A stretch of 64,000 nt of DNA from a virus (taxonomy: Duplodnaviria > Heunggongvirae > Uroviricota > Caudoviricetes), in IMG/VR virus record IMGVR_UViG_3300026737_000001; one strand, 5' to 3'. The notes below the pieces were generated by a model, which saw only the letters and a list, made by a program, of their open reading frames with translations, made no database searches and was not told the DNA's origin. Shown here piece by piece: positions 1 to 64,000 of this stretch. The translations under genes were made by a program, and so were the position numbers. How positions within the stretch are numbered: position 1 is the first letter of the stretch; each line of letters opens with the position of its first letter.

Positions 1-1188
1 TTTGAGCATACATTCAGGCAGATTACACTAAAAGACGGCATTGAATATACGGCATGGGTTCAGGCTATCTATGAAAATAAAGATAGTCAGTGGATAAGCG
101 TCAGCGGGTTTATAGCCAATGATGACGGCACAGCCACTATAACAACCAAAGACCAGCACGACGCTCTTTTAGATGAGACTGTTAATTACAGAACAAAAGG
201 GGCTCCAACTAATGAGCCAACACCGACCAATATAGTTGTTAATGAAAACAGTAACGGTTCTTTAGATATTAGAGTCGAGTGGGCACCATATAGTCAGGGT
301 GCAAGAAAAGCAGATATGCTTATTCTTTTCTGGAAAAAAGGTGATGCTTCAGGTCTTGGGGTACCAACAACAGAAGATAGTAATGTTAGTTTTAGTGTGA
401 ACGAAAGCAATAGCGCGTACTACTTATTAGAAGGACTTGCTCCTAATACATTTTATAGATTTGGTATAGCAGCAGCAAGAAGAACAGAGAACGGATTAGA
501 GATTGGCAATATAGTAAGTCCTGTAAGCTGGACAGACGTTGATGTTGGTGATGCAACCATCAATCACGACAATGTAAATGGTTCAGCTGGTGGAGGGACA
601 TTCCTTTTAGACGAAAACGGTATTAGGCATACAAGCGGTAGTTTTAGTATAGACCCCGACGGAAACGCCCATTTTGAAGGCGAGATAGTAATTGGAGGTA
701 CAGCAACTTCAACCAATGACTTAGAAACACAATCAGGGGCACAAAGCAAAGCTGATTCTGCTGAAGAAAACGCTAAATCTTATTCAGAAAATGCTGTTGG
801 TGCTGTTGAAAATTGGACTTCTGATACAACAAATTACACAACTATTTCTGGTGGAGTAGTAAGGACAGGGCAGATTCAGTCAGAAAATTATGAACCACAA
901 ACAAAAGGAGCTCAGGTTGACCTAGATAGCGGCATTATAGATTTTGGTGGAAGATTATACTACGAACCAAACCTAGGATTACTTGTAAACGGAACCATTT
1001 ATGCAGAAGATGGATACATATCTGATGGTGTTACAGTAGGAGCAGAAGGCAAGTCGATACTCAAAACGATAAACGAATCAGTGAAAGAAAAGGTAAATGT
1101 AAAACCCGAAGGTGGTAAGTTGTGGCATTTTGACAAGCACTTCACATCCACCCAGGGAGAAATGATAACAATAATAAAACCAGTTTAA
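1..1188 (+). CDS. tail-fibre-like structural protein (5' partial; reading frame open from base 1)
   Basis: Frame 1 is open from nt 1 and contains the listed ORF 316..1188. The N-terminal segment 'FEHTFRQITLKDGIEYTAWVQ...ANDDGTATITT' is paralogous to the N-terminus of ORF 7951..9837. Gly/Thr/Ser-rich fibre-like composition. Confidence 0.55.
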   Translation, partial: FEHTFRQITLKDGIEYTAWVQAIYENKDSQWISVSGFIANDDGTATITTKDQHDALLDETVNYRTKGAPTNEPTPTNIVVNENSNGSLDIRVEWAPYSQGARKADMLILFWKKGDASGLGVPTTEDSNVSFSVNESNSAYYLLEGLAPNTFYRFGIAAARRTENGLEIGNIVSPVSWTDVDVGDATINHDNVNGSAGGGTFLLDENGIRHTSGSFSIDPDGNAHFEGEIVIGGTATSTNDLETQSGAQSKADSAEENAKSYSENAVGAVENWTSDTTNYTTISGGVVRTGQIQSENYEPQTKGAQVDLDSGIIDFGGRLYYEPNLGLLVNGTIYAEDGYISDGVTVGAEGKSILKTINESVKEKVNVKPEGGKLWHFDKHFTSTQGEMITIIKPV

Positions 1189-1191
1189 GGA

Positions 1192-1599
1192 GTGAGGATA
1201 ATGGCATTACATTTTTATCATGATGCAGCAGGTACTCAAGAAATAACAGAAGCAGATGTAGACCATGAAAGACTTGCTGATGTTGTAGGCAGTACTATTA
1301 TATCAGAAACACAAATTTATATAGGTTCAGATGACCCTAATTTAACATACGAAAATATAGTTGTCAGCACAGTAAATGATTTTGACCATACATCAAACGC
1401 AGGAGAGATTGACATAGAATATGCTTTAGACAGTAATGGAAGTCCAGGTACATACAATCAGGTTTTAAGTGTTCCAAATAATGATTTTGACCCACCTGTA
1501 CCTATCTGGAGAAAGATGACAGCACCAAACATAACAACCGCCTTTACAATAAGTAATATAGAACATCACATAGAAAATTATGACGAATATGTTAAGTAA
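1192..1599 (+). CDS. hypothetical structural protein
   Basis: ORF with RBS GGAGTGAGG immediately upstream and tight spacing to the fibre gene. Confidence 0.45.
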   Translation: MRIMALHFYHDAAGTQEITEADVDHERLADVVGSTIISETQIYIGSDDPNLTYENIVVSTVNDFDHTSNAGEIDIEYALDSNGSPGTYNQVLSVPNNDFDPPVPIWRKMTAPNITTAFTISNIEHHIENYDEYVK

Positions 1600-1648
1600 T
1601 TAGTTTAGTAATATTTATAATACTTAACAATAGAAAGGAGTTTTTAGC

Positions 1649-4600
1649 TTGTCATTAGACTACAGTATTGAGAGTAGAGATTGGGGTAATACAGATGTAA
1701 ATGTTAATGTAACTGACCCTGATGGGTTTAATGGGGTTAGGCATGATAACAAATATACTGCCCTTAATTTTGATGGTGTTGATGATTATGTAGAAATGTC
1801 TACAATAAGACCACAAACAGGAGCATTAACTATCAGTGCTTGGGTTAAGTTAAAATCATATTCAACTAATGGTGTTAGTTTTATAGGTGGTGAAGGAAAT
1901 ACTAGCAGTCTTGGATATTGGCTTGGTATCAGGAGCAGTGGAGAACCAACATTCGCATTAGAATCCCAACTCAATGCTAGTTCGAAAATTTCATTAAATG
2001 AACCAGTTTACATAACTGGTGTATGGGATGGCTTAGAGCAAAGAATTTATATAAATGGAGTTTTGAGCAACTCTATTTCAACCACAATAAGTGTAATTGA
2101 TTATACTGATATTGCACCATTTAGGTTGGCTAAAATTACATCACTTAATACTAACAGGCTTTGGTCCGGAAAAATAGGAAGATTTGAATTATGGGGCAAT
2201 GCATTAACCGAAACAGAAATAAATAAATATATGAGAAAAGCTCCATTTGGTACCGAGTCAGGCTTAATATCTTTTTGGGATATAAATAATAATAGCGGAA
2301 CAACAGTTTTTGACATGGCAGGAACAAATGACGGTACAATTTATGGAGCTACCTGGACAGATACTAATTTTTTGGAAGGTCAATTTAATAATGCAAAAGT
2401 TATTGATAATAATTTAGAACTAATAAGATTTAATAATTATGCTAGCTATAATATAGATAAAGATATTGTTGATTTATATAGTGGAACCAGATACCCTCCT
2501 GCTACTGATAACTATACATACAGAGATGATGGTAGAATATATTCTTCATTATATGTTCCAAGAGGTACTGAAAATATTATAGCAACAAAAGCAACTACAG
2601 CCTTGTGGGGGGCTGGAGGTTTTGAAGGTGGAGACTGTGAAGTTATAACTGACACAAGTTGTCCTGTTGGTGATGGAAAAGTTATTAAATTAGATGCAAC
2701 CACAAATACTAGCTTTGAAGATTTAGGCTCTGTTACATTTACAGATACAGAACTTAATACTGGAGATATATATACTCTATCTTGGTGGTTTAAGGGCAAT
2801 TCCCAACCGGCTTATGCTGATAGAATATACTACACTGATGGCACTTGGTCAAGGGCTACAAAAACGTGGAAATCTCAACCATCTCCTGACCCTAATAATT
2901 GGCAGTATTATGAAGTAGAGATGTTAATACAAGATAATGGAGGGAAGACATATTCTTCTTGGAAAGTACCAAGATTTTTTTATGGTTCTACTGATGATAC
3001 AAGCATTGGATATTTTTCACCATTCCAACTTGAAAAAAAGTCTTATGCAACAGACTTTATTAATGGCACTAGAACAGGTGCTGGATTATCTTATACTCCA
3101 TCATCTTTTGGAGTTGATTTTAATAGTAAAAATTGGACAGTAATGGCCTGGGTTAAATATGGAGAGACAATTACGGCTGGTACACGTTCAACAGCCTTTG
3201 AGCTTGGAAGTTACTATATAGCAGGAGAAACTGATATAGGTGTAGGCACTAGGACATCTACCAACAGACTTAATCTTTATGGTTATGAAAATAAAGCAGG
3301 GCAATTTGGAGGAGGTATTAACTTAACCCCATCAGAGGCTAAGGACTGGATATTAGTTGCTTTAACCTGCAATAGCTCTAAATTAACACTTCATACAGTG
3401 TCAAATGAAAGCGGCTATCAGAGTGTGACTGATGATGCAAATTGGGATACCTCTGCAAACCCTATTAGGGATAATTTATTTGTTGGCAGGTATGGGTGGA
3501 ACAATGGAGAAATTAATGGAAATATAGAGGATTTAGTTGTTGTTCCATATGAAATAACAGGCTCACAAATAGAAAAGATTGGTCTCCAGGCAGAAAATGC
3601 TGCTGGAATCTCAAGTGGCTCCTATATCTCAAAACAAATTGATTTGTCCAACATGAACAGTGTTTCAAATAGCAATATTTCATGGGGGTATGGTTTTAAT
3701 AATTCGTATTATATTGTTGGGACAGGGATGGAAGATAACAACTCAGCCCACAGCATATTAATTAATGGAGCAGAAAAATCACTAGATTCAAGAGGTTTAA
3801 ATTTAGTTAGGTTAGACAGTAACGGGGACTACATAGAAAGTAAGAGTTATGACACACATGGAAGTTCTGCAGAAAGTGATGCTTGTGCTACATATATAAA
3901 TGGGTTGCCAAATACTGATTATTTAATAGTTGCATCTCAAGACCAGGCTGCTGGGGCGGCTTCAGGAGCAAGTTCTGGTAATTTGACTCAATCCTGTATT
4001 GATGCTATAGCAAATAGACTTTCTAGCACATCTATATCTACTTTGGAATATAGAAGTAATTGGTTAATTTTCTCAAAAATAGATGGAGAAAAAATTGTTG
4101 AAAAGTATAGAAGTAGACAAACAGGGAATGTTAAGTGGGCTCATGACATAAGCGTGGAAACAAGTGCAGATAATCAAGCAACTTGGCAAAGTGTTAGTAA
4201 CGGAGGGCAAATTCAAAGTTCTATGAATTCAGCAGACTCCCTTTATATAAAGGCAACATTAAAAACTGAAGATGGAACAGTAAGTACTTTTTTAGATAGT
4301 CTGACAGTAGAGATAGAAACCCCGATTCAATATAAGTGGGATTCAAATACAACAACCCCCTCCTTGTGGGATGAAATAACAGCAAATCCTGTAACACAAT
4401 CTTCCGACGGAATCTGGTATTTGCATACAAAATATTTTGAAAATAATGAACCAGTTACTGAGTATAAAGGTACTTTCAATATTGACAAAACTCCGCCAGT
4501 ATCTCCAAATGTAACATTAGTAAATAATACCAGCCATTCACTTTCTCTAAGCTGGACGGCTGAAGACAGCCTGAGCGGCCTTGATTATGTCCGACTTTAT

Positions 4601-7600
4601 GTTCAAAAATCTGATTCAGGAAATGCTCATGTTGCCGATATAGATATTGATGGCAATGGAACAACTGAATACAGTCTTCCTATTGGAACTCAAACATCAT
4701 ATACGGTTGATGGGCTTGAAGAATATCAACATTACAGATATTATATTAGAGTTTATGATAAGGCTGGGAATATAGCAAATGATGGTTACCACCTAATGAT
4801 AACTGATGACATTACAGAACCTGTAGTAGGCTATAATTTAAATAGCAGAGACTGGCTAAACACAAATGTAGATGAGGTAATTAATGTTGATGACCAGGCG
4901 GGTTCTGGTGTAGCAGAGGCATGGTATAAGTGGACTAACTCAGCTGTTCAACCTACTGATGGATGGATTGTAATGGGAACAACTACTAATTTCAATACCT
5001 CTCAATCACAAGAAGGTGAATGGTATTTACACATCAAAGCAACTGATAATTATTCAAATACAGCCTATGACTACTCAGGACCGTACAAGATAGATAAAAC
5101 AGCACCAGTAATCAACTCAACCAATATAACGCTCGATTCACCAACAAATGTCTATGATACCTATACAGCAACAATAGAATGGGATGTAGAGGATGCTTAT
5201 AGTGGTGTTAATAAGACAGAGTTAGGATTTTATAAGGGGTCAAACGGCTTGGAGTTTGATGGTGTTAATGATTATGTGGATTGCGGAAATAGTACAGAAC
5301 TAGATATTACAGAGAGTATAACATTAGAGTGCTGGGTTAAAGGGAACCATCTTGGAAGTTGGGATAGGATTCTTGCCAAAGGATATGACAACTCATGGTT
5401 TTTGGGTACTTTTGATACTAATGGTACAGCAAGATTCAGGTTAGACTCTAACTCAAGCATGATAGCACAATTAGAAAGCAACACTATAATTCAAGATGGC
5501 AAATGGCATCACATTTCCGGAACTTATGATGGTGCTCAATTAAAGCTTTATATTGATGGAATTCTAGAAAATCAAACATCTGGTACTGGGCTTATAAATA
5601 TTGTTACATCTAATTTATATATTGGAGATGTAGACTTTACTTCCAGTTTTGCATATTCTGGTGTGGTAAAAGATGCAAGAATCTGGAACACAGCCAGAAC
5701 AGCCGACCAGATTAAAGATAATATGTACACCAAACTAACAGGCAACGAAACTGGCCTCGTCGCTTACTACCCAATGGACGAAGACACAGGAACCACCCTG
5801 ATAGACAAAGCAGGTTCTAATAACGGCACAATAAATGGTGCTACCTGGGATGAAGGTGGATGGTACTACGATGAAAACACCTTGCCTGATGGTATAACAA
5901 CTAATGTTGACATGGATAATATAACAGGTGGTGGTGTAAAGAGTGCTACTTTTAATAATATACCAAGAGAAGTAGAGATAGGTGCAGAGTTTAATGTAAT
6001 AGATAATGCTACTAATAATATTAAAAAAAGAAGTGATAATAATTGTTTAAGTTTTGATGGTGTTGATGATTATGTGAAAATAAATAATGTAGGATTTAAC
6101 TCAGAACAAATAACTATTGAGTTCTGGGCTAAAATAAACACATCTTCAGGTAAGAATTATGCTTTTGATACAGGGGACGAAAGAGACCCATTGATGAAGT
6201 GGGATGATGGTGACACTTCTGTAATAATTTGGGGGCTTGGTTCTACAGGATATACCAATTATTCCCAGGGTTATAAAATAGGTGAGTTTGCTCATTATGC
6301 TTTAACTTATGACAATTCTACTGAGAGATTATATATAAATGGAGATGAAGTTGATAGCAAAACAGGTTCAGAAATTGTAAATTTTGATGATTTATGGATA
6401 GGTAATTATAATAATTTAGGTTATTCAATTGATGGGCTTATTTACGATTTTCAAATCTGGAACAAAGCACTAACCCAAACAGAAATACAAAACTACATGC
6501 ACAACAAGCCTGACCCTAACGACCCTAACTTAGTTGCATACTACCCCTTCTCAGAAGGGAGTGGAAATACTCTCTATGATGTAACACCTAATAGTAATCA
6601 TGGAACTATTAATGGGGCTACATGGGAGAAAGAATATGATTATGCGCTTAGTTTTGATGGTAATGAGTATATTACTATACCAGATGTAGCTGAAGAAATA
6701 CATGGTGGAACAGAAGCTACTATTGAATTTTGGTGTAGAGCAGATGAATTATATTCAACCGGAAGTGGAATAGTTCAACTTTCTGGATTTGAAAGTACTA
6801 ATGGCAACTTATATCCTTATAATTCTTTTACTAAAGTGTACTTAGATGTTTTTAGAACTGACAGAATTGGCCCAATTTACACTAATTCTCCAGTAAATGA
6901 GCTTCATCATTTTGCAATAACAACAACTCCTGGAACTGACGGCTGGAGGTTTTATCAAAACGGAGAGCTGATTCATTCTGCTACTGGACCGGGTAGCGTA
7001 TCTGCTAATTATAATGATTTTACTCTTGGGTTTAATTCAGGAAACAGATATCTGCACGGAATAATGAATGATGTTAGAATCTGGAACACAGCCAGAACCC
7101 AAACCGAAATCCAGGAAAATATGCATAAAGAATTAACAGGTGACGAGTCTGGATTGGTTGCCTACTACAAGATGAACGAGTTTTCAGGCAACACTTTAAT
7201 CGACCACGCAGGTGATAATGACGGCCGGATAGAGGGAGCACACTGGGTTGATAAAGAAGGAAATGAGATTTATACACCAAGAATCATAAATGTTAGAACA
7301 GTAACAACTAATTCTGACTATGAAATGGGAATAAACTCAGATTATAAATCTCAAACAGAATACGAAACTGGTATCAACAAAGATTACCAGTCGCCAAGTT
7401 CTCAAATAATAGATGTTTTATCAAAGTCATACGATTCTCCTACACTCTACGAAATAGGTAAAAGAACAAATTATAAATCACAAACATTATATGAAGCAGG
7501 CATAAACAAAACAGAAGGTCCGGCACCTTCACTACAGGATATCTTGGTATTGTATGACGAACCTATCTTAGTAAGCGGTAAATTCTCGCAAGGCATAAGG

Positions 7601-7951
7601 CTAGGTCTATCAGACTTAGAAATTGATATCAGCGATTTTACTGAATGGACAATGCATGTATTTAGAAGAGGTATAGACGATAGTGAGTTTAGAACAATAT
7701 TCATCAACTCAAATGGAGAAGTTTATGTTGATAACGAAATAAACAATGAGTATGATGTTAGCTGGTTTGAGAGCACAAATGAAAAAATAACTATTAAAAG
7801 TGGGGCCATTGATATAGATGAGCTTTTAGTTTTTCCACAGATAATAGACCAAAAACAGATTGGCAGAATGGGTGGGTCACCGTTTTATGACCCTAACAGA
7901 AGTGTAAAAATTGATATGCCGGATTCAGTCGATATGGAGGTAATGCAATAA
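1649..7951 (+). CDS. giant (2100 aa) tail-fibre/adhesin protein with four LamG/ConA-like lectin repeats and FN3-like modules
   Basis: TTG start preceded by RBS AAAGGAG. Four repeats carry the 'L(N/E/S)FDGV(D/N)DYV' signature at aa ~43, ~1204, ~1468 and ~1667. The downstream motifs 'LVAYYP(M/F)' and 'NG(T/A)INGATW' are typical of LamG_3 domains. An FN3-like segment reads 'PPVSPNVTLVNNTSHSLSLSWTAEDSLSGLDYVRLYV'. Confidence 0.7.
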   Translation: MSLDYSIESRDWGNTDVNVNVTDPDGFNGVRHDNKYTALNFDGVDDYVEMSTIRPQTGALTISAWVKLKSYSTNGVSFIGGEGNTSSLGYWLGIRSSGEPTFALESQLNASSKISLNEPVYITGVWDGLEQRIYINGVLSNSISTTISVIDYTDIAPFRLAKITSLNTNRLWSGKIGRFELWGNALTETEINKYMRKAPFGTESGLISFWDINNNSGTTVFDMAGTNDGTIYGATWTDTNFLEGQFNNAKVIDNNLELIRFNNYASYNIDKDIVDLYSGTRYPPATDNYTYRDDGRIYSSLYVPRGTENIIATKATTALWGAGGFEGGDCEVITDTSCPVGDGKVIKLDATTNTSFEDLGSVTFTDTELNTGDIYTLSWWFKGNSQPAYADRIYYTDGTWSRATKTWKSQPSPDPNNWQYYEVEMLIQDNGGKTYSSWKVPRFFYGSTDDTSIGYFSPFQLEKKSYATDFINGTRTGAGLSYTPSSFGVDFNSKNWTVMAWVKYGETITAGTRSTAFELGSYYIAGETDIGVGTRTSTNRLNLYGYENKAGQFGGGINLTPSEAKDWILVALTCNSSKLTLHTVSNESGYQSVTDDANWDTSANPIRDNLFVGRYGWNNGEINGNIEDLVVVPYEITGSQIEKIGLQAENAAGISSGSYISKQIDLSNMNSVSNSNISWGYGFNNSYYIVGTGMEDNNSAHSILINGAEKSLDSRGLNLVRLDSNGDYIESKSYDTHGSSAESDACATYINGLPNTDYLIVASQDQAAGAASGASSGNLTQSCIDAIANRLSSTSISTLEYRSNWLIFSKIDGEKIVEKYRSRQTGNVKWAHDISVETSADNQATWQSVSNGGQIQSSMNSADSLYIKATLKTEDGTVSTFLDSLTVEIETPIQYKWDSNTTTPSLWDEITANPVTQSSDGIWYLHTKYFENNEPVTEYKGTFNIDKTPPVSPNVTLVNNTSHSLSLSWTAEDSLSGLDYVRLYVQKSDSGNAHVADIDIDGNGTTEYSLPIGTQTSYTVDGLEEYQHYRYYIRVYDKAGNIANDGYHLMITDDITEPVVGYNLNSRDWLNTNVDEVINVDDQAGSGVAEAWYKWTNSAVQPTDGWIVMGTTTNFNTSQSQEGEWYLHIKATDNYSNTAYDYSGPYKIDKTAPVINSTNITLDSPTNVYDTYTATIEWDVEDAYSGVNKTELGFYKGSNGLEFDGVNDYVDCGNSTELDITESITLECWVKGNHLGSWDRILAKGYDNSWFLGTFDTNGTARFRLDSNSSMIAQLESNTIIQDGKWHHISGTYDGAQLKLYIDGILENQTSGTGLINIVTSNLYIGDVDFTSSFAYSGVVKDARIWNTARTADQIKDNMYTKLTGNETGLVAYYPMDEDTGTTLIDKAGSNNGTINGATWDEGGWYYDENTLPDGITTNVDMDNITGGGVKSATFNNIPREVEIGAEFNVIDNATNNIKKRSDNNCLSFDGVDDYVKINNVGFNSEQITIEFWAKINTSSGKNYAFDTGDERDPLMKWDDGDTSVIIWGLGSTGYTNYSQGYKIGEFAHYALTYDNSTERLYINGDEVDSKTGSEIVNFDDLWIGNYNNLGYSIDGLIYDFQIWNKALTQTEIQNYMHNKPDPNDPNLVAYYPFSEGSGNTLYDVTPNSNHGTINGATWEKEYDYALSFDGNEYITIPDVAEEIHGGTEATIEFWCRADELYSTGSGIVQLSGFESTNGNLYPYNSFTKVYLDVFRTDRIGPIYTNSPVNELHHFAITTTPGTDGWRFYQNGELIHSATGPGSVSANYNDFTLGFNSGNRYLHGIMNDVRIWNTARTQTEIQENMHKELTGDESGLVAYYKMNEFSGNTLIDHAGDNDGRIEGAHWVDKEGNEIYTPRIINVRTVTTNSDYEMGINSDYKSQTEYETGINKDYQSPSSQIIDVLSKSYDSPTLYEIGKRTNYKSQTLYEAGINKTEGPAPSLQDILVLYDEPILVSGKFSQGIRLGLSDLEIDISDFTEWTMHVFRRGIDDSEFRTIFINSNGEVYVDNEINNEYDVSWFESTNEKITIKSGAIDIDELLVFPQIIDQKQIGRMGGSPFYDPNRSVKIDMPDSVDMEVMQ
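7310..7515 (+). repeat. degenerate short tandem peptide repeats (~'NxDYKSQTEYE(T/A)GINK') near the C-terminus of the giant protein
   Basis: Translated repeats 'INSDYKSQTEYETGINKDYQS...TNYKSQTLYEAGINKTEG' are visible by eye. Confidence 0.4.
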
Positions 7952-9837
7952 TGGCGAAGATACTTAAAGATATATATGTGTCTTGGACCTGGGAAGGAGA
8001 CGAAATGTTACTTGAGGGGTTTAATGTAGCAATAGCCCCCCAAGGCTCTGACCCTAACACAGAGGCAATAATTATACAAAAAACAAGTTCAGAAAAAACA
8101 GATATATTAAATAGAGGTACAACTCAGTACGAGCATATTTTTAGAAATATAACATTAAATAAAGACACAAACTACATAGCATGGGTTCAGTCTCTAACTG
8201 ATGGCTTTGATTCAGAATGGCTGTCAGCAACAGGTATCAACGTTTCTGATGATGGCAAAGCTACAATAGCTACTACTGATGCTGATGGCAACCCAATAAC
8301 TTCTTCTGGTGGAGATGTTACTATAGATTCAGCAGGTATAACTGTAGTAAATGGAGCTTTTAAACTAGTAAACTCTTCAGGCTCAATCACAATAGATAAC
8401 ACTGGTATAACAGCAAATGACGGCTCTAAAGACACATTCAAAATAGATAGTAATGGCAACGCATCATTTAGCGGTTCAGTAAATGTAGGCTCAAATATTG
8501 CCGGTATTGATACAAGCGCCGAAGACTTAGAAACAGTAAGTGGTTCTACATTAAAATCTTCAGGTTCTTGGCTACGGAATGGCTTTGAAGATGGAGAGTT
8601 TGATATGTGGTCTTCTGGAGTAGTTAGGGAAACAGATAGTTTTTCTGGGAATTATTCAGGGCTTTTTACTTCATCAAATACTTCTCCAGCTTCAAGTGGC
8701 TCCATTGGTGAACCTTCAATGACTATACCCGAAGAAATAGCACTAAGTTTGGCAGGTAAGAGAGTAAGAATTTCAGTTTTTGCTAAATGGCCAGAAGTAA
8801 ATGAGTCAAGCGAATTTGCTGTATCTTATTCAACAAATGACACTGGAAATAGTGGATGGCATCACTTTAATCAAGATATAGATTGGAAAAGATTTTCATT
8901 TTACTACACTGTTCCAGAGCCAGTTGCTGGAGGGGTTGATTATATTGGTATATGGGGTGACACATCTGGTTTGGGTGGTGGCGTTTTAATAGATAATGTC
9001 GTAATAGAAACTATGCCTGGTTCAGAAAATAATAGCATAATCATCGATGATGCTGGAATAAAAACTTTAGGTACAGATGGAGACTATTCAATATTAACAG
9101 ATGACTCTCTTATTTTTTATCAGAACGGGGTTTCAACACCTCATTACTATTCTAAAAGAGTTGCTTATGGAGTAGCCCAAGATGGTGACTATATTAATCT
9201 AGGGTGGAAAAATGAACCAAAAGTTTCTACTGCTATAAGGCAGTTAAGAAGTTACTCAGCTGGTTACCCCTCAAGAAATCAAACATATGAGTCTTATGCA
9301 TCCGGAATTGATGCTGACGGGTTTTATGTTTACGGTCGTTCAACAATTAAAGGTACTTCTGGCTCTACAGCAATTGGTGCCAAGATTTCGGCACAGGGTT
9401 CAGCTTATTCATATATGGGGTCATATTCATCAACAAACGATTCTGCTGCCTATAATACAACTACTGGCATAGTGGCAGGGGGCACTAGTTACTTAAAGAT
9501 TCAGTTTTATGTTAATAGCTCGTCTTCTCAACATTCAAGTCTAGCACCTAGGGGTGTTAGGATATATTACAAAATAGAGGGTGCTGGAAGCTGGACTCAT
9601 TATAAAAATTACCAAAATATTGGTGTCGGAAGATATTACTGCGAAATACCAGGATTAGCTGCTAATAGATATCAGGTAAGAATGTATGTATACGCAAATG
9701 CTTATGCTAATACAAATGAATTGGACACAAAAACTTCACAAATAACTGCAACACTCGAGAGTGTTTATTATACAGCTAACGAAACCACAATAGATTATGG
9801 AGATGTAATGTGGATTGCAGTTGAAGGAGGAGCTTAA
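7951..9837 (+). CDS. tail-fibre-like protein (paralogous N-terminal module to the ORF at 1..1188)
   Basis: The ATG overlaps the previous stop (TAATG). The N-terminus 'YEHIFRNITLNKDTNYIAWVQS...DDGKATIATT' matches the window-start ORF. Ser/Gly-rich. Confidence 0.6.
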   Translation: MAKILKDIYVSWTWEGDEMLLEGFNVAIAPQGSDPNTEAIIIQKTSSEKTDILNRGTTQYEHIFRNITLNKDTNYIAWVQSLTDGFDSEWLSATGINVSDDGKATIATTDADGNPITSSGGDVTIDSAGITVVNGAFKLVNSSGSITIDNTGITANDGSKDTFKIDSNGNASFSGSVNVGSNIAGIDTSAEDLETVSGSTLKSSGSWLRNGFEDGEFDMWSSGVVRETDSFSGNYSGLFTSSNTSPASSGSIGEPSMTIPEEIALSLAGKRVRISVFAKWPEVNESSEFAVSYSTNDTGNSGWHHFNQDIDWKRFSFYYTVPEPVAGGVDYIGIWGDTSGLGGGVLIDNVVIETMPGSENNSIIIDDAGIKTLGTDGDYSILTDDSLIFYQNGVSTPHYYSKRVAYGVAQDGDYINLGWKNEPKVSTAIRQLRSYSAGYPSRNQTYESYASGIDADGFYVYGRSTIKGTSGSTAIGAKISAQGSAYSYMGSYSSTNDSAAYNTTTGIVAGGTSYLKIQFYVNSSSSQHSSLAPRGVRIYYKIEGAGSWTHYKNYQNIGVGRYYCEIPGLAANRYQVRMYVYANAYANTNELDTKTSQITATLESVYYTANETTIDYGDVMWIAVEGGA

Positions 9838-10347
9838 ATGCCTAGCAGATTATTATTTGATAAAAGAAACAAAGAAATATTAAGGTGTCAGCCTGAACCC
9901 TTCGGTAGCGCAGGTCTTCCGAGTTTTGAAGCATTATGCAATTCTGCAAGGGTACCGCTTGATGAAATCCAATACATGAATACTATAGTTATAAACGAAG
10001 ATATACTTACAAGAGAGGCTAAATCAAATTTTTACTTAAGTGAAAATGATAATGGCAGTATTGTTCTGATAGAGAAGCCAGAAGCACTTATAGTTTTAGA
10101 AAATGAAATTATTAATATATCTGCCGATAATACAGCAACAATAAGAGTTTATTTAGACAATCTAAACTCTTATATAGATTATAGTTATGTAACACTTAAT
10201 ATTAACGGAGTTGAATTTAATGTAAAGATAGATATTAATACATATGAAGGCTTAAAGTATATAAAAATTGAAGAGGCAGGAGAGTATATAATATCAGGTA
10301 GTGATGACAGATTTAATATTAATGAAGTTATGATAAGTGCAGTTTAA
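9838..10347 (+). CDS. hypothetical structural/assembly protein
   Basis: ATG immediately after the preceding stop, so translationally coupled. Confidence 0.4.
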   Translation: MPSRLLFDKRNKEILRCQPEPFGSAGLPSFEALCNSARVPLDEIQYMNTIVINEDILTREAKSNFYLSENDNGSIVLIEKPEALIVLENEIINISADNTATIRVYLDNLNSYIDYSYVTLNINGVEFNVKIDINTYEGLKYIKIEEAGEYIISGSDDRFNINEVMISAV

Positions 10348-10371
10348 AACAAGAAATGGAGGTGTTGTTTT

Positions 10372-11238
10372 TTGCTAAAAAAAGGCATTGTTAGGCCAAT
10401 TGCATATGACGAAATAAGCCATAAGTTTTTACTAAAAAATATAAAAAACCATACACATACTGATTATATGAAGCAAAAAAATATGAGAAAATACTCAACA
10501 GAAGATTTGTATTTTATGTATAATTCATACATTAATTATAATTTAAGGAATTTACTTAATTTGAGCGTATTTGAATTTTCTTGGGAACATCCAAGCAAAA
10601 TAAAAAATAGAGATTTTGATATAGAAGAAAACTGGGTTATACAAGATAATACAGATATGTATTTGAGACAAACAAAAGAAAATAAAGTAAATTTAGGATT
10701 AGATATCTTAGAGAACGGAACTTACTGGCCAATAGTTGTTGAAGTAATAGATGGAGATTTATATGTATACGAGGGTAACCATAGAGCTTTTGCTATAAAA
10801 AAGATGGTAGAAACTGGCGATTGGCCAGAAGATAAAAAGGTGCTTTGTATGAGGGTTAATGGCGACTACCAAAGAATCAAAGCTAGAAAAAAAGTAATAG
10901 AATTAGAGAGACCAGTAAAACAGTTAGCTCCGTTTGTGACAATTTACGGAGATGAAAATAATAAAAAAGAGGATAGAGATTTTATAGAAAAGAACTTATT
11001 TAAATCTGATAATATTGAATTTCATAGTGATAAAAAAATACTATTAAAAAAAGAAGTTTATGACTATAGCAGCTTACTTTTTTTAACTCAAGCATTGCCT
11101 CACTGGATGAGAGATATTATATGGTTAAATCAAAATGATACAGGCACTCCAATAAAGTCAAGCAGAGTTGTTAATGATGAGAGTTTATGGAATAGATTTG
11201 TTGGAGGAGAAATTTTTAATGAAAATATAGATAATTAG
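10372..11238 (+). CDS. ParB/Srx-fold (ParB-like nuclease/NTPase domain) protein, paralog 1
   Basis: TTG start with RBS GGAGGTG at 10358. The motif 'NGTYWPIVVEVIDGDLYVYEGNHRAFAIKK' resembles the ParB N-domain GxxR/'DGHHR'-type motif. Paralogous to the next ORF, sharing 'YMYNSYINYNL', 'LGLDILENGTYWP', 'WPEDKK(V/M)LC' and 'HW(M/L)RDI(I/F)WL'. Confidence 0.5.
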   Translation: MLKKGIVRPIAYDEISHKFLLKNIKNHTHTDYMKQKNMRKYSTEDLYFMYNSYINYNLRNLLNLSVFEFSWEHPSKIKNRDFDIEENWVIQDNTDMYLRQTKENKVNLGLDILENGTYWPIVVEVIDGDLYVYEGNHRAFAIKKMVETGDWPEDKKVLCMRVNGDYQRIKARKKVIELERPVKQLAPFVTIYGDENNKKEDRDFIEKNLFKSDNIEFHSDKKILLKKEVYDYSSLLFLTQALPHWMRDIIWLNQNDTGTPIKSSRVVNDESLWNRFVGGEIFNENIDN

Positions 11239-11243
11239 CAAGG

Positions 11244-12119
11244 GTGGGACTATTGAACAGATATAATATAGATAGACTAAAGCTTGATTATGATGAAAGA
11301 AATGATAGGCATGTTCTGCCTGCACTTTACAGGCATTTACACACGGCGTATTTAAACCAGGAAAACTCATGTATATTTGATAAAGAATATATAAAATATA
11401 TGTACAATACATATATTAATTATAATTTGAAAAATATTTTAGAAGCTGAGCTTTTTAGGTTTTTATGGATTCACCCTAAATTTATTTATATAACAGAAAA
11501 GAAAAAGAAAGAAGAGCAGTGGGCAATGAGAAATCAAGCAAATCAATTTAAAGATGCTTACCTTGTAGAATCCAGGAACAATAAGGAAAAGTTAGGCTTG
11601 GACGTGTTAAAAAACGGTACTTACTGGCCACTAGTTATATCAGCCAGAAGGTATCAAAGATTGTTTTATGTCTATGAAGGTAGCCACCGAATGTTATCAA
11701 TAAGAAGCCTTTATAAAAATAATTTATGGCCAGAAGATAAAAAGATGTTATGTTTAAATATAATAACTAGAGATTTTTATGAATTAAAATATGGCAAGGA
11801 ATTTATAGAATTAAAAAAACCAATAGAACAAGTATTACCTTTTTCTGTAGTTTATGGAGACGAATATAATACACCAGACGGAAAAGAATTTGTTAAAGAT
11901 AAATGTTTTAAGAGAGATGGAGCTTCATTTTTTGACCCAAAGAAAGAACTAATTAAAATGAAAATATATAATTATAGCGACCTTTTGTATGCAAATCAAA
12001 GTATGTCACACTGGTTGAGAGATATATTTTGGCTTTATAAAGAAAATAATGAAGACATTATAAAACCAAGCAAAATAATAAATAGTGAAGATAAATGGAA
12101 TAAATTCATAGGGGGTTAA
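11244..12119 (+). CDS. ParB/Srx-fold protein, paralog 2
   Basis: GTG start (alternative TTG at 11253). 'YWPLVISARRYQRLFYVYEGSHRMLSIR' is the same motif family as paralog 1. Stop 1 nt before the next gene. Confidence 0.5.
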   Translation: MGLLNRYNIDRLKLDYDERNDRHVLPALYRHLHTAYLNQENSCIFDKEYIKYMYNTYINYNLKNILEAELFRFLWIHPKFIYITEKKKKEEQWAMRNQANQFKDAYLVESRNNKEKLGLDVLKNGTYWPLVISARRYQRLFYVYEGSHRMLSIRSLYKNNLWPEDKKMLCLNIITRDFYELKYGKEFIELKKPIEQVLPFSVVYGDEYNTPDGKEFVKDKCFKRDGASFFDPKKELIKMKIYNYSDLLYANQSMSHWLRDIFWLYKENNEDIIKPSKIINSEDKWNKFIGG

Positions 12120-12120
12120 A

Positions 12121-13026
12121 ATGCTTTCTCATATAAAAAGAATAGAGATAGAGATTAATGGGTATTGTAATAGAGAATGTCATTGGTGTCCAAACAAGGA
12201 TATTCAAAGAGATAAGAATCTTCCTATGCCGGAGGATACTTTTTTAAAATTAATCCAAGACCTTAAAAAAAATAATTTTAATAAAAATAAAAATAAAATA
12301 TTCAACAAGATTTCATTTAATAGATTTTCTGAGCCAATGGCAGATATTAAATTACTTAAAAAAAGGTCTAACCAATTAAAAAATATCCTTGATAACGTAT
12401 ATTTATACGTAAATACTAATGGCGACTTTTTAAACAAAAAGAATATTAGCAATCTTAATTTAGATAGAATAAATGTTATGGACTATGATTGCAGAGGTAC
12501 AGCATATGGTTTTGAGCTAATAAACAATCTAGGCCTAAAAGTTAGAAGATTTGACACTGAAAATAAATATATATCAGCTATAGATGATAACTCTTTTGAG
12601 TTAAGGTATTTTTATAATTGGCCTCTGAATAACAATATAGAAAATATAGCTGAACTTTTAGATATTGAAAACAAAATAAAAATTAAAGACCCTCATAATC
12701 ATGAGTACAAAAATATAGAGTGGCACAGCAACAGGAAAAGCAGACAAAGAAATAAAAAGTGCATAGAAATTTTTAATTATATTTCTATTGACTATAATGG
12801 TAACGTTATGCCTTGTTGCCATATGAGAAGTGATGCTAAAAAGCATGAGGATTTCATACTCGGAAATATAAACGAAAAAAGTATATCAAATATATATTAC
12901 TCAAAAAAATCTAAAAAATTTAGAAACATAATGCTTGGGAAAATTGATGATTACCCCAAAATATGCAAGAGATGTCATAAATATAGGGACAATGAAGAAA
13001 TTAAAAATATTAAGGAATGCTGGTGA
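12121..13026 (+). CDS. radical SAM enzyme with SPASM/twitch-like C-terminal Cys motif, paralog 1
   Basis: N-terminal CxxxCxxC 'GYCNRECHWCPNK' at aa 15-23, 'NTNGDF' core strand, and C-terminal 'YNGNVMPCCHMRSDAKKHEDFILGN...KICKRCHKY'. Confidence 0.65.
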   Translation: MLSHIKRIEIEINGYCNRECHWCPNKDIQRDKNLPMPEDTFLKLIQDLKKNNFNKNKNKIFNKISFNRFSEPMADIKLLKKRSNQLKNILDNVYLYVNTNGDFLNKKNISNLNLDRINVMDYDCRGTAYGFELINNLGLKVRRFDTENKYISAIDDNSFELRYFYNWPLNNNIENIAELLDIENKIKIKDPHNHEYKNIEWHSNRKSRQRNKKCIEIFNYISIDYNGNVMPCCHMRSDAKKHEDFILGNINEKSISNIYYSKKSKKFRNIMLGKIDDYPKICKRCHKYRDNEEIKNIKECW

Positions 13027-13030
13027 TATA

Positions 13031-13861
13031 ATGTTTTCTCATATTTCAGGTGTAGAAATAGCTTTCCACAGCCAGTGCAATAGAAAATGCGAGTGGTGCC
13101 CAAATAAATATATAGATAGAACTTTTTATAAAGAGTTTGATGAAGATATTTTTCTAAAATTATTAAGTGATTTAAAGGAAAACGGCTTCGGAGAAAAAGA
13201 CTCTTCTACAATATCTATTTCAAGATTTCATGAAGCATTTATTAATCCTGAGCTTGCAAGAAAAAGGTCAAAGCAAATAAAAAAAATACTTCCAGATGTT
13301 CATCTACTTATCAAATCTAATGGTGATTTTATAACAAAAGAAAACATAAAAGATATACCATTTGATAGGTTAAACATAATGGACTATGACGGTGTTGGAA
13401 GTGCAAGCTGTTTAATAAAAATAAATGATATAGGTTTTAATTTTGATTTTATAAGAGCTAAAAACTCATATATCCGCGCAAGGGATGAAAACTCAAGAAT
13501 TATTATATATAAATCTAACTGGAAGAGAAATGTAGAACTGGAGGATAGAGCTGGTTTATTAGACCCAAACTCAATAAATGATATGGAATGGATAAAGAAA
13601 GACAAAAAAAGAAATAGATTTTGTGGAGAGCCATTTAATACAATTATTGTTGATTATGATGGAAGTGTAATGCCTTGCTGCCACATGAGGCATGATGCAA
13701 AAAAGCATCAAGAATTTATATTAGGAAATCTTCATGAAAAAAGCATAGTTGAGATATATAAATCAGAAAAAGCTAAAAAAATAATGAAAAAATTCGAGAA
13801 AATAAAAACTATGCCAGGAGTTTGCACTTATTGCCATAAGCCTGAAGGGGGTAACAAATAA
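13031..13861 (+). CDS. radical SAM enzyme, paralog 2 (start moved from the listed 12935 to the conserved 'MFSHI')
   Basis: 'FHSQCNRKCEWCPNK', 'KSNGDF', 'YDGSVMPCCHMRHDAKKHQEFILGN...GVCTYCHKP'. The N-terminus aligns with paralogs 1 and 3 at ATG 13031. Confidence 0.6.
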   Translation: MFSHISGVEIAFHSQCNRKCEWCPNKYIDRTFYKEFDEDIFLKLLSDLKENGFGEKDSSTISISRFHEAFINPELARKRSKQIKKILPDVHLLIKSNGDFITKENIKDIPFDRLNIMDYDGVGSASCLIKINDIGFNFDFIRAKNSYIRARDENSRIIIYKSNWKRNVELEDRAGLLDPNSINDMEWIKKDKKRNRFCGEPFNTIIVDYDGSVMPCCHMRHDAKKHQEFILGNLHEKSIVEIYKSEKAKKIMKKFEKIKTMPGVCTYCHKPEGGNK

Positions 13862-13862
13862 A

Positions 13863-14735
13863 GTGTTTTCAAAAATAAAAAATCTAGAATTAGAATTTCA
13901 CAGCCAGTGCAACAGAAAATGCGAGTGGTGCCCAAACAAAGATATAGACAGGACCTTCTACAAAGAGCTTGATGAAGATGTTTTTTTGAAGTTGTTAAAT
14001 GATTTAAAAAGAAACAAATTTAACTTATATAGAAATGCAACTGTTTATATTGCAAGATATCATGAGCCTCTCATAAATATAAAGCTTTTAAATAAAAGAA
14101 TAAAGCAAATAAAAAATTTTTTCCCTTATATAAATATAGTTGTAAAAACTAACGGAGATTTTGTTGAAAAACTTGACTTAAAAGATTTTTATGCTACAAG
14201 GTTAAACATTATGGATTATGATTGCCTTGGTGCAGAAAAGGTGAAGAAAAAAATATCTGAGGCTGGTTTTAAAAATATTAAATACAACAAAAAAAATAAG
14301 CAAATATTGTCAAAATCAAAATATGGAACTACAGCTCTATACAGAGTAGATTGGCCAAAACATGCACTTTTAGAAAATAGAGGAGGGCTTTTAAGTCAAG
14401 AAGAAGTAATTCATAATAGAACAAAATTAAAATGGAGAAAAAACAGAGAAGAGAGAACGGAAATCTGTACAGAACCATTAGATTCGATATATATAGACTA
14501 CAATGGCTCTGTTATGCCTTGTGCACACACAAGAAGTGATGCAGATTCTCACAAAGAATTAATACTTGGAAACCTTTATAAAAGCGATATAGATGATATA
14601 TATAAATCTAGTAGAACTAAAAAAATACTGGCCAAATTCAGTAATAAAAACTCTATGCCTCAAGCATGTAATAACTGCCACAGAAACACAGATGGAAAAT
14701 CTCATGCATCTAGTGTTAATGGATTAGTTTTTTAG
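13863..14735 (+). CDS. radical SAM enzyme, paralog 3
   Basis: GTG start 1 nt after the previous stop. 'FHSQCNRKCEWCPNK', 'KTNGDF', 'YNGSVMPCAHTRSDADSHKELILGN...QACNNCHRN'. Confidence 0.6.
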   Translation: MFSKIKNLELEFHSQCNRKCEWCPNKDIDRTFYKELDEDVFLKLLNDLKRNKFNLYRNATVYIARYHEPLINIKLLNKRIKQIKNFFPYINIVVKTNGDFVEKLDLKDFYATRLNIMDYDCLGAEKVKKKISEAGFKNIKYNKKNKQILSKSKYGTTALYRVDWPKHALLENRGGLLSQEEVIHNRTKLKWRKNREERTEICTEPLDSIYIDYNGSVMPCAHTRSDADSHKELILGNLYKSDIDDIYKSSRTKKILAKFSNKNSMPQACNNCHRNTDGKSHASSVNGLVF

Positions 14736-14746
14736 GAGGTGGTCAA

Positions 14747-14971
14747 ATGGCTAAATTTAACATAATGAACGAAAACGAAAACACTATTGTTATTTCAAAA
14801 GGTTACGAAAAATTAACAGATGAAAACGCTGAACTAGCAAGCGACCTAGACTACATTACAAAAGAAGAATTAATAGAGGCGGTTCATGTACTTGCAGCAG
14901 AAATAAGTAAGCTAAAAGGAGAACCATTCGATATTAAATTTACTTATGAGAATAAAAAAAATAAACTTTAA
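14747..14971 (+). CDS. small acidic hypothetical protein (74 aa) closing the cassette
   Basis: RBS GGAGGTGG 7 nt upstream. Acidic, helical, no Cys. Confidence 0.45.
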   Translation: MAKFNIMNENENTIVISKGYEKLTDENAELASDLDYITKEELIEAVHVLAAEISKLKGEPFDIKFTYENKKNKL

Positions 14972-15030
14972 GTTTTATGTTTAGTAATGTTTGATAAATA
15001 AAACTAAAAAAAGAAGGGAGGTGACTATAG

Positions 15031-15624
15031 ATGCCATATAAAGAAAACTTAATAATTGCAATTAGCGCAGGACATGGAGGAAAGGACGGAGGGGCTGTCG
15101 ACCCTAAAGACAAAAAGTATGATGATGATATTTATGAAGATGAAATCTACACAGAAGAAAGCGAAAAGAACTTAAAGGCAGCAAAGATGCTTAAGAGTTT
15201 ATTCGAACTAAAAACAGAGCACAAAGTAGTAATGATTAGGGATAAAGACGAATATGTAAAGCTTAGCGAAAGGTGCAATATAGCAAACAATGAAAAGGCA
15301 GATTTGTTTATTTCAATCCATGCTAATGCAGCAGCTGCAGAGAGTGCTGAAGGCTTTGAGACACTTCATTACCCTACCAGTATTGGTGGTAAAAAGCTTG
15401 CAGGCTTAATACAAGGAGAAGTAATAAGGGACCTTAATCCTCGTGATAGAGGCCTTAAAGAAAGAAAGAACTTATACGTATTAAAAAACACTCATATGCC
15501 AGCAGTCTTGATAGAGATGGGTTTTATTACAAATATAGAAGAAGAAAAGAAACTAAATAACGATGACTACTTAAAGCTAATGATGAATGATGTAGTTAAT
15601 GCAGTAAGAAGATACAACAGCTAA
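15031..15624 (+). CDS. N-acetylmuramoyl-L-alanine amidase (Amidase_3 family) endolysin
   Basis: RBS GAAGGGAGGTG. Motifs 'ISAGHGGKDGGA', 'FISIHANA' and 'ETLHY' are typical of CwlC-type amidase_3. Confidence 0.7.
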   Translation: MPYKENLIIAISAGHGGKDGGAVDPKDKKYDDDIYEDEIYTEESEKNLKAAKMLKSLFELKTEHKVVMIRDKDEYVKLSERCNIANNEKADLFISIHANAAAAESAEGFETLHYPTSIGGKKLAGLIQGEVIRDLNPRDRGLKERKNLYVLKNTHMPAVLIEMGFITNIEEEKKLNNDDYLKLMMNDVVNAVRRYNS

Positions 15625-15668
15625 AATTTTAATAGGGGGAGCATTTAAATAAAAAGGGTGACAAAAAG

Positions 15669-16292
15669 ATGAAAATAATAGCAGACGCAAAAACAAATCA
15701 TAATGGAAATATAGTATTCGCTAAAAAACTAATAGAGGAAGCCTTTATGGCAGGAGCAGATATTATATCCTTTGATGTTAAAGTTCCAGAGCTATCAATC
15801 ACTAGAGATGATTGGTTTAAACTGATTGATACTCCCTGGGGCCAGATGCTCAATATAGATTGCGAGAGAAGATTACAGCTTAGAAAAAAAGAATTGAAAG
15901 AAATAGATAAATATTCAAAAAAAGTTGGTATCAAATGGATGCCTAAAGTATACGACTCAAAAAGTTTAAATTGCATTTTACAGTTCGATATTCCATACAT
16001 AGAGCTATGTCAAGGTTTTAAATTTAAAAAGGAACTAATTAAAAAAGCAAAAGAAAGTAAAGTTCATATATTATTACCTTCATCTGAACTTAAATTCTCA
16101 GAAGGGTGTGAACTTTCCTTGTACTTTGGTGAAAGATATGCAGAAAAATACGGACTCACCTTTTTAGCTAAAAATAACACTGAGGGTTTCGGCATTATTA
16201 AAAGAGGCCTTACTCTAGATAAAAATATGTGGACTAAAGAAGATAACAACCTTAACAAAACAGAGTTTAAGAATTTTATTTTAAACTTGTAA
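15669..16292 (+). CDS. NeuB/sialic-acid-synthase-like N-terminal domain protein (short)
   Basis: 'KIIADAKTNHNGNIVFAKKLIEEAFMAGADIISFDVK' resembles the NeuB/PseI/SpsE N-terminal TIM-barrel signature 'IIAE.G.NHNG....AK.LI..A...GADA.KFQ'. Only about 60% of full NeuB length. Confidence 0.35.
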   Translation: MKIIADAKTNHNGNIVFAKKLIEEAFMAGADIISFDVKVPELSITRDDWFKLIDTPWGQMLNIDCERRLQLRKKELKEIDKYSKKVGIKWMPKVYDSKSLNCILQFDIPYIELCQGFKFKKELIKKAKESKVHILLPSSELKFSEGCELSLYFGERYAEKYGLTFLAKNNTEGFGIIKRGLTLDKNMWTKEDNNLNKTEFKNFILNL

Positions 16293-16308
16293 AAGGAGGC
16301 AAAGATAA

Positions 16309-17004
16309 GTGGAAAAAGTAATGACTAAGATTAATGACGGCTTAATAAAAAATGAAGACTACAGGTTCAAAAATAAAGATAAATTAAAAAATAAAATAAA
16401 AGAGCTCGGCTTTGAAATAGAAGAAGCTCTGCCTGACATAGTTAATACAGATAAAAAGGAAGTTTACTATACATTTAATGAGTATAAAGTTGCCGACACC
16501 GAAAAGTACTTAAAAGTGTTAGATGAGCTTAAGATTGGTGATGTTATCAACCAGGAGATTAATAATAAGCTCTTTGATATTACAAGCTTAAGTTTCTTAT
16601 CTTCGGTTTATTCAATTATATCTTACGATAAAAAAAGCGTAACCTTTTATTTATACAAAAAGGGCTTAAATAATGAACAACTCAACAAACTTAAAAGTAT
16701 GACTAATACTGATGATTTAGTTTTAAGCAGTTTTATTTTAGATAAAGCTTACCTTATAGGTGTTGATTACAATCTGGAAACAAACAAAATAGAAGATAAT
16801 TTAAGACTTTATTTTACAGTAAACAGGGTAAAGTACGAAGATGTCTCAGAGCCTTTAACTGATGAGGACTTAAAAGAATTCGAAACAATATTAGATGAAA
16901 AAATAAATGATATTAAAACTAATTTTGAAATAGAAAAAGAACTTGAAGCACTGGCAGTGGTTATAGAAAACGGAGCATTAAAACATTACAATTACTATTT
17001 TTAA
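16309..17004 (+). CDS. hypothetical protein
   Basis: ORF with RBS AAGGAGG upstream. Confidence 0.4.
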   Translation: MEKVMTKINDGLIKNEDYRFKNKDKLKNKIKELGFEIEEALPDIVNTDKKEVYYTFNEYKVADTEKYLKVLDELKIGDVINQEINNKLFDITSLSFLSSVYSIISYDKKSVTFYLYKKGLNNEQLNKLKSMTNTDDLVLSSFILDKAYLIGVDYNLETNKIEDNLRLYFTVNRVKYEDVSEPLTDEDLKEFETILDEKINDIKTNFEIEKELEALAVVIENGALKHYNYYF

Positions 17005-17018
17005 GGAGTGGAGAGGCT

Positions 17019-18128
17019 TTGGTAATCTTACAGGGGTTTTATTGGAACTGTCTTGAGAATTGGTGGGAGCATTTAGAGTATCTGGCTGAAGAGATAGCAA
17101 ACAAGGGCTTTGATACAGTCTGGCTTCCACCTGTTTCAAAGGGCATGAATGGTTCTAACTCAATGGGCTATGATATTAAAGAACATTACAACTTAGATTC
17201 TAGGTTTGGTACTAAAGAAACACTCAAAAAACTAATAAATAAACTACATAAAGAAGATGTTAATGTCATGGCTGATTTAGTATTAGGCCATATGCTTGGA
17301 GGAGAGCTTGAGTATAATCCTTATTTTGATAAAAAAACATATACAAAATTTGAAGATGAATTATTTAAAAAAAATTACAGACACTTCTGTCACGAATGTG
17401 GAAACTGTGACAGCCGCAACTCATTTGGAGAAACAATCTGTTATTCCTCTGATGATAAATATATGGCAGATGGTTTAATAAATTGGGCAAAATGGCTCAA
17501 AGATGAGATAGGTTTCGACAGTTTTCGACTAGATAACATAAAAGATATGCGATGGGATTTTACAAAAGTATTCACACAATATTTTAAGCTTGACACATTT
17601 ATGATGGGCGAATACTGGGAAGGTGCAGATTCAAAACTAAATGAGGTTCACTCTTATAATCCAGACTTAAATTTATTAAATTTTCCCTTATTTTACAAAT
17701 TAAGAGATATGTGTATGAATCCTGATTTTGATATCAGAAAACTTGAAGAAATAAACAAAAACAAAAGGGTTAATTTTCTTGCTAATCACGATATTGAAAG
17801 AAGAGAGAGAAGTTCAAATAAGGATGCAATCTCAGAGAAAAAAGAGCTTGCATATGCATATATATTCTTCCAGGACAATCCAGTTGTTGTTTTCTGGGAT
17901 GATTACTTTAGATATGAACTGAAAGACCAAATAGATACTCTTATCGGAGTTAAAAAGGAAACAGAAAAAGAGGGCCTTGAGATTATCAAATCAACATGTA
18001 ACATTTACCACGCTAAAAGAGGATGTTACGAACTAATAATCAACAACGGAGGCAACGCAGAAATGGTTCAAGGGTTTAAAATTGAGCCAAGGTCCTACAT
18101 TATCTTAAATGGGGGTGATAAGTTATAA
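17019..18128 (+). CDS. GH13 alpha-amylase-family catalytic-domain protein
   Basis: Regions I-IV are recognisable: 'VMADLVLGHM', 'GFDSFRLDNIKDM', 'MMGEYWEG', 'FLANHDIER'. N-terminal 'LQGFYWN'. Confidence 0.55.
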   Translation: MVILQGFYWNCLENWWEHLEYLAEEIANKGFDTVWLPPVSKGMNGSNSMGYDIKEHYNLDSRFGTKETLKKLINKLHKEDVNVMADLVLGHMLGGELEYNPYFDKKTYTKFEDELFKKNYRHFCHECGNCDSRNSFGETICYSSDDKYMADGLINWAKWLKDEIGFDSFRLDNIKDMRWDFTKVFTQYFKLDTFMMGEYWEGADSKLNEVHSYNPDLNLLNFPLFYKLRDMCMNPDFDIRKLEEINKNKRVNFLANHDIERRERSSNKDAISEKKELAYAYIFFQDNPVVVFWDDYFRYELKDQIDTLIGVKKETEKEGLEIIKSTCNIYHAKRGCYELIINNGGNAEMVQGFKIEPRSYIILNGGDKL

Positions 18129-18186
18129 TTCAAAAGGGGCTATCACAGGGGGGACATTAAATATGTCTAGGAGGTAACTTAAGAAG

Positions 18187-18567
18187 ATGGTAGAATTCAC
18201 AAAATTAATCTCAGTACTAGGAGACACACTATCAAACCCTTATCTCTACTTGATAGCTATGTTAGTTGGTGTAATCTATTCAATAGTCAAGGTCATGATT
18301 GAAAGAGAAAGAGAAAACTCAAAAGAAAAATCGGAGATGCTTGATAAAGTAATCTGTGATGCGGAAGAGACGAGAAAGCTCTTAACTCAGTCACAAAAAA
18401 ACCAGACTAAATTTGCACATACATTAGAAGTGCAGATGGGAGAACACCGCCACGCAATTAAGGAGATAGCAACAGCTGTAGCGGAAATGAGAAAGGATTT
18501 AAGCGAGGTAAAGGTCGACTTAAAGGGAGAGATTGAAAGTATAAAAAAGGATATTGAGAGACGGTAA
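18187..18567 (+). CDS. holin-like membrane protein (one TM plus coiled coil)
   Basis: N-terminal TM 'LYLIAMLVGVIYSIVKVMI' followed by a charged helical tail. RBS GGAGGTAA. Confidence 0.4.
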   Translation: MVEFTKLISVLGDTLSNPYLYLIAMLVGVIYSIVKVMIERERENSKEKSEMLDKVICDAEETRKLLTQSQKNQTKFAHTLEVQMGEHRHAIKEIATAVAEMRKDLSEVKVDLKGEIESIKKDIERR

Positions 18568-18612
18568 AGGCATAAAAAGGAGGTTAAAAAGGGGGTAAAA
18601 ATTTAAATAGGA

Positions 18613-18858
18613 GTGGTCTTAATGGAAGAAAAAAGAGAGTTTTTAGACAGGGACCAGGATGGAGTAGATGACAGAGTGGAGAGAATTATAGATTATATCT
18701 TAGCCTTGGTGCTTCTTTTGATTACTGTGCCGGCTTTTTTCCTCAAGATGATTGATTTTGAAGATGTAAAAATTGTCTTTTATCTTGTTGTAGGTCTTTC
18801 CGGCGGGATGACGATGCTTAAAGGTATTTTAAAGGAACTGCTTAAGAACTTTAAATAA
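18613..18858 (+). CDS. small two-TM membrane protein (holin/antiholin candidate)
   Basis: Two hydrophobic segments, 'ILALVLLLITVPAFF' and 'IVFYLVVGLSGGMTML'. Confidence 0.4.
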   Translation: MVLMEEKREFLDRDQDGVDDRVERIIDYILALVLLLITVPAFFLKMIDFEDVKIVFYLVVGLSGGMTMLKGILKELLKNFK

Positions 18859-18878
18859 AAAAAAGAAGGTGCGAATTT

Positions 18879-19319
18879 ATGTTTAATAAAATAAAGGAAG
18901 CTTTGGTTTATATTCTATCAGGGATAGGTGCTGCTTTAGCATTTGTTTTCTTCAGTAAAAGTAAAGATAAAGAAGAGATAGAAAGAAAAATCAAAAGCAA
19001 AAAAGAAAAGGAAAAGAGAATTAGAGAAGAGGTAAAAATCAGGCAGGAGCAGCTAAAAAAAGACGCTAAGAAATATGACAAAGAGTTTGAGGATTCGATG
19101 CAGAAGACCAAAGAGATGAAAGAGAAGAGAGACTTAATTCAAAAACAGATTGAACAACAGAAAGAAAAAAATAGGGAAAAAGAAAAGGAAATTGAAACCC
19201 TAAAAAAGGAGCTCGAGGACGATGAGAATGCACCCGGAGAATTTGGCGACTCTGATGGCGACGCTGCTTATAGTTATATTATTGATAGTATTAATGATGA
19301 TGGGAAGCCAGAAGGCTAA
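18879..19319 (+). CDS. membrane-anchored KE-rich coiled-coil protein
   Basis: N-terminal TM followed by a low-complexity Lys/Glu coiled coil. Confidence 0.4.
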   Translation: MFNKIKEALVYILSGIGAALAFVFFSKSKDKEEIERKIKSKKEKEKRIREEVKIRQEQLKKDAKKYDKEFEDSMQKTKEMKEKRDLIQKQIEQQKEKNREKEKEIETLKKELEDDENAPGEFGDSDGDAAYSYIIDSINDDGKPEG

Positions 19320-19806
19320 TGCTGAATCTGCAACAATAGTAGAACTAAGCAACACTATAAAAGCTCAAGAGGCAGAGATAGAAACTCTAAAAAAGATAAT
19401 AGAAAGTAAAAAATATGATTTAACAGAACAGGAAGCTATTGATGTTGCAAATAAGATTAAATCTCTTGAAAATGAAGTATCGAAACTAAAAAGCATTGTA
19501 GCCAAACAGGAATCTTTAATAAAAGGATTAAAAAAGGAGAATGAACTCCAAGATAAATACATATTATCCTTAGAAGATGAAAATGACATGCTTAAAGTTT
19601 CTATTAAAAACCAGAAAGAATCTTTTGACAGTGCAATAGCTAACGCCAATCAGGTGATAGGACTGCAGAAAGAGCAGCTAATGCTTAAAGACGATATAAT
19701 AAATGAACAGGAAAAGATGTATTCAATGAGCTTTATAGAAAAAATTGAGTACATAGCATTAGGTGTAGCCATTTATTCTACAGCTGATTTGTTAATAGAA
19801 AACTAA
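19222..19806 (+). CDS. membrane-anchored coiled-coil protein (start uncertain; overlaps the previous ORF)
   Basis: TM 'LLIVILLIVLMMM' followed by a long coiled coil. Terminator hairpin immediately downstream. Confidence 0.35.
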   Translation: MRMHPENLATLMATLLIVILLIVLMMMGSQKANAESATIVELSNTIKAQEAEIETLKKIIESKKYDLTEQEAIDVANKIKSLENEVSKLKSIVAKQESLIKGLKKENELQDKYILSLEDENDMLKVSIKNQKESFDSAIANANQVIGLQKEQLMLKDDIINEQEKMYSMSFIEKIEYIALGVAIYSTADLLIEN

Positions 19807-19817
19807 ATAGAAATGAC

Positions 19818-19852
19818 AAAAGCCGCCCTTAAAAGGACGGCTTCTTTTTTTA
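19818..19852. terminator. bidirectional rho-independent terminator between convergent gene blocks
   Basis: Hairpin 'AAAGCCGCCC-ttaaaa-GGACGGCTT' followed by a T-run on + and preceded by an A-run (T-run on -). Lies between the + gene ending at 19806 and the - gene ending at 19850. Confidence 0.6.
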
Positions 19853-20167
19853 TAGTAATGTTTTTATCTTTTTTAGAAATACCATAGCTGATTTATCCTG
19901 TTCTTCAACAATCTCTCCATTTTTAAACAATATAAGTTTCGGAAGTCCTTTTACGTTATACTCTTCAGCTAAAGCCTCAAAAGAGTCAACATCAACTGTG
20001 TAAATATCAAACTTATCAGCATACTGGGCCATTAACCTTCCTTTAAGTTGCTTACACTTTCCACACCATTTAGCGTAAAAATCAACCACAACATGTTTGT
20101 CCTGATTGATAAAGTCCTCGAATTCCTCTACAGTTGTAATCTCTATCATTAATTTAATTCCTCCCAT
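19850..20167 (-). CDS. thioredoxin with atypical CGKC active site
   Basis: 'VVDFYAKWCGKCKQL' is the Trx fold motif (WCGPC in canonical Trx). 105 aa. Confidence 0.7.
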   Translation of the reverse strand: MGGIKLMIEITTVEEFEDFINQDKHVVVDFYAKWCGKCKQLKGRLMAQYADKFDIYTVDVDSFEALAEEYNVKGLPKLILFKNGEIVEEQDKSAMVFLKKIKTLL

Positions 20168-20568
20168 TGTTTACTTTCACTATTAAAACTTTCTATTTTT
20201 AAATTACTATCACTCATCCAGGCATCAACTTCTTTTTCTAGTTTCTTTTTATAGTCATCAACACCCTTTAGAGCATAGCTTGTTTTAAGCTTATGCCATT
20301 TTTTAAATTCATCTGTCTTTACAAGTCTTTCAAGTGCAGCCTTTTTATTCTTAGCCTGAGTCCTGTGGTTTCTTGACTCGGCCACAGCCCCTGACTCTTT
20401 ATGTCTAATTCTGACACCAGTTTCTCGTGAGTTTTGGTTTTGTCCGCCCGGGCCACCAGAGCGAAAAGTCTCAATTTCTAAGTCGTTTTTAGTTACAGAA
20501 AATAGAAGCTCCTTACTCATTGTTGTCATCATCCTCTTTTTTATAGTTTCTGCATTTACCCTTCTCAT
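20149..20568 (-). CDS. ArfB/ICT1-like peptidyl-tRNA hydrolase (GGQ-domain ribosome rescue factor)
   Basis: 'FRSGGPGGQNQNSRETGVRIRHKESG' is the RF-1 domain GGQ motif. 139 aa with a basic C-terminal tail, like ArfB/YaeJ. Confidence 0.6.
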   Translation of the reverse strand: MRRVNAETIKKRMMTTMSKELLFSVTKNDLEIETFRSGGPGGQNQNSRETGVRIRHKESGAVAESRNHRTQAKNKKAALERLVKTDEFKKWHKLKTSYALKGVDDYKKKLEKEVDAWMSDSNLKIESFNSESKQWEELN

Positions 20569-20639
20569 CTAAAAAAACTTCATCTGTCCAGCATTCGCCT
20601 AAATCATGATATTCGCAATCAGATGCATCGCAATAAGCT

Positions 20640-20978
20640 CTAGGCATTATTATCACTCTTCAGGGCATAACCTAAAGCCTCATAAAAAGAGCAGCCACCA
20701 TTATAATACTTTGTTTCAAAGCTTATAGTTCCGTCATCGTTAAAATTAGATTCAAAGATATCATCATAATAAACATCTTCCATTTCAATCCGGTAGATAG
20801 TATCATCGATAACAGCAAACTTCTTGTAAGCAGCTTCCAAAAACTGTTCTTCTAAGCTGTCATAATAGCTTTTAACCTCTGTAATACCAGCTACATCTTT
20901 CATTTGTTCTTCAAGTGTCATACCTTCAGGCCTTGTCAAAGGCACTAACTGACCCTTAAAATGTACCATTTCACTCAT
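20640..20978 (-). CDS. hypothetical protein
   Basis: ORF in an operon-like array. Confidence 0.35.
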   Translation of the reverse strand: MSEMVHFKGQLVPLTRPEGMTLEEQMKDVAGITEVKSYYDSLEEQFLEAAYKKFAVIDDTIYRIEMEDVYYDDIFESNFNDDGTISFETKYYNGGCSFYEALGYALKSDNNA

Positions 20979-21232
20979 TAAAATCCCTCCATATCAAACT
21001 CTTTAACTTCACTTTGGTTATAATCTCTAACTTTAATTAGATTTTCAATTGGTATTTTAGTCCACTTCATACCGACTCTATCGAAAGGGTCCTCGGCAGG
21101 GACAACTACCTCAACTTCAGCCTTATCATTTTCTACTTTATTAACTTTAAACTCACAATTGTTATTGATTCCACGGCGTTCGAGCAGTCCTTTGTGATAG
21201 ACAATATCTCCTTTTTTAATCATCATCATCAA
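20978..21232 (-). CDS. hypothetical protein
   Basis: ORF with an overlapping stop/start. Confidence 0.35.
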   Translation of the reverse strand: MMMMIKKGDIVYHKGLLERRGINNNCEFKVNKVENDKAEVEVVVPAEDPFDRVGMKWTKIPIENLIKVRDYNQSEVKEFDMEGF

Positions 21233-21441
21233 CTCCCATTAATATCTACAGTATATACTCCATCATTAATGTATGCGTCTGAAATACATGTAAAAAGAAC
21301 TCTGTCATTCTTATCAGATACAAGCATTCCATCTGGTTCATACATTTTAAACATATCATCTTTTTTTAAGTCTTTGAAGTTAACCTCTTTAAAAACGCCA
21401 CCATCTTCAAGACGAAAAACTTTTCTATTTATGTTGCTCAT
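21229..21441 (-). CDS. hypothetical protein
   Basis: ORF with an overlapping stop/start. Confidence 0.3.
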   Translation of the reverse strand: MSNINRKVFRLEDGGVFKEVNFKDLKKDDMFKMYEPDGMLVSDKNDRVLFTCISDAYINDGVYTVDINGS

Positions 21442-21682
21442 CCTTAAATCGGTCCTCCTCAGTATATCCGTAATAAAACCACAAAACAGTCATTATAATA
21501 AATCTTAAATTATCTAAAAACCATGCAGTCCATGTATATGTATATTCAACATCTCTACCAAGCTCAAAAAGAGAGAGGAGAGCATATAAAACAACAGTTA
21601 TAAGATATGCATAAATAGTGATATTCCATAGCTCGCCCTTAAACACCTTTATCTTTTTAACTCTCAAATTAAAACACCTCAA
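21425..21682 (-). CDS. hypothetical membrane protein
   Basis: Two hydrophobic segments. Confidence 0.3.
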   Translation of the reverse strand: MRCFNLRVKKIKVFKGELWNITIYAYLITVVLYALLSLFELGRDVEYTYTWTAWFLDNLRFIIMTVLWFYYGYTEEDRFKDEQHK

Positions 21683-22290
21683 TCCTTAAATTTATCTCCA
21701 TATTTTTTCCTTAGTTTAGTTTTATAAAGCCAGTTATTTCTCATGTAGAAATCCTTACTTAATTTATAAAGCATCCTCCACTTTAATCTTTCAACAGTTT
21801 GTTCTTTTCTTTTTTTAGGTATCTTTATTTTTCTGGCCCTCTGGATAGTCTTATAACCCGACTTTATTCTATTACCTTTATAGTAGAACTTATCAAAATC
21901 AATCTCAATCAAACCGACAAAAGAAGGGACCTCATCCACAGGGATAACTCCTTTTGGTGCTATGAGATAATTATACTCACCGCCGATGCAGAAACCGTTT
22001 TGAAAGTCAGAATAAGAGGCCTTAGCCTCAACCGATTTAATCGTCACATCACCAGAGTAGGTTGCCTTAAACCCAAAAGCATCTGTAATACTTTTGTTAT
22101 GTATCTTATAACCAAGCTTTGTATCAAACTGCTTTTCTGCAAGACGAGAGAAGCAGTGGGGGATAGTAAATTCATCCGCCACAAAGTTGCAGAGCTGGTT
22201 ATGCTTTAAATAAAGCTTACCAATTTCTTTTAAAGTAAAATGTTCAAAGCTCTCATTTTTTGGAAATACAATATCTGACATAAAAAACAT
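21679..22290 (-). CDS. hypothetical protein
   Basis: 203-aa ORF, first gene after the AT-rich intergenic region. Confidence 0.4.
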   Translation of the reverse strand: MFFMSDIVFPKNESFEHFTLKEIGKLYLKHNQLCNFVADEFTIPHCFSRLAEKQFDTKLGYKIHNKSITDAFGFKATYSGDVTIKSVEAKASYSDFQNGFCIGGEYNYLIAPKGVIPVDEVPSFVGLIEIDFDKFYYKGNRIKSGYKTIQRARKIKIPKKRKEQTVERLKWRMLYKLSKDFYMRNNWLYKTKLRKKYGDKFKD

Positions 22291-22774
22291 TCCTTCTTAA
22301 ATTTATTTATTCTTATGAAATAAGTATGTTTAAGAATATAAAAACATATATTTTTATTATGTTTAATCATTATATGAACTTATGAATATAGAAACAAAGG
22401 AACTAACCCCTATAATTTTAAAAAAGTATTTAGTTATACCCACAATCCAAAAACTTTTGACGATATGAGGCCATATAATTTATGTTATTTTTTCCATTTT
22501 ATCCCAAAAACCTAGATATCTTGGGATATTGAGACAGAATTTAGAATTAAATAACTTGGATGTAAAATATTTTAATAGTAAAATAACCTCTCTTTTGGTA
22601 AAAATTTCGTAAAACAAGAATTTTACGAATATATTGCGAAACTTTTTTACTAAGCTTTTTTATAAAAACATCCAATAATATAATACTTTTAATATTTTAA
22701 ATATTGCATATAGTATCACAAGTGCTCCAATTGTAAATACTGTTCCTATTAAGAAATCCATTTTTAATTCTCCT

Positions 22775-23008
22775 TTATTGCAATTCTAATAAACATCCGT
22801 TATTTTTTATATAATCATATAATTTTTTCATAATAGAATCTCTTTGCATTCGGTATTTAAAAGTTTTAACGATATTTTTATCTGTTAATGTTATTTCTAA
22901 ATAATATGGCTCAACCATATTTTCTTTTTCATAAATTTCAATATTAATAATTGAGTTGACATTTATTATATTATAATCAAGTTTAATAAAGTTTGGCTCA
23001 AAATCCAT
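22775..23008 (-). CDS. hypothetical protein
   Basis: ORF. Confidence 0.3.
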   Translation of the reverse strand: MDFEPNFIKLDYNIINVNSIINIEIYEKENMVEPYYLEITLTDKNIVKTFKYRMQRDSIMKKLYDYIKNNGCLLELQ

Positions 23009-23023
23009 AATAATCCTCGCTTT

Positions 23024-23266
23024 CTATTTTGGAGACATCGACTTGACATAAATAAAGGCTAAAATAGTCAGCCAGCTTAAAAGGCACGACATAAAAATTG
23101 CAGAGTAAACATCATTTTTATCTTTTGCTGATGAAGCCTTTATAATATGTTCAAGTGCATCTTCCCAAATATGTTTGTTAACTAAATACTGTGACAGCCA
23201 CAAAAACATTGTGGCCATCACTCCTGCTAAATAAAACCAAAATAATCTCTCAAATAAAACAATCAT
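23024..23266 (-). CDS. hypothetical membrane protein
   Basis: Hydrophobic segments. Confidence 0.3.
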   Translation of the reverse strand: MIVLFERLFWFYLAGVMATMFLWLSQYLVNKHIWEDALEHIIKASSAKDKNDVYSAIFMSCLLSWLTILAFIYVKSMSPK

Positions 23267-23656
23267 TTATAGCACCTCTGTTAATTCCGCAAAATCTTCT
23301 GGCATTCTAAGATTAATTTTTTCAAAGTCTTCTTCCCTCATATAAAGAACAAGCGCATCATCAACATGCTTTAGTACATCATCAGCTGATAATCTATGAT
23401 TTTCTGCTACAAGTTTGTTGCCTAAATAAAAACCTTCCCATTCACCATTTTCAAGTCTTACAAAATGGTATTCATGACCATTTTCAAGTCTTGCAAAACG
23501 GTATTCATGCGGCTTAATCGACATTTTATTGGACTTTTCTATTTCCATCATTTCTATTTCCATCATTGCAGATAGCGTATCTTTATTTGTCCCGTACTGT
23601 TCTACCTGCTGTAAAATTTCATCTTTTAATTCTTCCCACATTTTTTCGTAATTCAT
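23267..23656 (-). CDS. hypothetical protein
   Basis: ORF with internal duplication 'ARLENGHEYHFVRLENGEWEG'. Confidence 0.35.
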   Translation of the reverse strand: MNYEKMWEELKDEILQQVEQYGTNKDTLSAMMEIEMMEIEKSNKMSIKPHEYRFARLENGHEYHFVRLENGEWEGFYLGNKLVAENHRLSADDVLKHVDDALVLYMREEDFEKINLRMPEDFAELTEVL

Positions 23657-23667
23657 TTATTTACCTC

Positions 23668-23865
23668 CTAAATTAGATTGTAATGATAAACAAAGCTTCT
23701 TCCTTCATTATATTTTCTTTTTTTATCCTCCATCTTATCAGCAACCCGTTTCATTCTTAAAGCTTTTTTGCGGTCCTTTACATCAAGAGCCCACTTTGCT
23801 AAAAGCATAGCTTCAAGCGATTGATACTTCTGATAACCAGGAGCGTTTTTCCAAAGGTGACTCAT
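23668..23865 (-). CDS. hypothetical basic protein
   Basis: ORF. Confidence 0.3.
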   Translation of the reverse strand: MSHLWKNAPGYQKYQSLEAMLLAKWALDVKDRKKALRMKRVADKMEDKKRKYNEGRSFVYHYNLI

Positions 23866-23875
23866 TTTACCCCCC

Positions 23876-24208
23876 CTAAAATATAAAGACTATTATTAAT
23901 GTAAATACATGGGCAAGCTGGTCTGCTATTAAGTAGCCAGAATAATGAGCCTCGCGCTGCAATGAAATTTTCGCCAGGTCGATAATAAAATGTGTAGCAA
24001 ATAAAAACATAAACTTCCAGAGTGTATAAATTCCAAGAATCTTTAACCCAAGCGACAAGAATAAAGCCCATGTCAGACAGTGTATGAATAAAATAAAAAT
24101 GTATTTAGCCTTGTATGTTCCGACAAAATCTCCCTGCCAGTGAAAGTCATACATTAAGTGCATCAGTATTAAAATCGCAAACTGCTCTATCAAGCTAAGC
24201 TCCATCAT
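23876..24208 (-). CDS. hypothetical polytopic membrane protein
   Basis: About three TM segments. Confidence 0.35.
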   Translation of the reverse strand: MMELSLIEQFAILILMHLMYDFHWQGDFVGTYKAKYIFILFIHCLTWALFLSLGLKILGIYTLWKFMFLFATHFIIDLAKISLQREAHYSGYLIADQLAHVFTLIIVFIF

Positions 24209-24211
24209 ATT

Positions 24212-24616
24212 TTAATCTCCAATCTTTATAAAATTAAGTACATTAAAAATATGTGCTAATTGTTTTTCGGTCCATTCAGGTGCTCCTGTTTCATATTCCC
24301 TAGCTAAACCTCTTTTTAGAAGAAAGTCGCTCAAGGTTCCACCTTCTGGTAGATAAATATCTGCAATATACCTGCCAAAACCACCCTTTTTATTTGTTTT
24401 AATTACTAATTCTCTATCTTTTAATAGGTGTTTTACAAACTCAGTAACAAGTATAGCTGCGTTTTTTTCTCTATTATTAGATGTTCTCATCTCTGGTGTA
24501 TCAACACCCTTGAGTCTGAGCCTTTCTTTTTTTAATGTAGAAAAGCCCAAATCAATTGTTGCATCAAAGGTATCACCATCTATAACCTCATCTATCACGG
24601 CATTGTATTTGTACAT
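24212..24616 (-). CDS. thermonuclease (SNase-like)
   Basis: 'VIDGDTFDATI...RLRLKGVDTPE' is the staphylococcal nuclease signature. Confidence 0.65.
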   Translation of the reverse strand: MYKYNAVIDEVIDGDTFDATIDLGFSTLKKERLRLKGVDTPEMRTSNNREKNAAILVTEFVKHLLKDRELVIKTNKKGGFGRYIADIYLPEGGTLSDFLLKRGLAREYETGAPEWTEKQLAHIFNVLNFIKIGD

Positions 24617-24973
24617 TTATGCCCCCTTAACCCAGTCATCTACATAAACAGCTTTATCATCAATATATTTATGAGCAAACACTTTTATTCCCTCGCCATC
24701 AAAATGGTTTTTAACCCATTCACAATTTTCATTAGCATAATCAATAGGTATATCATTTTCGTAGCAGAATTTTATAGCTTCCTCAAGCTCTTTACCGGTC
24801 CGACATGTCCAGAGAATGATTACAGTGCCATCTTCATCTTCTCTTCTCATCTCTTCTACAACATGCTCATTAATCTCTCCGATTTCAGGCCATTTATTTT
24901 GAACAATAGTTCCGTCAAAGTCGACAGCTATAATTCTAGGCATATCTCCATTTAAATCTTCTTTTTCTGTCAT
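24617..24973 (-). CDS. HAD-superfamily phosphatase-like protein
   Basis: 'IIAVDFDGTIV' HAD motif I. Confidence 0.4.
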   Translation of the reverse strand: MTEKEDLNGDMPRIIAVDFDGTIVQNKWPEIGEINEHVVEEMRREDEDGTVIILWTCRTGKELEEAIKFCYENDIPIDYANENCEWVKNHFDGEGIKVFAHKYIDDKAVYVDDWVKGA

Positions 24974-24977
24974 TTAA

Positions 24978-25709
24978 TCACCTTTCATTCTCTATAAATT
25001 TTATTAGTCTTTTTAAGTTTATAGGTTTTAATAATAAATTTTCTGCTGAAACACATTTGTGGAACTTAGATTTCTCTTCCTTAACACCATGTACATGTCC
25101 GTGAATGTTAATTATGTTGTGTGACTTAAAATAAAGCTCATCTTCTATACTCAATTCCATTGGTCTGTGAGTTAAAACGAAAGTGTAATCATTAACCATC
25201 AAGGTAAAACTGTCATATACTTCTTTAAACCCAAGCCTTTCAACGAGTTTTGTTCGTGATTGACCGTCGTGATTACCTCTAATGAGTATAATTTTGCCGT
25301 TTAAACGGTCCATAATCTCAAGCTGTCGTTTGGTGTTAGTAAGAAAGAAATCTCCTAGATGAAGCACTGTGTCATGTGGACAAACAGTATCATTCCACAT
25401 TTCAATCATGTATTCATCCATCTCTTCTGCTGTTAAAAAAGGTCTGTTCTCATATTCTATAATGTTATAATGGCCAAAATGGGTGTCAGCAATCAGATAT
25501 AGATTTTTAACACCCAAGATTGACTCAATTATCCTTTTTCCTCTTTCAATTTCTTCCATTGTTTTCTTTATGTTTGTTTTTCTTTTATTTATTTCTTCTG
25601 GTGTAGATTTATGATTTTCAGCTTCTTCTAAAAGTTCATAAAACCTATCAGCTGCTTTTTGCGACTTTATAACAATAGGCTCTGTAAATCTTTTTAAGTA
25701 ATCTTCCAT
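24978..25709 (-). CDS. calcineurin-like metallophosphoesterase
   Basis: 'IADTHFGH', 'LHLGDFF', 'IRGNHD', 'HGHVH' motifs. Confidence 0.65.
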   Translation of the reverse strand: MEDYLKRFTEPIVIKSQKAADRFYELLEEAENHKSTPEEINKRKTNIKKTMEEIERGKRIIESILGVKNLYLIADTHFGHYNIIEYENRPFLTAEEMDEYMIEMWNDTVCPHDTVLHLGDFFLTNTKRQLEIMDRLNGKIILIRGNHDGQSRTKLVERLGFKEVYDSFTLMVNDYTFVLTHRPMELSIEDELYFKSHNIINIHGHVHGVKEEKSKFHKCVSAENLLLKPINLKRLIKFIENER

Positions 25710-25994
25710 TTAAAATCTCGAGAGACCAATCTCGATTTCCTTTTCTAAATTTGTATGTTGACCTAGCCAGTTTTTATACTGAAACTTTTTAAGGTCCTTG
25801 TCATACTTTACTTTCATAAATCTCTTTGTTCTAGGTACAGAACTTCTATTATCAATTAAAGACATTGTTCCTTTATACTTATCCCATGTCCCATCTAAAA
25901 ACCCAACTTCAAGTTCTTCATTCTTTTCATCTAGAAGATTAAAAAATTCCTTCTTAATATCTTCGTGTTCTTTTAATTTCTGTGTAGCTGCCAT
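25710..25994 (-). CDS. hypothetical protein
   Basis: ORF. Confidence 0.3.
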   Translation of the reverse strand: MAATQKLKEHEDIKKEFFNLLDEKNEELEVGFLDGTWDKYKGTMSLIDNRSSVPRTKRFMKVKYDKDLKKFQYKNWLGQHTNLEKEIEIGLSRF

Positions 25995-26013
25995 TATTTT
26001 ATCCCCCTTGTTT

Positions 26014-26211
26014 TTACTCTTTATTTGAAACTTCCTTTACCATGTTTTCTATATCTAAAATAGTTTCGTGCTTTACTGTTTCGTAATCTTTTTCAGTTTT
26101 ATCATAGGCTCGTCCATCCCAATAAGTCTTTTCCAAAAGCAGATGGTATTTTATTTTATCTACTTTAGCTCTTGCTTCTTTCGAAAAGATTTTTTTAATC
26201 CATTTAATCAT
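26014..26211 (-). CDS. hypothetical protein
   Basis: ORF. Confidence 0.3.
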   Translation of the reverse strand: MIKWIKKIFSKEARAKVDKIKYHLLLEKTYWDGRAYDKTEKDYETVKHETILDIENMVKEVSNKE

Positions 26212-26230
26212 TTTTATATTCCTCCATTTT

Positions 26231-26479
26231 TTATATGCAAAGCATAATTACTATATATACAAGTGTTGAACCTGTTATAGTGTAAGCCATATCCGTCCAT
26301 TCAAAGCAACCTTTATCAAGCCACTTGTCCCAGACATATTCCTTTAATATACCAACTGTACTTCCTGTTACTAATCCAAAGAATGGGTTAATCAAACTTA
26401 AAATTAGTGTTATTAACCCTCCAGCAAAAAAGTGTTTGATATAATCAATTCTTGGTGGCTTTTCTTTTAAAAATTCCAT
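26231..26479 (-). CDS. hypothetical membrane protein
   Basis: Two TM segments. Confidence 0.3.
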   Translation of the reverse strand: MEFLKEKPPRIDYIKHFFAGGLITLILSLINPFFGLVTGSTVGILKEYVWDKWLDKGCFEWTDMAYTITGSTLVYIVIMLCI

Positions 26480-26820
26480 AAGTCTAACACCCCTTCAATT
26501 CCTTCAGAGCCAAGAGGAATTTTGTAAATTGCTACCTTTTCTTCAAGTCCTGCAATTACCCTAACTTTCATCCCAAATATAGAGCTTATTTTATCTGCGT
26601 TTTCTTTTAATTCAACAGGCATTGTTTCTTTAAATTCTTCAAAACCCTCTTTATTAAAAACAATTACATAATGATAAGACATTTCAGGCAGTGAATTTAT
26701 TGCCTCATACAAGTCATCAAGGCTTGTTTCGTCTGTATTTATTTCACATTCGACAGAATACCTATCCTTAGATATACTGTCATACCACTCAATCTGGTCT
26801 TTTGCTACCTGAGATGTCAT
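26467..26820 (-). CDS. hypothetical protein (start trimmed to 'MTSQ' because the listed N-terminus 26821-26862 lies inside the IS right end)
   Basis: The listed ORF begins within the IS subterminal hairpin. The internal ATG at 26820 is preceded by GAGGAG. Confidence 0.35.
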   Translation of the reverse strand: MTSQVAKDQIEWYDSISKDRYSVECEINTDETSLDDLYEAINSLPEMSYHYVIVFNKEGFEEFKETMPVELKENADKISSIFGMKVRVIAGLEEKVAIYKIPLGSEGIEGVLDLWNF

Positions 26821-26963
26821 GGTCTTGACGCTCCTCGGGGCAAGCCCACGAGGATTCCTCATTCATAGAGAATTGCCTACTTAAAGCATAGCAAAAGCTA
26901 GATTAATTAGGTCTTATGCTCTCTCCAAAGGCGTAAATTCGGGTAAGCCCTACCCTATATAGT

Positions 26964-28085
26964 CTATCTTATACCTAAATCTAATTTGCCTTGTTTTAAA
27001 AGATTTTTACTAGCGTTTATATCCCTGTCGTGATTTGCACCACACTCACAAGTCCAAGTGCGAACTGATAAATCTTTGACTTTAGGATTTTTAGTACCAC
27101 ATTCTGAACAGGTTTGACTACTAGCAAAAAACCTATCTGCTTTGTGTAATATGCAATTATACCACTTGCTTTTGTATTCCAGCATTGTAGTAAACATATT
27201 CCAGGCACAATCAGAAATATGTTTTGCAAGTTTAGAATTTTTAAGCATACCTTTTACATTTAAGTCCTCTATGACTAAAAGTTGGTTCTCCTTTGTTAGA
27301 CTAGTTGACAGTTTATGCAAAAAGTCTTTACGAATATTTTTGATTTTTTCATGAACTTTAGCAATTTTCTTTTTAAGTTTATACCAATTGTTACTACCTT
27401 CTTCTTTACGAGCTAACCTTCTTTGTAATTTAGCAAGTTTATCTTGATATTTAGAAAGGTGCCTAGGATTTGAAATATGTTCACCATTAGAAGTAGTTAA
27501 AAAGTCTTTAATTCCTAAATCTAATCCTAATTCACATTGATTATCTTTAACAATAGTTACTAAGACTTGTTTAACATTAATTGATATATAATATTTACCT
27601 GCTCTAGATTTAGAAACTGTAACATTATTAATTTTACCTTTAACCTCTTTAGATTTAGCAAACTTAATCCAAGATAGTTTTGGTAGTTTAATCTTATTTT
27701 CTTTAATTTCAATATTTGTTGTACCACTAGGTCTAATGAATTTTTGTGTTCTATATGATAGCCTAGCTTTTCTTTTAGATTTAAACTTAGGATAATTATA
27801 TTTACCACTAAAGAAATTCTTAAAAGCTCTATCCAGGTCTTTAAGACTTTGCTGTAAAGCTATACTATCTACTTCTTTAAGCCACTCATATTCTTTTTTT
27901 AATTGAGGCAGTTGTCTGGAATATTTAGTATATGATTGATAATTTTCTTCTTTAGTTTTTGCTAAAAATTCGTTGTAAATGAATCTAGAACAACCAATAG
28001 TTTTATCAATTAATTCTTGTTGTTCTTGATTAGGATAAATTCTAAACTTATATGCTTTGTTAATTGGCTTAAATTTTTTAATCAT
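26964..28085 (-). CDS. tnpB: TnpB (IS605 OrfB-family RNA-guided nuclease/transposase accessory protein)
   Basis: N-terminal HTH 'YKFRIYPNQEQQELIDKTIGCSRFIYN', RuvC-like core, and C-terminal zinc finger 'CSECGTKNPKVKDLSVRTWTCECGANHDRDINASKN'. Confidence 0.85.
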   Translation of the reverse strand: MIKKFKPINKAYKFRIYPNQEQQELIDKTIGCSRFIYNEFLAKTKEENYQSYTKYSRQLPQLKKEYEWLKEVDSIALQQSLKDLDRAFKNFFSGKYNYPKFKSKRKARLSYRTQKFIRPSGTTNIEIKENKIKLPKLSWIKFAKSKEVKGKINNVTVSKSRAGKYYISINVKQVLVTIVKDNQCELGLDLGIKDFLTTSNGEHISNPRHLSKYQDKLAKLQRRLARKEEGSNNWYKLKKKIAKVHEKIKNIRKDFLHKLSTSLTKENQLLVIEDLNVKGMLKNSKLAKHISDCAWNMFTTMLEYKSKWYNCILHKADRFFASSQTCSECGTKNPKVKDLSVRTWTCECGANHDRDINASKNLLKQGKLDLGIR

Positions 28086-28132
28086 TATGTTTGCCTCTTT
28101 TCTATGTTGTTAACTACATTATATCATTGTGT

Positions 28133-28160
28133 TGATATGTTGTCAACTATATGATATAAT
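28133..28160 (+). promoter_or_regulatory. sigma70-type promoter with extended -10 (TTGATA-16-TGaTATAAT) for the RHH gene
   Basis: Seen directly. Followed by RBS AGGAGG (28167-28172) and ATG 28181. Confidence 0.6.
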
Positions 28161-28180
28161 AATTTTAGGAGGTGTTCATT

Positions 28181-28333
28181 ATGTCAAGAAAAGCAGTCAA
28201 CACTACTTTAAATAAAGAATTATATAAGAAAATTAGAATATTAGCTCTAAAAAAAGGTTGCAATGCTAATGATTTAATGGAAGAAGGTATGAAGATGGTA
28301 CTTAATAAGTATGAGAACCAGGAAAAAGAATAA
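28181..28333 (+). CDS. ribbon-helix-helix (CopG/Arc-like) small DNA-binding protein, 50 aa, inside the IS
   Basis: Not in the ORF track (under 60 aa). 'MSRKAVNTTLNKELYKKIRILALKKGCNANDLMEEGMKMVLNKY' has the RHH beta-strand plus two helices pattern. Consensus promoter and RBS. Confidence 0.6.
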   Translation: MSRKAVNTTLNKELYKKIRILALKKGCNANDLMEEGMKMVLNKYENQEKE

Positions 28334-28474
28334 TTTTAAAGCAATATTTAATTACTTCAAAATTAGGCACTATTCATCCGTGAGGGCAAGCCCATCAGGT
28401 TTTCTAGTGCCTAACTTTTATAACTTCTGCCGGGAATTCAATATCATCTATAAACATTCTCATCTCTGTTGCTT

Positions 28475-30154
28475 TTACTTTTTTTCCTGTGAACTCATTA
28501 CTGATTGTATCCATCTCCTCGTAGAAGCATTTTTTACAAAATCAACAAATAAAGGGTGTGGCCTCAAAGGTCTTGACTTAAACTCCGGATGAAACTGCAC
28601 ACCAACAAACCATCTGTGTTCTTTAAGCTCCATTGTTTCAACAAGCTTTCCGTCCGGTGATAGACCTGAGAATACAACCCCGTTAGCTTCAAATAACTTT
28701 CTGTAATCATTGTTAAACTCAAAGCGGTGACGATGCCTTTCTTTTAATTCTAAATGGTCGATGTAGGCGCTGTGAACTCTTGACTTTAAAGGCTTTGCTG
28801 TAAAATCATAAGAGCCAAGCCTCATTGTTCCGCCCTTGTTAACAACCTCTCTCTGCTCATTCATGAGGGTTATTACAGGGTTTTTAGTTTCACTGTCAAA
28901 CTCTAAGCTGTTGGCATCTTCTAGTCCTAACTCATTTCTGGCAAATTCAATAGCTGCAACCTGCATGCCAAGACAAATACCAAAGTAAGGGACCTTATTT
29001 TCTCTTGCATATTTAGCCGCCTTTATCTTGCCTTCAATGCCTCTCTCACCAAATCCACCAGGGACTAATATTCCATCATATCCTTTTAATGTTATTCTAA
29101 CTGCTTCATCACAGCTTAAATCTTCAAGCTCTTGAGAGTCAATAAATGTAATATCAACATCGAGATGATTTTTAAGACCTGCATGTATTAAAGCCTCTTT
29201 GATGCTGAGATATGCATCTTCGAGCTGTGTATATTTTCCCACAACTGCTATATTTACCTTTTCTTTTTTTTCTTGTAAATTTACAAGCATATGCCCCCAG
29301 TCATCTATATCTTGAGGATAACTCTGAAATGATTTAAAACCAAGTTTCTCCATTACCTTTTTAGCCATATCCTGACCTTCATATTTGAGAGGTATTTCAT
29401 AAATGTGCTCTACATCAACTGACTCAAATATTAATTCCTTGTCTATATCTCCAAATAAAGAAATCTTATCCCTTATTTCTTCAGGCATTTTATCTTTAAT
29501 TCTGCCGACTACAGCATCAGGCTGAACGCCAAGACTTCTAAGCTCCTTTAAGCTCTGCTGGGTAGGTTTTGATTTGTACTCTCCTACTTTATGCATGTAA
29601 GGAATTAATGTGCAGTGAACATGGAATGTGTTATCAAAACCTAAATCATGTCTTAACTGCCTTACAGCCTCCACAAAAGGGAAGCTTTCAATATCTCCTA
29701 CAGTGCCCCCGAGTTCAATTAGTATCACATCAGTCTTATCGTCTTCCGGCATGGTCATCCTGCGCTTTATCTCATCAGTGATATGAGGTATTACCTGTAT
29801 TGTCTTACCTAAGTATTTGCCTTTTCTTTCGTTATCTAAAACTTCCTGATAGATTTGACCTGTTGAGACAGAATTAATTCCAGAAAGCTCTATATCAATA
29901 AACCTTTCATAGTGGCCAAGGTCTAAATCAGTTTCTGCTCCATCATTGGTAACAAAAACCTCTCCGTGTTCTATAGGGTTCATTGTCCCAGCATCAACAT
30001 TTATATAGGGGTCAAATTTCTGAACCTTAATATTTAACCCTCTAGCTTTAAGTAACATTCCAAGCGATGCAGAAGTTAACCCCTTTCCTAATCCAGAGAC
30101 AACCCCTCCTGTCACGAATATATATTTAGTTTTCTTACTCACACTCATCAACAC
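28475..30154 (-). CDS. pyrG: CTP synthase
   Basis: Full-length 559 aa. 'KYIFVTGGVVSGLGKG' at the N-terminus, glutaminase-domain 'GICLGMQ' and 'GGTMRLG'. Confidence 0.9.
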   Translation of the reverse strand: MLMSVSKKTKYIFVTGGVVSGLGKGLTSASLGMLLKARGLNIKVQKFDPYINVDAGTMNPIEHGEVFVTNDGAETDLDLGHYERFIDIELSGINSVSTGQIYQEVLDNERKGKYLGKTIQVIPHITDEIKRRMTMPEDDKTDVILIELGGTVGDIESFPFVEAVRQLRHDLGFDNTFHVHCTLIPYMHKVGEYKSKPTQQSLKELRSLGVQPDAVVGRIKDKMPEEIRDKISLFGDIDKELIFESVDVEHIYEIPLKYEGQDMAKKVMEKLGFKSFQSYPQDIDDWGHMLVNLQEKKEKVNIAVVGKYTQLEDAYLSIKEALIHAGLKNHLDVDITFIDSQELEDLSCDEAVRITLKGYDGILVPGGFGERGIEGKIKAAKYARENKVPYFGICLGMQVAAIEFARNELGLEDANSLEFDSETKNPVITLMNEQREVVNKGGTMRLGSYDFTAKPLKSRVHSAYIDHLELKERHRHRFEFNNDYRKLFEANGVVFSGLSPDGKLVETMELKEHRWFVGVQFHPEFKSRPLRPHPLFVDFVKNASTRRWIQSVMSSQEKK

Positions 30155-30848
30155 CGAGAGCCATCATATTATTATCGCAGATAGTCATATCAAGGTATTC
30201 CTGAATCTCCAGCAAATCCTCGTCTGTCATATCAGAAAGCTTGTCATACACCTTATCAATTGCTGTCTCTTCAACATAAGTGTGGCTTACAATTTCGATA
30301 TCTCCACCAACAAACGGTGTAAGGTCCATAGCCGCCAGAATAGACATTGTTATCTTTTCAGTAGGCTCAACTTCATCAAAACTATTTAAAGCGTACATAG
30401 CCCCCAAAGCTACCTCTCCACCGGAACCTATAGCGGTAAAGTCTTCACTTCCGATACCAACCTGAAAGTCATAGTCGATTCTATAGAGCTCATTTTTATA
30501 TGCTACTAAAAATAAACCGCCAAACTCTTTGTTGTCCTGGTCGACACCCATAATACCGTTTTTATCAAAAAGTCTCCTAACTTCATCGATAAATGTCGTG
30601 GCCATATAGCCGTGGTCTGTCTGAGAGTCTTTCTGTGCCGGAACATCTAACTTATACTGTAATACCTGTCCCATTCTATAAGAGCCCGCAAAACCTATTG
30701 TGAAATCACCTGAAGCAAATACCTTGCCGTCTTTCCTGTTTTCTTTTGTGTAATTTGTAGAGCCAACAGTGTCAGCGCCAATATATATTTTGTTTTCTTT
30801 TTCTGCTTTAAATCCAACTACACATGTCATTAAATAAACCACTTCCAA
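30135..30848 (-). CDS. HslV/proteasome-like Ntn-hydrolase peptidase
   Basis: 'TCVVGFKAE...IYIGADTVGS' and 'GSGGEVALGAMYAL' parallel HslV 'TTIVSVR...GDGQ' and 'GSGG'. 237 aa (longer than HslV). Overlaps pyrG by 20 nt. Confidence 0.5.
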   Translation of the reverse strand: MEVVYLMTCVVGFKAEKENKIYIGADTVGSTNYTKENRKDGKVFASGDFTIGFAGSYRMGQVLQYKLDVPAQKDSQTDHGYMATTFIDEVRRLFDKNGIMGVDQDNKEFGGLFLVAYKNELYRIDYDFQVGIGSEDFTAIGSGGEVALGAMYALNSFDEVEPTEKITMSILAAMDLTPFVGGDIEIVSHTYVEETAIDKVYDKLSDMTDEDLLEIQEYLDMTICDNNMMALGVDECE

Positions 30849-30968
30849 TCCTTTTTAAAATTAAATTTGCTTTTTTATTTTCTGTGATGTAAAATTAAAA
30901 AATTTACTGCCTATACTTTTGTTGTTTAAGTAAACCTATATAAGAAGGTGCCTTCTTTTATTGTATTA

Positions 30969-30997
30969 TTGACAATCAAAATCGTACGAGATACAAT
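30969..30997 (+). promoter_or_regulatory. sigma70-type promoter TTGACA-17-TACAAT
   Basis: Seen directly. Followed by RBS GAGGTGAGG and ATG 31017. Confidence 0.55.
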
Positions 30998-31016
30998 TAA
31001 TACAGAGGTGAGGTAT

Positions 31017-31244
31017 ATGTCAAAAAAGAAAAAAATAGAAAGAATAGAATTCAGTGGCACTATTGACCCCGACCTGTATTATGAAATTAAGATGCTTTCT
31101 TTAAGGCTTAGAAAGATTGGTATTAAGCGTAATATAAATGAATTAACCGAAGAAGGATACCGTTATATCCTTAAAAAATATTACTCAAAATACCAAAAAC
31201 TAGGCCAGTCACACTCTAAGTATGTCGAAGAAGATTTAGATTAA
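31017..31244 (+). CDS. small basic protein (start moved from the listed 30948, which would include the promoter)
   Basis: 'MSKKKKIERIEFSGTIDPDLYYEIKMLSLRLRK...' with a terminator immediately downstream. Confidence 0.45.
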   Translation: MSKKKKIERIEFSGTIDPDLYYEIKMLSLRLRKIGIKRNINELTEEGYRYILKKYYSKYQKLGQSHSKYVEEDLD

Positions 31245-31273
31245 GAGGCGGAATTACCCGCCTCTCTTTTTTT
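31245..31273 (+). terminator. rho-independent terminator
   Basis: GAGGCGG-aattac-CCGCCTC followed by TCTTTTTTT. Confidence 0.7.
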
Positions 31274-31438
31274 ACAATGAATTTTTCATCTCCCAAATAA
31301 GCCAAGCTACCAAGAATAAAAACCCCTCAAGTAATAACTTGCCCGACAAAGCAATGTCTGCCAGTAAAAATGATACTGCAATCAGGAAAAATCCAAATCC
31401 TCCAATCATTAGTCCTATAAAATCCTCATCAAACATCA

Positions 31439-32539
31439 TTATTCCATCGCTCCATTAATTTCATTTAAGATACCCATTATACCAGGCATTGAACCTATAC
31501 CACTTCCGTCTTCTGGAGTAACGATAATCTTCATCTTCTCATTGATACTTGTAACTGCTTTAGTCTGCAGGTCAAGCTTTCTATCAGCAAAATATACATC
31601 TGTATAAGCCTGCTGTTTTTCTAATTCTGCTTTCTTTTCCAGGATAGCTGCCTCATATTTATTTTTGGCTGCCATTTTAATAGCCTCTGCTTTTCTTTCA
31701 ATAGAATAAGCTTCTGCATCCGCTTTTCTTTCCTTCTCGTAAGCATCGGCATCAGCAGCTGCCTTCCTTTGAATAAGTTCCTGCTTTGACTCAGCTTCCT
31801 GTCTTGCAACCTCTTTAGCGTTAACCTCCGCCTGTCTTTTAGCATCTAATTCAGCAAGTTCTACCTCATTAATAGCTGATGTTTTACGGTTAATCTCTGC
31901 CTGAATTTCCTGTGGAACTAAGATATTTCCGAATTCAAATCTGATTAGTTTGATACCATATTTATCAGAGAGTGTATCTCTTAAATTCTCAAAGATTTCT
32001 GTCTGCATATCGCTTACCTTAGCTTGAAAATTGTAGACTGAAGTTTTTCTGGTAACTTTTTTAACTTCACCTTTCATAACCCCGTAAAGTTCGTCATCCA
32101 CGATAGTCTCGAAGTCTTTTTTAACGCCCCAGTTTTTGATAATCTTAGCAACATTCTCAGGCTGTACTGACATATAGATATCAACTATTACATTTTTACC
32201 TTCAATTGTTCCTGCTTCAATAGAATCGTCCTGCTTTGAGCCTTCCTGCTCGTTTTTAGTCCAGTTCCTGCTGATGATAGTAGTAGGTGATATATACATT
32301 TCTTGAGTAAAAGGATTTAGCCAAACCAATCCATATCGTGGTTGATTGATTACTGAAGTACCTTCTAATACAGGCACACTATTTTCTCCCGGGTTATCAG
32401 GGTCAATAGTTCTATCATATATATAACCAACAAAACCTGGCTCTATATTATCAGTCACCATGAAGAAACCTACACCTGCTAAAACCACTAAAATACCAAA
32501 TACTATAAGTCCTATAAAACCTTTTTGTTTATTATTCAT
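31439..32539 (-). CDS. SPFH/band-7 (prohibitin/HflC-like) membrane protein
   Basis: N-terminal TM, SPFH core, Ala/Glu/Lys-rich coiled-coil tail 'AEAIKMAAKNKYEAAILEKKAELEK'. Confidence 0.6.
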   Translation of the reverse strand: MNNKQKGFIGLIVFGILVVLAGVGFFMVTDNIEPGFVGYIYDRTIDPDNPGENSVPVLEGTSVINQPRYGLVWLNPFTQEMYISPTTIISRNWTKNEQEGSKQDDSIEAGTIEGKNVIVDIYMSVQPENVAKIIKNWGVKKDFETIVDDELYGVMKGEVKKVTRKTSVYNFQAKVSDMQTEIFENLRDTLSDKYGIKLIRFEFGNILVPQEIQAEINRKTSAINEVELAELDAKRQAEVNAKEVARQEAESKQELIQRKAAADADAYEKERKADAEAYSIERKAEAIKMAAKNKYEAAILEKKAELEKQQAYTDVYFADRKLDLQTKAVTSINEKMKIIVTPEDGSGIGSMPGIMGILNEINGAME

Positions 32540-32560
32540 TAAATAAATCCCCCTATTTTT

Positions 32561-32704
32561 TTATTCATCTTTATTTTCTTCATCTTCCCAGTTAAAATAC
32601 TTATTAATAGCACTTCCTATCTTCGGAAATATAGAAAAGATTGATACTCCTATAACCATAACTATTAATAAAACAAAAAATATAAACATAAAACCCCAAC
32701 CCAT
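32561..32704 (-). CDS. small single-TM membrane protein (47 aa) upstream of the SPFH gene
   Basis: Not in the ORF track. 'MGWGFMFIFFVLLIVMVIGVSIFSIFPKIGSAINKYFNWEDEENKDE'. Confidence 0.35.
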   Translation of the reverse strand: MGWGFMFIFFVLLIVMVIGVSIFSIFPKIGSAINKYFNWEDEENKDE

Positions 32705-32768
32705 AAAATCATCCTTTCACTTGATTGGTTTATTAAACTTCACTAAACCTCTAATCCTAAAAAAAGAA

Positions 32769-32942
32769 TTAACTGTTTACATAAAAATTCTTGCCTTTAA
32801 AACTTATACCCGGAGCCTTTTTAAATATTCTTTTTATGCTGCCTCTACATTCAGGACATTCTTCTAATGGCTCCTCACTTATCTTCTGCATTTTAGAAAA
32901 CTGGTAACCGCAATCTTCACACCTATAATTATATGTAGGCAA
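32769..32942 (-). CDS. FmdB-family zinc-ribbon protein (57 aa)
   Basis: Not in the ORF track. TTG start after GAGGAGG. '(M)PTYNYRCEDCGYQF...CPECRGS' gives CxxC...CxxC. Confidence 0.5.
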   Translation of the reverse strand: MPTYNYRCEDCGYQFSKMQKISEEPLEECPECRGSIKRIFKKAPGISFKGKNFYVNS

Positions 32943-32970
32943 TTCATCTACCTCCTCGTACCCAATAAGT

Positions 32971-33585
32971 TCAACTTCTTTTTTTGTAACTATCTTCTGA
33001 TATATGTTTTTTCATGTTTTCTGCCAACTCTTTGTTTACTTCTAATAAATCTACTATATATTGTTTCCTTTTGAAAGGAGCTGAGTTAAAAATAAATATC
33101 TGTTTTAAATTATAGTCTTTAATAAAATGTTCTCTTATTTTTGCTACCTTTTTATCAGAGACTTCCATATCCTCAAAAATTAAAGTATCGATTTTTTCTG
33201 TATAACCATGAACTCCTTCATATATATTTCTAATCGCAGAATCTGATGTTCCAGATAAAAAGAATATTTTTCTTCTTTCAATTTCATCATTTTTATTTAA
33301 AATCCAGTACTGAATTATTCTCCTATCCTTAGTAGTATAACTTATATGATTTTTAAGAGATGATATTTTTTTAATCGCTGATTTAAAACATTCATCTTTT
33401 TGCCTACTGTATTTAAAGTATCTTACAACAACTTCATCTCTTAAAGATAAATTATTTGCAAGCTCTGTTTTGCCTGTTATTCTTGCTCCTTTAACTTCTA
33501 TAACTGATGACTTATCATTAAAAACTTCAAAAACTTCCTCCTGCCATTCATATAATTTTATGGTAAATCCCCCTCTCTTTTTAAC
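32971..33585 (-). pseudogene. P-loop NTPase (nucleotide-kinase-like) reading frame lacking a canonical start; possibly frameshifted
   Basis: The frame is open from the TAG at 33586-33588 and contains Walker A 'GARITGKT', but has no ATG/GTG/TTG before Met-33168. The ATG at 33551 is in another frame and stops after 17 codons. RBS AAGAGAGGGGGA at 33568-33579. Confidence 0.35.
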
Positions 33586-33663
33586 CTATAATAAGTATAC
33601 CATACCCTTATCCATTTTTCAAGGTTTAGTATTATAAACTAAATTAAAATACAATTATTTGCA

Positions 33664-33906
33664 TCATAATCTTTCGTTTCTTATCGCAAAACCCTGAGCC
33701 ATACCCTGAGCAAACTCAGACTTATTCATGGTGGCCCAGGTGTATGCCCTCCTAAAACCTATAAAGGCAAGTTTATTTATAAGATAGTCCAAATCATTGA
33801 ATAAAGTATTAGCAAAATCCTCAAAGCCTAAATCTTTAACATAGATTTGTCTGGCCTGTATGAGCTCATTATAAATATCCTTGTCAACAGGAATCATTAA
33901 TCTCAC
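33664..33906 (-). CDS. hypothetical protein
   Basis: ORF. Confidence 0.3.
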   Translation of the reverse strand: MRLMIPVDKDIYNELIQARQIYVKDLGFEDFANTLFNDLDYLINKLAFIGFRRAYTWATMNKSEFAQGMAQGFAIRNERL

Positions 33907-34871
33907 TCCTTATATTTGTCGAAATCTATAAAGAAATCCTTCCATTTATAATTATCCTCTACTTTATTCTTCTCTGTTTTATTAGAATCTCCTGCAGCTG
34001 TTTTAAGATTGTCTTTTCTAAAAATCTTTTTGAGGTCATCTTTTTTATAAATACCTTTGTCCATCAGAATATCAAGTCTCCTGAAAAAGAATGTCTGGTT
34101 GTGGCCACCAATTGCACAATACTCTATCGTTTTAAGCAATAGCTCAAAATCGCCACCTTTATCAATAAACTCTGAGAGCTTTTGCTTTTGAAAATCGTTT
34201 GGTTTTTTGCCGAATGCTTTTTGGAAGTTATCCACAAGCAGTTCTGAATTTTTATCTCCCGGCTTTTTGTTATTATTATTAGAATTTGTAGTAGTCTCTG
34301 TAGTACTCTCTGGTAATGTTTCGTTTTTATTTATGTTTGAACCAAAATTATTCGTGTTTGAAACAAAATCATTTTCTTTGCATTCGTTTTTATTTTCTTT
34401 GGCGTTATCTCGGGGATAAGGAACCTTTTGAATTATTGAAGGATATTTATCTAAGTTATAACCAAGCTTAAGTAAGTCTTTTTGTATCTGTATAATATCT
34501 ACTCTGTACTGATATGTTCTATCCTGCTTGTACTTTGGATTTCTCCTTCTTTGTAGCCATTTTTTTTCTACTAACTTAGTCATTCTTTTTCTTATAGTAG
34601 GTTCAGTCATATCTACCATTAATTCTTCATTCATTTCTTCAGCACTTTTATATATCCACCCATTCTTAAACTGAACTTCTTCATCAGTTTTTATTCCTTC
34701 ATTTTCTAACCTTGAATATTCTTCACTTAACATTTTGTCATAATCATTAACTCTTTCTGACCAGTATATAAACTGATTTAAAACTAATGCTGCTAAGTAC
34801 TCTCCTGTAAGCTCAACTAGTTCTTCTTTTATAACAACCCTCTTTAGTGGTCGCTGTTTTTTATCACTCAT
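33903..34871 (-). CDS. DnaD-domain replication initiation/replisome organizer-like protein
   Basis: N-terminal wHTH-like 'LTGEYLAALVLNQFIYWSERV'. The C-terminal 'LSEFIDKGGDFELLLKTIEYCAIGGHNQTFFFRRLDILMDKGIYKKDDL' resembles the DnaD C-terminal domain. Confidence 0.45.
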   Translation of the reverse strand: MSDKKQRPLKRVVIKEELVELTGEYLAALVLNQFIYWSERVNDYDKMLSEEYSRLENEGIKTDEEVQFKNGWIYKSAEEMNEELMVDMTEPTIRKRMTKLVEKKWLQRRRNPKYKQDRTYQYRVDIIQIQKDLLKLGYNLDKYPSIIQKVPYPRDNAKENKNECKENDFVSNTNNFGSNINKNETLPESTTETTTNSNNNNKKPGDKNSELLVDNFQKAFGKKPNDFQKQKLSEFIDKGGDFELLLKTIEYCAIGGHNQTFFFRRLDILMDKGIYKKDDLKKIFRKDNLKTAAGDSNKTEKNKVEDNYKWKDFFIDFDKYKE

Positions 34872-34941
34872 ACAGCAACACCTTCTCCACCAATAATATT
34901 AGACACATTTTCAGCATTAATAGATTTTATAATTTCTTTCA

Positions 34942-35187
34942 TTATAAAACACCGCCACATAAAACATAATCCAATAATCTTTCGTATTGTTTTTCTGAAA
35001 TACTATGCTTTATTCTGATGTTAGTCTCTATGTACCCTTTTGGTTTTTGTTTTTCCTTATTCTTATAAATCTCCATTGCTTTTTTTAAACTTTCTCTTTT
35101 CTTTTTATTCATTTCGTCTACATCTCCTTTTGTTTTCGGAGCATAATAAAACCCACTGCTGCTAGAGTCTTGGCAAGTATCCAGCAA
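34942..35187 (-). CDS. hypothetical protein
   Basis: ORF. Confidence 0.3.
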   Translation of the reverse strand: MLDTCQDSSSSGFYYAPKTKGDVDEMNKKKRESLKKAMEIYKNKEKQKPKGYIETNIRIKHSISEKQYERLLDYVLCGGVL

Positions 35188-35224
35188 ACAGTGGGCGAGA
35201 ATAGGAAAAACTTTTAAATAACCC

Positions 35225-35254
35225 TTGACTAATATTATCTATATGTGTTATTAT
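35225..35254 (+). promoter_or_regulatory. orphan + strand promoter TTGACT-18-TGtTATTAT inside a - strand gene block
   Basis: Seen directly. No + strand CDS downstream before the terminator at 35326. Confidence 0.4.
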
Positions 35255-35260
35255 TAATCC

Positions 35261-35358
35261 AAGAATTAAACAATTAAATGGTTATTTTTGTTTTTTCTGT
35301 TTGTTTTAGTTTATTTTTGTTTGCTGGAGTGACTTGGTGGGTCGCTCCTATTTTTTTT
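35261..35358 (+). ncRNA. candidate ~100-nt small RNA (promoter to intrinsic terminator), U-rich
   Basis: Bounded by the promoter above and the hairpin GGAGTGAC-ttggtgg-GTCGCTCC plus T8 at 35326-35358. Confidence 0.3.
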
Positions 35359-35448
35359 GTTTTAATTTTAGTTTGATAAGTATCACTCTACATACTACAT
35401 ATTTTATAATTTAACTATAACACATTCAATATTAATGTGCAAATAATT

Positions 35449-35673
35449 TTACTTTTTATCTCTTATAGCTTCAGCGGCTGCAGACACAGCATCGTTGAAG
35501 TTTTTTATATATGTTCTTACTGTTTTTCCGCTCATATCAACCCTGTATTTTCTAGTCTTTTCATCTTCTGGAATTATAGAATATTCATTTATTATTGATA
35601 TGGTAGCAGCAATCATTGATTCATCATCATATACAGTCCAGTCTCCATTATCTTCTTTTAAAGTTTTAATCAT
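35449..35673 (-). CDS. hypothetical protein
   Basis: ORF. Confidence 0.3.
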   Translation of the reverse strand: MIKTLKEDNGDWTVYDDESMIAATISIINEYSIIPEDEKTRKYRVDMSGKTVRTYIKNFNDAVSAAAEAIRDKK

Positions 35674-35972
35674 TTTTTACCTCCTTTTCTCAAATCATAA
35701 AATAATATATACTCAGGATAACCAAGTAATTTAGATAGGCTTTCTTTATTTTCTTCATTGGGATTCCTGCCTTCAAAAACCCATGCCTGAACAGTTCTGG
35801 GACTAACATTTATTATTTTAGCTAAGTCAGAAATCTTCAAGTTAAGCGAAAACATAATTCCATATAATATTTTATTCTCTACATTCCACTCTCTCAACCT
35901 TCTAAAAGATTTTTTCTTTCCACCTTTTATTTTATTAGATATCTTTTTTCTTTCTTCTTCAAAAGAAGCCAA
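35670..35972 (-). CDS. XRE-like helix-turn-helix DNA-binding protein
   Basis: 'ISDLAKIINVSPRTVQAWVFEGRNPN' HTH. Confidence 0.5.
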   Translation of the reverse strand: MASFEEERKKISNKIKGGKKKSFRRLREWNVENKILYGIMFSLNLKISDLAKIINVSPRTVQAWVFEGRNPNEENKESLSKLLGYPEYILFYDLRKGGKK

Positions 35973-36002
35973 ATTAAATCCCTCCTTTTACATATTATAA
36001 CA

Positions 36003-36031
36003 TAAAAAAAGAGAAGGCGAAATGCCTTCTC
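36003..36031 (-). terminator. rho-independent terminator (- strand)
   Basis: GAGAAGGC-gaaat-GCCTTCTC with an A-run on + (T-run on -), immediately 3' of the bactofilin-like gene. Confidence 0.6.
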
Positions 36032-36035
36032 AACC

Positions 36036-36458
36036 TTATATAGTATTTACACTTCCATTTGCTGTAATATCACCATTAACATCTTCACAATTTACACTGC
36101 CTTTAGAGTATACACTTCCAAAAACGTCGTCACAGTTAATACTTCCGTGAGAACTTATATCTCCATCGACATTGTTGCAGTTTACAGCAAGGTCAGTAGT
36201 TAAATTGCCGTTTATATCTCCGTTTATTTTTAGACATTTTATATCATCATCAATATCGTCTACTTTGCTTCCATCAACACGAACCTCACCATTTGAAATG
36301 CTAATATTGTTACCTTCATACATTCTTCCATTTATAACAACTTTACTTTTTAAATTGTTATCGCCAACAGAGTTTATATCTCTGCCGGCGACTTTATTAT
36401 TATTTCCAGAAACTAAAGAAGAATTTTTCTTAAAAAAATTCAATAATTTTTTAAGCAT
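36036..36458 (-). CDS. bactofilin-like polymer-forming (beta-helical repeat) protein
   Basis: Repeats 'GSINCDDVFGSVYSKGSVNCEDVNGDITANGSV' match the DUF583/bactofilin 'G.V.GDV' periodicity. Confidence 0.5.
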   Translation of the reverse strand: MLKKLLNFFKKNSSLVSGNNNKVAGRDINSVGDNNLKSKVVINGRMYEGNNISISNGEVRVDGSKVDDIDDDIKCLKINGDINGNLTTDLAVNCNNVDGDISSHGSINCDDVFGSVYSKGSVNCEDVNGDITANGSVNTI

Positions 36459-36484
36459 TTTTACCTCCTTATAAACTATAATTA

Positions 36485-38092
36485 TTACTTAAAAGGATTT
36501 ATCTTTTCAACTATTATTTGCAGTGACTTTCTGCCTCTATACTCATTCCAGCCAACTGTATATGTTAGGTTAACTTTACCCTCTCTCAAGGTTCTTTCCA
36601 TATCAGCCTGCCTAAAAGCTATAGCTTCAACCCCACCAGCTTTAAATTTAACATGTTCATTTCCTGGAAGAACCCAAACTGAAGTTATATCAACATTTTT
36701 TGAGTAGAATACAGGCTTCCTATTTCCCTCTCCACATGGTTCTAAAATTTCAAGGTCGTACAGTAGCTCTTCTGAAATTTCACCTATGTCTACCTCTTTA
36801 TCATAGGTTACTGGCATTAACTCTACACTTTCAGCAAGCTCATTTAGTCTTAAGCTAAAATCATCAAATTTGTTCATTGATACATTTAGGCCAGCTGCCA
36901 TCGAGTGTCCACCTGCAGAATTTAAGAGTTCTTCTTCTAAGCAGACTTTTAAATTTTCGTAAAGATTAAACGGCTCTATGCTTCTGCCTGAACCCTTACC
37001 ACTCTTTCTATCAACAACTATTGATGGCTTCTCAAAAGAAGATGATATTCTTCCTGAAATAAGTCCAACTATGCCCTGTGGTATATTGCCATTACAAACT
37101 ATTACTTTATCACTATCATCGATATCATTTTTCATTTCATCCAATATCTTTTTAGTGATGTCTTTTCTTTGAACGTTTTTTCTATAAAGCTCATCAGCTA
37201 ATTCAGAACGTTGATATTCATTGTCAGTATATAAAATATCGTATGCTGGTCGAGCGGTTTTAAGTCTTCCAGTAGCGTTGATTAGTGGGCCTATCTTAAA
37301 GCCTATGTCAGTTGCTGAAAGTTTTGTTTCATCAACCTCGTTAACTTCAAGTATATTTTTTAGGCCGGAATTCATTATTCCCTTTCTCATACGCTTTAAG
37401 CCTTCTCTGACGATAATTCTGTTTTCATCAACTAAAGGTACAACATCAGCTACTGTAGCAACTGCTACGATGTCGATTACATCTAAGAATAAGTCATCTA
37501 GAAGATACTGAGAAAACTTCCAGGCTGCTCCAGCTCCACAAAGTTCAGTAAAGGGATAATCTCCCGAGTTTGCTTTTAAATCTATAAAAGGAGCATCAAC
37601 ACCATCATCACTTTCGTGGTGGTCGATAACAACTACTTCCATTCCCAAAGAGCGTGCATAATCTATTTCAGCCTGATTAGATATACCGCAATCTAAAGTA
37701 ATTATTAACTTAGCTCCTTGATGGTTCATTATATCTATTGACCTTTTTGATAAGCCATAACCATCTTTAAATCTATTAGCAAAAAAGACATCCACCTTAG
37801 CATTGTTTGACAGCTTTTTTAGTGCAGTTCTCAGTATATAAGCAGATGAAACTCCATCAGCATCATAATCTGAATAAATTGCAATCTTTGAAAAGAAGGC
37901 ATACTCTTTTACCTTGTCTGCAAATTCCTTAATATTTGGTATCTTTTCTGGTTCGTGCAGGTCTTTTAAAGAGCCGTTGAGAAAGAGGTCTAAATCTTTC
38001 TCATTATCAAGACCTCTATCCACCATGAGCTCTGCTACTATTTTATTTATATTTAGTTTTTCTTGTATATCTTCTACTTTTAGTTTTTTCAA
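36485..38092 (-). CDS. recJ: single-stranded-DNA-specific exonuclease RecJ (DHH family)
   Basis: DHH motifs 'YSDYDADGVSS', 'DCGISN', 'VIDHHESDD' and 'GGGHSMAAG'. Confidence 0.75.
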   Translation of the reverse strand: MKKLKVEDIQEKLNINKIVAELMVDRGLDNEKDLDLFLNGSLKDLHEPEKIPNIKEFADKVKEYAFFSKIAIYSDYDADGVSSAYILRTALKKLSNNAKVDVFFANRFKDGYGLSKRSIDIMNHQGAKLIITLDCGISNQAEIDYARSLGMEVVVIDHHESDDGVDAPFIDLKANSGDYPFTELCGAGAAWKFSQYLLDDLFLDVIDIVAVATVADVVPLVDENRIIVREGLKRMRKGIMNSGLKNILEVNEVDETKLSATDIGFKIGPLINATGRLKTARPAYDILYTDNEYQRSELADELYRKNVQRKDITKKILDEMKNDIDDSDKVIVCNGNIPQGIVGLISGRISSSFEKPSIVVDRKSGKGSGRSIEPFNLYENLKVCLEEELLNSAGGHSMAAGLNVSMNKFDDFSLRLNELAESVELMPVTYDKEVDIGEISEELLYDLEILEPCGEGNRKPVFYSKNVDITSVWVLPGNEHVKFKAGGVEAIAFRQADMERTLREGKVNLTYTVGWNEYRGRKSLQIIVEKINPFK

Positions 38093-38107
38093 TTTACCAC
38101 CCTCTTT

Positions 38108-39182
38108 CTAATTAGCTTTCTTAAAGAAATCTCCTTCAATCAATTTAACTTTATCAACCAGCATTGCATTACTTTTATCTTTTTTACCTTCAAGTTTTAA
38201 TTTAAAACCTTTTTGAAATAAGTCATGATTGGAGCGATATGTGTCCGGAAAAACTACAAGTTTAATCTTATTTTTATCTGTTTTAACTTTTGCAAAAGCC
38301 ATTAATTTATTTGACTTTCTGGTTTTAACCTCTTTAGATTCTGTAATTATGCCTTCCACCTCTAAGACCTCTCCGCTTTTAGCAAAATCCCATTCAGAAG
38401 GATAGGTTAAAGATAAACCGATTGTGTCCATTTCGAATTCAATAATTTCTTCTTTTGTGGGTTCTGGTTCGTCAAAAACTCCAGAACCTTCCTCATTTTT
38501 GAAGGCATCAAATAGTGACTGCCTCATCTGTCCAAACTCTTTAATAGTCTTGTAATCTACAAGTAATTGTTTTCTGTTTTTGCCGAATGAATCCATTGCC
38601 CCAGCTTTAATTAAAGATTCAAAAGCTGTCTTATTAACAACTCTTGTATCAACCTTCTGGTACATATCATCTAGGTCTTTAAACGGTCTTTGATTCATTA
38701 TTTCGGTGCTTGCTTTTTTACCTAAACCATCAATCGCATTTAAACCCAGTCTTATCTTCCCGTTAACAGCTGTAAAGCGCCCTTCTGACTCGTTAATGTC
38801 AGGAGGTAGTATATCTATCTTCTTTTTATAGCAGTCCGAGAAATAGTCCGTAATCGAGCTGTCAGAGCCACTCTTTGCTGCTTCAACACTCATGATAGCT
38901 GCATAGAACTCTGCCGGAAAATGGTATTTAAGGTAAGCAGTGGCATAAGATATTAATGCATAGCAAGCAGAATGTGATTTATTAAAGCCATAGCCGGCAA
39001 AATATTCGATTAATCTAAACATTTCATCAGCAAATTCTTCTGTGTGGCCATTTTCTTTAGCTCCTGCTTTAAACTTAACTTTCATTTTTTCTAATACTTT
39101 TATTTTCTTTTTTCCCATTCCACGCCTTAATATATCTGCCTCTCCCAGGCTGAAGTTAGCAATTATCTGTGCAGTTTTCATT
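38108..39182 (-). CDS. dnaE: DNA polymerase III alpha subunit DnaE, exon 3 (C-terminal part)
   Basis: '(V)MKTAQIIANFSLGEADILRRGMGKKK' corresponds to DnaE 'YQEQVMQIAQ...LGEADLLRRAMGKKK'. The codon is completed by splicing (see intron). Confidence 0.85.
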
Positions 39183-40758
39183 CAATTATGTTATCGCAAA
39201 AGCTTTTTATCTTCTGCTTCTATATCTGCTATCTTTACAAATATAGTTCGGCATACATTTTCACCTTATTTAAGGTGTCGAACACTCGTGGAGAGATTAT
39301 ATTTTACATATAAATGTAAGTTCACTCTCTATGCTCTACGGTATTAACAGATTTTTAGGTCTATTAATTACCTCGGTATTATCACATATAATATCCATTC
39401 TTTTTCTTTTTCTTGGTAGCCAAATATTAGCATCTTTGTACATGTATTTATATAGCTTTTTAGAAAATGATATACCACTTTGAAAGTAATATAGATTAGT
39501 ACTTTTATGGATTGTTTTATTGCTTTTTATTACCTTTTGTATAGATTTAAGCATTTTTTTATTTCCACAAAACCCACTTCTCTTACTTTTTTTGATGCAA
39601 GTTATGCCATCTCCATCAAAAAACCCTCTAATAAAGTGTCTATACATATTATCAGGTATTTGAAAGGGAAATGATTCTTTTCCCGTCTTATTAGGTATAA
39701 CACCATATTCAAATAATTTTTCAGTCATATGTCTTGATGTTAAGCTACATCTGCAACAGTAACCTTTTTTTGAATATCCAGAATTTTTACCAACATAAGG
39801 ATTAAGAGAACTTTCTAAGTGGCTTAAAAACCCATAAATAATCTCTTTGTCCTTTAAGGCTACACCTAATTTTATAGAATATTGACCATTATAGATAGAA
39901 GTGTTTCCATCAGCCATTAAAAAACCCAAAAAATAAGCTTTTTCTTCTTTGTTTATTTTATCAAAAAAATCTTCTTTTTTTATGCTATTCTCTAATCCTC
40001 TTTTTATATCAAAACCTTCTTTCTTTAACCATAATGAAATAGTGTTTCTATTAATACCTGTTTCAGTTGCTATTTCACATAAATATAATCCTGATTTATA
40101 AAGATTAACAACTCTTTTTTTATAAACATCTTTATATCCTATTTTATCCCCATGATTAAATTTTGAATTTTTTGTTAGTCCAGCATTTCTTAAATATTTA
40201 TACACTGTACCAACACTTATATTCAATAATTTTGATATTTCTTTTCCAAACTTACCTTCATTATAAAGGTCCATTATTTTTTTGATTTTATATTCACTTA
40301 TTTTTTCAGTTTTTTTAGATTTTTGTGGATTTTGTAAACTTATATCAGATTCATTAATCCATTTATAAATTGTACTTCTGCAAGGCATAATTTCCATTTT
40401 AGAAATATCAGTAACAGAAATGCCATCGCCATACATGTTTAATGCTTTTATTTTGCGTTGACTACTTTTCATCTTTATCACCTTCTACATATTGAAAGAG
40501 TATATACCTAACCATTTCAGAAAAATTAATTCCTTTTTTGTCAGCTATTTTTTGAATGTCTTCTTCCAGCTGTTCCGGTAAATAAATATTTCTTCTTTTC
40601 ATTTTTATCATCTCCAACGTGTGGTATTTGTATCACCTTGCATACATTATTATAACACACATTGAATCATTTTTCAAATTATGGATATTTAGATAGTGGC
40701 TTCACCGATTTTGCTCGATAATAATCTAGCTTATTTCTAAGCTGGACGGCAATTTCTT
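39183..40758 (-). other. group I-like intron in dnaE (intron 2), 1576 nt, carrying a LAGLIDADG HEG
   Basis: Exon 2 ends '...CAGGU' (U before the 5' splice site). The intron ends '...AATTG' (terminal G). Joining gives CAG GTA ATG = Q-V-M, restoring the conserved DnaE YQEQVM. A stop codon follows the exon 2 junction in frame. Confidence 0.7.
39336..40481 (-). CDS. LAGLIDADG homing endonuclease (double-motif) with N-terminal HTH modules, intron-encoded
   Basis: 'YFLGFLMADGNTS' and 'FIRGFFDGDGITC'. Confidence 0.8.
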   Translation of the reverse strand: MIKMKSSQRKIKALNMYGDGISVTDISKMEIMPCRSTIYKWINESDISLQNPQKSKKTEKISEYKIKKIMDLYNEGKFGKEISKLLNISVGTVYKYLRNAGLTKNSKFNHGDKIGYKDVYKKRVVNLYKSGLYLCEIATETGINRNTISLWLKKEGFDIKRGLENSIKKEDFFDKINKEEKAYFLGFLMADGNTSIYNGQYSIKLGVALKDKEIIYGFLSHLESSLNPYVGKNSGYSKKGYCCRCSLTSRHMTEKLFEYGVIPNKTGKESFPFQIPDNMYRHFIRGFFDGDGITCIKKSKRSGFCGNKKMLKSIQKVIKSNKTIHKSTNLYYFQSGISFSKKLYKYMYKDANIWLPRKRKRMDIICDNTEVINRPKNLLIP

Positions 40759-42710
40759 ACCTGTTCCTGGTATACTAGGTAACCGTATGTTTCCTCTAAT
40801 TCCTTTTTTAAACTTTCGTGTGGATATTCTACTTTTTCATTACCGTGCATTCTGTCGAAATATTTTTCCACAATACCAGCTTCAAGTGGTCCCGGGCGAC
40901 CGAGAGCAAGTATAGCAATTATATGCTCGAACTTTGTAGGTTTCATTTTCTTTAACAGCCTTTTAAATAGTTGTGATTCTACCTGAAAAACCCCGTTGGT
41001 ATCAGCCTTCTGATAGATGTTTTTATATACATCTTTATCATCAAGAGGTAAATCCCAAATGTTTTGTACTGTAGGCTTATACTCTAAGCTATCATAATCT
41101 TTTCTGTTCTTGATAAACTTAATAGCCTCACCTATGATAACAACAGTCTTTAACCCTAAGAAATCCATCTTGAGCAAACCTAAATCTTCGCTATCGTGCA
41201 TCTCTGTCTGAGTTACATATGTTATCTCACCAGTCTGGCTGTTTTTGGTTCGTGCTAAAGGTGTGTAATCATCAACAGGCTCTGGAGTAATAACAACTGC
41301 TGAGGCATGTGTACCTAACTGTCTAGGCTTACCTTCTAGCTTTTGAGCTATATCGAATAGTTTTGGATACTGTTCAGCATACATCTTAAGTTCTTTACTT
41401 TCTTCCAGTGCTTCCTTGATTGAAATACCTGGGGTATCGGGAAATGCCTTTGATATCTCTTTATTCATTAGATTGTAATCATATCCTAATACTCGGCCTA
41501 CATCTTTAACAGCTGATTTAGCACCTAGTGTACCAAAGTTACAGATACTTGCTACATTTTCTTCTCCGTATTTGTCGATTACATACTGGATAACTTTTCC
41601 TCTATTTCCAAAATCTATATCAATATCAGGCATAGCAGTTCTTTCAGGATTTAAGAATCTTTCAAACAGCAGTCCATACTTAACAGGGTCTAAGGCTGTG
41701 ATGCCTAAAAGATAGGATAGAAGTGAGCCTGCTGCAGACCCTCGACCAGGACCAACAATGATGTTATTATCTTTAGCCCACTGAACATAATCTTCAACAA
41801 TTAAAAAGTAGGCAGGATACCCCTTCATATTTATAACCTCAAGCTCTGTATCAAGCCGTCTGGCGTATTTATCCATATCAATGTCTTTTTCTACAGCCAA
41901 CTCAAAAAGCTTCTTAAAGGCCCTTTCTTCAAGGTATGACTCAAGTGTATAACCTTCAGGAACTTCGAACTTAGGAAGGAGTAAATTACCTAAATCAAGC
42001 TCGACTGTATCACATTTATCGGCAATTTTTACTGTATTCTCAACTGCACTATCTCTGGCATCTATAAAATCAGACTCTACACTTTTTGCAAAAAGCTGAC
42101 TTTTTATCTCATCTTCACCCTTAAAATAGTATGAATCTCCATGAAATCTAAATCTGTCATTATCTTCAACTTTTGCCCCTGTTTGAATACATAGCATAAC
42201 GTCATGAGCTTCTATACTGTCCTTTTCTAGATAGTGCATATCTGATGTAGCTACAAGCTCTATATCTAATTTTCTAGCTAAATTTGCAAGCTTTGAGTTC
42301 ATTACGTACTGCTCTGATACATCGTTGGCCATAATCTCTATATAGAAATCATCACCAAAAAGTTTTTTATATTTTAGAGCTATTTCTTCTGCTCTTTCAT
42401 TGTTGTTATTCTCTAAGGCTCTTGGTATCTCTCCTGCAAGGCAGGCAGAACTTACTATAAGTCCTTCAGAATGCTCTTTTAAAATTTCAAAATCTATTCT
42501 TGGTTTATAATAAAAACCTTCTGTATTTGACTTACTCACCATCTTAAAAATATTATCCAATCCTTTTTTATTTTTAGCAAGGATTATAAGGTGGTGTCTT
42601 TTACCTTCTTTATCATGCATGTCATTAGCTACATATACTTCAATTCCAAATATATGTTTAATTTCTTCTTCTTTGGCTGCTTTATAAAGCTCTACGAAAT
42701 TATGGATACT
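40759..42710 (-). CDS. dnaE: DNA polymerase III alpha subunit DnaE, exon 2 (PHP remainder plus polymerase core)
   Basis: 'GPGRGSAAGSLLSYLLGIT', 'FLGLKT', ends 'GYLVYQEQV'. Confidence 0.85.
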
Positions 42711-43840
42711 CAATTGTGTTATCCTACAAGTTTTTTACCATGTAGTTCTTGCAGTTCATTTCCTGCAAGTTCAGCATACCTTTTGCCCACCAGCATTACC
42801 TGTGAGGACAGGAGTCTCTTGGAAAAATTATATTCTTTAATACAAATTAAAGTTTCATTTTCTATGCGTTGCCCCTGACTAATATTTTAAAATTAGCCTT
42901 CGGTTCGGATTGGCTTCTCAGCTTTCCCGCTTAATACTCCTGTAATAATTCTAAACATTCCTGTTTAGAACGGCAAATTTATCATGTTTTCTCTTTAAAT
43001 ATATATTAGCATCTTTATATAGGTAGTCTTTAATTTTCAAAACAGCAAGCCTTCCTGACTTTCTTATTTTGTACATATCAGATTTATGAAATTTTGGTTT
43101 TTGCATAAATATATCATTTTTTTCAAACTCATCAGATATTTCATTTAGCATATCTTTATAGCCCATTATATAAAATTCACAATTTAAAGAGTTCTTGTGA
43201 TGGTTATCATTTCTTATTGAATATGATATACATCCATCACCGTCAAAGTAACCTCTTATAAAATGATTCATATATTCTTCTTTTATATTTGGTAATGAGT
43301 TTGTGTTTTTTACACCTAGTTTTATTAAGTCTTGATATATTTTTTTATTGGTAAAAGACAGAGTATATTGTCCAATATTACTATATCTATCCTTTCTTGG
43401 TTTAATGTAATATAATGGACCTGCATAACCAACTTCATTTTTTACATCTAAAAGAAGTTTTTTATCATCTTCTTTTAAACCAATAGAGGCCACATAACTT
43501 CTTCCTGAAATATATACGCTTCCATCTGAATAAAATAATCCTAATATATAGGCTTTCTCTTTAGAATTTATTTCAGAAAAATATTTTTGATTTATTTTAT
43601 ATTGTGGTTGACCTCCTGGATTTCTTGATTTTATATTATACTCTTTGAAAGTCGTTTGTATTTTTGAAGCACTTACATTAAAATATTTTCCTATATCTTT
43701 ATGACTTAAACCATCATTATAAAGATTTTTCATTTCATTAATTTGTTTTGTAGAAAAAATAATTTTTTTAGTAATTTTTATCACCCTCTTTAGCTTAAAG
43801 GTGCTAATATATTTATAATTATAACATGATATTAATGTTT
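42711..43840 (-). other. group I-like intron in dnaE (intron 1), 1130 nt, carrying a LAGLIDADG HEG
   Basis: Exon 1 ends '...GAC CAC GGU' and the intron ends '...CACAATTG'. Joining gives 'TDHG|SIHNFVELYKAAK', collinear without gaps with Firmicute DnaE 'TDHGNMFGAIEFYKAAK'. Confidence 0.65.
42951..43784 (-). CDS. LAGLIDADG homing endonuclease, intron-encoded (paralog of 39336..40481)
   Basis: 'YILGLFYSDGSVY' and 'FIRGYFDGDGCIS'. The N-terminal HTH resembles the other HEG. Confidence 0.8.
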   Translation of the reverse strand: MIKITKKIIFSTKQINEMKNLYNDGLSHKDIGKYFNVSASKIQTTFKEYNIKSRNPGGQPQYKINQKYFSEINSKEKAYILGLFYSDGSVYISGRSYVASIGLKEDDKKLLLDVKNEVGYAGPLYYIKPRKDRYSNIGQYTLSFTNKKIYQDLIKLGVKNTNSLPNIKEEYMNHFIRGYFDGDGCISYSIRNDNHHKNSLNCEFYIMGYKDMLNEISDEFEKNDIFMQKPKFHKSDMYKIRKSGRLAVLKIKDYLYKDANIYLKRKHDKFAVLNRNV

Positions 43841-43966
43841 ACCGTGGTCTGTTATAGCAACAGTTTTTTGACCCATATCTTTTGCTTTCTTCACAATATC
43901 CTTTGGTGAATCAAAGCCGTCCAAAAAAGAGTAGTAACTGTGGTTGTGTAAATTAACATAAGACAA
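43841..43966 (-). CDS. dnaE: DNA polymerase III alpha subunit DnaE, exon 1 (PHP N-terminus)
   Basis: Not in the ORF track. TTG start after AAGGAGG. '(M)SYVNLHNHSYYSFLDGFDSPKDIVKKAKDMGQKTVAITDHG' is the PHP-domain signature. Confidence 0.7.
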
Positions 43967-44131
43967 ATAACTTCCTCCTTTCGTTTCGTTAAGTTTATTA
44001 TATCATACTTCACTTGATTATTAAAGAAAAAGGCGCACCATTAAAGCAACGCCTTCTTTTATTATATAACTATACCTGCTAACAACCCAGCTATTAATAA
44101 AGCATTAAATAGTCTTAACATTATTCTTCAC

Positions 44132-44485
44132 CTACTTGTGCCAAGGCTTAAAGTCTTTAACTTTATTAATTAACTCTTTATTCCATTTACCCCCAAAATT
44201 AATTGCTCTATCATCAATTTGCACTATAGCTGGTACTTTATCTCTAACTACTTTATCTACTTCAATATCATATTTATCTAAATAATCTTCGATAGCTTCA
44301 ATTCCGCCTTCTTGGTGGCACCTGGAAGAATGGACAACTACTTCATAATCTTTCCTTAATTCCTGAATAGCTTCGTTTACACCTTCAACCGGAGAATCTG
44401 GTATATTAGTAACTCCTTGCCAACCAGACTTATAGCTGTGAATAACACCGTCAAAATCTAAAATAATTGTTTTCTTGCCTGACAT
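44132..44485 (-). CDS. HAD-superfamily phosphatase-like protein (paralog of 24617..24973)
   Basis: 'KKTIILDFDGVIH' motif I. Confidence 0.4.
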   Translation of the reverse strand: MSGKKTIILDFDGVIHSYKSGWQGVTNIPDSPVEGVNEAIQELRKDYEVVVHSSRCHQEGGIEAIEDYLDKYDIEVDKVVRDKVPAIVQIDDRAINFGGKWNKELINKVKDFKPWHK

Positions 44486-44800
44486 TTAATTTGCCTCCTC
44501 TACTTTCTCATAAGTTTTATGGAATATATCAGGTTTACAAGGATAAAATTCGCCGTTTACGCCTTTGATAATATAGTCTCCAACATTAGCCCTCATTACC
44601 CCTTCTAAAGTAGGTATGACAATTTCCCCTAATTTTTTGTTGCTGTAATCAATATAAGAATCCTTACAATCTTTCATAAAAGTTTCAGTAATTAAACTAT
44701 TAGCCCCATTCCATTCAACAGCCTCAATTACAACTGGTTTTTTACGATATTTTGCCATTTTATCCCCCTTAAAATTGCTTTGAAAGTGTAAAACTAACAT
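44486..44800 (-). CDS. hypothetical protein
   Basis: ORF. Confidence 0.3.
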   Translation of the reverse strand: MLVLHFQSNFKGDKMAKYRKKPVVIEAVEWNGANSLITETFMKDCKDSYIDYSNKKLGEIVIPTLEGVMRANVGDYIIKGVNGEFYPCKPDIFHKTYEKVEEAN

Positions 44801-44874
44801 TATTTGGAGTCTTACAATCCTGCTTTATCCTTAAATGGCCTAAAGGTAGTTTGCCTTCAACGCCATATACCTTT

Positions 44875-45513
44875 TTAACGCCCTCTACATAGCAATAGTG
44901 TAGCTTTTCCATAACTATAATAAGGAACTCCATCATCTATTAAATCATAATCGTCTCTTTCTGATATGATTGCCCATGCATCTTCGTTTTCTATATGGTA
45001 TCTAACACCAACCTTTTTAGCTTGTAGTTTACCTCTGGATATTTTATTAACTATCCCTTGGTTGGTTACTCCTATCAACATTGCAAGTTCATTTGCAGAT
45101 AAATCTCTGCCTCTGTATAATTTTATTCTTGTCTCTGCAAGCGTTATTAAAAATCCAATCCGGGAGTTTAAAAGACCCCTGTTGGTACCTTTCTGAACAA
45201 AGTATTTAGAAACAATATTTACCTGAGCATCCTCTTTTAATTCGTTTATTATTCCAGTTATTTCAGGAATATAATCATACTGTCCCTTTATAAAGTAAAA
45301 TAGTTTTTTTATTTCTTTAGCAAAAGGAAAAGGAAAATCAATTTTTTTATTCTCTATTGGACAGAAAAGTTCCACTGGTTCTTTGTTCACTTCTATGTCT
45401 TTTGCGTACTTAAGTTCAAGTTGGATTAATTCACGTAAATTGTTTTCTATATCAGATATAATTTTATTATAAAAACTTTTTCCTTTGAAATCTTTAATAC
45501 TGTATTCATTCAT
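44875..45513 (-). CDS. hypothetical protein with C-terminal HTH
   Basis: 'LAMLIGVTNQGIVNKISRGKLQA'. Confidence 0.35.
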   Translation of the reverse strand: MNEYSIKDFKGKSFYNKIISDIENNLRELIQLELKYAKDIEVNKEPVELFCPIENKKIDFPFPFAKEIKKLFYFIKGQYDYIPEITGIINELKEDAQVNIVSKYFVQKGTNRGLLNSRIGFLITLAETRIKLYRGRDLSANELAMLIGVTNQGIVNKISRGKLQAKKVGVRYHIENEDAWAIISERDDYDLIDDGVPYYSYGKATLLLCRGR

Positions 45514-45610
45514 TTTTTTAAACCCCCTTTTTATTTAGTTTTATTATCTAAACTAATCATAACAGCTGCAAATTACTTTGTCAACAACTTTTTTAGGAAT
45601 TACTCTTATT

Positions 45611-46150
45611 TTATATGTGAATTTTTTCTTTTAACATCACTTCTAATTCTCTTTTTGCAATTTCTTTTTCATCTTTTTGCAAATTGTTTTTTAAGCAAAA
45701 TTCAAAGTCTATATTTGAGTTTTTAATAAATAATGCTGATTTATAAATACACTTCCAATCTTTACCTCCTGTTATAACAACGTTCTTGTGGTAGTTTAAA
45801 AAACTGTTCTTTAAAACTAGATATATTTTATCAACTAGGTTCTCATTTGTTATTTTGTATATTTTTGAAACTTTAACCCCATTTGTATATAGTTTTACAA
45901 CTATATTTTTATGATTATTTTGCAAATATTTCAAAAATTGAACGAGGTCAGTTTGAAGCGTTGCCTCTCCGCCTCTTATGGTAATTTCCTCTAAATTTTT
46001 ATAATTTATATCTTCTTTATTAAAATTTTCTTTTTTTATTTTTGGAACTAGATGCAAATCCTTACAATCTGCACACCTTAAGTTACATCCCTGAACATAG
46101 ATTGTTAACTTCTTACCGTCCTCTGAATATTCCTTCTTATAAATATTCAT
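45611..46150 (-). CDS. small radical SAM activase-like protein (NrdG/QueE-like)
   Basis: 'DGKKLTIYVQGCNLRCADC' and 'IRGGEATLQ'. Confidence 0.45.
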   Translation of the reverse strand: MNIYKKEYSEDGKKLTIYVQGCNLRCADCKDLHLVPKIKKENFNKEDINYKNLEEITIRGGEATLQTDLVQFLKYLQNNHKNIVVKLYTNGVKVSKIYKITNENLVDKIYLVLKNSFLNYHKNVVITGGKDWKCIYKSALFIKNSNIDFEFCLKNNLQKDEKEIAKRELEVMLKEKIHI

Positions 46151-46199
46151 TCCAAACCTCCTAAAATAAAAACCCCCAAAATTAATTGAGGGTTTGAAT

Positions 46200-47387
46200 T
46201 TATTTTTTATATTTTTCTTTTATTAAAAATGAGACCTGTATCCCGATTCCTATTAATGCTGCAAGTCCTACACCGCTAAATTTATAAACTGTTATTCCAC
46301 TTAGTCCAAAAACTATCATCGTAGAAGCTATAAATGTATTCTTTGGACTTGTGAAATCGACTTTATTTGAAACAAAAGTTTTAAAGCCTAGAGTTGCTAT
46401 ATTACCAAAAAGAATAATCATAACTCCTCCAACAACAGCTGTTGGTATTGACTGCAGAAAAGCTGCTAATACACCTACAAAGCTAAATATAATTGCAAAT
46501 ATACCTGCATTTCTTGTAACTTTTGGGTCTCTTATCTTTAATAGACTAACTGCTGATGTTCCTTCTGAGTAAGTTGTATTTGGTACAGAGCCTACAAAAG
46601 AAAGCATTGTGCCTATTCCATCAATTAACATCGTCCTGTGCATCCCTGGTGACTTATAATACTTATTACCAGTTGCTTCACTTACTGCAAATACATCACC
46701 AAAATGCTCTATTGTTGGAGCTAAGGCAAATGGCAGTATGTAAATTGCTGCGCTTAAATTAAATCTTGGGAGTGTAAATTCAGGCATGCTTACTAGTGGT
46801 AGAGAAACAAATGTTACCTCTCCTAGAAGCAAAGCTGATATATATCCTGTTAAAATAGCTATCAAAACTGAATATAATCTTGTTACTCCTTCTGTAAACA
46901 TCATAAAATATCCTGCTGTAGATAATGTTATAATAGCTAAAAGCCAATTACCTGAAGCCATATCTATACCGGTATCTATCAGGGTCAACCCTATCAGCAT
47001 AATCATTGTTCCTGAGATTACTGGAGGGAAAAGTTTTTCTGAGATGAAGTCACTGCCTGTTTTTTTAATTACAAATGAAAATAAAACTTTCATAATTCCC
47101 GCAACACCTAATGCAAAGAAAACAGATGGCATATCCCATCTATCCTGTATATAAATTATTGGTGCTATATAGGCAAATGATGAGCCTAGAAAAATTATTG
47201 GTGCTCCATATTCACCTCTACCAAAATAATGCATGATAAGAGTCGATATACCTGCTGTAAATAAAACAATAGATGTTGAGATACCCGTCAAAAGTGGTAC
47301 CAAAATCGTAGCGCCAAAGCAGACTACAAGCATCTGTAAACCTAAAAGCCATGTGTTATTTCCAATATTGAAATTCTCTGATTTCAT
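46200..47387 (-). CDS. NCS2-family nucleobase (uracil/xanthine) permease
   Basis: N-terminus 'LQMLVVCFGATILVPLLTG...LFTAGISTLIMH...IFLGSSFAYIAPII' parallels UraA/PyrP. Twelve or more TM segments. Confidence 0.6.
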   Translation of the reverse strand: MKSENFNIGNNTWLLGLQMLVVCFGATILVPLLTGISTSIVLFTAGISTLIMHYFGRGEYGAPIIFLGSSFAYIAPIIYIQDRWDMPSVFFALGVAGIMKVLFSFVIKKTGSDFISEKLFPPVISGTMIMLIGLTLIDTGIDMASGNWLLAIITLSTAGYFMMFTEGVTRLYSVLIAILTGYISALLLGEVTFVSLPLVSMPEFTLPRFNLSAAIYILPFALAPTIEHFGDVFAVSEATGNKYYKSPGMHRTMLIDGIGTMLSFVGSVPNTTYSEGTSAVSLLKIRDPKVTRNAGIFAIIFSFVGVLAAFLQSIPTAVVGGVMIILFGNIATLGFKTFVSNKVDFTSPKNTFIASTMIVFGLSGITVYKFSGVGLAALIGIGIQVSFLIKEKYKK

Positions 47388-47408
47388 TAATATTGTGCCT
47401 CCTGTTTT

Positions 47409-47702
47409 TTATAACCAATTATATTTTTTTACGTAATAAAAATCTTCGCTTATACCACAATAAGGGCAAACCTTTACTTTCTTTTCTGGATGAGTTTTAA
47501 ATTTTCTATTTTTGCCACATATAGGACACCATGTATAAATTATTCTTCTGTCTGGTTTTTTGAAATCCTTGTGTTTGTAAAGTGTTACTTTTTTGTACTT
47601 CTTTTTTTGTTTTTTGTAATATTTTTCTGCCTCTTTTTTGCTTGTAAACTTTTCTTTTTCATATTTAAATTTTTTCTTAGCTGTAATTACAAACCACTTC
47701 AA
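47409..47702 (-). CDS. Lys-rich zinc-ribbon protein
   Basis: 'CPICGKN...CPYCG' CxxC...CxxC. Confidence 0.35.
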   Translation of the reverse strand: MKWFVITAKKKFKYEKEKFTSKKEAEKYYKKQKKKYKKVTLYKHKDFKKPDRRIIYTWCPICGKNRKFKTHPEKKVKVCPYCGISEDFYYVKKYNWL

Positions 47703-47875
47703 TTAATACCTCCCCCTTTAAGAGATATTTACAGTACTTTATCAAATGTTTTTCTGTCTTTCCACTCTTCTTTTTTTCCTTTATTCCAATGAGAGATAGG
47801 TGTTAAAAACCCAACAACTCTGGAATAAACTTCACATCTAGTTCTTTTGCTTTCCATAATTACCACCTCCTTTCT

Positions 47876-48592
47876 TTAATTTCTTATTCTTACATTATCA
47901 ATATACTCTTCAGCAATGCTTTTAAATTCCTTTAACTTTTTTTCACTAAAACCATTTTTGCCACAGAGTTCTTTATTATAAGTAGAATCACCTTTGAAAT
48001 TCTGGATAAAATACCAGTCAGAATTTATTATCTGAGAGGCGATTTCTCTAATGTCCTCACTTTCATGCATTCCTGGTACTACTGTGGTTCTGATTTCATA
48101 CTGAACATCATATTTTTCTTTGGCCTGATATATATTATATAAAGAGCGTTTAATCTTATCTAAATTAATCTTGCCTCCTAATGAGCCGTATCTCTCATAT
48201 GGCATTTTAAAATCCATTGCTATATAATCTATAAGACCAGAAGACGCAAGGTATAAAAGTTTTTTAGGATAGGAACCGTTAGTATCAATCTTAACTTTTA
48301 ATCCCATAGTTTTAACTTTTTCAAGGAATAATTTTAAATCATCAATATCCTGCATTAAGGGCTCTCCACCAGTAATAGTAACTCCATCTATCTTTCCTTT
48401 TCTTTCGTTTAGGAACATTAAAATTTCATCTTCGTTAATTAAATTTTCTTTGTCTTTTATATCTTCACTTATTAATGATGGGTTGTGGCAGTAAGGACAT
48501 CGTAAATTACAACCCTGAGTAAATAAGATTGTAGAAATATGTTCTGGATAATCCATCAAAGAAGTCTTTTGTATTCCTGCAAATTTAATCAT
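47876..48592 (-). CDS. nrdG: glycyl-radical enzyme activating protein (anaerobic RNR activase NrdG-like)
   Basis: 'ILFTQGCNLRCPYCHNP' and 'TITGGEPLMQ'. Confidence 0.55.
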   Translation of the reverse strand: MIKFAGIQKTSLMDYPEHISTILFTQGCNLRCPYCHNPSLISEDIKDKENLINEDEILMFLNERKGKIDGVTITGGEPLMQDIDDLKLFLEKVKTMGLKVKIDTNGSYPKKLLYLASSGLIDYIAMDFKMPYERYGSLGGKINLDKIKRSLYNIYQAKEKYDVQYEIRTTVVPGMHESEDIREIASQIINSDWYFIQNFKGDSTYNKELCGKNGFSEKKLKEFKSIAEEYIDNVRIRN

Positions 48593-49187
48593 TTAAACCC
48601 TCACCAAACCTTTTTACAAAAGCTTTTTCATCTGCTGGCATTTGCTCAAAGCCAATCTCCACTAATCCATGTAGCCTTATAATTTCATAAAAAATAGCAA
48701 TAGACTTTTTAAGCTCTCCATCATTATTTTTAATAGTGTAGTCCGCTATTTCTTTATTTTTTCTTTCACGAGTCTTAATCATGTGCCAAACTCTCTTGAA
48801 TGCAGCTTTAAACCCATCTCTTTTATAAAGTCTTTTTGCAAGCTGATAGAATGGTACATCAATGTAGATAACTCTAACCTCATCACCATACATGCCTTTC
48901 ATTTGTCTGACTCCGTTTCTGTCCATAATTACAAATACAGAATCGTTATCCTCTAACTTTCTTTCAACTTCTCTTGTTGAGAGGCAGTAATAGTTGCCGG
49001 CGTATTCTGTAAACTCAGCTTTATTCATTTTGTCTATGTCTTTTTTGGTAACAAAATAGTAAGTCTCTCCGTGAACTTCTCCTTTTCTCATATCTCTTGA
49101 GGTGTGGGATACAAGCTCAGGTAATCCTGAGCCTTTACCGATTGCAGTTTTACCAGAGCCTGAAGGTCCCATTAAGATATATATCAT
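48585..49187 (-). CDS. guanylate kinase-like nucleoside monophosphate kinase
   Basis: 'ILMGPSGSGKT...SHTSRDMRKGEVHGETYYFV...EYAGNYYCLS' is the Gmk signature. Confidence 0.7.
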   Translation of the reverse strand: MIYILMGPSGSGKTAIGKGSGLPELVSHTSRDMRKGEVHGETYYFVTKKDIDKMNKAEFTEYAGNYYCLSTREVERKLEDNDSVFVIMDRNGVRQMKGMYGDEVRVIYIDVPFYQLAKRLYKRDGFKAAFKRVWHMIKTRERKNKEIADYTIKNNDGELKKSIAIFYEIIRLHGLVEIGFEQMPADEKAFVKRFGEGLND

Positions 49188-49198
49188 ATTTAACCCCC

Positions 49199-49618
49199 TT
49201 AAATTTCTAATTCATTTTCTAAAATAGTTCTTGTCTTATCGGTTAATTTAATTTTTTCTTTATTATTTAAGTAATACTCTTTGGCTGTGTCACCAAATTT
49301 CAAACTCATAGCCTCCCAGTCAACTACCATTTGTTGAATATATTTTAGTGGTATCTCCATAGGTTTTCCCTGTGGGCCTATCCAGTGATTCCAATGGTGA
49401 GGATTATTATAATAGTGGTGTCTCCATGCCATCTCAAATCGGTGCTTGTATTTTTCTTTATCTTTATAAAAATATCCTGCATAAGCCCAAAATTCGCTAC
49501 CAGTTAATTTAGATAAATCATGGGTAAAAGCATGAACGAACATACCCTTACCCATTGCAATTTTAAAAACATTCCATTTGTGTTCTAAAACATAAAGTAA
49601 ATATTTTAAAATATACAT
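49199..49618 (-). CDS. hypothetical protein
   Basis: ORF. Confidence 0.3.
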   Translation of the reverse strand: MYILKYLLYVLEHKWNVFKIAMGKGMFVHAFTHDLSKLTGSEFWAYAGYFYKDKEKYKHRFEMAWRHHYYNNPHHWNHWIGPQGKPMEIPLKYIQQMVVDWEAMSLKFGDTAKEYYLNNKEKIKLTDKTRTILENELEI

Positions 49619-49621
49619 TTA

Positions 49622-52600
49622 CTAACCCTCATATCCGTTTTCAGCATCACACTTAGGACAGAATTCGTGTTCTCCTGGCAGATACCCATGTATTGGACAA
49701 ATACTAAAAGTAGGAGTAATAGAGTAATAAGGAAGTTCATAATTTTCAGCAACTCTTTTAACAAACTTTTTGGTAGCCTCTATTCCAGGCATTCTCTCTC
49801 CTAGAAATAAATGTAAAACTGTTCCTCCTGTATAATTTTTCTGAAGTTCATCCTGCCAATCTAAAGCTTCAAAAGGGTCGTCTGTAGCCCCTACAGGTAG
49901 CTGAGTTGAATTAGTGTAATACGGGTCAGCATCTTCTGTATAAACCCTTTTATCATTAGCAAAAACAGCTTCTTCTTTCCCAAACTTATCAAGGTCTGAT
50001 TTGGCCAATCTATAGCTTGTTCCTTCAGCTGGAGTAGCTTCAAGGTTAAAAAGGTCACTTGTTTCTTCCTGGTACTCCACCATTCTTTCTTTCATTTTGT
50101 ACATAACCCATTTAGTAAATTTAATAGCTTCATGTTCTGTCATATCTTTTCCTAAGAAATTCATAACAGATTCATTCATTCCATTTAATCCGATTGTATT
50201 AAAGTGATTTTTCCAGTACTCTCCAAAACGTTCCTTAATACTTCTTAGATAAAACTTAGAATAAGGGTAAAGACCTGCATCTGTTAACTCTTCTAAAATT
50301 CTTCTTTTAATTTCTAAACTTTCTTTTGCAATATCCATTAATTCATAGACTCTCTCTAAATAATCATCAGTATTTTCTGCTAAAAGTCCAATTCTGGGCA
50401 TATTAAGTGTTACTACACCGATAGAGCCTGTCATAGGCGATGAGCCGAATAAACCTCCTCCTCGCTTTCTTAATTGCCGATTATCAAGGCGCAGCCTGCA
50501 GTTATGAGTCAAGATTCCAGTTGTGCCAACCGTAAACATTGGTTCTCCATCTTTGACTTCAAAACAATAAGCCGTTTGTTTTTCTTTTAGTTTTTCAACT
50601 TTATCTATTTTCATCCACAGTTTTGAGTCTTTTTTAAACCAAACGTCGCCATAACTATTTCTATTTAATTTGTAAAATAAAACAGCATAATTTGGATTAT
50701 CTCCTAGTCTTCCATCACTTTTTTTTCTGTCATCAGTATAAACATTGGTTGTTGTTCCCAGAGTAGCAGCTAACATATTTAAGCTTTCTACCATTTTTTC
50801 TGATGATGTATAAATTCTATTTTTGTTTCCTCCATCAGTTTCATAATAGCCATCAAATAATCCTGTTCTAAAGTGTTTGCTCATTTCAAAAACATTTGCT
50901 TTGAAGTATTTATTTAATGCATTATCCCCATCAACAAAACTTTCAATCATTGATTTTACTGCTGGATTATATGTTGAAAGTTTAACTACATTATTTTTTT
51001 CTTCTTTTTCGGTAAATTTAGCCCCAAAAAGTTTAGTCAGTATTTCTTTTAAATTTTCAAGCACTGTTAGCTTGGTATTATTATTTAAAGAAAAAACAGT
51101 TCCTGTATTTTTATCACAGCTTCCGTCTCCTGCAAAAGCTCCTATTAAATAGCCAAGGTCATAAGTTCCTCCTTCGCCTTTAAAACTTGTTAAGCTATAA
51201 GGTAGATAATAACCTTCTTTTAAGTCTTTTCCTGACATTTCTTCAATATCTTTATTTTTATTTTTGATAACAAAATTTAAATGTTCTTCAGTCATCTTTA
51301 TCTCATGCCCGTTAACCAATCTTACATTTATCATATTTTGATTTTCAAACTTATTGAATCGACCTTCTATAAATTTACCATCAGAATAGACTAATATATC
51401 ATCATTATCTTTAGTGTCATAATATGTGTGGTTAATTTGGGAGTATCTTACATTGTCATCACCTGTTTTAACTAATACCTTTTCTTTTCCGTCAAGTGGA
51501 CACATTGAGCGAGCGTCTTCAGCTTTCATATCGGAATTGACGAAGTTCGCAAAATATGGAATTCCGTACTTGGCTGTCATTTCCCAAACAGGATTTAATA
51601 TTTCGTTATCCCAATCAAAATCTGGAGTAATGTTATAAGTAGGAATAGGGAAAGAAAATACTCTTCCTTTTGAATCTCCCGCCAGCATAACCTCAGCAAA
51701 AGCCTTGTTAATCATGTCCATTTCCTTCTGGAAATTTTTAAGCGGCATGTCATAAAGCATTTCGCCACCAATAATAGCTGGGTCCTCTGCCATATTTGAT
51801 GGACAAACTAAATCCATAGTTAAATTTGTAAAAGGACTTTGAAATCCAACCCGTGTCGGTACATTTAAATTAAAAATAAATTCCTGCATAGCCTGATAAA
51901 CTTCATCATAATCAAGTCCATCATAAGATACAAACGGTGCAAGATAAGTATCGAAACTTGAAAAAGCTTGAGCTCCAGAACTCTCTCCCTGTAAAGTATA
52001 TAAAAAATTAACCATTTGTCCTAAAGCAGTTCTGAAGTGTTTTGGTGGTGCCGACTCTATCTTGGTTGACACTCCTGAAAAACCTTCCAATAATAAATCC
52101 TGAAGGTCCCATCCACAACAGTAATTACTTAAATTAGCAAGGTCGTGAATGTGCAAATCTCCACTTACATGCTTTTCTTTAATGTGTTTAGGGTAAATTT
52201 CATTTAACCAATAATGGCCTGTCACCTCGCTTGCTATATGATTATTTAAACCCTGAAGACTATAACCCATATTGGAGTTCTCATTAACTTTCCAATTGCT
52301 TAAATCAAGGTAATTATTAACTGTATCATTTATTCCATTGTATAGTTTTTGAGCATCTCTATACTTTTCATGCTGCTTTCTATATAATATATAGTTTTTT
52401 GCTATTTCATAATGTCTGTTTTCCATTAATTCATACTCAACAATATCCTGTAAAGTCTCAACATTAACAGAGTTTAATCCAGAACTAATCATTCCACTTA
52501 TATTATCTTCTATTTCTTCAACAATATTATTTGCAACAAAATTCCAAAAATCTTCACCTTTTTTTTCTGCTGTTGCCTTCGCTGCTTTATAAACTGCATC

Positions 52601-52663
52601 TTTAATTTTTTTATTTTTATATTCTACTTTTCTTCCGTCTCTTTTAATTACATAAAACGACAT
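49622..52663 (-). CDS. nrdD: anaerobic ribonucleoside-triphosphate reductase NrdD (class III), intein-containing
   Basis: N-terminal ATP-cone, C-terminal zinc ribbon and glycyl region '...CPIHGYL...CPKCD'. 1013 aa, of which 334 aa are intein. Confidence 0.8.
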   Translation of the reverse strand: MSFYVIKRDGRKVEYKNKKIKDAVYKAAKATAEKKGEDFWNFVANNIVEEIEDNISGMISSGLNSVNVETLQDIVEYELMENRHYEIAKNYILYRKQHEKYRDAQKLYNGINDTVNNYLDLSNWKVNENSNMGYSLQGLNNHIASEVTGHYWLNEIYPKHIKEKHVSGDLHIHDLANLSNYCCGWDLQDLLLEGFSGVSTKIESAPPKHFRTALGQMVNFLYTLQGESSGAQAFSSFDTYLAPFVSYDGLDYDEVYQAMQEFIFNLNVPTRVGFQSPFTNLTMDLVCPSNMAEDPAIIGGEMLYDMPLKNFQKEMDMINKAFAEVMLAGDSKGRVFSFPIPTYNITPDFDWDNEILNPVWEMTAKYGIPYFANFVNSDMKAEDARSMCPLDGKEKVLVKTGDDNVRYSQINHTYYDTKDNDDILVYSDGKFIEGRFNKFENQNMINVRLVNGHEIKMTEEHLNFVIKNKNKDIEEMSGKDLKEGYYLPYSLTSFKGEGGTYDLGYLIGAFAGDGSCDKNTGTVFSLNNNTKLTVLENLKEILTKLFGAKFTEKEEKNNVVKLSTYNPAVKSMIESFVDGDNALNKYFKANVFEMSKHFRTGLFDGYYETDGGNKNRIYTSSEKMVESLNMLAATLGTTTNVYTDDRKKSDGRLGDNPNYAVLFYKLNRNSYGDVWFKKDSKLWMKIDKVEKLKEKQTAYCFEVKDGEPMFTVGTTGILTHNCRLRLDNRQLRKRGGGLFGSSPMTGSIGVVTLNMPRIGLLAENTDDYLERVYELMDIAKESLEIKRRILEELTDAGLYPYSKFYLRSIKERFGEYWKNHFNTIGLNGMNESVMNFLGKDMTEHEAIKFTKWVMYKMKERMVEYQEETSDLFNLEATPAEGTSYRLAKSDLDKFGKEEAVFANDKRVYTEDADPYYTNSTQLPVGATDDPFEALDWQDELQKNYTGGTVLHLFLGERMPGIEATKKFVKRVAENYELPYYSITPTFSICPIHGYLPGEHEFCPKCDAENGYEG
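50501..51502 (-). mobile_element. intein with LAGLIDADG homing-endonuclease domain inside NrdD (aa 388-721)
   Basis: Starts with Cys in 'ARSM|CPLDGKEKVLV' and ends 'GILTHN|C'. LAGLIDADG motifs 'YLIGAFAGDGS' and 'FRTGLFDGYYETDGG'. Extein junction 'ARSM-CRLRLD'. Confidence 0.7.
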
Positions 52664-52675
52664 TTTACTCCCCCT

Positions 52676-53050
52676 TTAAATTATTAACCGTTTATTTTTT
52701 ACTTTCTGTTTTTTATTTATTACTATTTTTTTATCTTTAAGGTCTTCGTTTAAGTTTACATTATAAAATCTTTTATAAAGCTTTGAGGCCTCATCATTTA
52801 GGCAATCTTTTACATTTTGGCCACATGTTTTATGATTATAAAGGCAGTCTGAACAAAAAACACTTATAGATTCTTCTTCACTTCTCTCGTTTTTATAATC
52901 ATCACTAATATTTAAATTATTGATTTTACACTTTATAGCATTTTCAGTCCTGTTTATAACTTTAGACAATTCTTTAGCTGAAAGCCTTGGATATTGCAGA
53001 AGATAAAACATTTCTGTAGCTGTCCATCTCTTAGAAGCCATACATATCAT
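52676..53050 (-). CDS. hypothetical Cys-containing protein
   Basis: ORF. Confidence 0.3.
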   Translation of the reverse strand: MICMASKRWTATEMFYLLQYPRLSAKELSKVINRTENAIKCKINNLNISDDYKNERSEEESISVFCSDCLYNHKTCGQNVKDCLNDEASKLYKRFYNVNLNEDLKDKKIVINKKQKVKNKRLII

Positions 53051-53053
53051 CCC

Positions 53054-53890
53054 TTATTTTATATTTTTTAATCTTCTATAGATTGTCATCGGAGTTTTAT
53101 CCAGCATATCTCCTATTTCTTCAACAGTTTTGTTATTAACTAAGTACTCATTAGCTATTATTTTATTCTCTATGTTCTTATCTTTTATTTTTTCAAGTTT
53201 ATTTCTGATAGTATTAATCCTTCTTGAAATTGATGATTTAGATTTTCCTAATCTCTCACCTATTTCGTCTAAGATTAAATGGTCTTCAAATCTTAGTTTT
53301 AAAATTAACCTTTCTTCAATTGTTAAATCAGAAAATCTATTGTTGCATGTATTTCCATTAACCCAATCTCTATCAATACTTGTTTTTGAAACTTCATCTT
53401 TTTCTGTGACTAAAAATGGATTTTGCATAGGCCACTTTTCTATATTATCTGATAAAGGTTCTGTCTTTACATTGTCTACTGTATTGTTTTTTAGTATATA
53501 AGGAAAATAAATTGACAAGAAATAATCAAATGGACTTTCAACTTCTTTTCTTTCATCATATTCTGATATATCAAAAACATCTAAAGAAATTAAAAAAGAT
53601 AATTTTACATCCTGATAGACATCTTCAAAATCATATGCTGAATATATTGCGTTAATAACACTTACAACATTGGTTAATTCTTCTACTGAAGAGCTGCCTC
53701 CTGGCTGAAGAAGTCTAAGAAAGTTTTTAACTGAAGTGTTGCTTTTATAAGAGCCGTGATAAATAAGCGAAACAAAGTTTTTTATGAATGCATCATACAT
53801 GTCTAAAAGTTTTTGTCCTGACTCTTTATTTCCTTTTTTGTATTCTTCTATTAGCTTTAGTTTTTCACTCATCATAATTTCCCTCTTCAA
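53054..53890 (-). CDS. phage-encoded RNA polymerase sigma factor (sigma-70 family, region 4 duplicated)
   Basis: 'LILKLRFEDHLILDEIGERLGKSKSSISRRINTIRNKL' and 'EIGDMLDKTPMTIYRRLKNI' HTHs. Confidence 0.5.
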   Translation of the reverse strand: MKREIMMSEKLKLIEEYKKGNKESGQKLLDMYDAFIKNFVSLIYHGSYKSNTSVKNFLRLLQPGGSSSVEELTNVVSVINAIYSAYDFEDVYQDVKLSFLISLDVFDISEYDERKEVESPFDYFLSIYFPYILKNNTVDNVKTEPLSDNIEKWPMQNPFLVTEKDEVSKTSIDRDWVNGNTCNNRFSDLTIEERLILKLRFEDHLILDEIGERLGKSKSSISRRINTIRNKLEKIKDKNIENKIIANEYLVNNKTVEEIGDMLDKTPMTIYRRLKNIK

Positions 53891-54158
53891 AATCTTCTAT
53901 TAACTTCCTCAAAGTATCTTCTATATTTCCATTGTAATCTCCAGAAAACCCATCATCCAAACCTTTATCAACTAACAAGTTTGTTTCCGCACTATCAAAA
54001 GGATTAAAAAATAAAAATTCAATCTCAGTCCCTAAAGTTTGACTTTCTTTGTCTACCTGTCCTAACATGCATAAAAAATCTTTAATATCCTGTGGGTGTT
54101 CAGAAAAAATTTCATCAAAGCTCATTTCTACATCGAAATTATCAAAATTAAATTTCAT
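53865..54158 (-). CDS. acidic hypothetical protein
   Basis: ORF. Confidence 0.3.
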   Translation of the reverse strand: MKFNFDNFDVEMSFDEIFSEHPQDIKDFLCMLGQVDKESQTLGTEIEFLFFNPFDSAETNLLVDKGLDDGFSGDYNGNIEDTLRKLIEDFEEGNYDE

Positions 54159-54173
54159 TTATTATCACGCCTT

Positions 54174-54737
54174 CTATATTTTTTGCCCCTTTTTCTTATT
54201 GAAAAGAAAAGAAAGTGCGATTCCTATAGCATCTGCTTTATCATTTTCTTTCTTAAAATTTAACCCTAAATCAAAGTATTCATTTATTGCTTCTGTCATC
54301 TCTTCCTTTGAAGCTCTTCCATTTCCTGAAGCTATTTTTTTTACACTTGTAGGATAATATAAGTACATATCTTTTTGATACATCTCTGCTAAAAACATGC
54401 AAACCCCTCTTACATGACTTAATCTTTTTAAAGTTTTAGGGTTAAGAGAGCTGTATTGGTCTTCAATACTTATTATTTCAGGCTTATAAAATTTAATAAT
54501 TTTTTCTAGCTGTTCATATATTTGATAAAATCTTTTTCTATCTGTCTTATCCGAATCTGTTTCTATATTGTCATAATCTAAAAGCTCTGGTTTGTAGTTA
54601 CCTTTAAACAAACTTTCTTCTTTTTCAGGTGTTATTATATTTACAAGTTCGTCTTCCTCATATTCCAAAACTGCCCAGCCGGTGCTGGTGATGCTCGGGT
54701 CAATCCCTAGTATCCTCTTTTTCATCTTCTGTATCAT
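54174..54737 (-). CDS. ruvC: RuvC-like Holliday junction resolvase
   Basis: 'ILGIDPSITSTGWAVL' (RuvC 'ILGIDPG...TG'), conserved acidic residues. Confidence 0.6.
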   Translation of the reverse strand: MIQKMKKRILGIDPSITSTGWAVLEYEEDELVNIITPEKEESLFKGNYKPELLDYDNIETDSDKTDRKRFYQIYEQLEKIIKFYKPEIISIEDQYSSLNPKTLKRLSHVRGVCMFLAEMYQKDMYLYYPTSVKKIASGNGRASKEEMTEAINEYFDLGLNFKKENDKADAIGIALSFLFNKKKGQKI

Positions 54738-54860
54738 CTACTTCCTCTTTGTTTTTTTCTTCGTCTGATTCAGATTCTGATAAATTACCTGACCATTCAT
54801 CGCCAATCTTTAAGCCTTTTTCTTGGTCTTCAATTATATTGATTTTTTTTGACATTAAAA

Positions 54861-55604
54861 TCACCTCCCGCGCCAGTTATAGCAAATATCACTGTATGCA
54901 CATGCTTTACATAAATAGTTTATATTCTGCCAGTAGAGCTCCTGGTCTATAATCTCTGCAATATTATCTAAAGTAGCAACCATTTTTTTAAACTGCCAGT
55001 TGCTTCTATATATCTCTAAAAATCTACCTTTTCTTACGCTGTTGTAAATAAATTTATCTTCTTTTTGTTTAAATATATTTCTAAATCCATAACTCATAAG
55101 AGAAAATTTAAGGTCGTTATTTTTTCTAAAAGTATCAGGATTATGAGAAGCATTACTAAAATACATTATGTGAGTTTTTTTATTTACCATTTTTACAAGC
55201 TGTAAATTGCAATTTGTAATTTTGTGATTTTCTAGTTCTACATCAAACTTTTCATTCACAGCTATTGGAATCCCTGGATTATCTCTGTGTTTAATGTAAA
55301 ACTTTTTTATAAATTCTCCTGGGTATTGCTGTGTATATCTCTTTTTTTGCTGACTTGTTTTGAATTTTAAAAACTCTTCCTTTTCAGCAAATTGAGTTCC
55401 ATAAAAATTTTTTAATTCAGTTTCTGAAGGTATTCTTTCTTCTTCAAGTATTGTGTTATAAAAAAAGTAAATAGTATTTGTTAATATGTCGTCTATTACT
55501 TTTCTGCCCATGTAGCTTTCAACCTTGTCTTTTCTTTGATGCTTGAAAAGATATAAGGCAGGACATGCTAAAAAATCTAATAGTGCTTGATATTCTATTT
55601 CCAA
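54861..55604 (-). CDS. hypothetical protein with Cas4/RecB-like Cys pattern (C...CxxCx5C)
   Basis: Cys14 plus C-terminal 'CKACAYSDIC'. Confidence 0.3.
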   Translation of the reverse strand: MEIEYQALLDFLACPALYLFKHQRKDKVESYMGRKVIDDILTNTIYFFYNTILEEERIPSETELKNFYGTQFAEKEEFLKFKTSQQKKRYTQQYPGEFIKKFYIKHRDNPGIPIAVNEKFDVELENHKITNCNLQLVKMVNKKTHIMYFSNASHNPDTFRKNNDLKFSLMSYGFRNIFKQKEDKFIYNSVRKGRFLEIYRSNWQFKKMVATLDNIAEIIDQELYWQNINYLCKACAYSDICYNWRGR

Positions 55605-55655
55605 TTAATTCACCTCATATTATGTTGATTTGTTTATTTTACTTCACTAAACTAA

Positions 55656-56321
55656 TTATAACACAAATCCGTCCACTTTTAAAGTTTTTATCTCTTTTAA
55701 TATTTTATCGGTTGATTCTTCTATTGAATGAAGGCTTGAGTTAATTATTACTTTGGTGTAATCAAGCATTTTTAAATTATGATTTTTAGTTAGAGTTATA
55801 AACTTTCTATTTAATCCGTCCCAATCATAATTGTATTTTTCCATAAAGGTATCTGCTTCATTACTGATAAATGGTTCGTTAGCTATCATTATAACGCCCA
55901 TATCCGGAGTTGGAAATCCTAACATCTCTTCTATCTTAAATAAATCTTTGTAGTCTAAAACTCCCTTTTCCATGCACTGATAGACAGCTGTTGAAAGGTC
56001 GTATCTATCACTTAATATTATAGTGTTGTCATCATTTCCTTTTTCTATTAATGTTTTTGTATGTTCAGCCCTATCAGCCAGGAATATTAATGTTTCAGTT
56101 AAAGGAGATATTTTTTCATTTTTATCAAACAAAATCTTTCTTAACTTTAAACCGAACTCTGAACCTCCAGGTTCTTTAGTTGTCAATACTCTCTTATTAA
56201 AGGAAGGAGAAGCCTTCAAGGCCTCTCCCACGCTTTCTAAGAGGGTTGATTTTCCGACCCAATCGGGCCCTTCAAATACGATAAACAAACTAATCATCCT
56301 CTCTCTTTTCTGCTTCTTCAA
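55656..56321 (-). CDS. tmk: thymidylate kinase
   Basis: 'IVFEGPDWVGKSTL' and the 'DRY' motif 'LSDRYDLS'. Confidence 0.65.
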   Translation of the reverse strand: MKKQKRERMISLFIVFEGPDWVGKSTLLESVGEALKASPSFNKRVLTTKEPGGSEFGLKLRKILFDKNEKISPLTETLIFLADRAEHTKTLIEKGNDDNTIILSDRYDLSTAVYQCMEKGVLDYKDLFKIEEMLGFPTPDMGVIMIANEPFISNEADTFMEKYNYDWDGLNRKFITLTKNHNLKMLDYTKVIINSSLHSIEESTDKILKEIKTLKVDGFVL

Positions 56322-56553
56322 TTACTTTACTCATTATTTTGCCAAAATCATCTCCGTCTTCTAAATCCTCTTTGTCAAAATGCATTACAAAGTCGGGTTC
56401 TCCAGCGAATGTATACCTGTATACTTCAAAGACTATAAAACCTGAAAGCAGTGTTAAAGCTGAGTATATTAATGAGTAATTAACAAAAACGACCATTGAT
56501 AATATTCCGAAGATTAAACCTAAGACATAGCTTATTGTTGAAACATGCGACAT
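56290..56553 (-). CDS. small membrane protein
   Basis: Two TM segments. Confidence 0.3.
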   Translation of the reverse strand: MSHVSTISYVLGLIFGILSMVVFVNYSLIYSALTLLSGFIVFEVYRYTFAGEPDFVMHFDKEDLEDGDDFGKIMSKVIEEAEKREDD

Positions 56554-56594
56554 TAAAAAAATCTCTACATTGTCTAAAAATACTAGAAATTTAT

Positions 56595-57257
56595 TTATTT
56601 TACCACCTCCTGGTCATTTGCCAAAAAATCGGCAATATGTACTATCTTAAGAAAATCATTCTCTTTTCTATACCTTAAAGATTGAATTAAGCACTTACCC
56701 CCTGTGTGGCCTTCAATCCCCTTCATTATCAAGTCAAAAGCATCTTTATCTTCTTCGTTTGCTATCAAGTATTCATAGTCTAAAAATTTAATTCTTGGCT
56801 GAATCAAATGCAAGTGAAAAATTTCATCTTTATCAGCAGTAGAAAATGAATCTAAAAAACAATCATGTAAAAGTGTTGCTGCAAGTACAATATCACGCTT
56901 GTAATCGCTAATATCCCAAGCTTTAATTAGCTTTTTAGCTATTTTAAATGCCTTTTTAGAGTGGAGCACAGCTCCTCCGACACCTTCTTCATCTTCAGGA
57001 GTTTTGCCGTACTCTGATTTATTAGGCCTAAACCAAAATTCATTTGGTAAACTTTCTAAAATTTTAATAACTATAACTTTTACATTATAATTTTTGATAT
57101 CATTTATTTCACTGCCAAATACTATATTTTTTTCTTCATCTGTTAAGTTTGTTATTCCATAGATGTTTGTCATATTCTTAAGGTCAGCTTCTTCTCCTAC
57201 TAAGTTTCCTTCAGCATCAACTAGTTTATCATTTACTAAGAATTTAAGGTAATTCAT
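56595..57257 (-). CDS. HD-domain phosphohydrolase-like protein
   Basis: 'VLHSKKAF...AATLLHDCF' H...HD. Confidence 0.4.
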   Translation of the reverse strand: MNYLKFLVNDKLVDAEGNLVGEEADLKNMTNIYGITNLTDEEKNIVFGSEINDIKNYNVKVIVIKILESLPNEFWFRPNKSEYGKTPEDEEGVGGAVLHSKKAFKIAKKLIKAWDISDYKRDIVLAATLLHDCFLDSFSTADKDEIFHLHLIQPRIKFLDYEYLIANEEDKDAFDLIMKGIEGHTGGKCLIQSLRYRKENDFLKIVHIADFLANDQEVVK

Positions 57258-57278
57258 CTCTATCTTCCCCCAATAATT

Positions 57279-57596
57279 TTATATTTTATGTCTTCTTCTT
57301 ACTTCTTTTGGCCAGCACTTATGACAAACAGAAGCTTCCCACTCTTTTTTTCTGTTCTGATTTACATTACCATTGTGGTCTGTCTTTACAAAAATAAGCT
57401 GTTTACCGCAGAACTTGCAGTATTTTGTGTGTCCACCATAATCTTTATCAACTCTGTCTTTTTTGTTAATTTCTTGGTTTGCTTTATCACTATTTTGTAT
57501 CATCTTTTTCCCTCTCAATCTTGAACTCAGTCTCACAACTAGGACACTGGAGCTTTTCGTAATCTTCATCTCCGAGTTTATTTGAGAAAAAATCAC
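57279..57596 (-). CDS. zinc-finger protein
   Basis: 'CKFCGKQ...CHKC'. Confidence 0.35.
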   Translation of the reverse strand: MIFSQINSEMKITKSSSVLVVRLSSRLRGKKMIQNSDKANQEINKKDRVDKDYGGHTKYCKFCGKQLIFVKTDHNGNVNQNRKKEWEASVCHKCWPKEVRRRHKI

Positions 57597-57744
57597 CGCA
57601 TTCAGGACATTTATACAAATCTAGTTTCTCCTCTTCACACTCATCTGCTGTAGCGTAGACCTTAAGGTCTATATCGCTCTGTTTGAATGTGTTGTTTATA
57701 AAACTCAACTTCTCCTCTACTTCTTTTTTTAAGTCCTCTCTCAT
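57490..57744 (-). CDS. zinc-ribbon protein
   Basis: 'CPECGDFF...CPSCE'. Confidence 0.35.
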   Translation of the reverse strand: MREDLKKEVEEKLSFINNTFKQSDIDLKVYATADECEEEKLDLYKCPECGDFFSNKLGDEDYEKLQCPSCETEFKIEREKDDTK

Positions 57745-57977
57745 TACTCCTCCACCTTTCTAATAAGCAAATTCTTTTCTTTGGTTGAGTGAGAACAGGT
57801 AAGGACTTTGCATCTTCTACACCATTCATACTTACTATTCTTATTTTCACATCTATAATCAATAGGACAAGGGGCGTACTGAGAGCACTCAATGCCTTCA
57901 TAGTAGCCATCCTTATACCTAATTACTCTTTCTCCGAACGGACCTTCAAATTCTTCATGTTTTTCTGCTACACCCAT
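57744..57977 (-). CDS. Cys-rich small protein
   Basis: Seven Cys in 77 aa. Confidence 0.3.
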   Translation of the reverse strand: MGVAEKHEEFEGPFGERVIRYKDGYYEGIECSQYAPCPIDYRCENKNSKYEWCRRCKVLTCSHSTKEKNLLIRKVEE

Positions 57978-58097
57978 CGGGTAAGCACCTCCTTAATATT
58001 AACACATAAACATATGTTTTGCAAGGGTCATAATCACAATTTCATCAAATTTTAAATAGCAATTTATTACATAATTCGACAACAAAGTGAATAAGCT

Positions 58098-59228
58098 TTA
58101 ATTTTGATAAATCAAATTGTTGTAATACTCAACTTCTCCTTCTGTTGCCTCGACAAATAATGCATATTCAGGAACGAACTTATAATAAAGCCTTCCTTTA
58201 TATGAACTTTGTTTATTTTTGTCGAAATGAACTTCAACTATAGGATTTTTACCTGGCCTATCCTGACTTCTGTAAAACACGGCTGCGTTCTGCTGCTCTA
58301 GTCCAACCTCATTGTAAAGCATAAGGCATGCTGTTGCTCGGTAAACAATCTTTCCAGCTTCTTTGATATCCTCTTTTACTGGCCTAACATTTGTATGGCC
58401 AGATGAGCCCTTTCGTAGTTCAGCTGTACACCAGATTGGAATATTAAATTTTTCAGAAAGATTTCTTAACCTATCAGCTATATCGCTGTATTTTTCTTTT
58501 TCGCTGTAGTATGTCTTATCTTCTGATGTAAGGTCGTGAAAATTATCAATTTGTACAAAAAGTTTTCTGTCAGAACCTATCTCCTCTAAATAATTTAAAT
58601 GCTTTTCCACTTCCTTTTCAACAAGCTCAATCGATTTACCTTTGTCCTGGTCGATGATTTTAAATCTATCTAAAGAAGAATACAAATCTCTAATCCCATC
58701 TTTCCTTTTCTCAAGTATCGTTGGGTAGTCTAAATATCTTTCAGGAAGTCTAATTGCGTTAATAGGTATATTCTTTTCAGATGCAACAATTCTTGGCAGT
58801 AAATCCTTACTGCCGTCATCAAAAGAAAAATACAAACTATAAACATCACCAGCAATAGATGATTGGTTAGCTACATATAACAAAAAACTTGATTTACCAA
58901 CATTGGACTGAGCTCCGACAAATACTAAACCTGACTGAATACCCATAAATTTATCATCTAAAAGTTTAAACCCTGTAGAGAAACCTTCGCCTCTTTCCCA
59001 GGCTACCTTGTCGGAATTTAAAATTGTATAGTACATTTCTTTTTCTATGTCATTTAACTCATCTGGTTTGATATTTGAATTGACTAATAAATCTTCTATA
59101 GGAATATCTTCTTTTTCTATCTCCTTTTCTGGAGTATCTTCTTCTATATCTATTTCTTCTTCTAACCATTTTTGAAAATCATACTCCTCTTCACTTTCTA
59201 AAAAGTTTTCTATTGCAGTTGTGCTCAT
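58098..59228 (-). CDS. DnaB-like replicative helicase (RecA-fold C-terminal domain)
   Basis: Walker A 'GLVFVGAQSNVGKSSFLLYVA', Walker B 'LFVQIDNFHDL'. Confidence 0.55.
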   Translation of the reverse strand: MSTTAIENFLESEEEYDFQKWLEEEIDIEEDTPEKEIEKEDIPIEDLLVNSNIKPDELNDIEKEMYYTILNSDKVAWERGEGFSTGFKLLDDKFMGIQSGLVFVGAQSNVGKSSFLLYVANQSSIAGDVYSLYFSFDDGSKDLLPRIVASEKNIPINAIRLPERYLDYPTILEKRKDGIRDLYSSLDRFKIIDQDKGKSIELVEKEVEKHLNYLEEIGSDRKLFVQIDNFHDLTSEDKTYYSEKEKYSDIADRLRNLSEKFNIPIWCTAELRKGSSGHTNVRPVKEDIKEAGKIVYRATACLMLYNEVGLEQQNAAVFYRSQDRPGKNPIVEVHFDKNKQSSYKGRLYYKFVPEYALFVEATEGEVEYYNNLIYQN

Positions 59229-59908
59229 TTATTTACACCCCTCTTCTTTAGGTAAGCTTTATAGAAGGGGTGTACTTTTCCAGAGCTTGAATTTTTGACA
59301 TTTTCCATTCTTTTTTTACCTTCTTTTGTATAGTATATTATCGACTCAGCAACTTTTGTATCCCAGTTCTCTACACTTCCAAGCCTTTTTATTTCGTCTA
59401 TTGTAAATAATAATAAATCTAAATCATAAGATTTTAAGTATCCATTTATTCTTTTTTTATTTCTATCATAAAGAGTCTCATCTTTATCTTTAATATCAAG
59501 TCTTTCGTAAAAATGCTGTACCAAATCCTCTGCTGTAAAAGACTCAACAAGCTCCAAATAAAAAGGTTCTTTTTTCTCGATTATTTTTCCTTCAATTGAA
59601 ATATCAAGAGAGGCAGGCTCCGAAATTTTATGAAGCCTGCTGTTGTAATAAAACTTATCCTCAAGAAGGTTATTTGGCTTTTTTAGAGGAGGGGTGCTAT
59701 TAAGGTATGGAACATCGTTTAAACTCTGCACTCCCTCTATGCTGTTGATATCGCAAGATACAATCCTGTTTGTGATGTTGGCTATAGTCCAGCCCTGACT
59801 GAGTAAGTTTTTTGACTGTTCATATATCTGTTTAACATATTTTTTTGAAGGTACAGTCTTTGGGTGCAAAACCAGAAAAAAGCACCTTACTATATCATCT
59901 ATTTTCAC
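59225..59908 (-). CDS. hypothetical replication-associated protein
   Basis: ORF overlapping the helicase start. Confidence 0.3.
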   Translation of the reverse strand: MKIDDIVRCFFLVLHPKTVPSKKYVKQIYEQSKNLLSQGWTIANITNRIVSCDINSIEGVQSLNDVPYLNSTPPLKKPNNLLEDKFYYNSRLHKISEPASLDISIEGKIIEKKEPFYLELVESFTAEDLVQHFYERLDIKDKDETLYDRNKKRINGYLKSYDLDLLLFTIDEIKRLGSVENWDTKVAESIIYYTKEGKKRMENVKNSSSGKVHPFYKAYLKKRGVNK

Positions 59909-60489
59909 ACAGCCTTACCTCCTGCCTCCAAATCTATTTTTCCCTGCAGAAAATCGTTAAAATCCTCTATATTCTTTGGTAGAATATCTCCTACACTTTT
60001 TGAATTATCATCAAAAAATTCATGCACATAAGGCATTAACTCGCTGTTAGTCTTAAGTCTTAGTTTAGATTTTAACTCCTGAAGTTTTGTTACATCTGCT
60101 GCATAAAAGATACTACTTTTGGTTGTCCATTTATTCATATCCTCATCAGTCAGTTCCGATTTTAAAATCTTTTCATTTTCATTTTGCGGTTCTTTCCTTT
60201 TAGTCTCTATATTAGCAACTTTACTTTTATCTTTTTTAAGGCTAAAGCCTATATCAAAACTATCAACAAGCTCAACCACAAGCTCAGAGATTTTGTTTTC
60301 TATCTCTGTTTTTTTTAAAAGTTTGTCTGATAAAAAACCAATAGCTGTGTTAGTGCCAATATCATCAAGGGTAAGTGATACTTTAATTCTTGCCCCCAAC
60401 TCTTTTGGCCCTTTTACATCTAAATCTAAATCAATCTTAGGCTTGAAACCTTTACTCCTAAGTTTTGCAAAGTGTTTTAAATAATTCAT
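59905..60489 (-). CDS. hypothetical protein
   Basis: ORF. Confidence 0.3.
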   Translation of the reverse strand: MNYLKHFAKLRSKGFKPKIDLDLDVKGPKELGARIKVSLTLDDIGTNTAIGFLSDKLLKKTEIENKISELVVELVDSFDIGFSLKKDKSKVANIETKRKEPQNENEKILKSELTDEDMNKWTTKSSIFYAADVTKLQELKSKLRLKTNSELMPYVHEFFDDNSKSVGDILPKNIEDFNDFLQGKIDLEAGGKAV

Positions 60490-60502
60490 TTAATACCTCC
60501 TT

Positions 60503-60802
60503 TTACTCTATTGTTGCTATAATGTCTCTTTCATTTATCAACCATAAATCTTCTCCGTCAACTTCAATTTTATGACCTGCATACTGCTTATAAAGTATTT
60601 CGTCACCTTTATTAACACTTGTTTCAATTAGTTTATTTGAATTAGGAGTTTTTCTACCTGGTCCAGCCTCAATTACCTCTCCTTTTAAAACTTCATATTT
60701 TTCAGTTTGCTTTTCAGGAATAATAAGTCCCGATTTTGTTTTTGTCTTACCTTCTTTTTCTTCTCTTTTAACTAAAATAAAGTCATGCATTGGTTTAATC
60801 AT
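60503..60802 (-). CDS. groES: co-chaperonin GroES (Cpn10)
   Basis: 'IKPMHDFILVKREEKE...GLIIPE...GEVIEAGPG...GDEILY'. Confidence 0.7.
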   Translation of the reverse strand: MIKPMHDFILVKREEKEGKTKTKSGLIIPEKQTEKYEVLKGEVIEAGPGRKTPNSNKLIETSVNKGDEILYKQYAGHKIEVDGEDLWLINERDIIATIE

Positions 60803-60946
60803 TTATTTTCAGCCCTCTCTATAATTTCTTTTTTCATTAATTCTATTTCTTCTTCTCTTTCTAATGTGTAATTAGATGTTTGAAATACAATATTTCTTTC
60901 AAGCTCTTTAACTAGGTCATGAGTTGGGATTATCTTAATCATTTTC

Positions 60947-61498
60947 TTATCCATTTTTTACAAACTCTCTATCACGGAAACTCATACTTCCTGTTGCTCC
61001 GTTTTGACCATTGTATTTCCCGTTGTATAAATTGTCAGGTACATTTTTAGTTTCTGCAAATACAAGCTGACAAATTCTTGTTCCCGGAGTTAATTCTATT
61101 GGGATTTCATTGGAATTATATAACTCTAATGTAATTTGACCCCAAAAGCCGTTATCGACCCACCCTGCATTCTCAATAAAAAGACCAAGCCTGCCAATTG
61201 AACTCCTGCCTTCAACAAAGGCTGCTATTTTACCGTCAAGTCTTACGCTTTCTTTTGTTGTAGCCAAAACAAATTGATGAGGTTTTAGGACAAACTTCTC
61301 ATCTTTTTCTAAAATTAATTCTTCGTATTCTGTTTTTTGATTAAATTTTATAATTTCATTTTCTTTTTTAATCAAAGAAAAACTATTTCCAAGCCTTAAG
61401 TCTACGGAAGCGGGTTCAATCTGCTCTTTTTTTAGAGGTCTTATATCTATAAAGCCAGCCTCCATGTTTCGTTTAATATCTTTATCCGACAAAATCAT
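60947..61498 (-). CDS. dcd: dCTP deaminase
   Basis: 'MILSDKDIK...GFIDIRPL' N-terminus and 'VDNGFWGQITLE'. Confidence 0.7.
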   Translation of the reverse strand: MILSDKDIKRNMEAGFIDIRPLKKEQIEPASVDLRLGNSFSLIKKENEIIKFNQKTEYEELILEKDEKFVLKPHQFVLATTKESVRLDGKIAAFVEGRSSIGRLGLFIENAGWVDNGFWGQITLELYNSNEIPIELTPGTRICQLVFAETKNVPDNLYNGKYNGQNGATGSMSFRDREFVKNG

Positions 61499-61853
61499 CT
61501 ATTCTAACTTCCTCTCTCAATTTAATTTTATTGTACAAATCTTTATTTTTAAATATATTACCTACAATTTCATAATTTTCATTTTGGTAAAATGGACTGA
61601 TTACTTTATTATCCTTGTAATAGCATTCAAGGTACCAGCCATTTAAAGTCTTTCCATTATAACTAAACTTTCCTCTTTTTAAAATTGATATATACTTTTT
61701 GTATTTCAAAATATCATTTTCATATATTAAATTATTATTAATATCTGAACAACCGGGAGAGCCCATTGAGCCTTCGCTCTCCCAACTGTAAATTAAATGG
61801 TTCATTTCGCTTCCGTCCCAGGTTCTTATAGGCTCAAAAAACATCAAAAACAT
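61482..61853 (-). CDS. hypothetical protein
   Basis: ORF. Confidence 0.3.
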   Translation of the reverse strand: MFLMFFEPIRTWDGSEMNHLIYSWESEGSMGSPGCSDINNNLIYENDILKYKKYISILKRGKFSYNGKTLNGWYLECYYKDNKVISPFYQNENYEIVGNIFKNKDLYNKIKLREEVRIDDFVG

Positions 61854-61859
61854 CCTCTC

Positions 61860-62600
61860 TTAAAGATTCATTATATTTCTATTTACAATATATTCAGGCA
61901 TTAAGGGTAAAATATTTTCTGTAATAACCTGTAATCTTCTCACATCATTACTGCAATGAATTATTTGCGTTTCTTGAAACTCATCAAAACCAATCTCACC
62001 TTTTTTGTACTGGTTGACAAGTTCTCCAACATCTATATATGGATATTCTTCTTCCTTTTTAGGGTCAAAGAAGTTAATATAAACATCCTGTAGAGAATTT
62101 GATTCTGATGTAGTTACTGAATCTCTTCCACACCAGTCACATCCTTCTGCTTCCTCAAGTTCCATTAATCTTTTATATGTGTCTTTAGTTGTTGTGTACT
62201 TAATAGAATTGGCAAAAGCAAGCTCCATTAGGTCATCTTTTCTAAGTGATGACTTTGAAGGCAATTTAACTTCGTAAGTTTTAGTATCAAGGTGTCCTTG
62301 AACAATTGGCATCATATCTAAATGTCTTCTGCTTTTAAAAGGCCATTTTAAATTATTTTTTAAAGCCTGTGTTCTTAAAAATGGCAGGTCAAATCCTCCA
62401 CGATAAGTCTGTGTATTATAACCTACAAGTATTGCTCCTGATAAAGTTTGGCAATAGCTTAGGAAAGTTTCAAGACTTCTAAAATCTAAAACTTTATTTT
62501 CTTTTCTTATTATTGCACAAACAAAATCATCTTCTAGACCTGACAATCCTGTTGTTTCAATATCAAAATAGTGCGGTATTAAACCTTCTATTTTATACAT
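61860..62600 (-). CDS. DEDD-family 3'-5' exonuclease (DnaQ/RNase T-like)
   Basis: Exo I motif 'YFDIETTGL'. Confidence 0.5.
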   Translation of the reverse strand: MYKIEGLIPHYFDIETTGLSGLEDDFVCAIIRKENKVLDFRSLETFLSYCQTLSGAILVGYNTQTYRGGFDLPFLRTQALKNNLKWPFKSRRHLDMMPIVQGHLDTKTYEVKLPSKSSLRKDDLMELAFANSIKYTTTKDTYKRLMELEEAEGCDWCGRDSVTTSESNSLQDVYINFFDPKKEEEYPYIDVGELVNQYKKGEIGFDEFQETQIIHCSNDVRRLQVITENILPLMPEYIVNRNIMNL

Positions 62601-62645
62601 TTAATCTCCTCCTTTTATAAGGAAGGTACAAGACCCTCCTTATCT

Positions 62646-63419
62646 TTAATCTTCGATTTTTTCTTCTTTTATTTTTTCTTTTACTTTTTCTATAATTTCT
62701 AATAACTTTTCTTCATCTTTAATCTCAGAAACAAGGGCTATATCCCTTTCTTTTCCCATTTTTTCGAGTTCATCAAAAACAATATCCTGTGTTATTGATT
62801 GGTTCTTTTTCCATAGCTGTCTAATTTCTTCTATATTATTATCTTTATGCTCGCTTTTTTTCTGAACTGGAATATCTTTTTTTGTTTTTTTCTTTTTAGG
62901 CTTGGGAGCCTCCTGTTTAATCTTAGGAGAATCCATTTCAGGGTCATCACCAGTGCTCAACATGAAATTGTTGATAAGAAAGTATTTAATAGCACCCGTA
63001 TAAGCTTTATAGATGTGCTTGTCGCCTTCGTCTAAAGCATAGCCTGAATATAAAAGCTTGACTTTTGCCCCAGTATCACCACATCGTAAGGTAAAGTACA
63101 TGCCTAATTCAATTTCTGTTGAGTTACCTCTTTGAGTTTGGACCTGCTTTTTGCTGTATCCCTTTACTTCACTTGAAATCCATAAATTTTCTTCAGCACA
63201 TAATGGCCTTAGCGCTTCTTTAATATCTTCAGCTGTTGCATATTCATAATCATCATATTTGTTGTAACCACTCTTTTTTATTTTACCTACTTTACCCATA
63301 ATTTTTGCTACTTTAGAATAAAGTGTTGCTAAATCTTTCTTGCTTCCGACCTCATCTATTTCCTCAACCTTTTCTTTTGCTTCGGTATTTATATCATAAA
63401 CAGTAGCTCTATTTTCCAT
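62646..63419 (-). CDS. ERF-family single-strand annealing protein (putative)
   Basis: 'KSGYNKYDDYEYATAEDIKEALRPLCAEENL' resembles the ERF core. Acidic Lys/Glu tail. Confidence 0.4.
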   Translation of the reverse strand: MENRATVYDINTEAKEKVEEIDEVGSKKDLATLYSKVAKIMGKVGKIKKSGYNKYDDYEYATAEDIKEALRPLCAEENLWISSEVKGYSKKQVQTQRGNSTEIELGMYFTLRCGDTGAKVKLLYSGYALDEGDKHIYKAYTGAIKYFLINNFMLSTGDDPEMDSPKIKQEAPKPKKKKTKKDIPVQKKSEHKDNNIEEIRQLWKKNQSITQDIVFDELEKMGKERDIALVSEIKDEEKLLEIIEKVKEKIKEEKIED

Positions 63420-63483
63420 TTTGAAGCCTCCTTTTTTATTCTTAAGTTAAGTATATCAAACAAAACTAAATTATTCAAGTTCT

Positions 63484-63879
63484 TTAGTTTTCATTATCAA
63501 TTTTTTTAAAATATTTTTTCATTTTTTCATCAAGCTCTTCTTTGCATTTTTCTGAACAAACGGGAACTTTTCCATAAAGAGTTTTGACAAACATACTCCA
63601 TTGATGTATTGGTGTTGCAATATAATAATCACAGTTTGAACATTTACCAACTGGTTTTGGTTCATAATGTTCGCAATTTTTTGCCAACTCACTTTCGTCC
63701 CAATCATGTGACTCCATAAATTTAATAGTGACATGTGCATTAGAACATTCATTTAGCTCAGGTATTATCTGAAAATCTTCAGTTACAATACTTTCTATAT
63801 TTCTAGAATGTTTACAATTTTTACAATGTTTTTTAGGCATTTTACACCTCCTTTTTATATTTTTTGGATTTTTTTGCAT
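63484..63879 (-). CDS. Cys-rich zinc-binding protein
   Basis: 'CKNCKHS', 'CSNCDY' and 'CSEKC' pairs. Confidence 0.35.
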   Translation of the reverse strand: MQKNPKNIKRRCKMPKKHCKNCKHSRNIESIVTEDFQIIPELNECSNAHVTIKFMESHDWDESELAKNCEHYEPKPVGKCSNCDYYIATPIHQWSMFVKTLYGKVPVCSEKCKEELDEKMKKYFKKIDNEN

Positions 63880-63902
63880 TTCTTTTTTCTTAATGTTATA
63901 AT
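63875..63902 (+). promoter_or_regulatory. sigma70-type promoter TTGCAT-16-TATAAT in the divergent region
   Basis: Seen directly. RBS GGAGG at 63921 and ATG 63937 follow. Confidence 0.5.
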
Positions 63903-63936
63903 ATCAATACTAGCAAAATTGGAGGATTGATATATT

Positions 63937-64000
63937 ATGAGCGATGAATTTGATAAAAATAAACTTTATTGGTTCAACCCTCAAAAAGAAAATAGCAAGT
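63937..64000 (+). CDS. hypothetical protein (3' partial; runs off the window)
   Basis: GGAGG-9nt-ATG. 'MSDEFDKNKLYWFNPQKENSK'. Confidence 0.4.
   Translation, partial: MSDEFDKNKLYWFNPQKENSK

What the first reader, a model, noticed from the sequence alone, without database searches (positions are those of the whole stretch)
44132..49187. Nucleotide-supply island: NCS2 uracil permease, two small rSAM activases, guanylate kinase
A 12-TM nucleobase:cation symporter homolog (UraA/PyrP-like) in a phage is rare, because transporters are seldom phage-borne. Together with pyrG, dcd, tmk, gmk and nrdD it implies that the phage rewires pyrimidine uptake and flow. Two distinct small rSAM proteins (45611..46150 with 'GCNLRCADC', 47876..48592 with 'GCNLRCPYCHNP') are present, but only one glycyl-radical client (NrdD) is visible.
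Basis: partly seen in the sequence, partly recalled or inferred. Interest (0 to 1): 0.6.

Follow-up and report, generated by a model that had tools for sequence, protein, structure and literature searches.

The report
Split anaerobic reductase module plus permease

Summary
They are an NCS2 permease, a canonical NrdG2 activase, a short divergent radical-SAM (rSAM) protein and a guanylate-kinase-like gene.

The 1013-aa NrdD ORF stops just after its zinc-ribbon CPKC and has no glycyl-radical domain (GRD). The GRD is a separate 42-aa gene (47729-47857, minus strand) with its own Shine-Dalgarno sequence, 19 nt after the nrdG2 stop. Core and peptide cover Pfam NRDD positions 1-530 and 531-562.

The same split recurs in five other lineages of this phage family. 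It also occurs in about 65 of 80 cellular loci (Synergistales, Thermoplasmatota, DPANN archaea, CPR bacteria). More than 55 viral contigs carry orphan GRD mini-genes.

The permease is PyrP-type, 69% identical to Halanaerobiales PyrP, and was inserted in only some lineages. The small rSAM belongs to a tiny phage-only offshoot of NrdG2. It lies close downstream of the GRD gene, but it is absent from one phage lineage and from all cellular split systems.

The best reading is a split class III RNR with an accessory activase-like enzyme and a captured uracil importer. No held paper describes this, and a 2026 review calls non-PFL spare parts an open question.

The parts
49622..52663 (-). NrdD catalytic core, 1013 aa: ATP-cone, barrel and zinc ribbon, interrupted by a LAGLIDADG intein (about residues 388/389-721). 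It ends '...CPKCDAENGYEG*' and has no glycyl-radical domain.
   Evidence: PRK08270 at 972 bits and PF13597 plus Intein_splicing. The C-extein covers PF13597 positions 264-530 of 562. It aligns to T. maritima NrdD 4COI only up to residue 609, the CPxC motif.
49199..49618 (-). DUF5662 protein, 139 aa, function unknown. It is lineage-specific: absent from L030, L031 and L193.
   Evidence: PF18907 at 104 bits. Locus comparison.
48585..49187 (-). Guanylate-kinase-like (d)NMP kinase, 200 aa. It sits between the NrdD core and NrdG2 in the window, L030/L031 and L193, the lineages where that stretch is on the contig.
   Evidence: PF00625 at 66.9 bits; TIGR03263 at 81 bits (below cut-off); phrog_1815 at 126 bits. 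It is 63% identical to the L030 orthologue.
47876..48592 (-). Canonical NrdG2-type class III RNR activase, 238 aa, with the DYP-x and CX3CX2C-H-N motifs.
   Evidence: TIGR02495 at 190.7 bits, above the 131.15 cut-off. It clusters with Halanaerobiales (Orenia) NrdG2 in an NJ tree.
47729..47857 (-). Stand-alone glycyl-radical-domain mini-subunit of NrdD, 42 aa: MESKRTRCEVYSRVVGFLTPISHWNKGKKEEWKDRKTFDKVL. The ATG lies 19 nt after the nrdG2 stop, behind an AAAGGAGGTG Shine-Dalgarno sequence.
   Evidence: PF13597 positions 531-562 of 562 at 36.9 bits, above the gathering cut-off of 26.2. It aligns to 4COI residues 611-645, including RIVGY. It is 80-85% identical across lineages where NrdG2 is only 43-45% identical. 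The Shine-Dalgarno sequence is conserved in four lineages. Sibling L002 has it called as a 42-aa NRDD gene.
47409..47702 (-). Lys-rich Zn-ribbon protein, 97 aa (CPxC...CPYC), function unknown. A homologue at this position was shown only in L030 (48% identity). Other small Cys-rich ORFs occupy the position in L032 and L193, and none does in L031 or L034.
   Evidence: Weak zinc-ribbon Pfam hits. It is 48% identical to the 112-aa protein of L030. L193 carries a 76-aa Cys-rich ORF at the same position.
46200..47387 (-). PyrP/UraA-type NCS2 uracil permease, 395 aa with a 14-TM fold. It is a lineage-specific insertion of Halanaerobiales-like origin.
   Evidence: PF00860 at 222 bits. UraA 3QE7 at 172 bits with F73, E241 and E290 conserved. 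It is 69% identical to Halanaerobiales proteins, whose gene lies next to pyrR. It is absent from L030, L031, L032 and L034.
45611..46150 (-). Short divergent rSAM protein, 179 aa, of a small phage-only offshoot of NrdG2. The CX3CX2C, GGE and TNG motifs are intact, and W-x-C-I-Y-K-S is a subfamily hallmark. The H-N that follows the third Cys in canonical activases is missing.
   Evidence: TIGR02495 at 70.7 bits, below the cut-off. Only about six clusters in 5.8 billion belong to the subfamily; the score then drops to ordinary NrdG2 proteins. AF2 mean pLDDT is 92 and the best PDB fold match is PFL-AE 3CB8/3C8F. It forms a monophyletic long branch.
44875..45513 (-). 212-aa protein with a C-terminal excisionase/MerR-like HTH. 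It lies immediately downstream of the small rSAM in the window, L032, L033 and L034, and downstream of the permease in L193.
   Evidence: TIGR01764 weak hit. Orthologues are 39-59% identical.
44486..44800 (-). 104-aa protein of phage family phrog_419, function unknown.
   Evidence: phrog_419 at 137 bits.
44132..44485 (-). 117-aa HAD-like small phosphatase candidate (DxDGV motif). A role in nucleotide metabolism is not established.
   Evidence: PF18143 at 25 bits, below the gathering cut-off; phrog_23773 at 73 bits.

Best explanation
The interval is the downstream half of a conserved jumbo-phage class III (anaerobic) ribonucleotide reductase module in which NrdD is naturally split.

- A large catalytic core carries the ATP-cone, barrel and zinc ribbon, here also interrupted by an intein.
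- A separately translated 42-residue mini-subunit carries the radical glycine (RVVGF).

Inferred mechanism:

1. NrdG2 uses SAM and a [4Fe-4S] cluster to abstract the glycine C-alpha hydrogen of the mini-subunit.
2. The mini-subunit docks into the core barrel in trans, as the fused domain does in canonical NrdD. GrcA does the same for oxygen-cleaved PFL.
3. Oxygen damage then destroys only a 42-aa peptide, which is cheap to replace.

The other genes:

- The Gmk-like kinase is a fixed passenger of the module.
- The 179-aa rSAM is an accessory, phage-family-specific derivative of NrdG2. It is most likely a second enzyme that abstracts a hydrogen from the free GRD peptide. This step is the weakest inference, at about 0.35 on its own.
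- The NCS2 gene is a PyrP-type uracil importer captured from a Halanaerobiales-like host and inserted between the Zn-ribbon gene and the small rSAM in one sub-lineage. It would feed uracil into a UMP to UTP to CTP (phage PyrG) to dCTP (NrdD) to dUTP (phage Dcd) to dTMP to dTDP (phage Tmk) flow.

Shown here: gene content, the split, complementarity of the two pieces, conservation, synteny and the origin of the permease. Inferred: activity in trans, which activase acts on the peptide, and uracil as the substrate.
For: The split itself:
- The core ends 8 residues after CPKC and aligns to 4COI up to residue 609. The 42-aa ORF aligns to 4COI 611-645.
- Pfam NRDD profile positions are 264-530 for the C-extein and 531-562 for the peptide.
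- The peptide has its own AAGGAGGTG Shine-Dalgarno sequence and start codon in four lineages.
- The peptide is 80-85% identical across lineages, against 73% for the core, 45% for NrdG2 and 37-43% for the small rSAM.
- Rfam finds no intron.

The same architecture elsewhere:
- It recurs in L030, L031, L032, L034 and L193.
- It recurs in about 65 of 80 cellular loci. In 40 of the 55 loci where the GRD ORF directly follows the core it is in a different frame, and ATGA stop-start overlaps occur. These are therefore real separate genes.
- Synergistales share the phage's core-NrdG2-GRD order.

NrdG2:
- It passes the equivalog cut-off.

Small rSAM:
- The cluster and SAM motifs are invariant.
- The fold is PFL-AE-like.
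- In every lineage where both genes are on the contig it lies 5 bp to 1.6 kb downstream of the GRD gene.

Permease.

A phage thioredoxin gene (19850-20167) could supply the reductant.
Against: - There is no biochemical evidence that a GRD supplied in trans supports NrdD catalysis.
- The small rSAM is dispensable for the split system. It is absent from L193, which has the core, NrdG2, the GRD and the permease. It is also absent from all cellular split loci.
- It lacks the H-N after the third cluster Cys, and the N-terminal D-x-P-G loop is only loosely retained. In PFL-AE these elements (Asp16, Asn38) anchor the glycine loop.
- Near-identical siblings L001 and L003 carry a class II RTPR, lack both NrdG2 and the GRD gene, and still keep the small rSAM. 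That swap is recent, however: the flanks are 95-97% identical.
- The permease has H245D and G289S relative to UraA and scores below NCBI's uracil-permease cut-off.
- The permease copy in L193 is frameshifted.
Confidence: 0.6

Rival explanations
1. The region is a nucleotide-supply island assembled around the permease. The two rSAM proteins are activases for two different glycyl-radical enzymes, and the second client lies outside the window.
For: The phage genome is large: the exact GRD peptide occurs on contigs up to 212,659 bp. A second GRE elsewhere therefore cannot be excluded. The best family match of the small rSAM is still a GRE activase.
Against: Relatives keep the NrdG2-GRD-small rSAM order without any permease. 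Only one GRD-like motif occurs in the six frames of the 64 kb window. The small rSAM always lies near the NrdD-type GRD gene and never near another GRE in the loci recovered.
Confidence: 0.12
2. The small rSAM is not a protein activase. It would be a minimal rSAM acting on a small molecule or nucleotide, for example a QueE-like or base-modifying reaction, or on another neighbouring protein such as the Zn-ribbon protein or the 212-aa HTH protein.
For: It lacks the C-H-N motif and scores below the NrdG2 cut-off. It gives weak hits to QueE models at 30 bits and to phrog_2076 'QueE-like'. BlsE and QueE are the next structural neighbours. It persists in the NrdJ-type siblings and is absent from cellular split NrdD systems.
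Against: NrdG2 is by far the best family match, at 70.7 bits against 30 or less. All 794 exhaustive HMMER hits that were examined look like NrdG2 proteins. PFL-AE is the top fold match. No other queuosine or deazaguanine genes were found among the ORFs scanned. The Zn-ribbon gene is missing in L031 and L034, and the HTH gene is missing in L030.
Confidence: 0.2
3. The small rSAM is a redundant paralogue drifting towards loss and has no specific role.
For: It is lost in L193. It sits on a long branch and is only 37-55% identical between lineages. It is truncated at both ends relative to NrdG2.
Against: The ORF is intact in five diverged lineages. All cluster and SAM-binding residues are invariant, and subfamily-specific motifs such as W-x-C-I-Y-K-S are conserved. 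Its divergence is similar to that of the clearly functional NrdG2, which is 43-45% identical. The AF2 model is confident, with pLDDT 92.
Confidence: 0.08
4. The NrdD split is not functional. It would be a pseudogene, an assembly error, or a fragment rejoined by an intron, recoding or trans-splicing.
For: The window is rich in introns, inteins and homing endonucleases: an NrdD intein, and DnaE interrupted twice by LAGLIDADG ORFs. Split nrdD genes caused by introns are known in phages (PMC3653736).
Against: The same break point occurs in six phage lineages and about 65 cellular genomes from independent assemblies. The GRD ORF has its own Shine-Dalgarno sequence and start codon, variable frame relations to the core, and one to three complete genes between the pieces. 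Rfam finds no intron. The core tail after CPxC is conserved (D-x-E-x-G-Y), which indicates a real C-terminus.
Confidence: 0.04

Closest known systems
Canonical class III RNR NrdD/NrdG (phage T4; T. maritima NrdD, PDB 4COI/4U3E)
   Same: It has the same catalytic core (PRK08270 at 972 bits), ATP-cone, zinc ribbon and glycyl-radical motif, and an NrdG2-type activase encoded nearby.
   Different: The glycyl-radical domain is a separate 42-aa gene rather than the C-terminus of NrdD. One to three genes lie between core and GRD. A second, divergent rSAM protein accompanies the module.
GrcA/YfiD of E. coli and Y06I of phage T4 (autonomous glycyl-radical 'spare part' proteins for PFL)
   Same: It is a small free-standing protein consisting essentially of a glycyl-radical domain. 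It is presumably activated by the cognate activase and inserted in trans into a large GRE body. PMC13450708 describes the PFL case.
   Different: It is homologous to the NrdD GRD, not the PFL GRD. In this phage it is the only GRD, so it is an obligate subunit rather than a spare. The orphan copies in other phages (L035-L110) are the closer functional analogue. The 2026 review states that spare parts are known only for formate lyases.
Genes-in-pieces RNRs: Aeromonas phage Aeh1 nrdA-a/nrdA-b, and split NrdJa/NrdJb of Pseudomonas aeruginosa and Thermus phage phiYS40
   Same: An RNR catalytic subunit is encoded as two polypeptides that must assemble (PMC3653736, PMC9669993).
   Different: Those are class I and class II enzymes. 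Here class III is split exactly at the boundary between the radical cofactor domain and the core. The split is ancient and widespread rather than caused by a local homing-endonuclease insertion.
UraA (E. coli) and PyrP (Bacillota) NCS2 uracil:H+ symporters
   Same: It has the 14-TM fold and conserved F73, E241 and E290. Its closest cellular homologues lie in pyrR-pyrP synteny.
   Different: It is phage-borne. It has H245D and G289S. It scores below NCBI's equivalog cut-off (238 bits against 477). Its substrate has not been tested.
PFL-AE and NrdG2 glycyl-radical enzyme activases
   Same: The small rSAM shares CX3CX2C, GGE, TNG, the partial TIM-barrel fold and a size class close to the minimal activases.
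   Different: It lacks the H-N after the cluster motif, has a shortened N-terminal loop and no C-terminal extension. It forms its own clade of about six sequence clusters, all from this phage family.

Membership tests
NCS2/NAT nucleobase:cation symporter (PF00860); UraA/PyrP uracil permease subgroup | Match to the family profile over the full transporter core | tested here: met
   PF00860 at 222 bits (gathering cut-off 27), covering profile positions 3-386 of 389. UraA 3QE7 is aligned over residues 19-407. TIGR00801 gives 250 bits, below NCBI's 291.8 cut-off.
NCS2/NAT nucleobase:cation symporter (PF00860); UraA/PyrP uracil permease subgroup | Uracil-binding residues of UraA (F73, E241, H245, G289, E290) | tested here: inconclusive
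   F73, E241 and E290 are conserved. H245 is Asp and G289 is Ser. The uracil permease equivalog NF007995 gives 238 bits against a cut-off of 477.
NCS2/NAT nucleobase:cation symporter (PF00860); UraA/PyrP uracil permease subgroup | Orthology to pyr-operon PyrP by synteny of the closest cellular homologues | tested here: met
   P0007 (69% identical; Halanaerobiales MAG) lies in the order lspA-rluD-pyrR-permease.
NCS2/NAT nucleobase:cation symporter (PF00860); UraA/PyrP uracil permease subgroup | Uracil transport activity | not testable with these tools
   This needs uptake or complementation assays.
Class III RNR catalytic subunit NrdD | Catalytic barrel, ATP-cone and zinc ribbon | tested here: met
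   PRK08270 at 972 bits (cut-off 548), plus PF13597 and PF03477.
Class III RNR catalytic subunit NrdD | C-terminal glycyl-radical domain (R-V-x-G-Y/F) on the same polypeptide | tested here: not met
   The ORF ends at PF13597 position 530 of 562 and at 4COI residue 609. The motif is found only in the separate 42-aa ORF.
NrdG2 activase (TIGR02495): 238-aa protein, 47876-48592 | Equivalog score, CX3CX2C followed by H-N, and the N-terminal D-Y-P loop | tested here: met
   190.7 bits against a cut-off of 131.15. The motifs are visible in alignment A1.
NrdG2 / GRE activase: 179-aa protein, 45611-46150 | Equivalog score | tested here: not met
   70.7 bits against a cut-off of 131.15. NrdG gives 22 bits and NrdG3 gives 27 bits.
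NrdG2 / GRE activase: 179-aa protein, 45611-46150 | Radical-SAM core: CX3CX2C, GGE, the TNG ribose motif and a partial TIM barrel | tested here: met
   These are invariant columns in A1, A3 and A5. The AF2 model has pLDDT 92.2, and PFL-AE is the top Foldseek hit with TM-score 0.62-0.72.
NrdG2 / GRE activase: 179-aa protein, 45611-46150 | Glycine-loop anchors: Asp of the N-terminal D-G-x-G loop, and Asn/His directly after the third Cys (PFL-AE Asp16, Asn38; PMC9326890) | tested here: not met
   The residues after the third Cys are K-D, N-R, N-S, E-P, K-V or S-N across the subfamily. The N-terminal turn is D-G, N-G, S-G or D-K and is shorter by about 2-3 residues.
NrdG2 / GRE activase: 179-aa protein, 45611-46150 | Glycyl-radical formation on a GRD substrate | not testable with these tools
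   Only genomic linkage to the GRD gene is available.
[quoted passage not shown] | Small free-standing protein consisting of a GRD with the radical glycine | tested here: met
   The protein is 42 aa with its own Shine-Dalgarno sequence and start codon. It matches PF13597 positions 531-562.
[quoted passage not shown] | Homology to the PFL GRD, and coexistence with a full-length GRE that it can rescue | tested here: not met
   The homology is to NrdD, not PFL. The phage core has no GRD of its own. It therefore works like GrcA but is not a member of that family.
Guanylate kinase | Pfam domain, P-loop and GMP-binding S/T-x-x-R...Y-x-F motif; equivalog score | tested here: inconclusive
   PF00625 at 66.9 bits is met. 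GPSGSGKT and SHTSRDMRKGE..YYF are present. TIGR03263 gives 81 bits against a cut-off of 160, which is not met.

The most novel reading that the evidence does not exclude
Free-standing NrdD glycyl-radical mini-proteins would be a general, so far unrecognised 'radical cartridge' system.

- In a large clade of archaeal, CPR and Synergistota class III RNRs, and in this jumbo-phage family, the GRD is an exchangeable subunit.
- Many smaller phages carry orphan copies that re-arm the host's oxygen-damaged NrdD.
- In this phage family the 179-aa rSAM is a dedicated enzyme that loads the radical onto the free peptide, independently of the core-bound NrdG2 route.

This would be the first spare-part system for a glycyl-radical enzyme other than PFL.
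Probability: 0.25. Interest if true: 0.85.

Novelty: new variant of a known kind. Interest (0 to 1): 0.68.

Why it matters
Glycyl-radical enzymes are destroyed by oxygen through backbone cleavage at the radical glycine. Only pyruvate formate-lyase is known to have a replaceable 'spare part', GrcA/YfiD. A June 2026 review (PMC13450708) states that it is yet to be determined whether spare-part proteins exist for other glycyl-radical enzymes.

This locus shows a class III ribonucleotide reductase whose radical domain is naturally a separate 42-residue gene. Following that gene outward shows the arrangement to be common in cellular genomes and, as orphan genes, in phages.

That provides a directly testable system of core, peptide and one or two activases. 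It can address how activases recognise the glycine loop, whether a radical-bearing peptide can be exchanged between enzyme bodies, and how anaerobe phages secure dNTP supply under transient oxygen.

It also affects annotation. The mini-genes are called 'hypothetical protein' or are missed altogether, and the truncated cores are labelled as complete NrdD.

Separately, the host-derived PyrP uracil importer is a rare example of a phage-borne nutrient transporter. It is wired next to RNR genes, here and in an unrelated phage contig (L194).

Tried and rejected
1. A megablast of the interval against 50,697 phage records found only a 107-bp hit to Fusobacterium phage Funu2, so there are no close relatives there.
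2. tblastn of the small rSAM against phages gave two weak hits. A viral-contig scan with the subfamily alignment returned only ordinary NrdG2 proteins.
3. The word-index protein search with the small rSAM alone found only the protein itself. The exhaustive HMMER search and a profile search were needed.
4. An Rfam gathering scan of the whole window gave 0 hits. There is no support for a group I or group II intron joining the NrdD pieces or the DnaE pieces.
5. pN/pS between near-identical siblings rests on too few substitutions for the small rSAM (2 synonymous, 2 non-synonymous). It is informative only for the permease (8 synonymous, 0 non-synonymous).
6. The QueE / 7-deazaguanine idea is rejected as the best reading. 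QueE models score 30 bits or less against 70.7 for NrdG2, and no Que, FolE or DpdA genes were found among the ORFs scanned.
7. The 'small rSAM is required because NrdD is split' idea is rejected. Cellular split loci have a single NrdG2, and L193 lacks the small rSAM.
8. Recoding (selenocysteine or read-through) at the core/GRD junction is rejected. Only 15 of 55 adjacent pairs are in the same frame, which is about the chance expectation.
9. PHROGs on ten plus-strand ORFs gave only one hit with a structural annotation, for the 2100-aa protein, so the virion genes remain poorly annotated.
10. A fusion or complex AF2 model (rSAM plus peptide, or core plus peptide) was not attempted. The tool folds single chains and accepts only window or database sequences.

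Full report
**Observation**

All genes in 44132-52663 lie on the minus strand.

- Profile searches confirm an NCS2 permease at 46200-47387 (PF00860, 222 bits).
- They confirm a canonical NrdG2 activase at 47876-48592 (TIGR02495, 190.7 bits, above the 131.15 cut-off).
- A short rSAM protein at 45611-46150 reaches only 70.7 bits on the same model.
- A guanylate-kinase-like protein lies at 48585-49187, and an intein-containing NrdD at 49622-52663.
- PyrG, Dcd, Tmk, DnaB, RuvC, a sigma factor, ERF, RecJ, a split DnaE, TnpB, thioredoxin and Cpn10 are present elsewhere in the window.
- The 2100-aa plus-strand protein hits a virion structural family.

The listed genes are therefore real. The '12-TM' label is wrong, because the permease aligns with the 14-TM UraA over residues 19-407.

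- The NrdD ORF ends '...CPKCDAENGYEG*', immediately after the zinc ribbon.
- Against T. maritima NrdD (4COI) it aligns only to residue 609.
- A 42-aa ORF at 47729-47857 (MESKRTRCEVYSRVVGFLTPISHWNKGKKEEWKDRKTFDKVL) aligns to residues 611-645, which include the radical-glycine motif.
- On the Pfam NRDD profile the C-extein covers positions 264-530 and the peptide covers 531-562 of 562.
- The peptide gene starts 19 nt after the nrdG2 stop, behind AAAGGAGGTG.
- It is the only glycyl-radical-like motif in the six frames of the window.
- Rfam finds no intron.

NrdD is therefore split into a catalytic core and a free-standing glycyl-radical-domain (GRD) mini-subunit. DUF5662, Gmk and NrdG2 are encoded between the two pieces.

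**Relatives**

- Exact-sequence and pattern searches recovered sibling contigs (L001-L006) and five diverged lineages of the same phage family: L030/L031, L032, L033, L034 and L193.
- These are syntenic from DnaB through Tmk, RuvC, sigma, NrdD and on to DnaE.
- Every contig long enough shows a GRD-less core (L030 ends 'CPICDKENGYNPKEEEG*'), then Gmk, NrdG2 and a 44-48-aa GRD gene with its own Shine-Dalgarno sequence.
- Identity to the window is 73% for the core, 63% for Gmk, 43-45% for NrdG2, 80-85% for the GRD and 37-55% for the small rSAM.
- The exact 42-aa peptide occurs on 24 contigs, the longest 212,659 bp, so this is a jumbo phage.

**The split is not phage-specific**

A genome-contig scan with the peptide alignment returned 80 loci.

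- About 65 have a core of roughly 680-700 aa ending C-P-x-C-D-x-E-x-G-Y, a separate 41-100-aa GRD gene (M...KRT[RK]CEVYSRVVG[YF]...) and a single NrdG2.
- The order is core-GRD-NrdG2 in 51 loci, which in the record titles are Thermoplasmatota, DPANN archaea and CPR bacteria. It is core-NrdG2-GRD, as in the phage, in the six Synergistales loci L113-L118 (and in L164).
- Frame relations are near random (15 in the same frame, 40 in another), and ATGA overlaps occur. These are real gene pairs, not recoding.
- Ten loci have the two parts fused.

A viral-contig scan gave 76 loci.

- At least 57 carry the GRD in an ORF of fewer than 120 codons.
- Nearly all of those have no NrdD core or NrdG2 within 6 kb either side.
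- One 17.7-kb contig is covered completely by L042 and L059 and carries two GRD copies.
- In L035 the 50-aa GRD gene overlaps the stop codon of the upstream gene. It lies between ThyX- and ParB-like genes (assigned by eye from the translations) and the terminase.

Annotation and literature:

- NCBIfam has no model for these proteins.
- NCBI names them 'hypothetical protein'.
- No paper in the held library describes a split class III RNR or an NrdD-type autonomous GRD.
- RNR family surveys mention only split class II enzymes.
- The June 2026 GRE review says spare-part proteins are known only for formate lyases. It also says it is undetermined whether others exist.

**The small rSAM**

- In 5.8 billion clusters the subfamily comprises only about six clusters, all from this phage family. 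After them the score drops to ordinary ~230-aa NrdG2 proteins.
- It keeps CX3CX2C, GGE and TNG, and has its own W-x-C-I-Y-K-S motif.
- AF2 gives pLDDT 92, and PFL-AE is the best PDB fold match.
- It lacks the H-N after the third Cys and has a shortened N-terminal loop. In PFL-AE these elements (Asn38, Asp16) anchor the glycine loop.
- In an NJ tree it is a monophyletic long branch outside all NrdG2 sequences. The phage NrdG2 proteins cluster with NrdG2 from Orenia, a member of the Halanaerobiales.
- It lies 5 bp (L034) to 1.6 kb (the window) downstream of the GRD gene.
- It is missing in L193 and in all cellular split loci.
- It persists in siblings L001 and L003. Those carry a class II RTPR (C-terminus aligned to 1L1L 599-739) in place of the core, NrdG2 and GRD.

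It is therefore accessory. An extra GRD-directed hydrogen-abstracting enzyme is the most economical reading, but this is unproven.

**The permease**

- It is 69% identical to Halanaerobiales proteins. The gene for one of these lies in the order lspA-rluD-pyrR-permease.
- The UraA ligands F73, E241 and E290 are conserved, while H245 is Asp and G289 is Ser.
- It is present in the window, L033 (85% identical) and L193 (frameshifted). It is absent from L030, L031, L032 and L034.
- It is thus an insertion between the Zn-ribbon gene and the small rSAM.
- An unrelated phage contig (L194) carries a 62%-identical permease between a glutaredoxin gene and a class I/II RNR gene.

**Conclusion**

The organising principle, however, is a split anaerobic RNR with a trans-encoded radical domain.

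Confidence is high for the architecture, moderate for activity in trans, and low to moderate for the role of the small rSAM.

Noticed in passing
L035-L110 (IMG/VR contigs), e.g. L035:5992-6144; L040 and L054 on one 35.9-kb contig: More than 55 viral contigs carry a free-standing NrdD-type glycyl-radical mini-gene of 40-120 aa. Nearly all have no NrdD core or activase within 6 kb, and some contigs carry two copies. These are candidate phage-borne spare parts for host NrdD.
   Followed up: partly
L113-L192 (GTDB genome contigs): About 65 of 80 cellular loci encode NrdD as two genes, a core and a 41-100-aa GRD. They come from Synergistales, Thermoplasmatota, DPANN archaea, Patescibacteria and Caldisericum. 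NCBI calls the small gene 'hypothetical protein'.
   Followed up: partly
L001:3-488 and L003:3-389, compared with window 47720-52663: Sibling phages 95-97% identical in the flanks carry a class II (B12-dependent) RTPR ending '...CESGACPIR'. It replaces the split class III core, NrdG2 and GRD, which amounts to a recent swap of RNR class.
   Followed up: partly
window 43832-43966, 42951-43784, 40737-42713, 39336-40481, 38108-39181 (all minus strand): DnaE (Pol III alpha) is in at least three pieces. A 44-aa first exon ends '...AITDHGKH'. A LAGLIDADG ORF follows, then the main body, then an HTH+LAGLIDADG ORF, then the C-terminal piece. Rfam detects no intron.
   Followed up: partly
window 50501-51502 (minus strand; NrdD residues 388-721): A LAGLIDADG intein is inserted at the active-site Cys of the finger loop ('SMC|PLDG...THN|CRLRL'). 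L030 reads 'SMCCRLRL' at this point. It is therefore unclear whether the intein begins at Cys388 or Pro389, and whether one or two Cys remain after splicing.
   Followed up: no
window 19850-20167 and 20149-20568 (minus strand): A phage thioredoxin (PF00085, 83 bits) is a possible reductant for a thioredoxin-dependent NrdD. An adjacent 139-aa protein has an RF-1 domain and resembles ArfB.
   Followed up: no
window 26964-28085 (minus strand): A TnpB / IS605 OrfB-type protein (OrfB_IS605 plus the Cas12f1-like TNB domain) lies next to pyrG.
   Followed up: no
L194:7767-10265: An unrelated phage-like contig (DnaB, primase) carries an NCS2 permease 62% identical to the window's. It lies between a glutaredoxin gene and a class I/II RNR large-subunit gene, so the permease-RNR pairing recurs.
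   Followed up: no
L193:9536-12003: A family member with a two-intein NrdD core, Gmk, NrdG2, GRD and a Zn-ribbon gene has a frameshifted permease and no small rSAM at all.
   Followed up: partly
window 60503-60802 (minus strand): A phage-encoded Cpn10/GroES co-chaperonin (PF00166, 88.6 bits).
   Followed up: no

Follow-up and report, generated by a model that had tools for sequence, protein, structure and literature searches.

Class 3 inteins usually carry a tryptophan at position B:12, and a cysteine at +1 is rare among them. [quoted passage not shown] The prototype of the class starts with proline and requires the F:4 cysteine, and the definition of class 2 excludes that cysteine signature (PMC2807308). 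Variants of the triplet are on record: an MCT form, the AceL NrdHF split intein from a gene related to ribonucleotide reductase, has been proven class 3 by experiment without Trp B:12, and NCT accounts for 3 entries among 1702 (Table S1; PMC7891396). A class 3 intein with cysteine at +1 is found in Bvi IcmO, where the order of F:4 cysteine and then +1 cysteine is obligatory though both are cysteines (PMC5222942). For anaerobic ribonucleotide reductase, a putative intein has been reported in NrdD of Clostridium phage c-st / D-1873 (PMC3653736). The NrdD finger loop itself reads MGCR in T4 (residues 288 to 291, with the radical Cys290) and SCCR in T. maritima (PMC4493059). A literature search found no paper on class 3 inteins in anaerobic ribonucleotide reductase, which is weak evidence of novelty as subscription journals were thinly covered.

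We analysed a stretch of 64,000 nucleotides from a tailed phage (IMG/VR record IMGVR_UViG_3300026737_000001; hereafter the window), in which a 1013-aa reading frame, judged by its profile matches, is the catalytic subunit NrdD of a class III ribonucleotide reductase with an intein made of Hint and LAGLIDADG parts (Table 1). A Pfam search of the frame gives NRDD at 581 bits together with an ATP-cone match, and both NF006126 (ribonucleoside triphosphate reductase; 972 bits, cutoff 548) and TIGR02487 (492 bits, cutoff 326) agree. The NRDD match falls into two parts with the Intein_splicing and LAGLIDADG_3 matches lying between them, so that the inserted region is not a native NrdD domain devoid of Hint motifs. 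Intein_splicing (39 bits, cutoff 35.8) and the C-terminal intein model TIGR01443 (residues 698-722; 20.2 bits, cutoff 15.6) both exceed their cutoffs. The first-pass annotation, which had described an in-frame LAGLIDADG intein adjoining the CRLRL finger-loop motif of NrdD and had called for HMM detection, is thus borne out on the main point by these models and by the profile and structure matches below.

Table 1. Positions in the window of the nrdD intein, its host gene and the neighbouring features.
Feature	Position	Strand	Basis
nrdD precursor ORF, intein included	49622..52663	minus	1013 aa; stop codon 49622..49624
N-extein, aa 1-388, ending ...ARSMC	51500..52663	minus	NrdD models; alignment to empty-site allele
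ATP-cone	aa 4-99 of N-extein	minus	Pfam
Cys388 (TGT), extein residue -1	51500..51502	minus	First Cys of the conserved finger-loop CC
Intein, 333 aa, Pro389-Asn721, 999 nt	50501..51499	minus	Gap against L006; Pfam and TIGRFAM intein models; AF2 model
Pro389 (CCA), intein residue 1, non-nucleophile	51497..51499	minus	Alignment to Cys1 inteins; subfamily; TIGR01445
Block B core TEEHLN, aa 458-463 (Thr458 = B:7, His461 = B:10, Asn463 = B:12)	51275..51292	minus	HMM; hhalign to 6riz and Stx2-phage DnaB intein
LAGLIDADG motif 1, LGYLIGAFAGDGS, aa 503-515	51119..51157	minus	GDGS invariant in family; profile match to I-DmoI, PI-SceI
LAGLIDADG motif 2, FRTGLFDGYYETDGGN, aa 598-613	50825..50872	minus	TDGGN invariant in family
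Cys700, block F position 4 (AYCFEV), proposed first nucleophile	50564..50566	minus	Aligned with F:4 Cys of 6riz and Stx2 DnaB intein
Block G Thr719-His720-Asn721 (G:5 to G:7), Asn721 last intein residue	50501..50509	minus	TIGR01443; family-invariant
Cys722 (TGC), C-extein +1 nucleophile (predicted)	50498..50500	minus	Alignment to empty allele and homologs
C-extein, aa 722-1013, stop soon after Zn ribbon (CPIHGY…CPKCDAENGYEG)	49625..50500	minus	Translation; NrdD models
nrdG-like radical-SAM activase, 238 aa, between nrdD body and tail ORF	47876..48592	minus	Pfam Radical_SAM and Fer4_12
Glycyl-radical tail ORF of NrdD, 45 aa (42 from ATG), ...CEVYSRVVGFLTPISHWNKGKKEEW...	47729..47866	minus	Pfam NRDD; NF006126
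LAGLIDADG ORF, clear, between dnaE pieces	42951..43784		
HTH ORF, LAGLIDADG match sub-threshold, between dnaE pieces	39336..40481		

The extent of the insertion can be read from a syntenic phage allele with an empty site (P0019/L006), which is 87% identical to the nrdD gene here and reads ...GCCCGCTCAATGTGT/TGCAGACTTAGGCTTGAT... across the site. Its DNA alignment to the window leaves a gap of exactly 999 nt, CCA...AAC, between the TGT of Cys388 and the TGC of Cys722, and no sliding of the gap boundaries is possible; both the boundaries and the presence/absence polymorphism are therefore observed directly. The chance of a 333-codon insert staying open in AT-rich sequence of this kind is about 7e-13. 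Because the insert compared with the empty allele is Pro389-Asn721, the spliced NrdD is predicted to be 680 aa long, to contain ARSMCCRLRLDN and to have the junction SMC/CRLRL. Consistent with this, residue 388 is the end of the N-terminal match for all NrdD models, and the finger-loop M-x-C-R motif reappears, as SMCCR, only when Pro389-Asn721 is removed. Of 120 close NrdD homologs, at least 106 have an uninterrupted SMCCR at the insertion site, four others read SMC/P...THN/CRL, and nine have another Cys1 intein, which lies one residue upstream and is followed by CC; SMCR is found in none of the 120. Cys722 corresponds to the finger-loop radical cysteine, T4 Cys290, and Cys388 aligns with T4 Gly289, a mapping onto MGCR and SCCR that follows the published motifs (PMC4493059) and not a structure alignment, as the motif in a 123-aa junction peptide gave no alignment to any solved NrdD.

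The first-pass annotation had placed the boundary differently, starting a 334-aa intein at Cys388 with a block A-like CPLDGKEKVLV. Under such a class 1 model an N-S acyl shift at Met387-Cys388 would yield a 679-aa protein with the junction ARSMCRLRLDN, i.e. SM/CRLRL. Cysteine is the commonest first residue of inteins, a cysteine does adjoin the insert, and what follows it loosely resembles block A. However, the 999-nt insert leaves out the TGT codon, making Cys388 the last N-extein residue, the length 333 codons and residue 1 Pro389, so that a class 1 nucleophile is missing from block A. The shorter product would moreover lack one residue in a motif that is intact in at least 106 of the 120 close homologs and whose M-x-C spacing is kept from T4 (MGCR) to T. 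maritima (SCCR). Inteins of the c-st type, whose Cys1 aligns gaplessly with Pro389, read C/CF..., which again puts position 1 at Pro389, and the genuine Cys1 intein one residue upstream precedes CC rather than C. Position 1 of the TIGR01445 profile extrapolates to residue 389 as well, a weak pointer given a score of 15 bits against a cutoff of 24.5; the Pfam Intein_splicing match begins at residue 437 and is silent on the N-terminal boundary. A start at Cys388 thus seems hardly credible, and with it fall the length, product and junction derived from it. The other end of the insert, GILTHN followed by cysteine, is seen in the translation just as it had been annotated. That codon 389 reflects a sequencing error or a recent mutation can be discarded, since Pro1 recurs in 46 diverged sequences and 14 contigs, drawn from at least 6 samples, bear the allele with the intein. 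A near-identity DNA search with the locus found no match in 50,697 phage records.

Within these boundaries, the profile and structural models describe a Hint domain for splicing that is interrupted by a LAGLIDADG homing endonuclease domain, with the activities of both predicted. As had been annotated, there are internal LAGLIDADG motifs; two were found, with an acidic residue in each, and the endonuclease fold is matched by both profile and Foldseek. A phmmer search with the intein alone against PDB sequences returned only noise, and the PDB sequence matches were obtained with a profile of the intein family instead of the single sequence. This profile has gp41-1_WCT (6riz) as its best PDB sequence match, with the family cysteine falling on F:4, and it also matches I-DmoI and PI-SceI. 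The AF2 model of the intein (pLDDT 85) matches inteins with an endonuclease at TM values up to 0.77; its Foldseek matches include the TliVMA intein (E 3e-20, TM 0.77), PI-PfuI, PI-SceI and I-DmoI.

When the residues are set against the splicing classes, the intein falls outside class 1, which starts with Cys, Ser or Thr; the classical first step, in which an acyl group shifts onto Cys1 or Ser1, is impossible because residue 1 is a proline. It has the non-nucleophilic N-terminal residue (Pro389), Cys at F:4 (Cys700) and Thr at G:5 (Thr719) of class 3, with Asn463 in place of Trp at B:12 and Cys722 in place of the usual, though not absolute, Ser or Thr at +1. The operational class 3 rule of no N-terminal Cys with a Cys at C2:4, equivalent to F:4 (PMC7891396), also describes Pro389 and Cys700. 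The intein family numbers 526 members at E<=1e-10. We compiled a residue table of the 46 Pro1 members among the best 150 representatives and compared them with 72 Cys1 relatives. In this set of Pro1 members, Pro1, Cys F:4, Thr G:5 and His B:10 each occur in 46/46, as do the terminal Thr-His-Asn and Cys+1, while B:7 is relaxed and B:12 is N in 25, Q in 21 and W in none. Among the Cys1 relatives, B:7 is T/S in 71/72, and F:4 is other than Cys in 10/72, with Asp in 7 of these, a residue that the 46 Pro1 members never carry there. The homology of the intein, its signature residues and this covariation are direct observations (Fisher p 0.006, 9e-11 and 9e-12, uncorrected for shared ancestry); on neighbor-joining trees the residue at position 1 seems to have changed only about 3-6 times, i.e. 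in few independent events. Rooted on the Stx2 DnaB class 3 intein, these trees place C at the ingroup root in 24/50 bootstraps and P in 13/50, with 13/50 ambiguous. Since Pro1 members have a mean identity of 31%, the Pro1 state is old and has been maintained.

A class 2 route of the KlbA kind, in which Cys722 would attack the Cys388-Pro389 bond directly and Cys700 would be only structural or regulatory, must be weighed against these data. It would suit the missing N-terminal nucleophile, the Cys at +1, the presence of Thr458 and His461 of block B in the window's copy, and the absence of Trp B:12, which is the N-junction activator in class 3 inteins. However, class 2 by definition excludes the F:4 Cys signature (PMC2807308), and here that cysteine is present and invariant in the Pro1 members, though dispensable (Asp) in some Cys1 relatives. 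The closest non-NrdD relative among phages is, furthermore, a canonical WCT class 3 intein, that in DnaB of an Stx2 phage (L013), to which hhalign gives 97% probability and E 6e-11 with His on His, F:4 Cys on F:4 Cys and THN on THN. We consider the class 2 route unlikely. The intein is real and, by its residues, an undescribed variant carrying a class 3-type signature with Asn replacing the usual Trp, and it probably splices by the class 3 pathway from Pro389 to Asn721.

The comparison with described inteins shows how this variant departs from them. The class 3 helicase inteins (the mycobacteriophage Bethlehem DnaB prototype, Msm DnaBi1 and Stx2-phage DnaB) likewise have a non-nucleophilic residue 1, which is also Pro in the prototype, and share F:4 Cys, G:5 Thr, B:10 His, the terminal His-Asn and often LAGLIDADG. 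They differ in having Trp rather than Asn (Asn/Gln in the subfamily) at B:12, Ser/Thr rather than Cys at +1 and an ATPase P-loop rather than a ribonucleotide reductase radical loop as their site; the family of the present intein also includes Cys1 members. The c-st / D-1873 NrdD intein is a full-length homolog (30% identity, E 6e-32) that occupies the same position in the same host protein, just ahead of the Cys of CRL, and has the YCFE(M/V) and THN/C motifs and the LAGLIDADG domain in common; however, inteins of its type start with Cys1 (ASC/CFDG...), and the block B Thr/Ser that they conserve is relaxed in the Pro1 group. The Halanaerobiales NrdD "site a" inteins (P0051, P0059, P0066 and others), whose hosts are the closest bacterial relatives of the NrdD extein here, occupy the same finger loop and have the THN end, but lie one residue upstream (RSM/C...THN/CCRL), start with Cys1 (CLFPEE...) and are mostly mini-inteins of 175-195 aa. 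AceL NrdHF differs from our intein in being naturally split and free of an endonuclease, in lacking the two conserved His and in residing in NrdHF (PMC7891396), and Bvi IcmO, which has the complete WCT triplet, is a mini-intein hosted by a type IV secretion ATPase (PMC5222942).

The NrdD body polypeptide has no C-terminal glycyl-radical loop of its own; the YSRVVGF motif lies in the separate tail ORF, which matches the end of Pfam NRDD (positions 531-562/562, 36.6 bits) and of NF006126 (positions 649-682/684). This small ORF is predicted to be functionally part of the same NrdD enzyme, and the same separate-tail arrangement of nrdD is found on the Orenia chromosome. A search for papers on the NrdD glycyl-radical domain as a separate polypeptide found none, again weak evidence of novelty with subscription journals thinly covered. 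The nrdG-like activase between the two parts is conserved in all P0018 loci. Elsewhere in the window, dnaE is in three pieces. Two endonuclease-bearing introns of the same nuclease family had been annotated there, of which one clear LAGLIDADG ORF stands; the LAGLIDADG match of the second ORF is sub-threshold, and an Rfam scan of the whole window at gathering score gives no group I intron, nor does one of 38000-45000 at E<=1.

Replacement of Cys1 by a non-nucleophile abolishes splicing in class 1 inteins. One could thus regard the nrdD intein as decayed, its splicing killed by the loss of Cys1, with nrdD disabled and retained only to carry the endonuclease, or about to be lost. Clearly decayed members of the family do exist (P0007 and P0251), but these are different, as their junction residues are gone: both are without the F:4 Cys and without the terminal His-Asn. 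The Pro1 members keep Pro1, His B:10, Cys F:4, Thr-His-Asn and Cys+1 despite their divergence. The 1013-codon frame is intact in a genome of 32.5% GC, the same allele recurs across contigs and samples, and the phage has retained, beside nrdD, both the activase gene nrdG and the ORF for the glycyl-radical tail. Decay is, on these grounds, very improbable.

The 999-nt intein gene, a predicted mobile element, sits in the finger-loop codons, between the two cysteine codons of S-M-C-C-R-L. Under the class 3 reading, Cys700 (F:4), aided by the block B His461, would attack the Cys388-Pro389 peptide bond to give an internal branched thioester, and the N-extein would then be handed from Cys700 to Cys722 at +1. 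Cyclisation of Asn721 would set the intein free, and an S-to-N shift would complete a 680-aa NrdD whose loop has its native sequence, ...SMC-CRLRL.... As Cys722 would later serve as the catalytic radical cysteine, NrdD would be inactive before splicing. The free intein is predicted to cut nrdD alleles that have no intein, L006 among them, at TGT/TGC and then to copy itself there. We infer the order of these chemical steps, the splicing itself and the endonuclease activity from sequence.

At one NrdD site, the homologous finger-loop inteins include a classical class 1 form (Cys1, Asp at F:4), a form with two candidate nucleophiles (Cys1, Cys at F:4) and a class 3-type form (Pro1, Cys at F:4, no Trp). 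With some doubt, they might be read as a natural series joining the class 1 and class 3 modes of splicing. Provided that the signatures reflect the mechanisms, class 3 may arise from, or revert to, class 1 stepwise via a doubly competent intermediate, a reading that contradicts the argument that such divergence between the classes is implausible (PMC7664689). Another possibility, by analogy with Msm DnaBi1, a class 3 intein for which redox-gated splicing has been demonstrated (PMC6195587), is that the cluster of cysteines at -1, F:4 and +1 gates splicing by redox state, so that the oxygen-sensitive NrdD would mature only under reducing conditions. NrdD activity would be strictly dependent on splicing because the +1 nucleophile of the intein corresponds to the radical cysteine.

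The rule that an intein starts with Cys would misplace both the spliced protein and the intein coordinates by one residue, within the catalytic loop of an essential enzyme, and automated intein callers would err likewise. The Pro1 NrdD inteins, 46 among the best 150 representatives, with Asn/Gln for the signature Trp and Cys at +1, appear to form a large, so far undescribed class 3-type group outside the ATPase and helicase hosts that define class 3. With Cys1 relatives at the same site, they would make it possible to test how class 3 splicing evolved.

The 1013-residue ORF proposed in the first-pass annotation is real, and its reading as an anaerobic ribonucleotide reductase (NrdD) with an in-frame LAGLIDADG intein is well supported. 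Pfam splits the reductase domain around intein and endonuclease domains (see table), the exteins match 'ribonucleoside triphosphate reductase' (NCBIfam NF006126, 972 bits) and are 65-69% identical to Halanaerobiales NrdD (Orenia, Halanaerobium, Halothermothrix), and TIGR01443, for intein C-terminal regions, matches residues 698-722 above its cutoff, the insert ending in ...GILTHN followed by Cys. At 32.5% GC, the probability that an insert of 333 codons stays open by chance is about 7e-13. AlphaFold2 models the insert, together with 8-residue flanks, with confidence (pLDDT 85.1, pTM 0.86); the closest PDB neighbours of the model are endonuclease-containing inteins, with TliVMA first (E 3e-20, TM 0.77), then PhoVMA, PI-PfuI and PI-SceI, and I-DmoI after those. 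The acidic residues of both LAGLIDADG catalytic motifs (GDGS and TDGGN) are invariant in the family.

Features of the nrdD gene and its surroundings (aa, residue of the NrdD ORF)
Feature	Position	Strand	Remark
nrdD ORF	49622..52663	-
ATP-cone	aa 4-99	-	Pfam
NRDD	two stretches, first ending at residue 388	-	Pfam
Intein_splicing	between NRDD stretches	-	Pfam, 39 bits, cutoff 35.8
LAGLIDADG_3	between NRDD stretches	-	Pfam
LAGLIDADG motifs	aa 503-515, aa 598-613	-
Intein	50501..51499	-	Pro389-Asn721
DUF5662 gene	49199..49618	-
Glycyl-radical tail ORF	47729..47866	-	42-45 aa
Orenia tail (chromosome stretch L014)	6759..6902
Permease-family gene	46200..47387	-	xanthine/uracil
Radical-SAM/4Fe-4S protein	45611..46150	-	179 aa
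dnaE (Pol III alpha)	38108..43966	-	pieces 43832..43966, 40737..42713, 38108..39181
Clear LAGLIDADG ORF	42951..43784	-	between dnaE pieces
HTH-rich ORF	39336..40481	-	between dnaE pieces
TnpB/IS605 OrfB-type ORF	26964..28085	-
CTP synthase gene	28475..30154

Relatives were found by searching with the spliced NrdD sequence. The window's own protein (P0018) occurs on 14 public contigs from at least six samples, and a 680-residue NrdD (P0019) is 87% identical and has no intein. The contig bearing the latter shares the window's gene order (thymidylate kinase, RuvC, sigma factor, 120-residue ORF, NrdD, DUF5662), and therefore comes from a related phage whose site is empty. The DNA alignment of the two genes has one gap only, and it measures 999 nt exactly: the window has ATG TGT / CCA CTT GAC ... 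CAT AAC / TGC AGG and the empty allele ATG TGT / TGC AGA (slashes mark junctions), and the gap is immovable because the bases flanking it differ from those at the insert ends. The intein is Pro389-Asn721, 333 residues, and Cys388 is extein residue -1. The first-pass annotation had started the intein one residue early, at Cys388, with a length of 334 residues and a 679-residue product joined as SM-CR; the predicted product has 680 residues and reads ...ARSMC-CRLRLDN.... Among the best 120 NrdD homologs SMCCR is found in at least 106 and SMCR in none; four, the window's included, have SMC/P...THN/CRL, and nine have another intein, inserted one residue upstream and beginning with Cys (RSM/CLFPEE...NITHN/CCRLRL). 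These upstream inteins precede CC, so that a Cys1 intein at the position first proposed would need CC, and the window has one C. Every NrdD model stops at residue 388, and a weak TIGR01445 match (residues 391-462 against profile positions 3-80) places profile position 1, by extrapolation, at residue 389. A class 1 intein starting at Cys388 is hardly credible, being contradicted by the gap that excludes TGT, by SMCCR conservation and by the single C after the insert.

[quoted passage not shown] Met387, Cys388 and Cys722 match T4 Met288, Gly289 and Cys290; the radical cysteine is thus the counterpart of the intein's +1 nucleophile. The SM-CR product would wreck the conserved M-x-C spacing. The upstream-site intein (P0051, P0059, P0066, P0075, P0089, P0095, P0105, P0107 and P0136, all Halanaerobiales NrdD) is mostly a mini-intein with a normal Cys1 and differs from the window's, so two adjacent finger-loop points are occupied by different inteins. 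At least four more sites occur among close NrdD homologs: GIPYF/C...SHN/SNFVNSD (P0060, P0065, P0077), NPLTG/C...CGN/S(V/I)GVVT (P0073, P0124), YTGG/C...IHN/TVLHGF (P0109, P0119, P0125) and RVGFQ/C...TGN/TPFTN (P0126). NrdD in this clade is an intein hotspot.

Several phages carry full-length homologs of the window's intein at this site of NrdD (identity 26-30%, lowest E 6e-32): Clostridium phages c-st and D-1873, a Desulfovibrio phage and a phage contig from human faeces; the c-st insert was already reported as a putative intein (PMC3653736). The c-st-type inteins have Cys1 (...SC/CFDG...), whereas the window has Pro389, aligned gaplessly to that Cys. When 1.84 billion representative proteins were searched with a profile, 3530 relatives emerged (E<=1e-10 for 526 of them, E<=1e-30 for 149), and we classified residues in the best 150 plus the window. 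Here 46 members begin with Pro, all in NrdD as C/P...THN/C, and 72 with Cys. All 46 Pro1 members have His at B:10, Cys at F:4 and Thr-His-Asn at G:5-G:7 (His461, Cys700 and Thr719-His720-Asn721 in the window). Outside the Pro1 group B:10 is His in all but one sequence; in the Cys1 class G:5-G:7 is mostly kept and F:4 is non-Cys in 10 of 72 (Asp in seven, as VYDFEM, the class 1 form). B:12 is Asn in 25 Pro1 members (Asn463 in the window), Gln in 21 and nothing else, and variable in Cys1 members; B:7, classically Thr/Ser, is so in 71 of 72 Cys1 members and relaxed in the Pro1 class (G/S/T/D; window Thr458). Fisher p values, uncorrected for relatedness, are 0.006 (F:4), 9e-11 (B:7) and 9e-12 (B:12). 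Mean pairwise identity among Pro1 members is 31%, which argues that the Pro1 state is old and maintained.

Class 3 inteins have no N-terminal nucleophile, and their prototype likewise starts with Pro1 (PMC2807308). Among PDB sequences, the family profile matches best the gp41-1 intein engineered to carry the class 3 triplet (PDB ID: 6riz), with the family Cys on the F:4 Cys and THN on THN. Outside NrdD, the nearest relative in phages is the Stx2-phage DnaB helicase intein, a textbook class 3 case (P-loop site GMGK/AMALSEG; NHLW, CLCIMV, IVTHN/T); hhalign (97% probability, E 6e-11, 255 columns) pairs His with His, Cys with Cys, THN with THN and the family Asn with the Stx2 Trp. The window's intein has no Cys at the N-end and a Cys at C2:4, the operational definition used to survey 1702 class 3 inteins (PMC7891396), and departs from the original signature in two items, lacking Trp at B:12 and having Cys, not Ser/Thr, at +1. 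That survey includes the NCT triplet three times, uncommented, does not list QCT, and describes a biochemically validated intein with Met for Trp at B:12 (PMC7891396). The host is a ribonucleotide reductase, not an ATPase or helicase. Phage NrdD inteins and class 3 inteins are each already known; a literature search of incomplete coverage found no paper joining the two.

We infer every chemical step of a class 3 route, which is probably the one taken: Cys700, aided by His461, would attack the Cys388-Pro389 bond, the N-extein would move onto Cys722, Asn721 cyclisation would free the intein, and an S-to-N shift would make the native peptide bond. A class 2 route is unlikely, leaving the strict F:4 Cys of Pro1 members unexplained. 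That the intein is dead and non-splicing is very unlikely, as this accounts neither for invariant junction residues across 46 diverged members nor for the kept nrdG and radical-tail ORF.

The NrdD body stops some 8 residues past the Zn ribbon, and the glycyl-radical motif (CEVYSRVVGFL...; …CEVYSRVVGFLTPISHWNKGKKEEW…) lies on a separate small ORF after the nrdG activase gene. This tail ORF corresponds to the final 32-34 positions of the NRDD and NF006126 models. The Orenia metallireducens chromosome has the identical nrdD, nrdG and tail order, making this a clade-wide two-piece class III RNR. The literature that could be searched offered no description of an NrdD tail on a separate polypeptide; this one might serve as an exchangeable radical-bearing peptide. 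The neighbourhood looks phage-like (thymidylate kinase, RuvC, sigma factor, guanylate kinase, NrdG, split DnaE, RecJ). The DUF5662 gene directly follows nrdD in intein-bearing and intein-free alleles, overlapping the nrdD stop codon region, and the radical-SAM protein, the second such small protein, and the permease gene, just downstream of the nrdD-nrdG cluster, are nucleotide-metabolism cargo unusual in a phage-like region. Of the two LAGLIDADG introns first proposed in dnaE, the gene's division and one clear LAGLIDADG ORF hold; the other ORF has a sub-threshold match only, and Rfam detected no group I intron at dnaE, even at E<=1. The TnpB-type ORF (HTH_OrfB_IS605, OrfB_IS605 and Cas12f1-like TNB domains) adjoins the CTP synthase gene.

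Intein presence varies between closely related phage alleles, which fits a homing element active now or recently. Two free-standing proteins, P0007 (335 residues) and P0251 (360 residues), are homologous to the whole intein and lack the F:4 Cys, terminal His-Asn and NrdD flanks; both are probably endonucleases of intein origin, either escaped from the host gene or decayed. The wider NrdD intein family is of more interest than the window's single copy. [quoted passage not shown]
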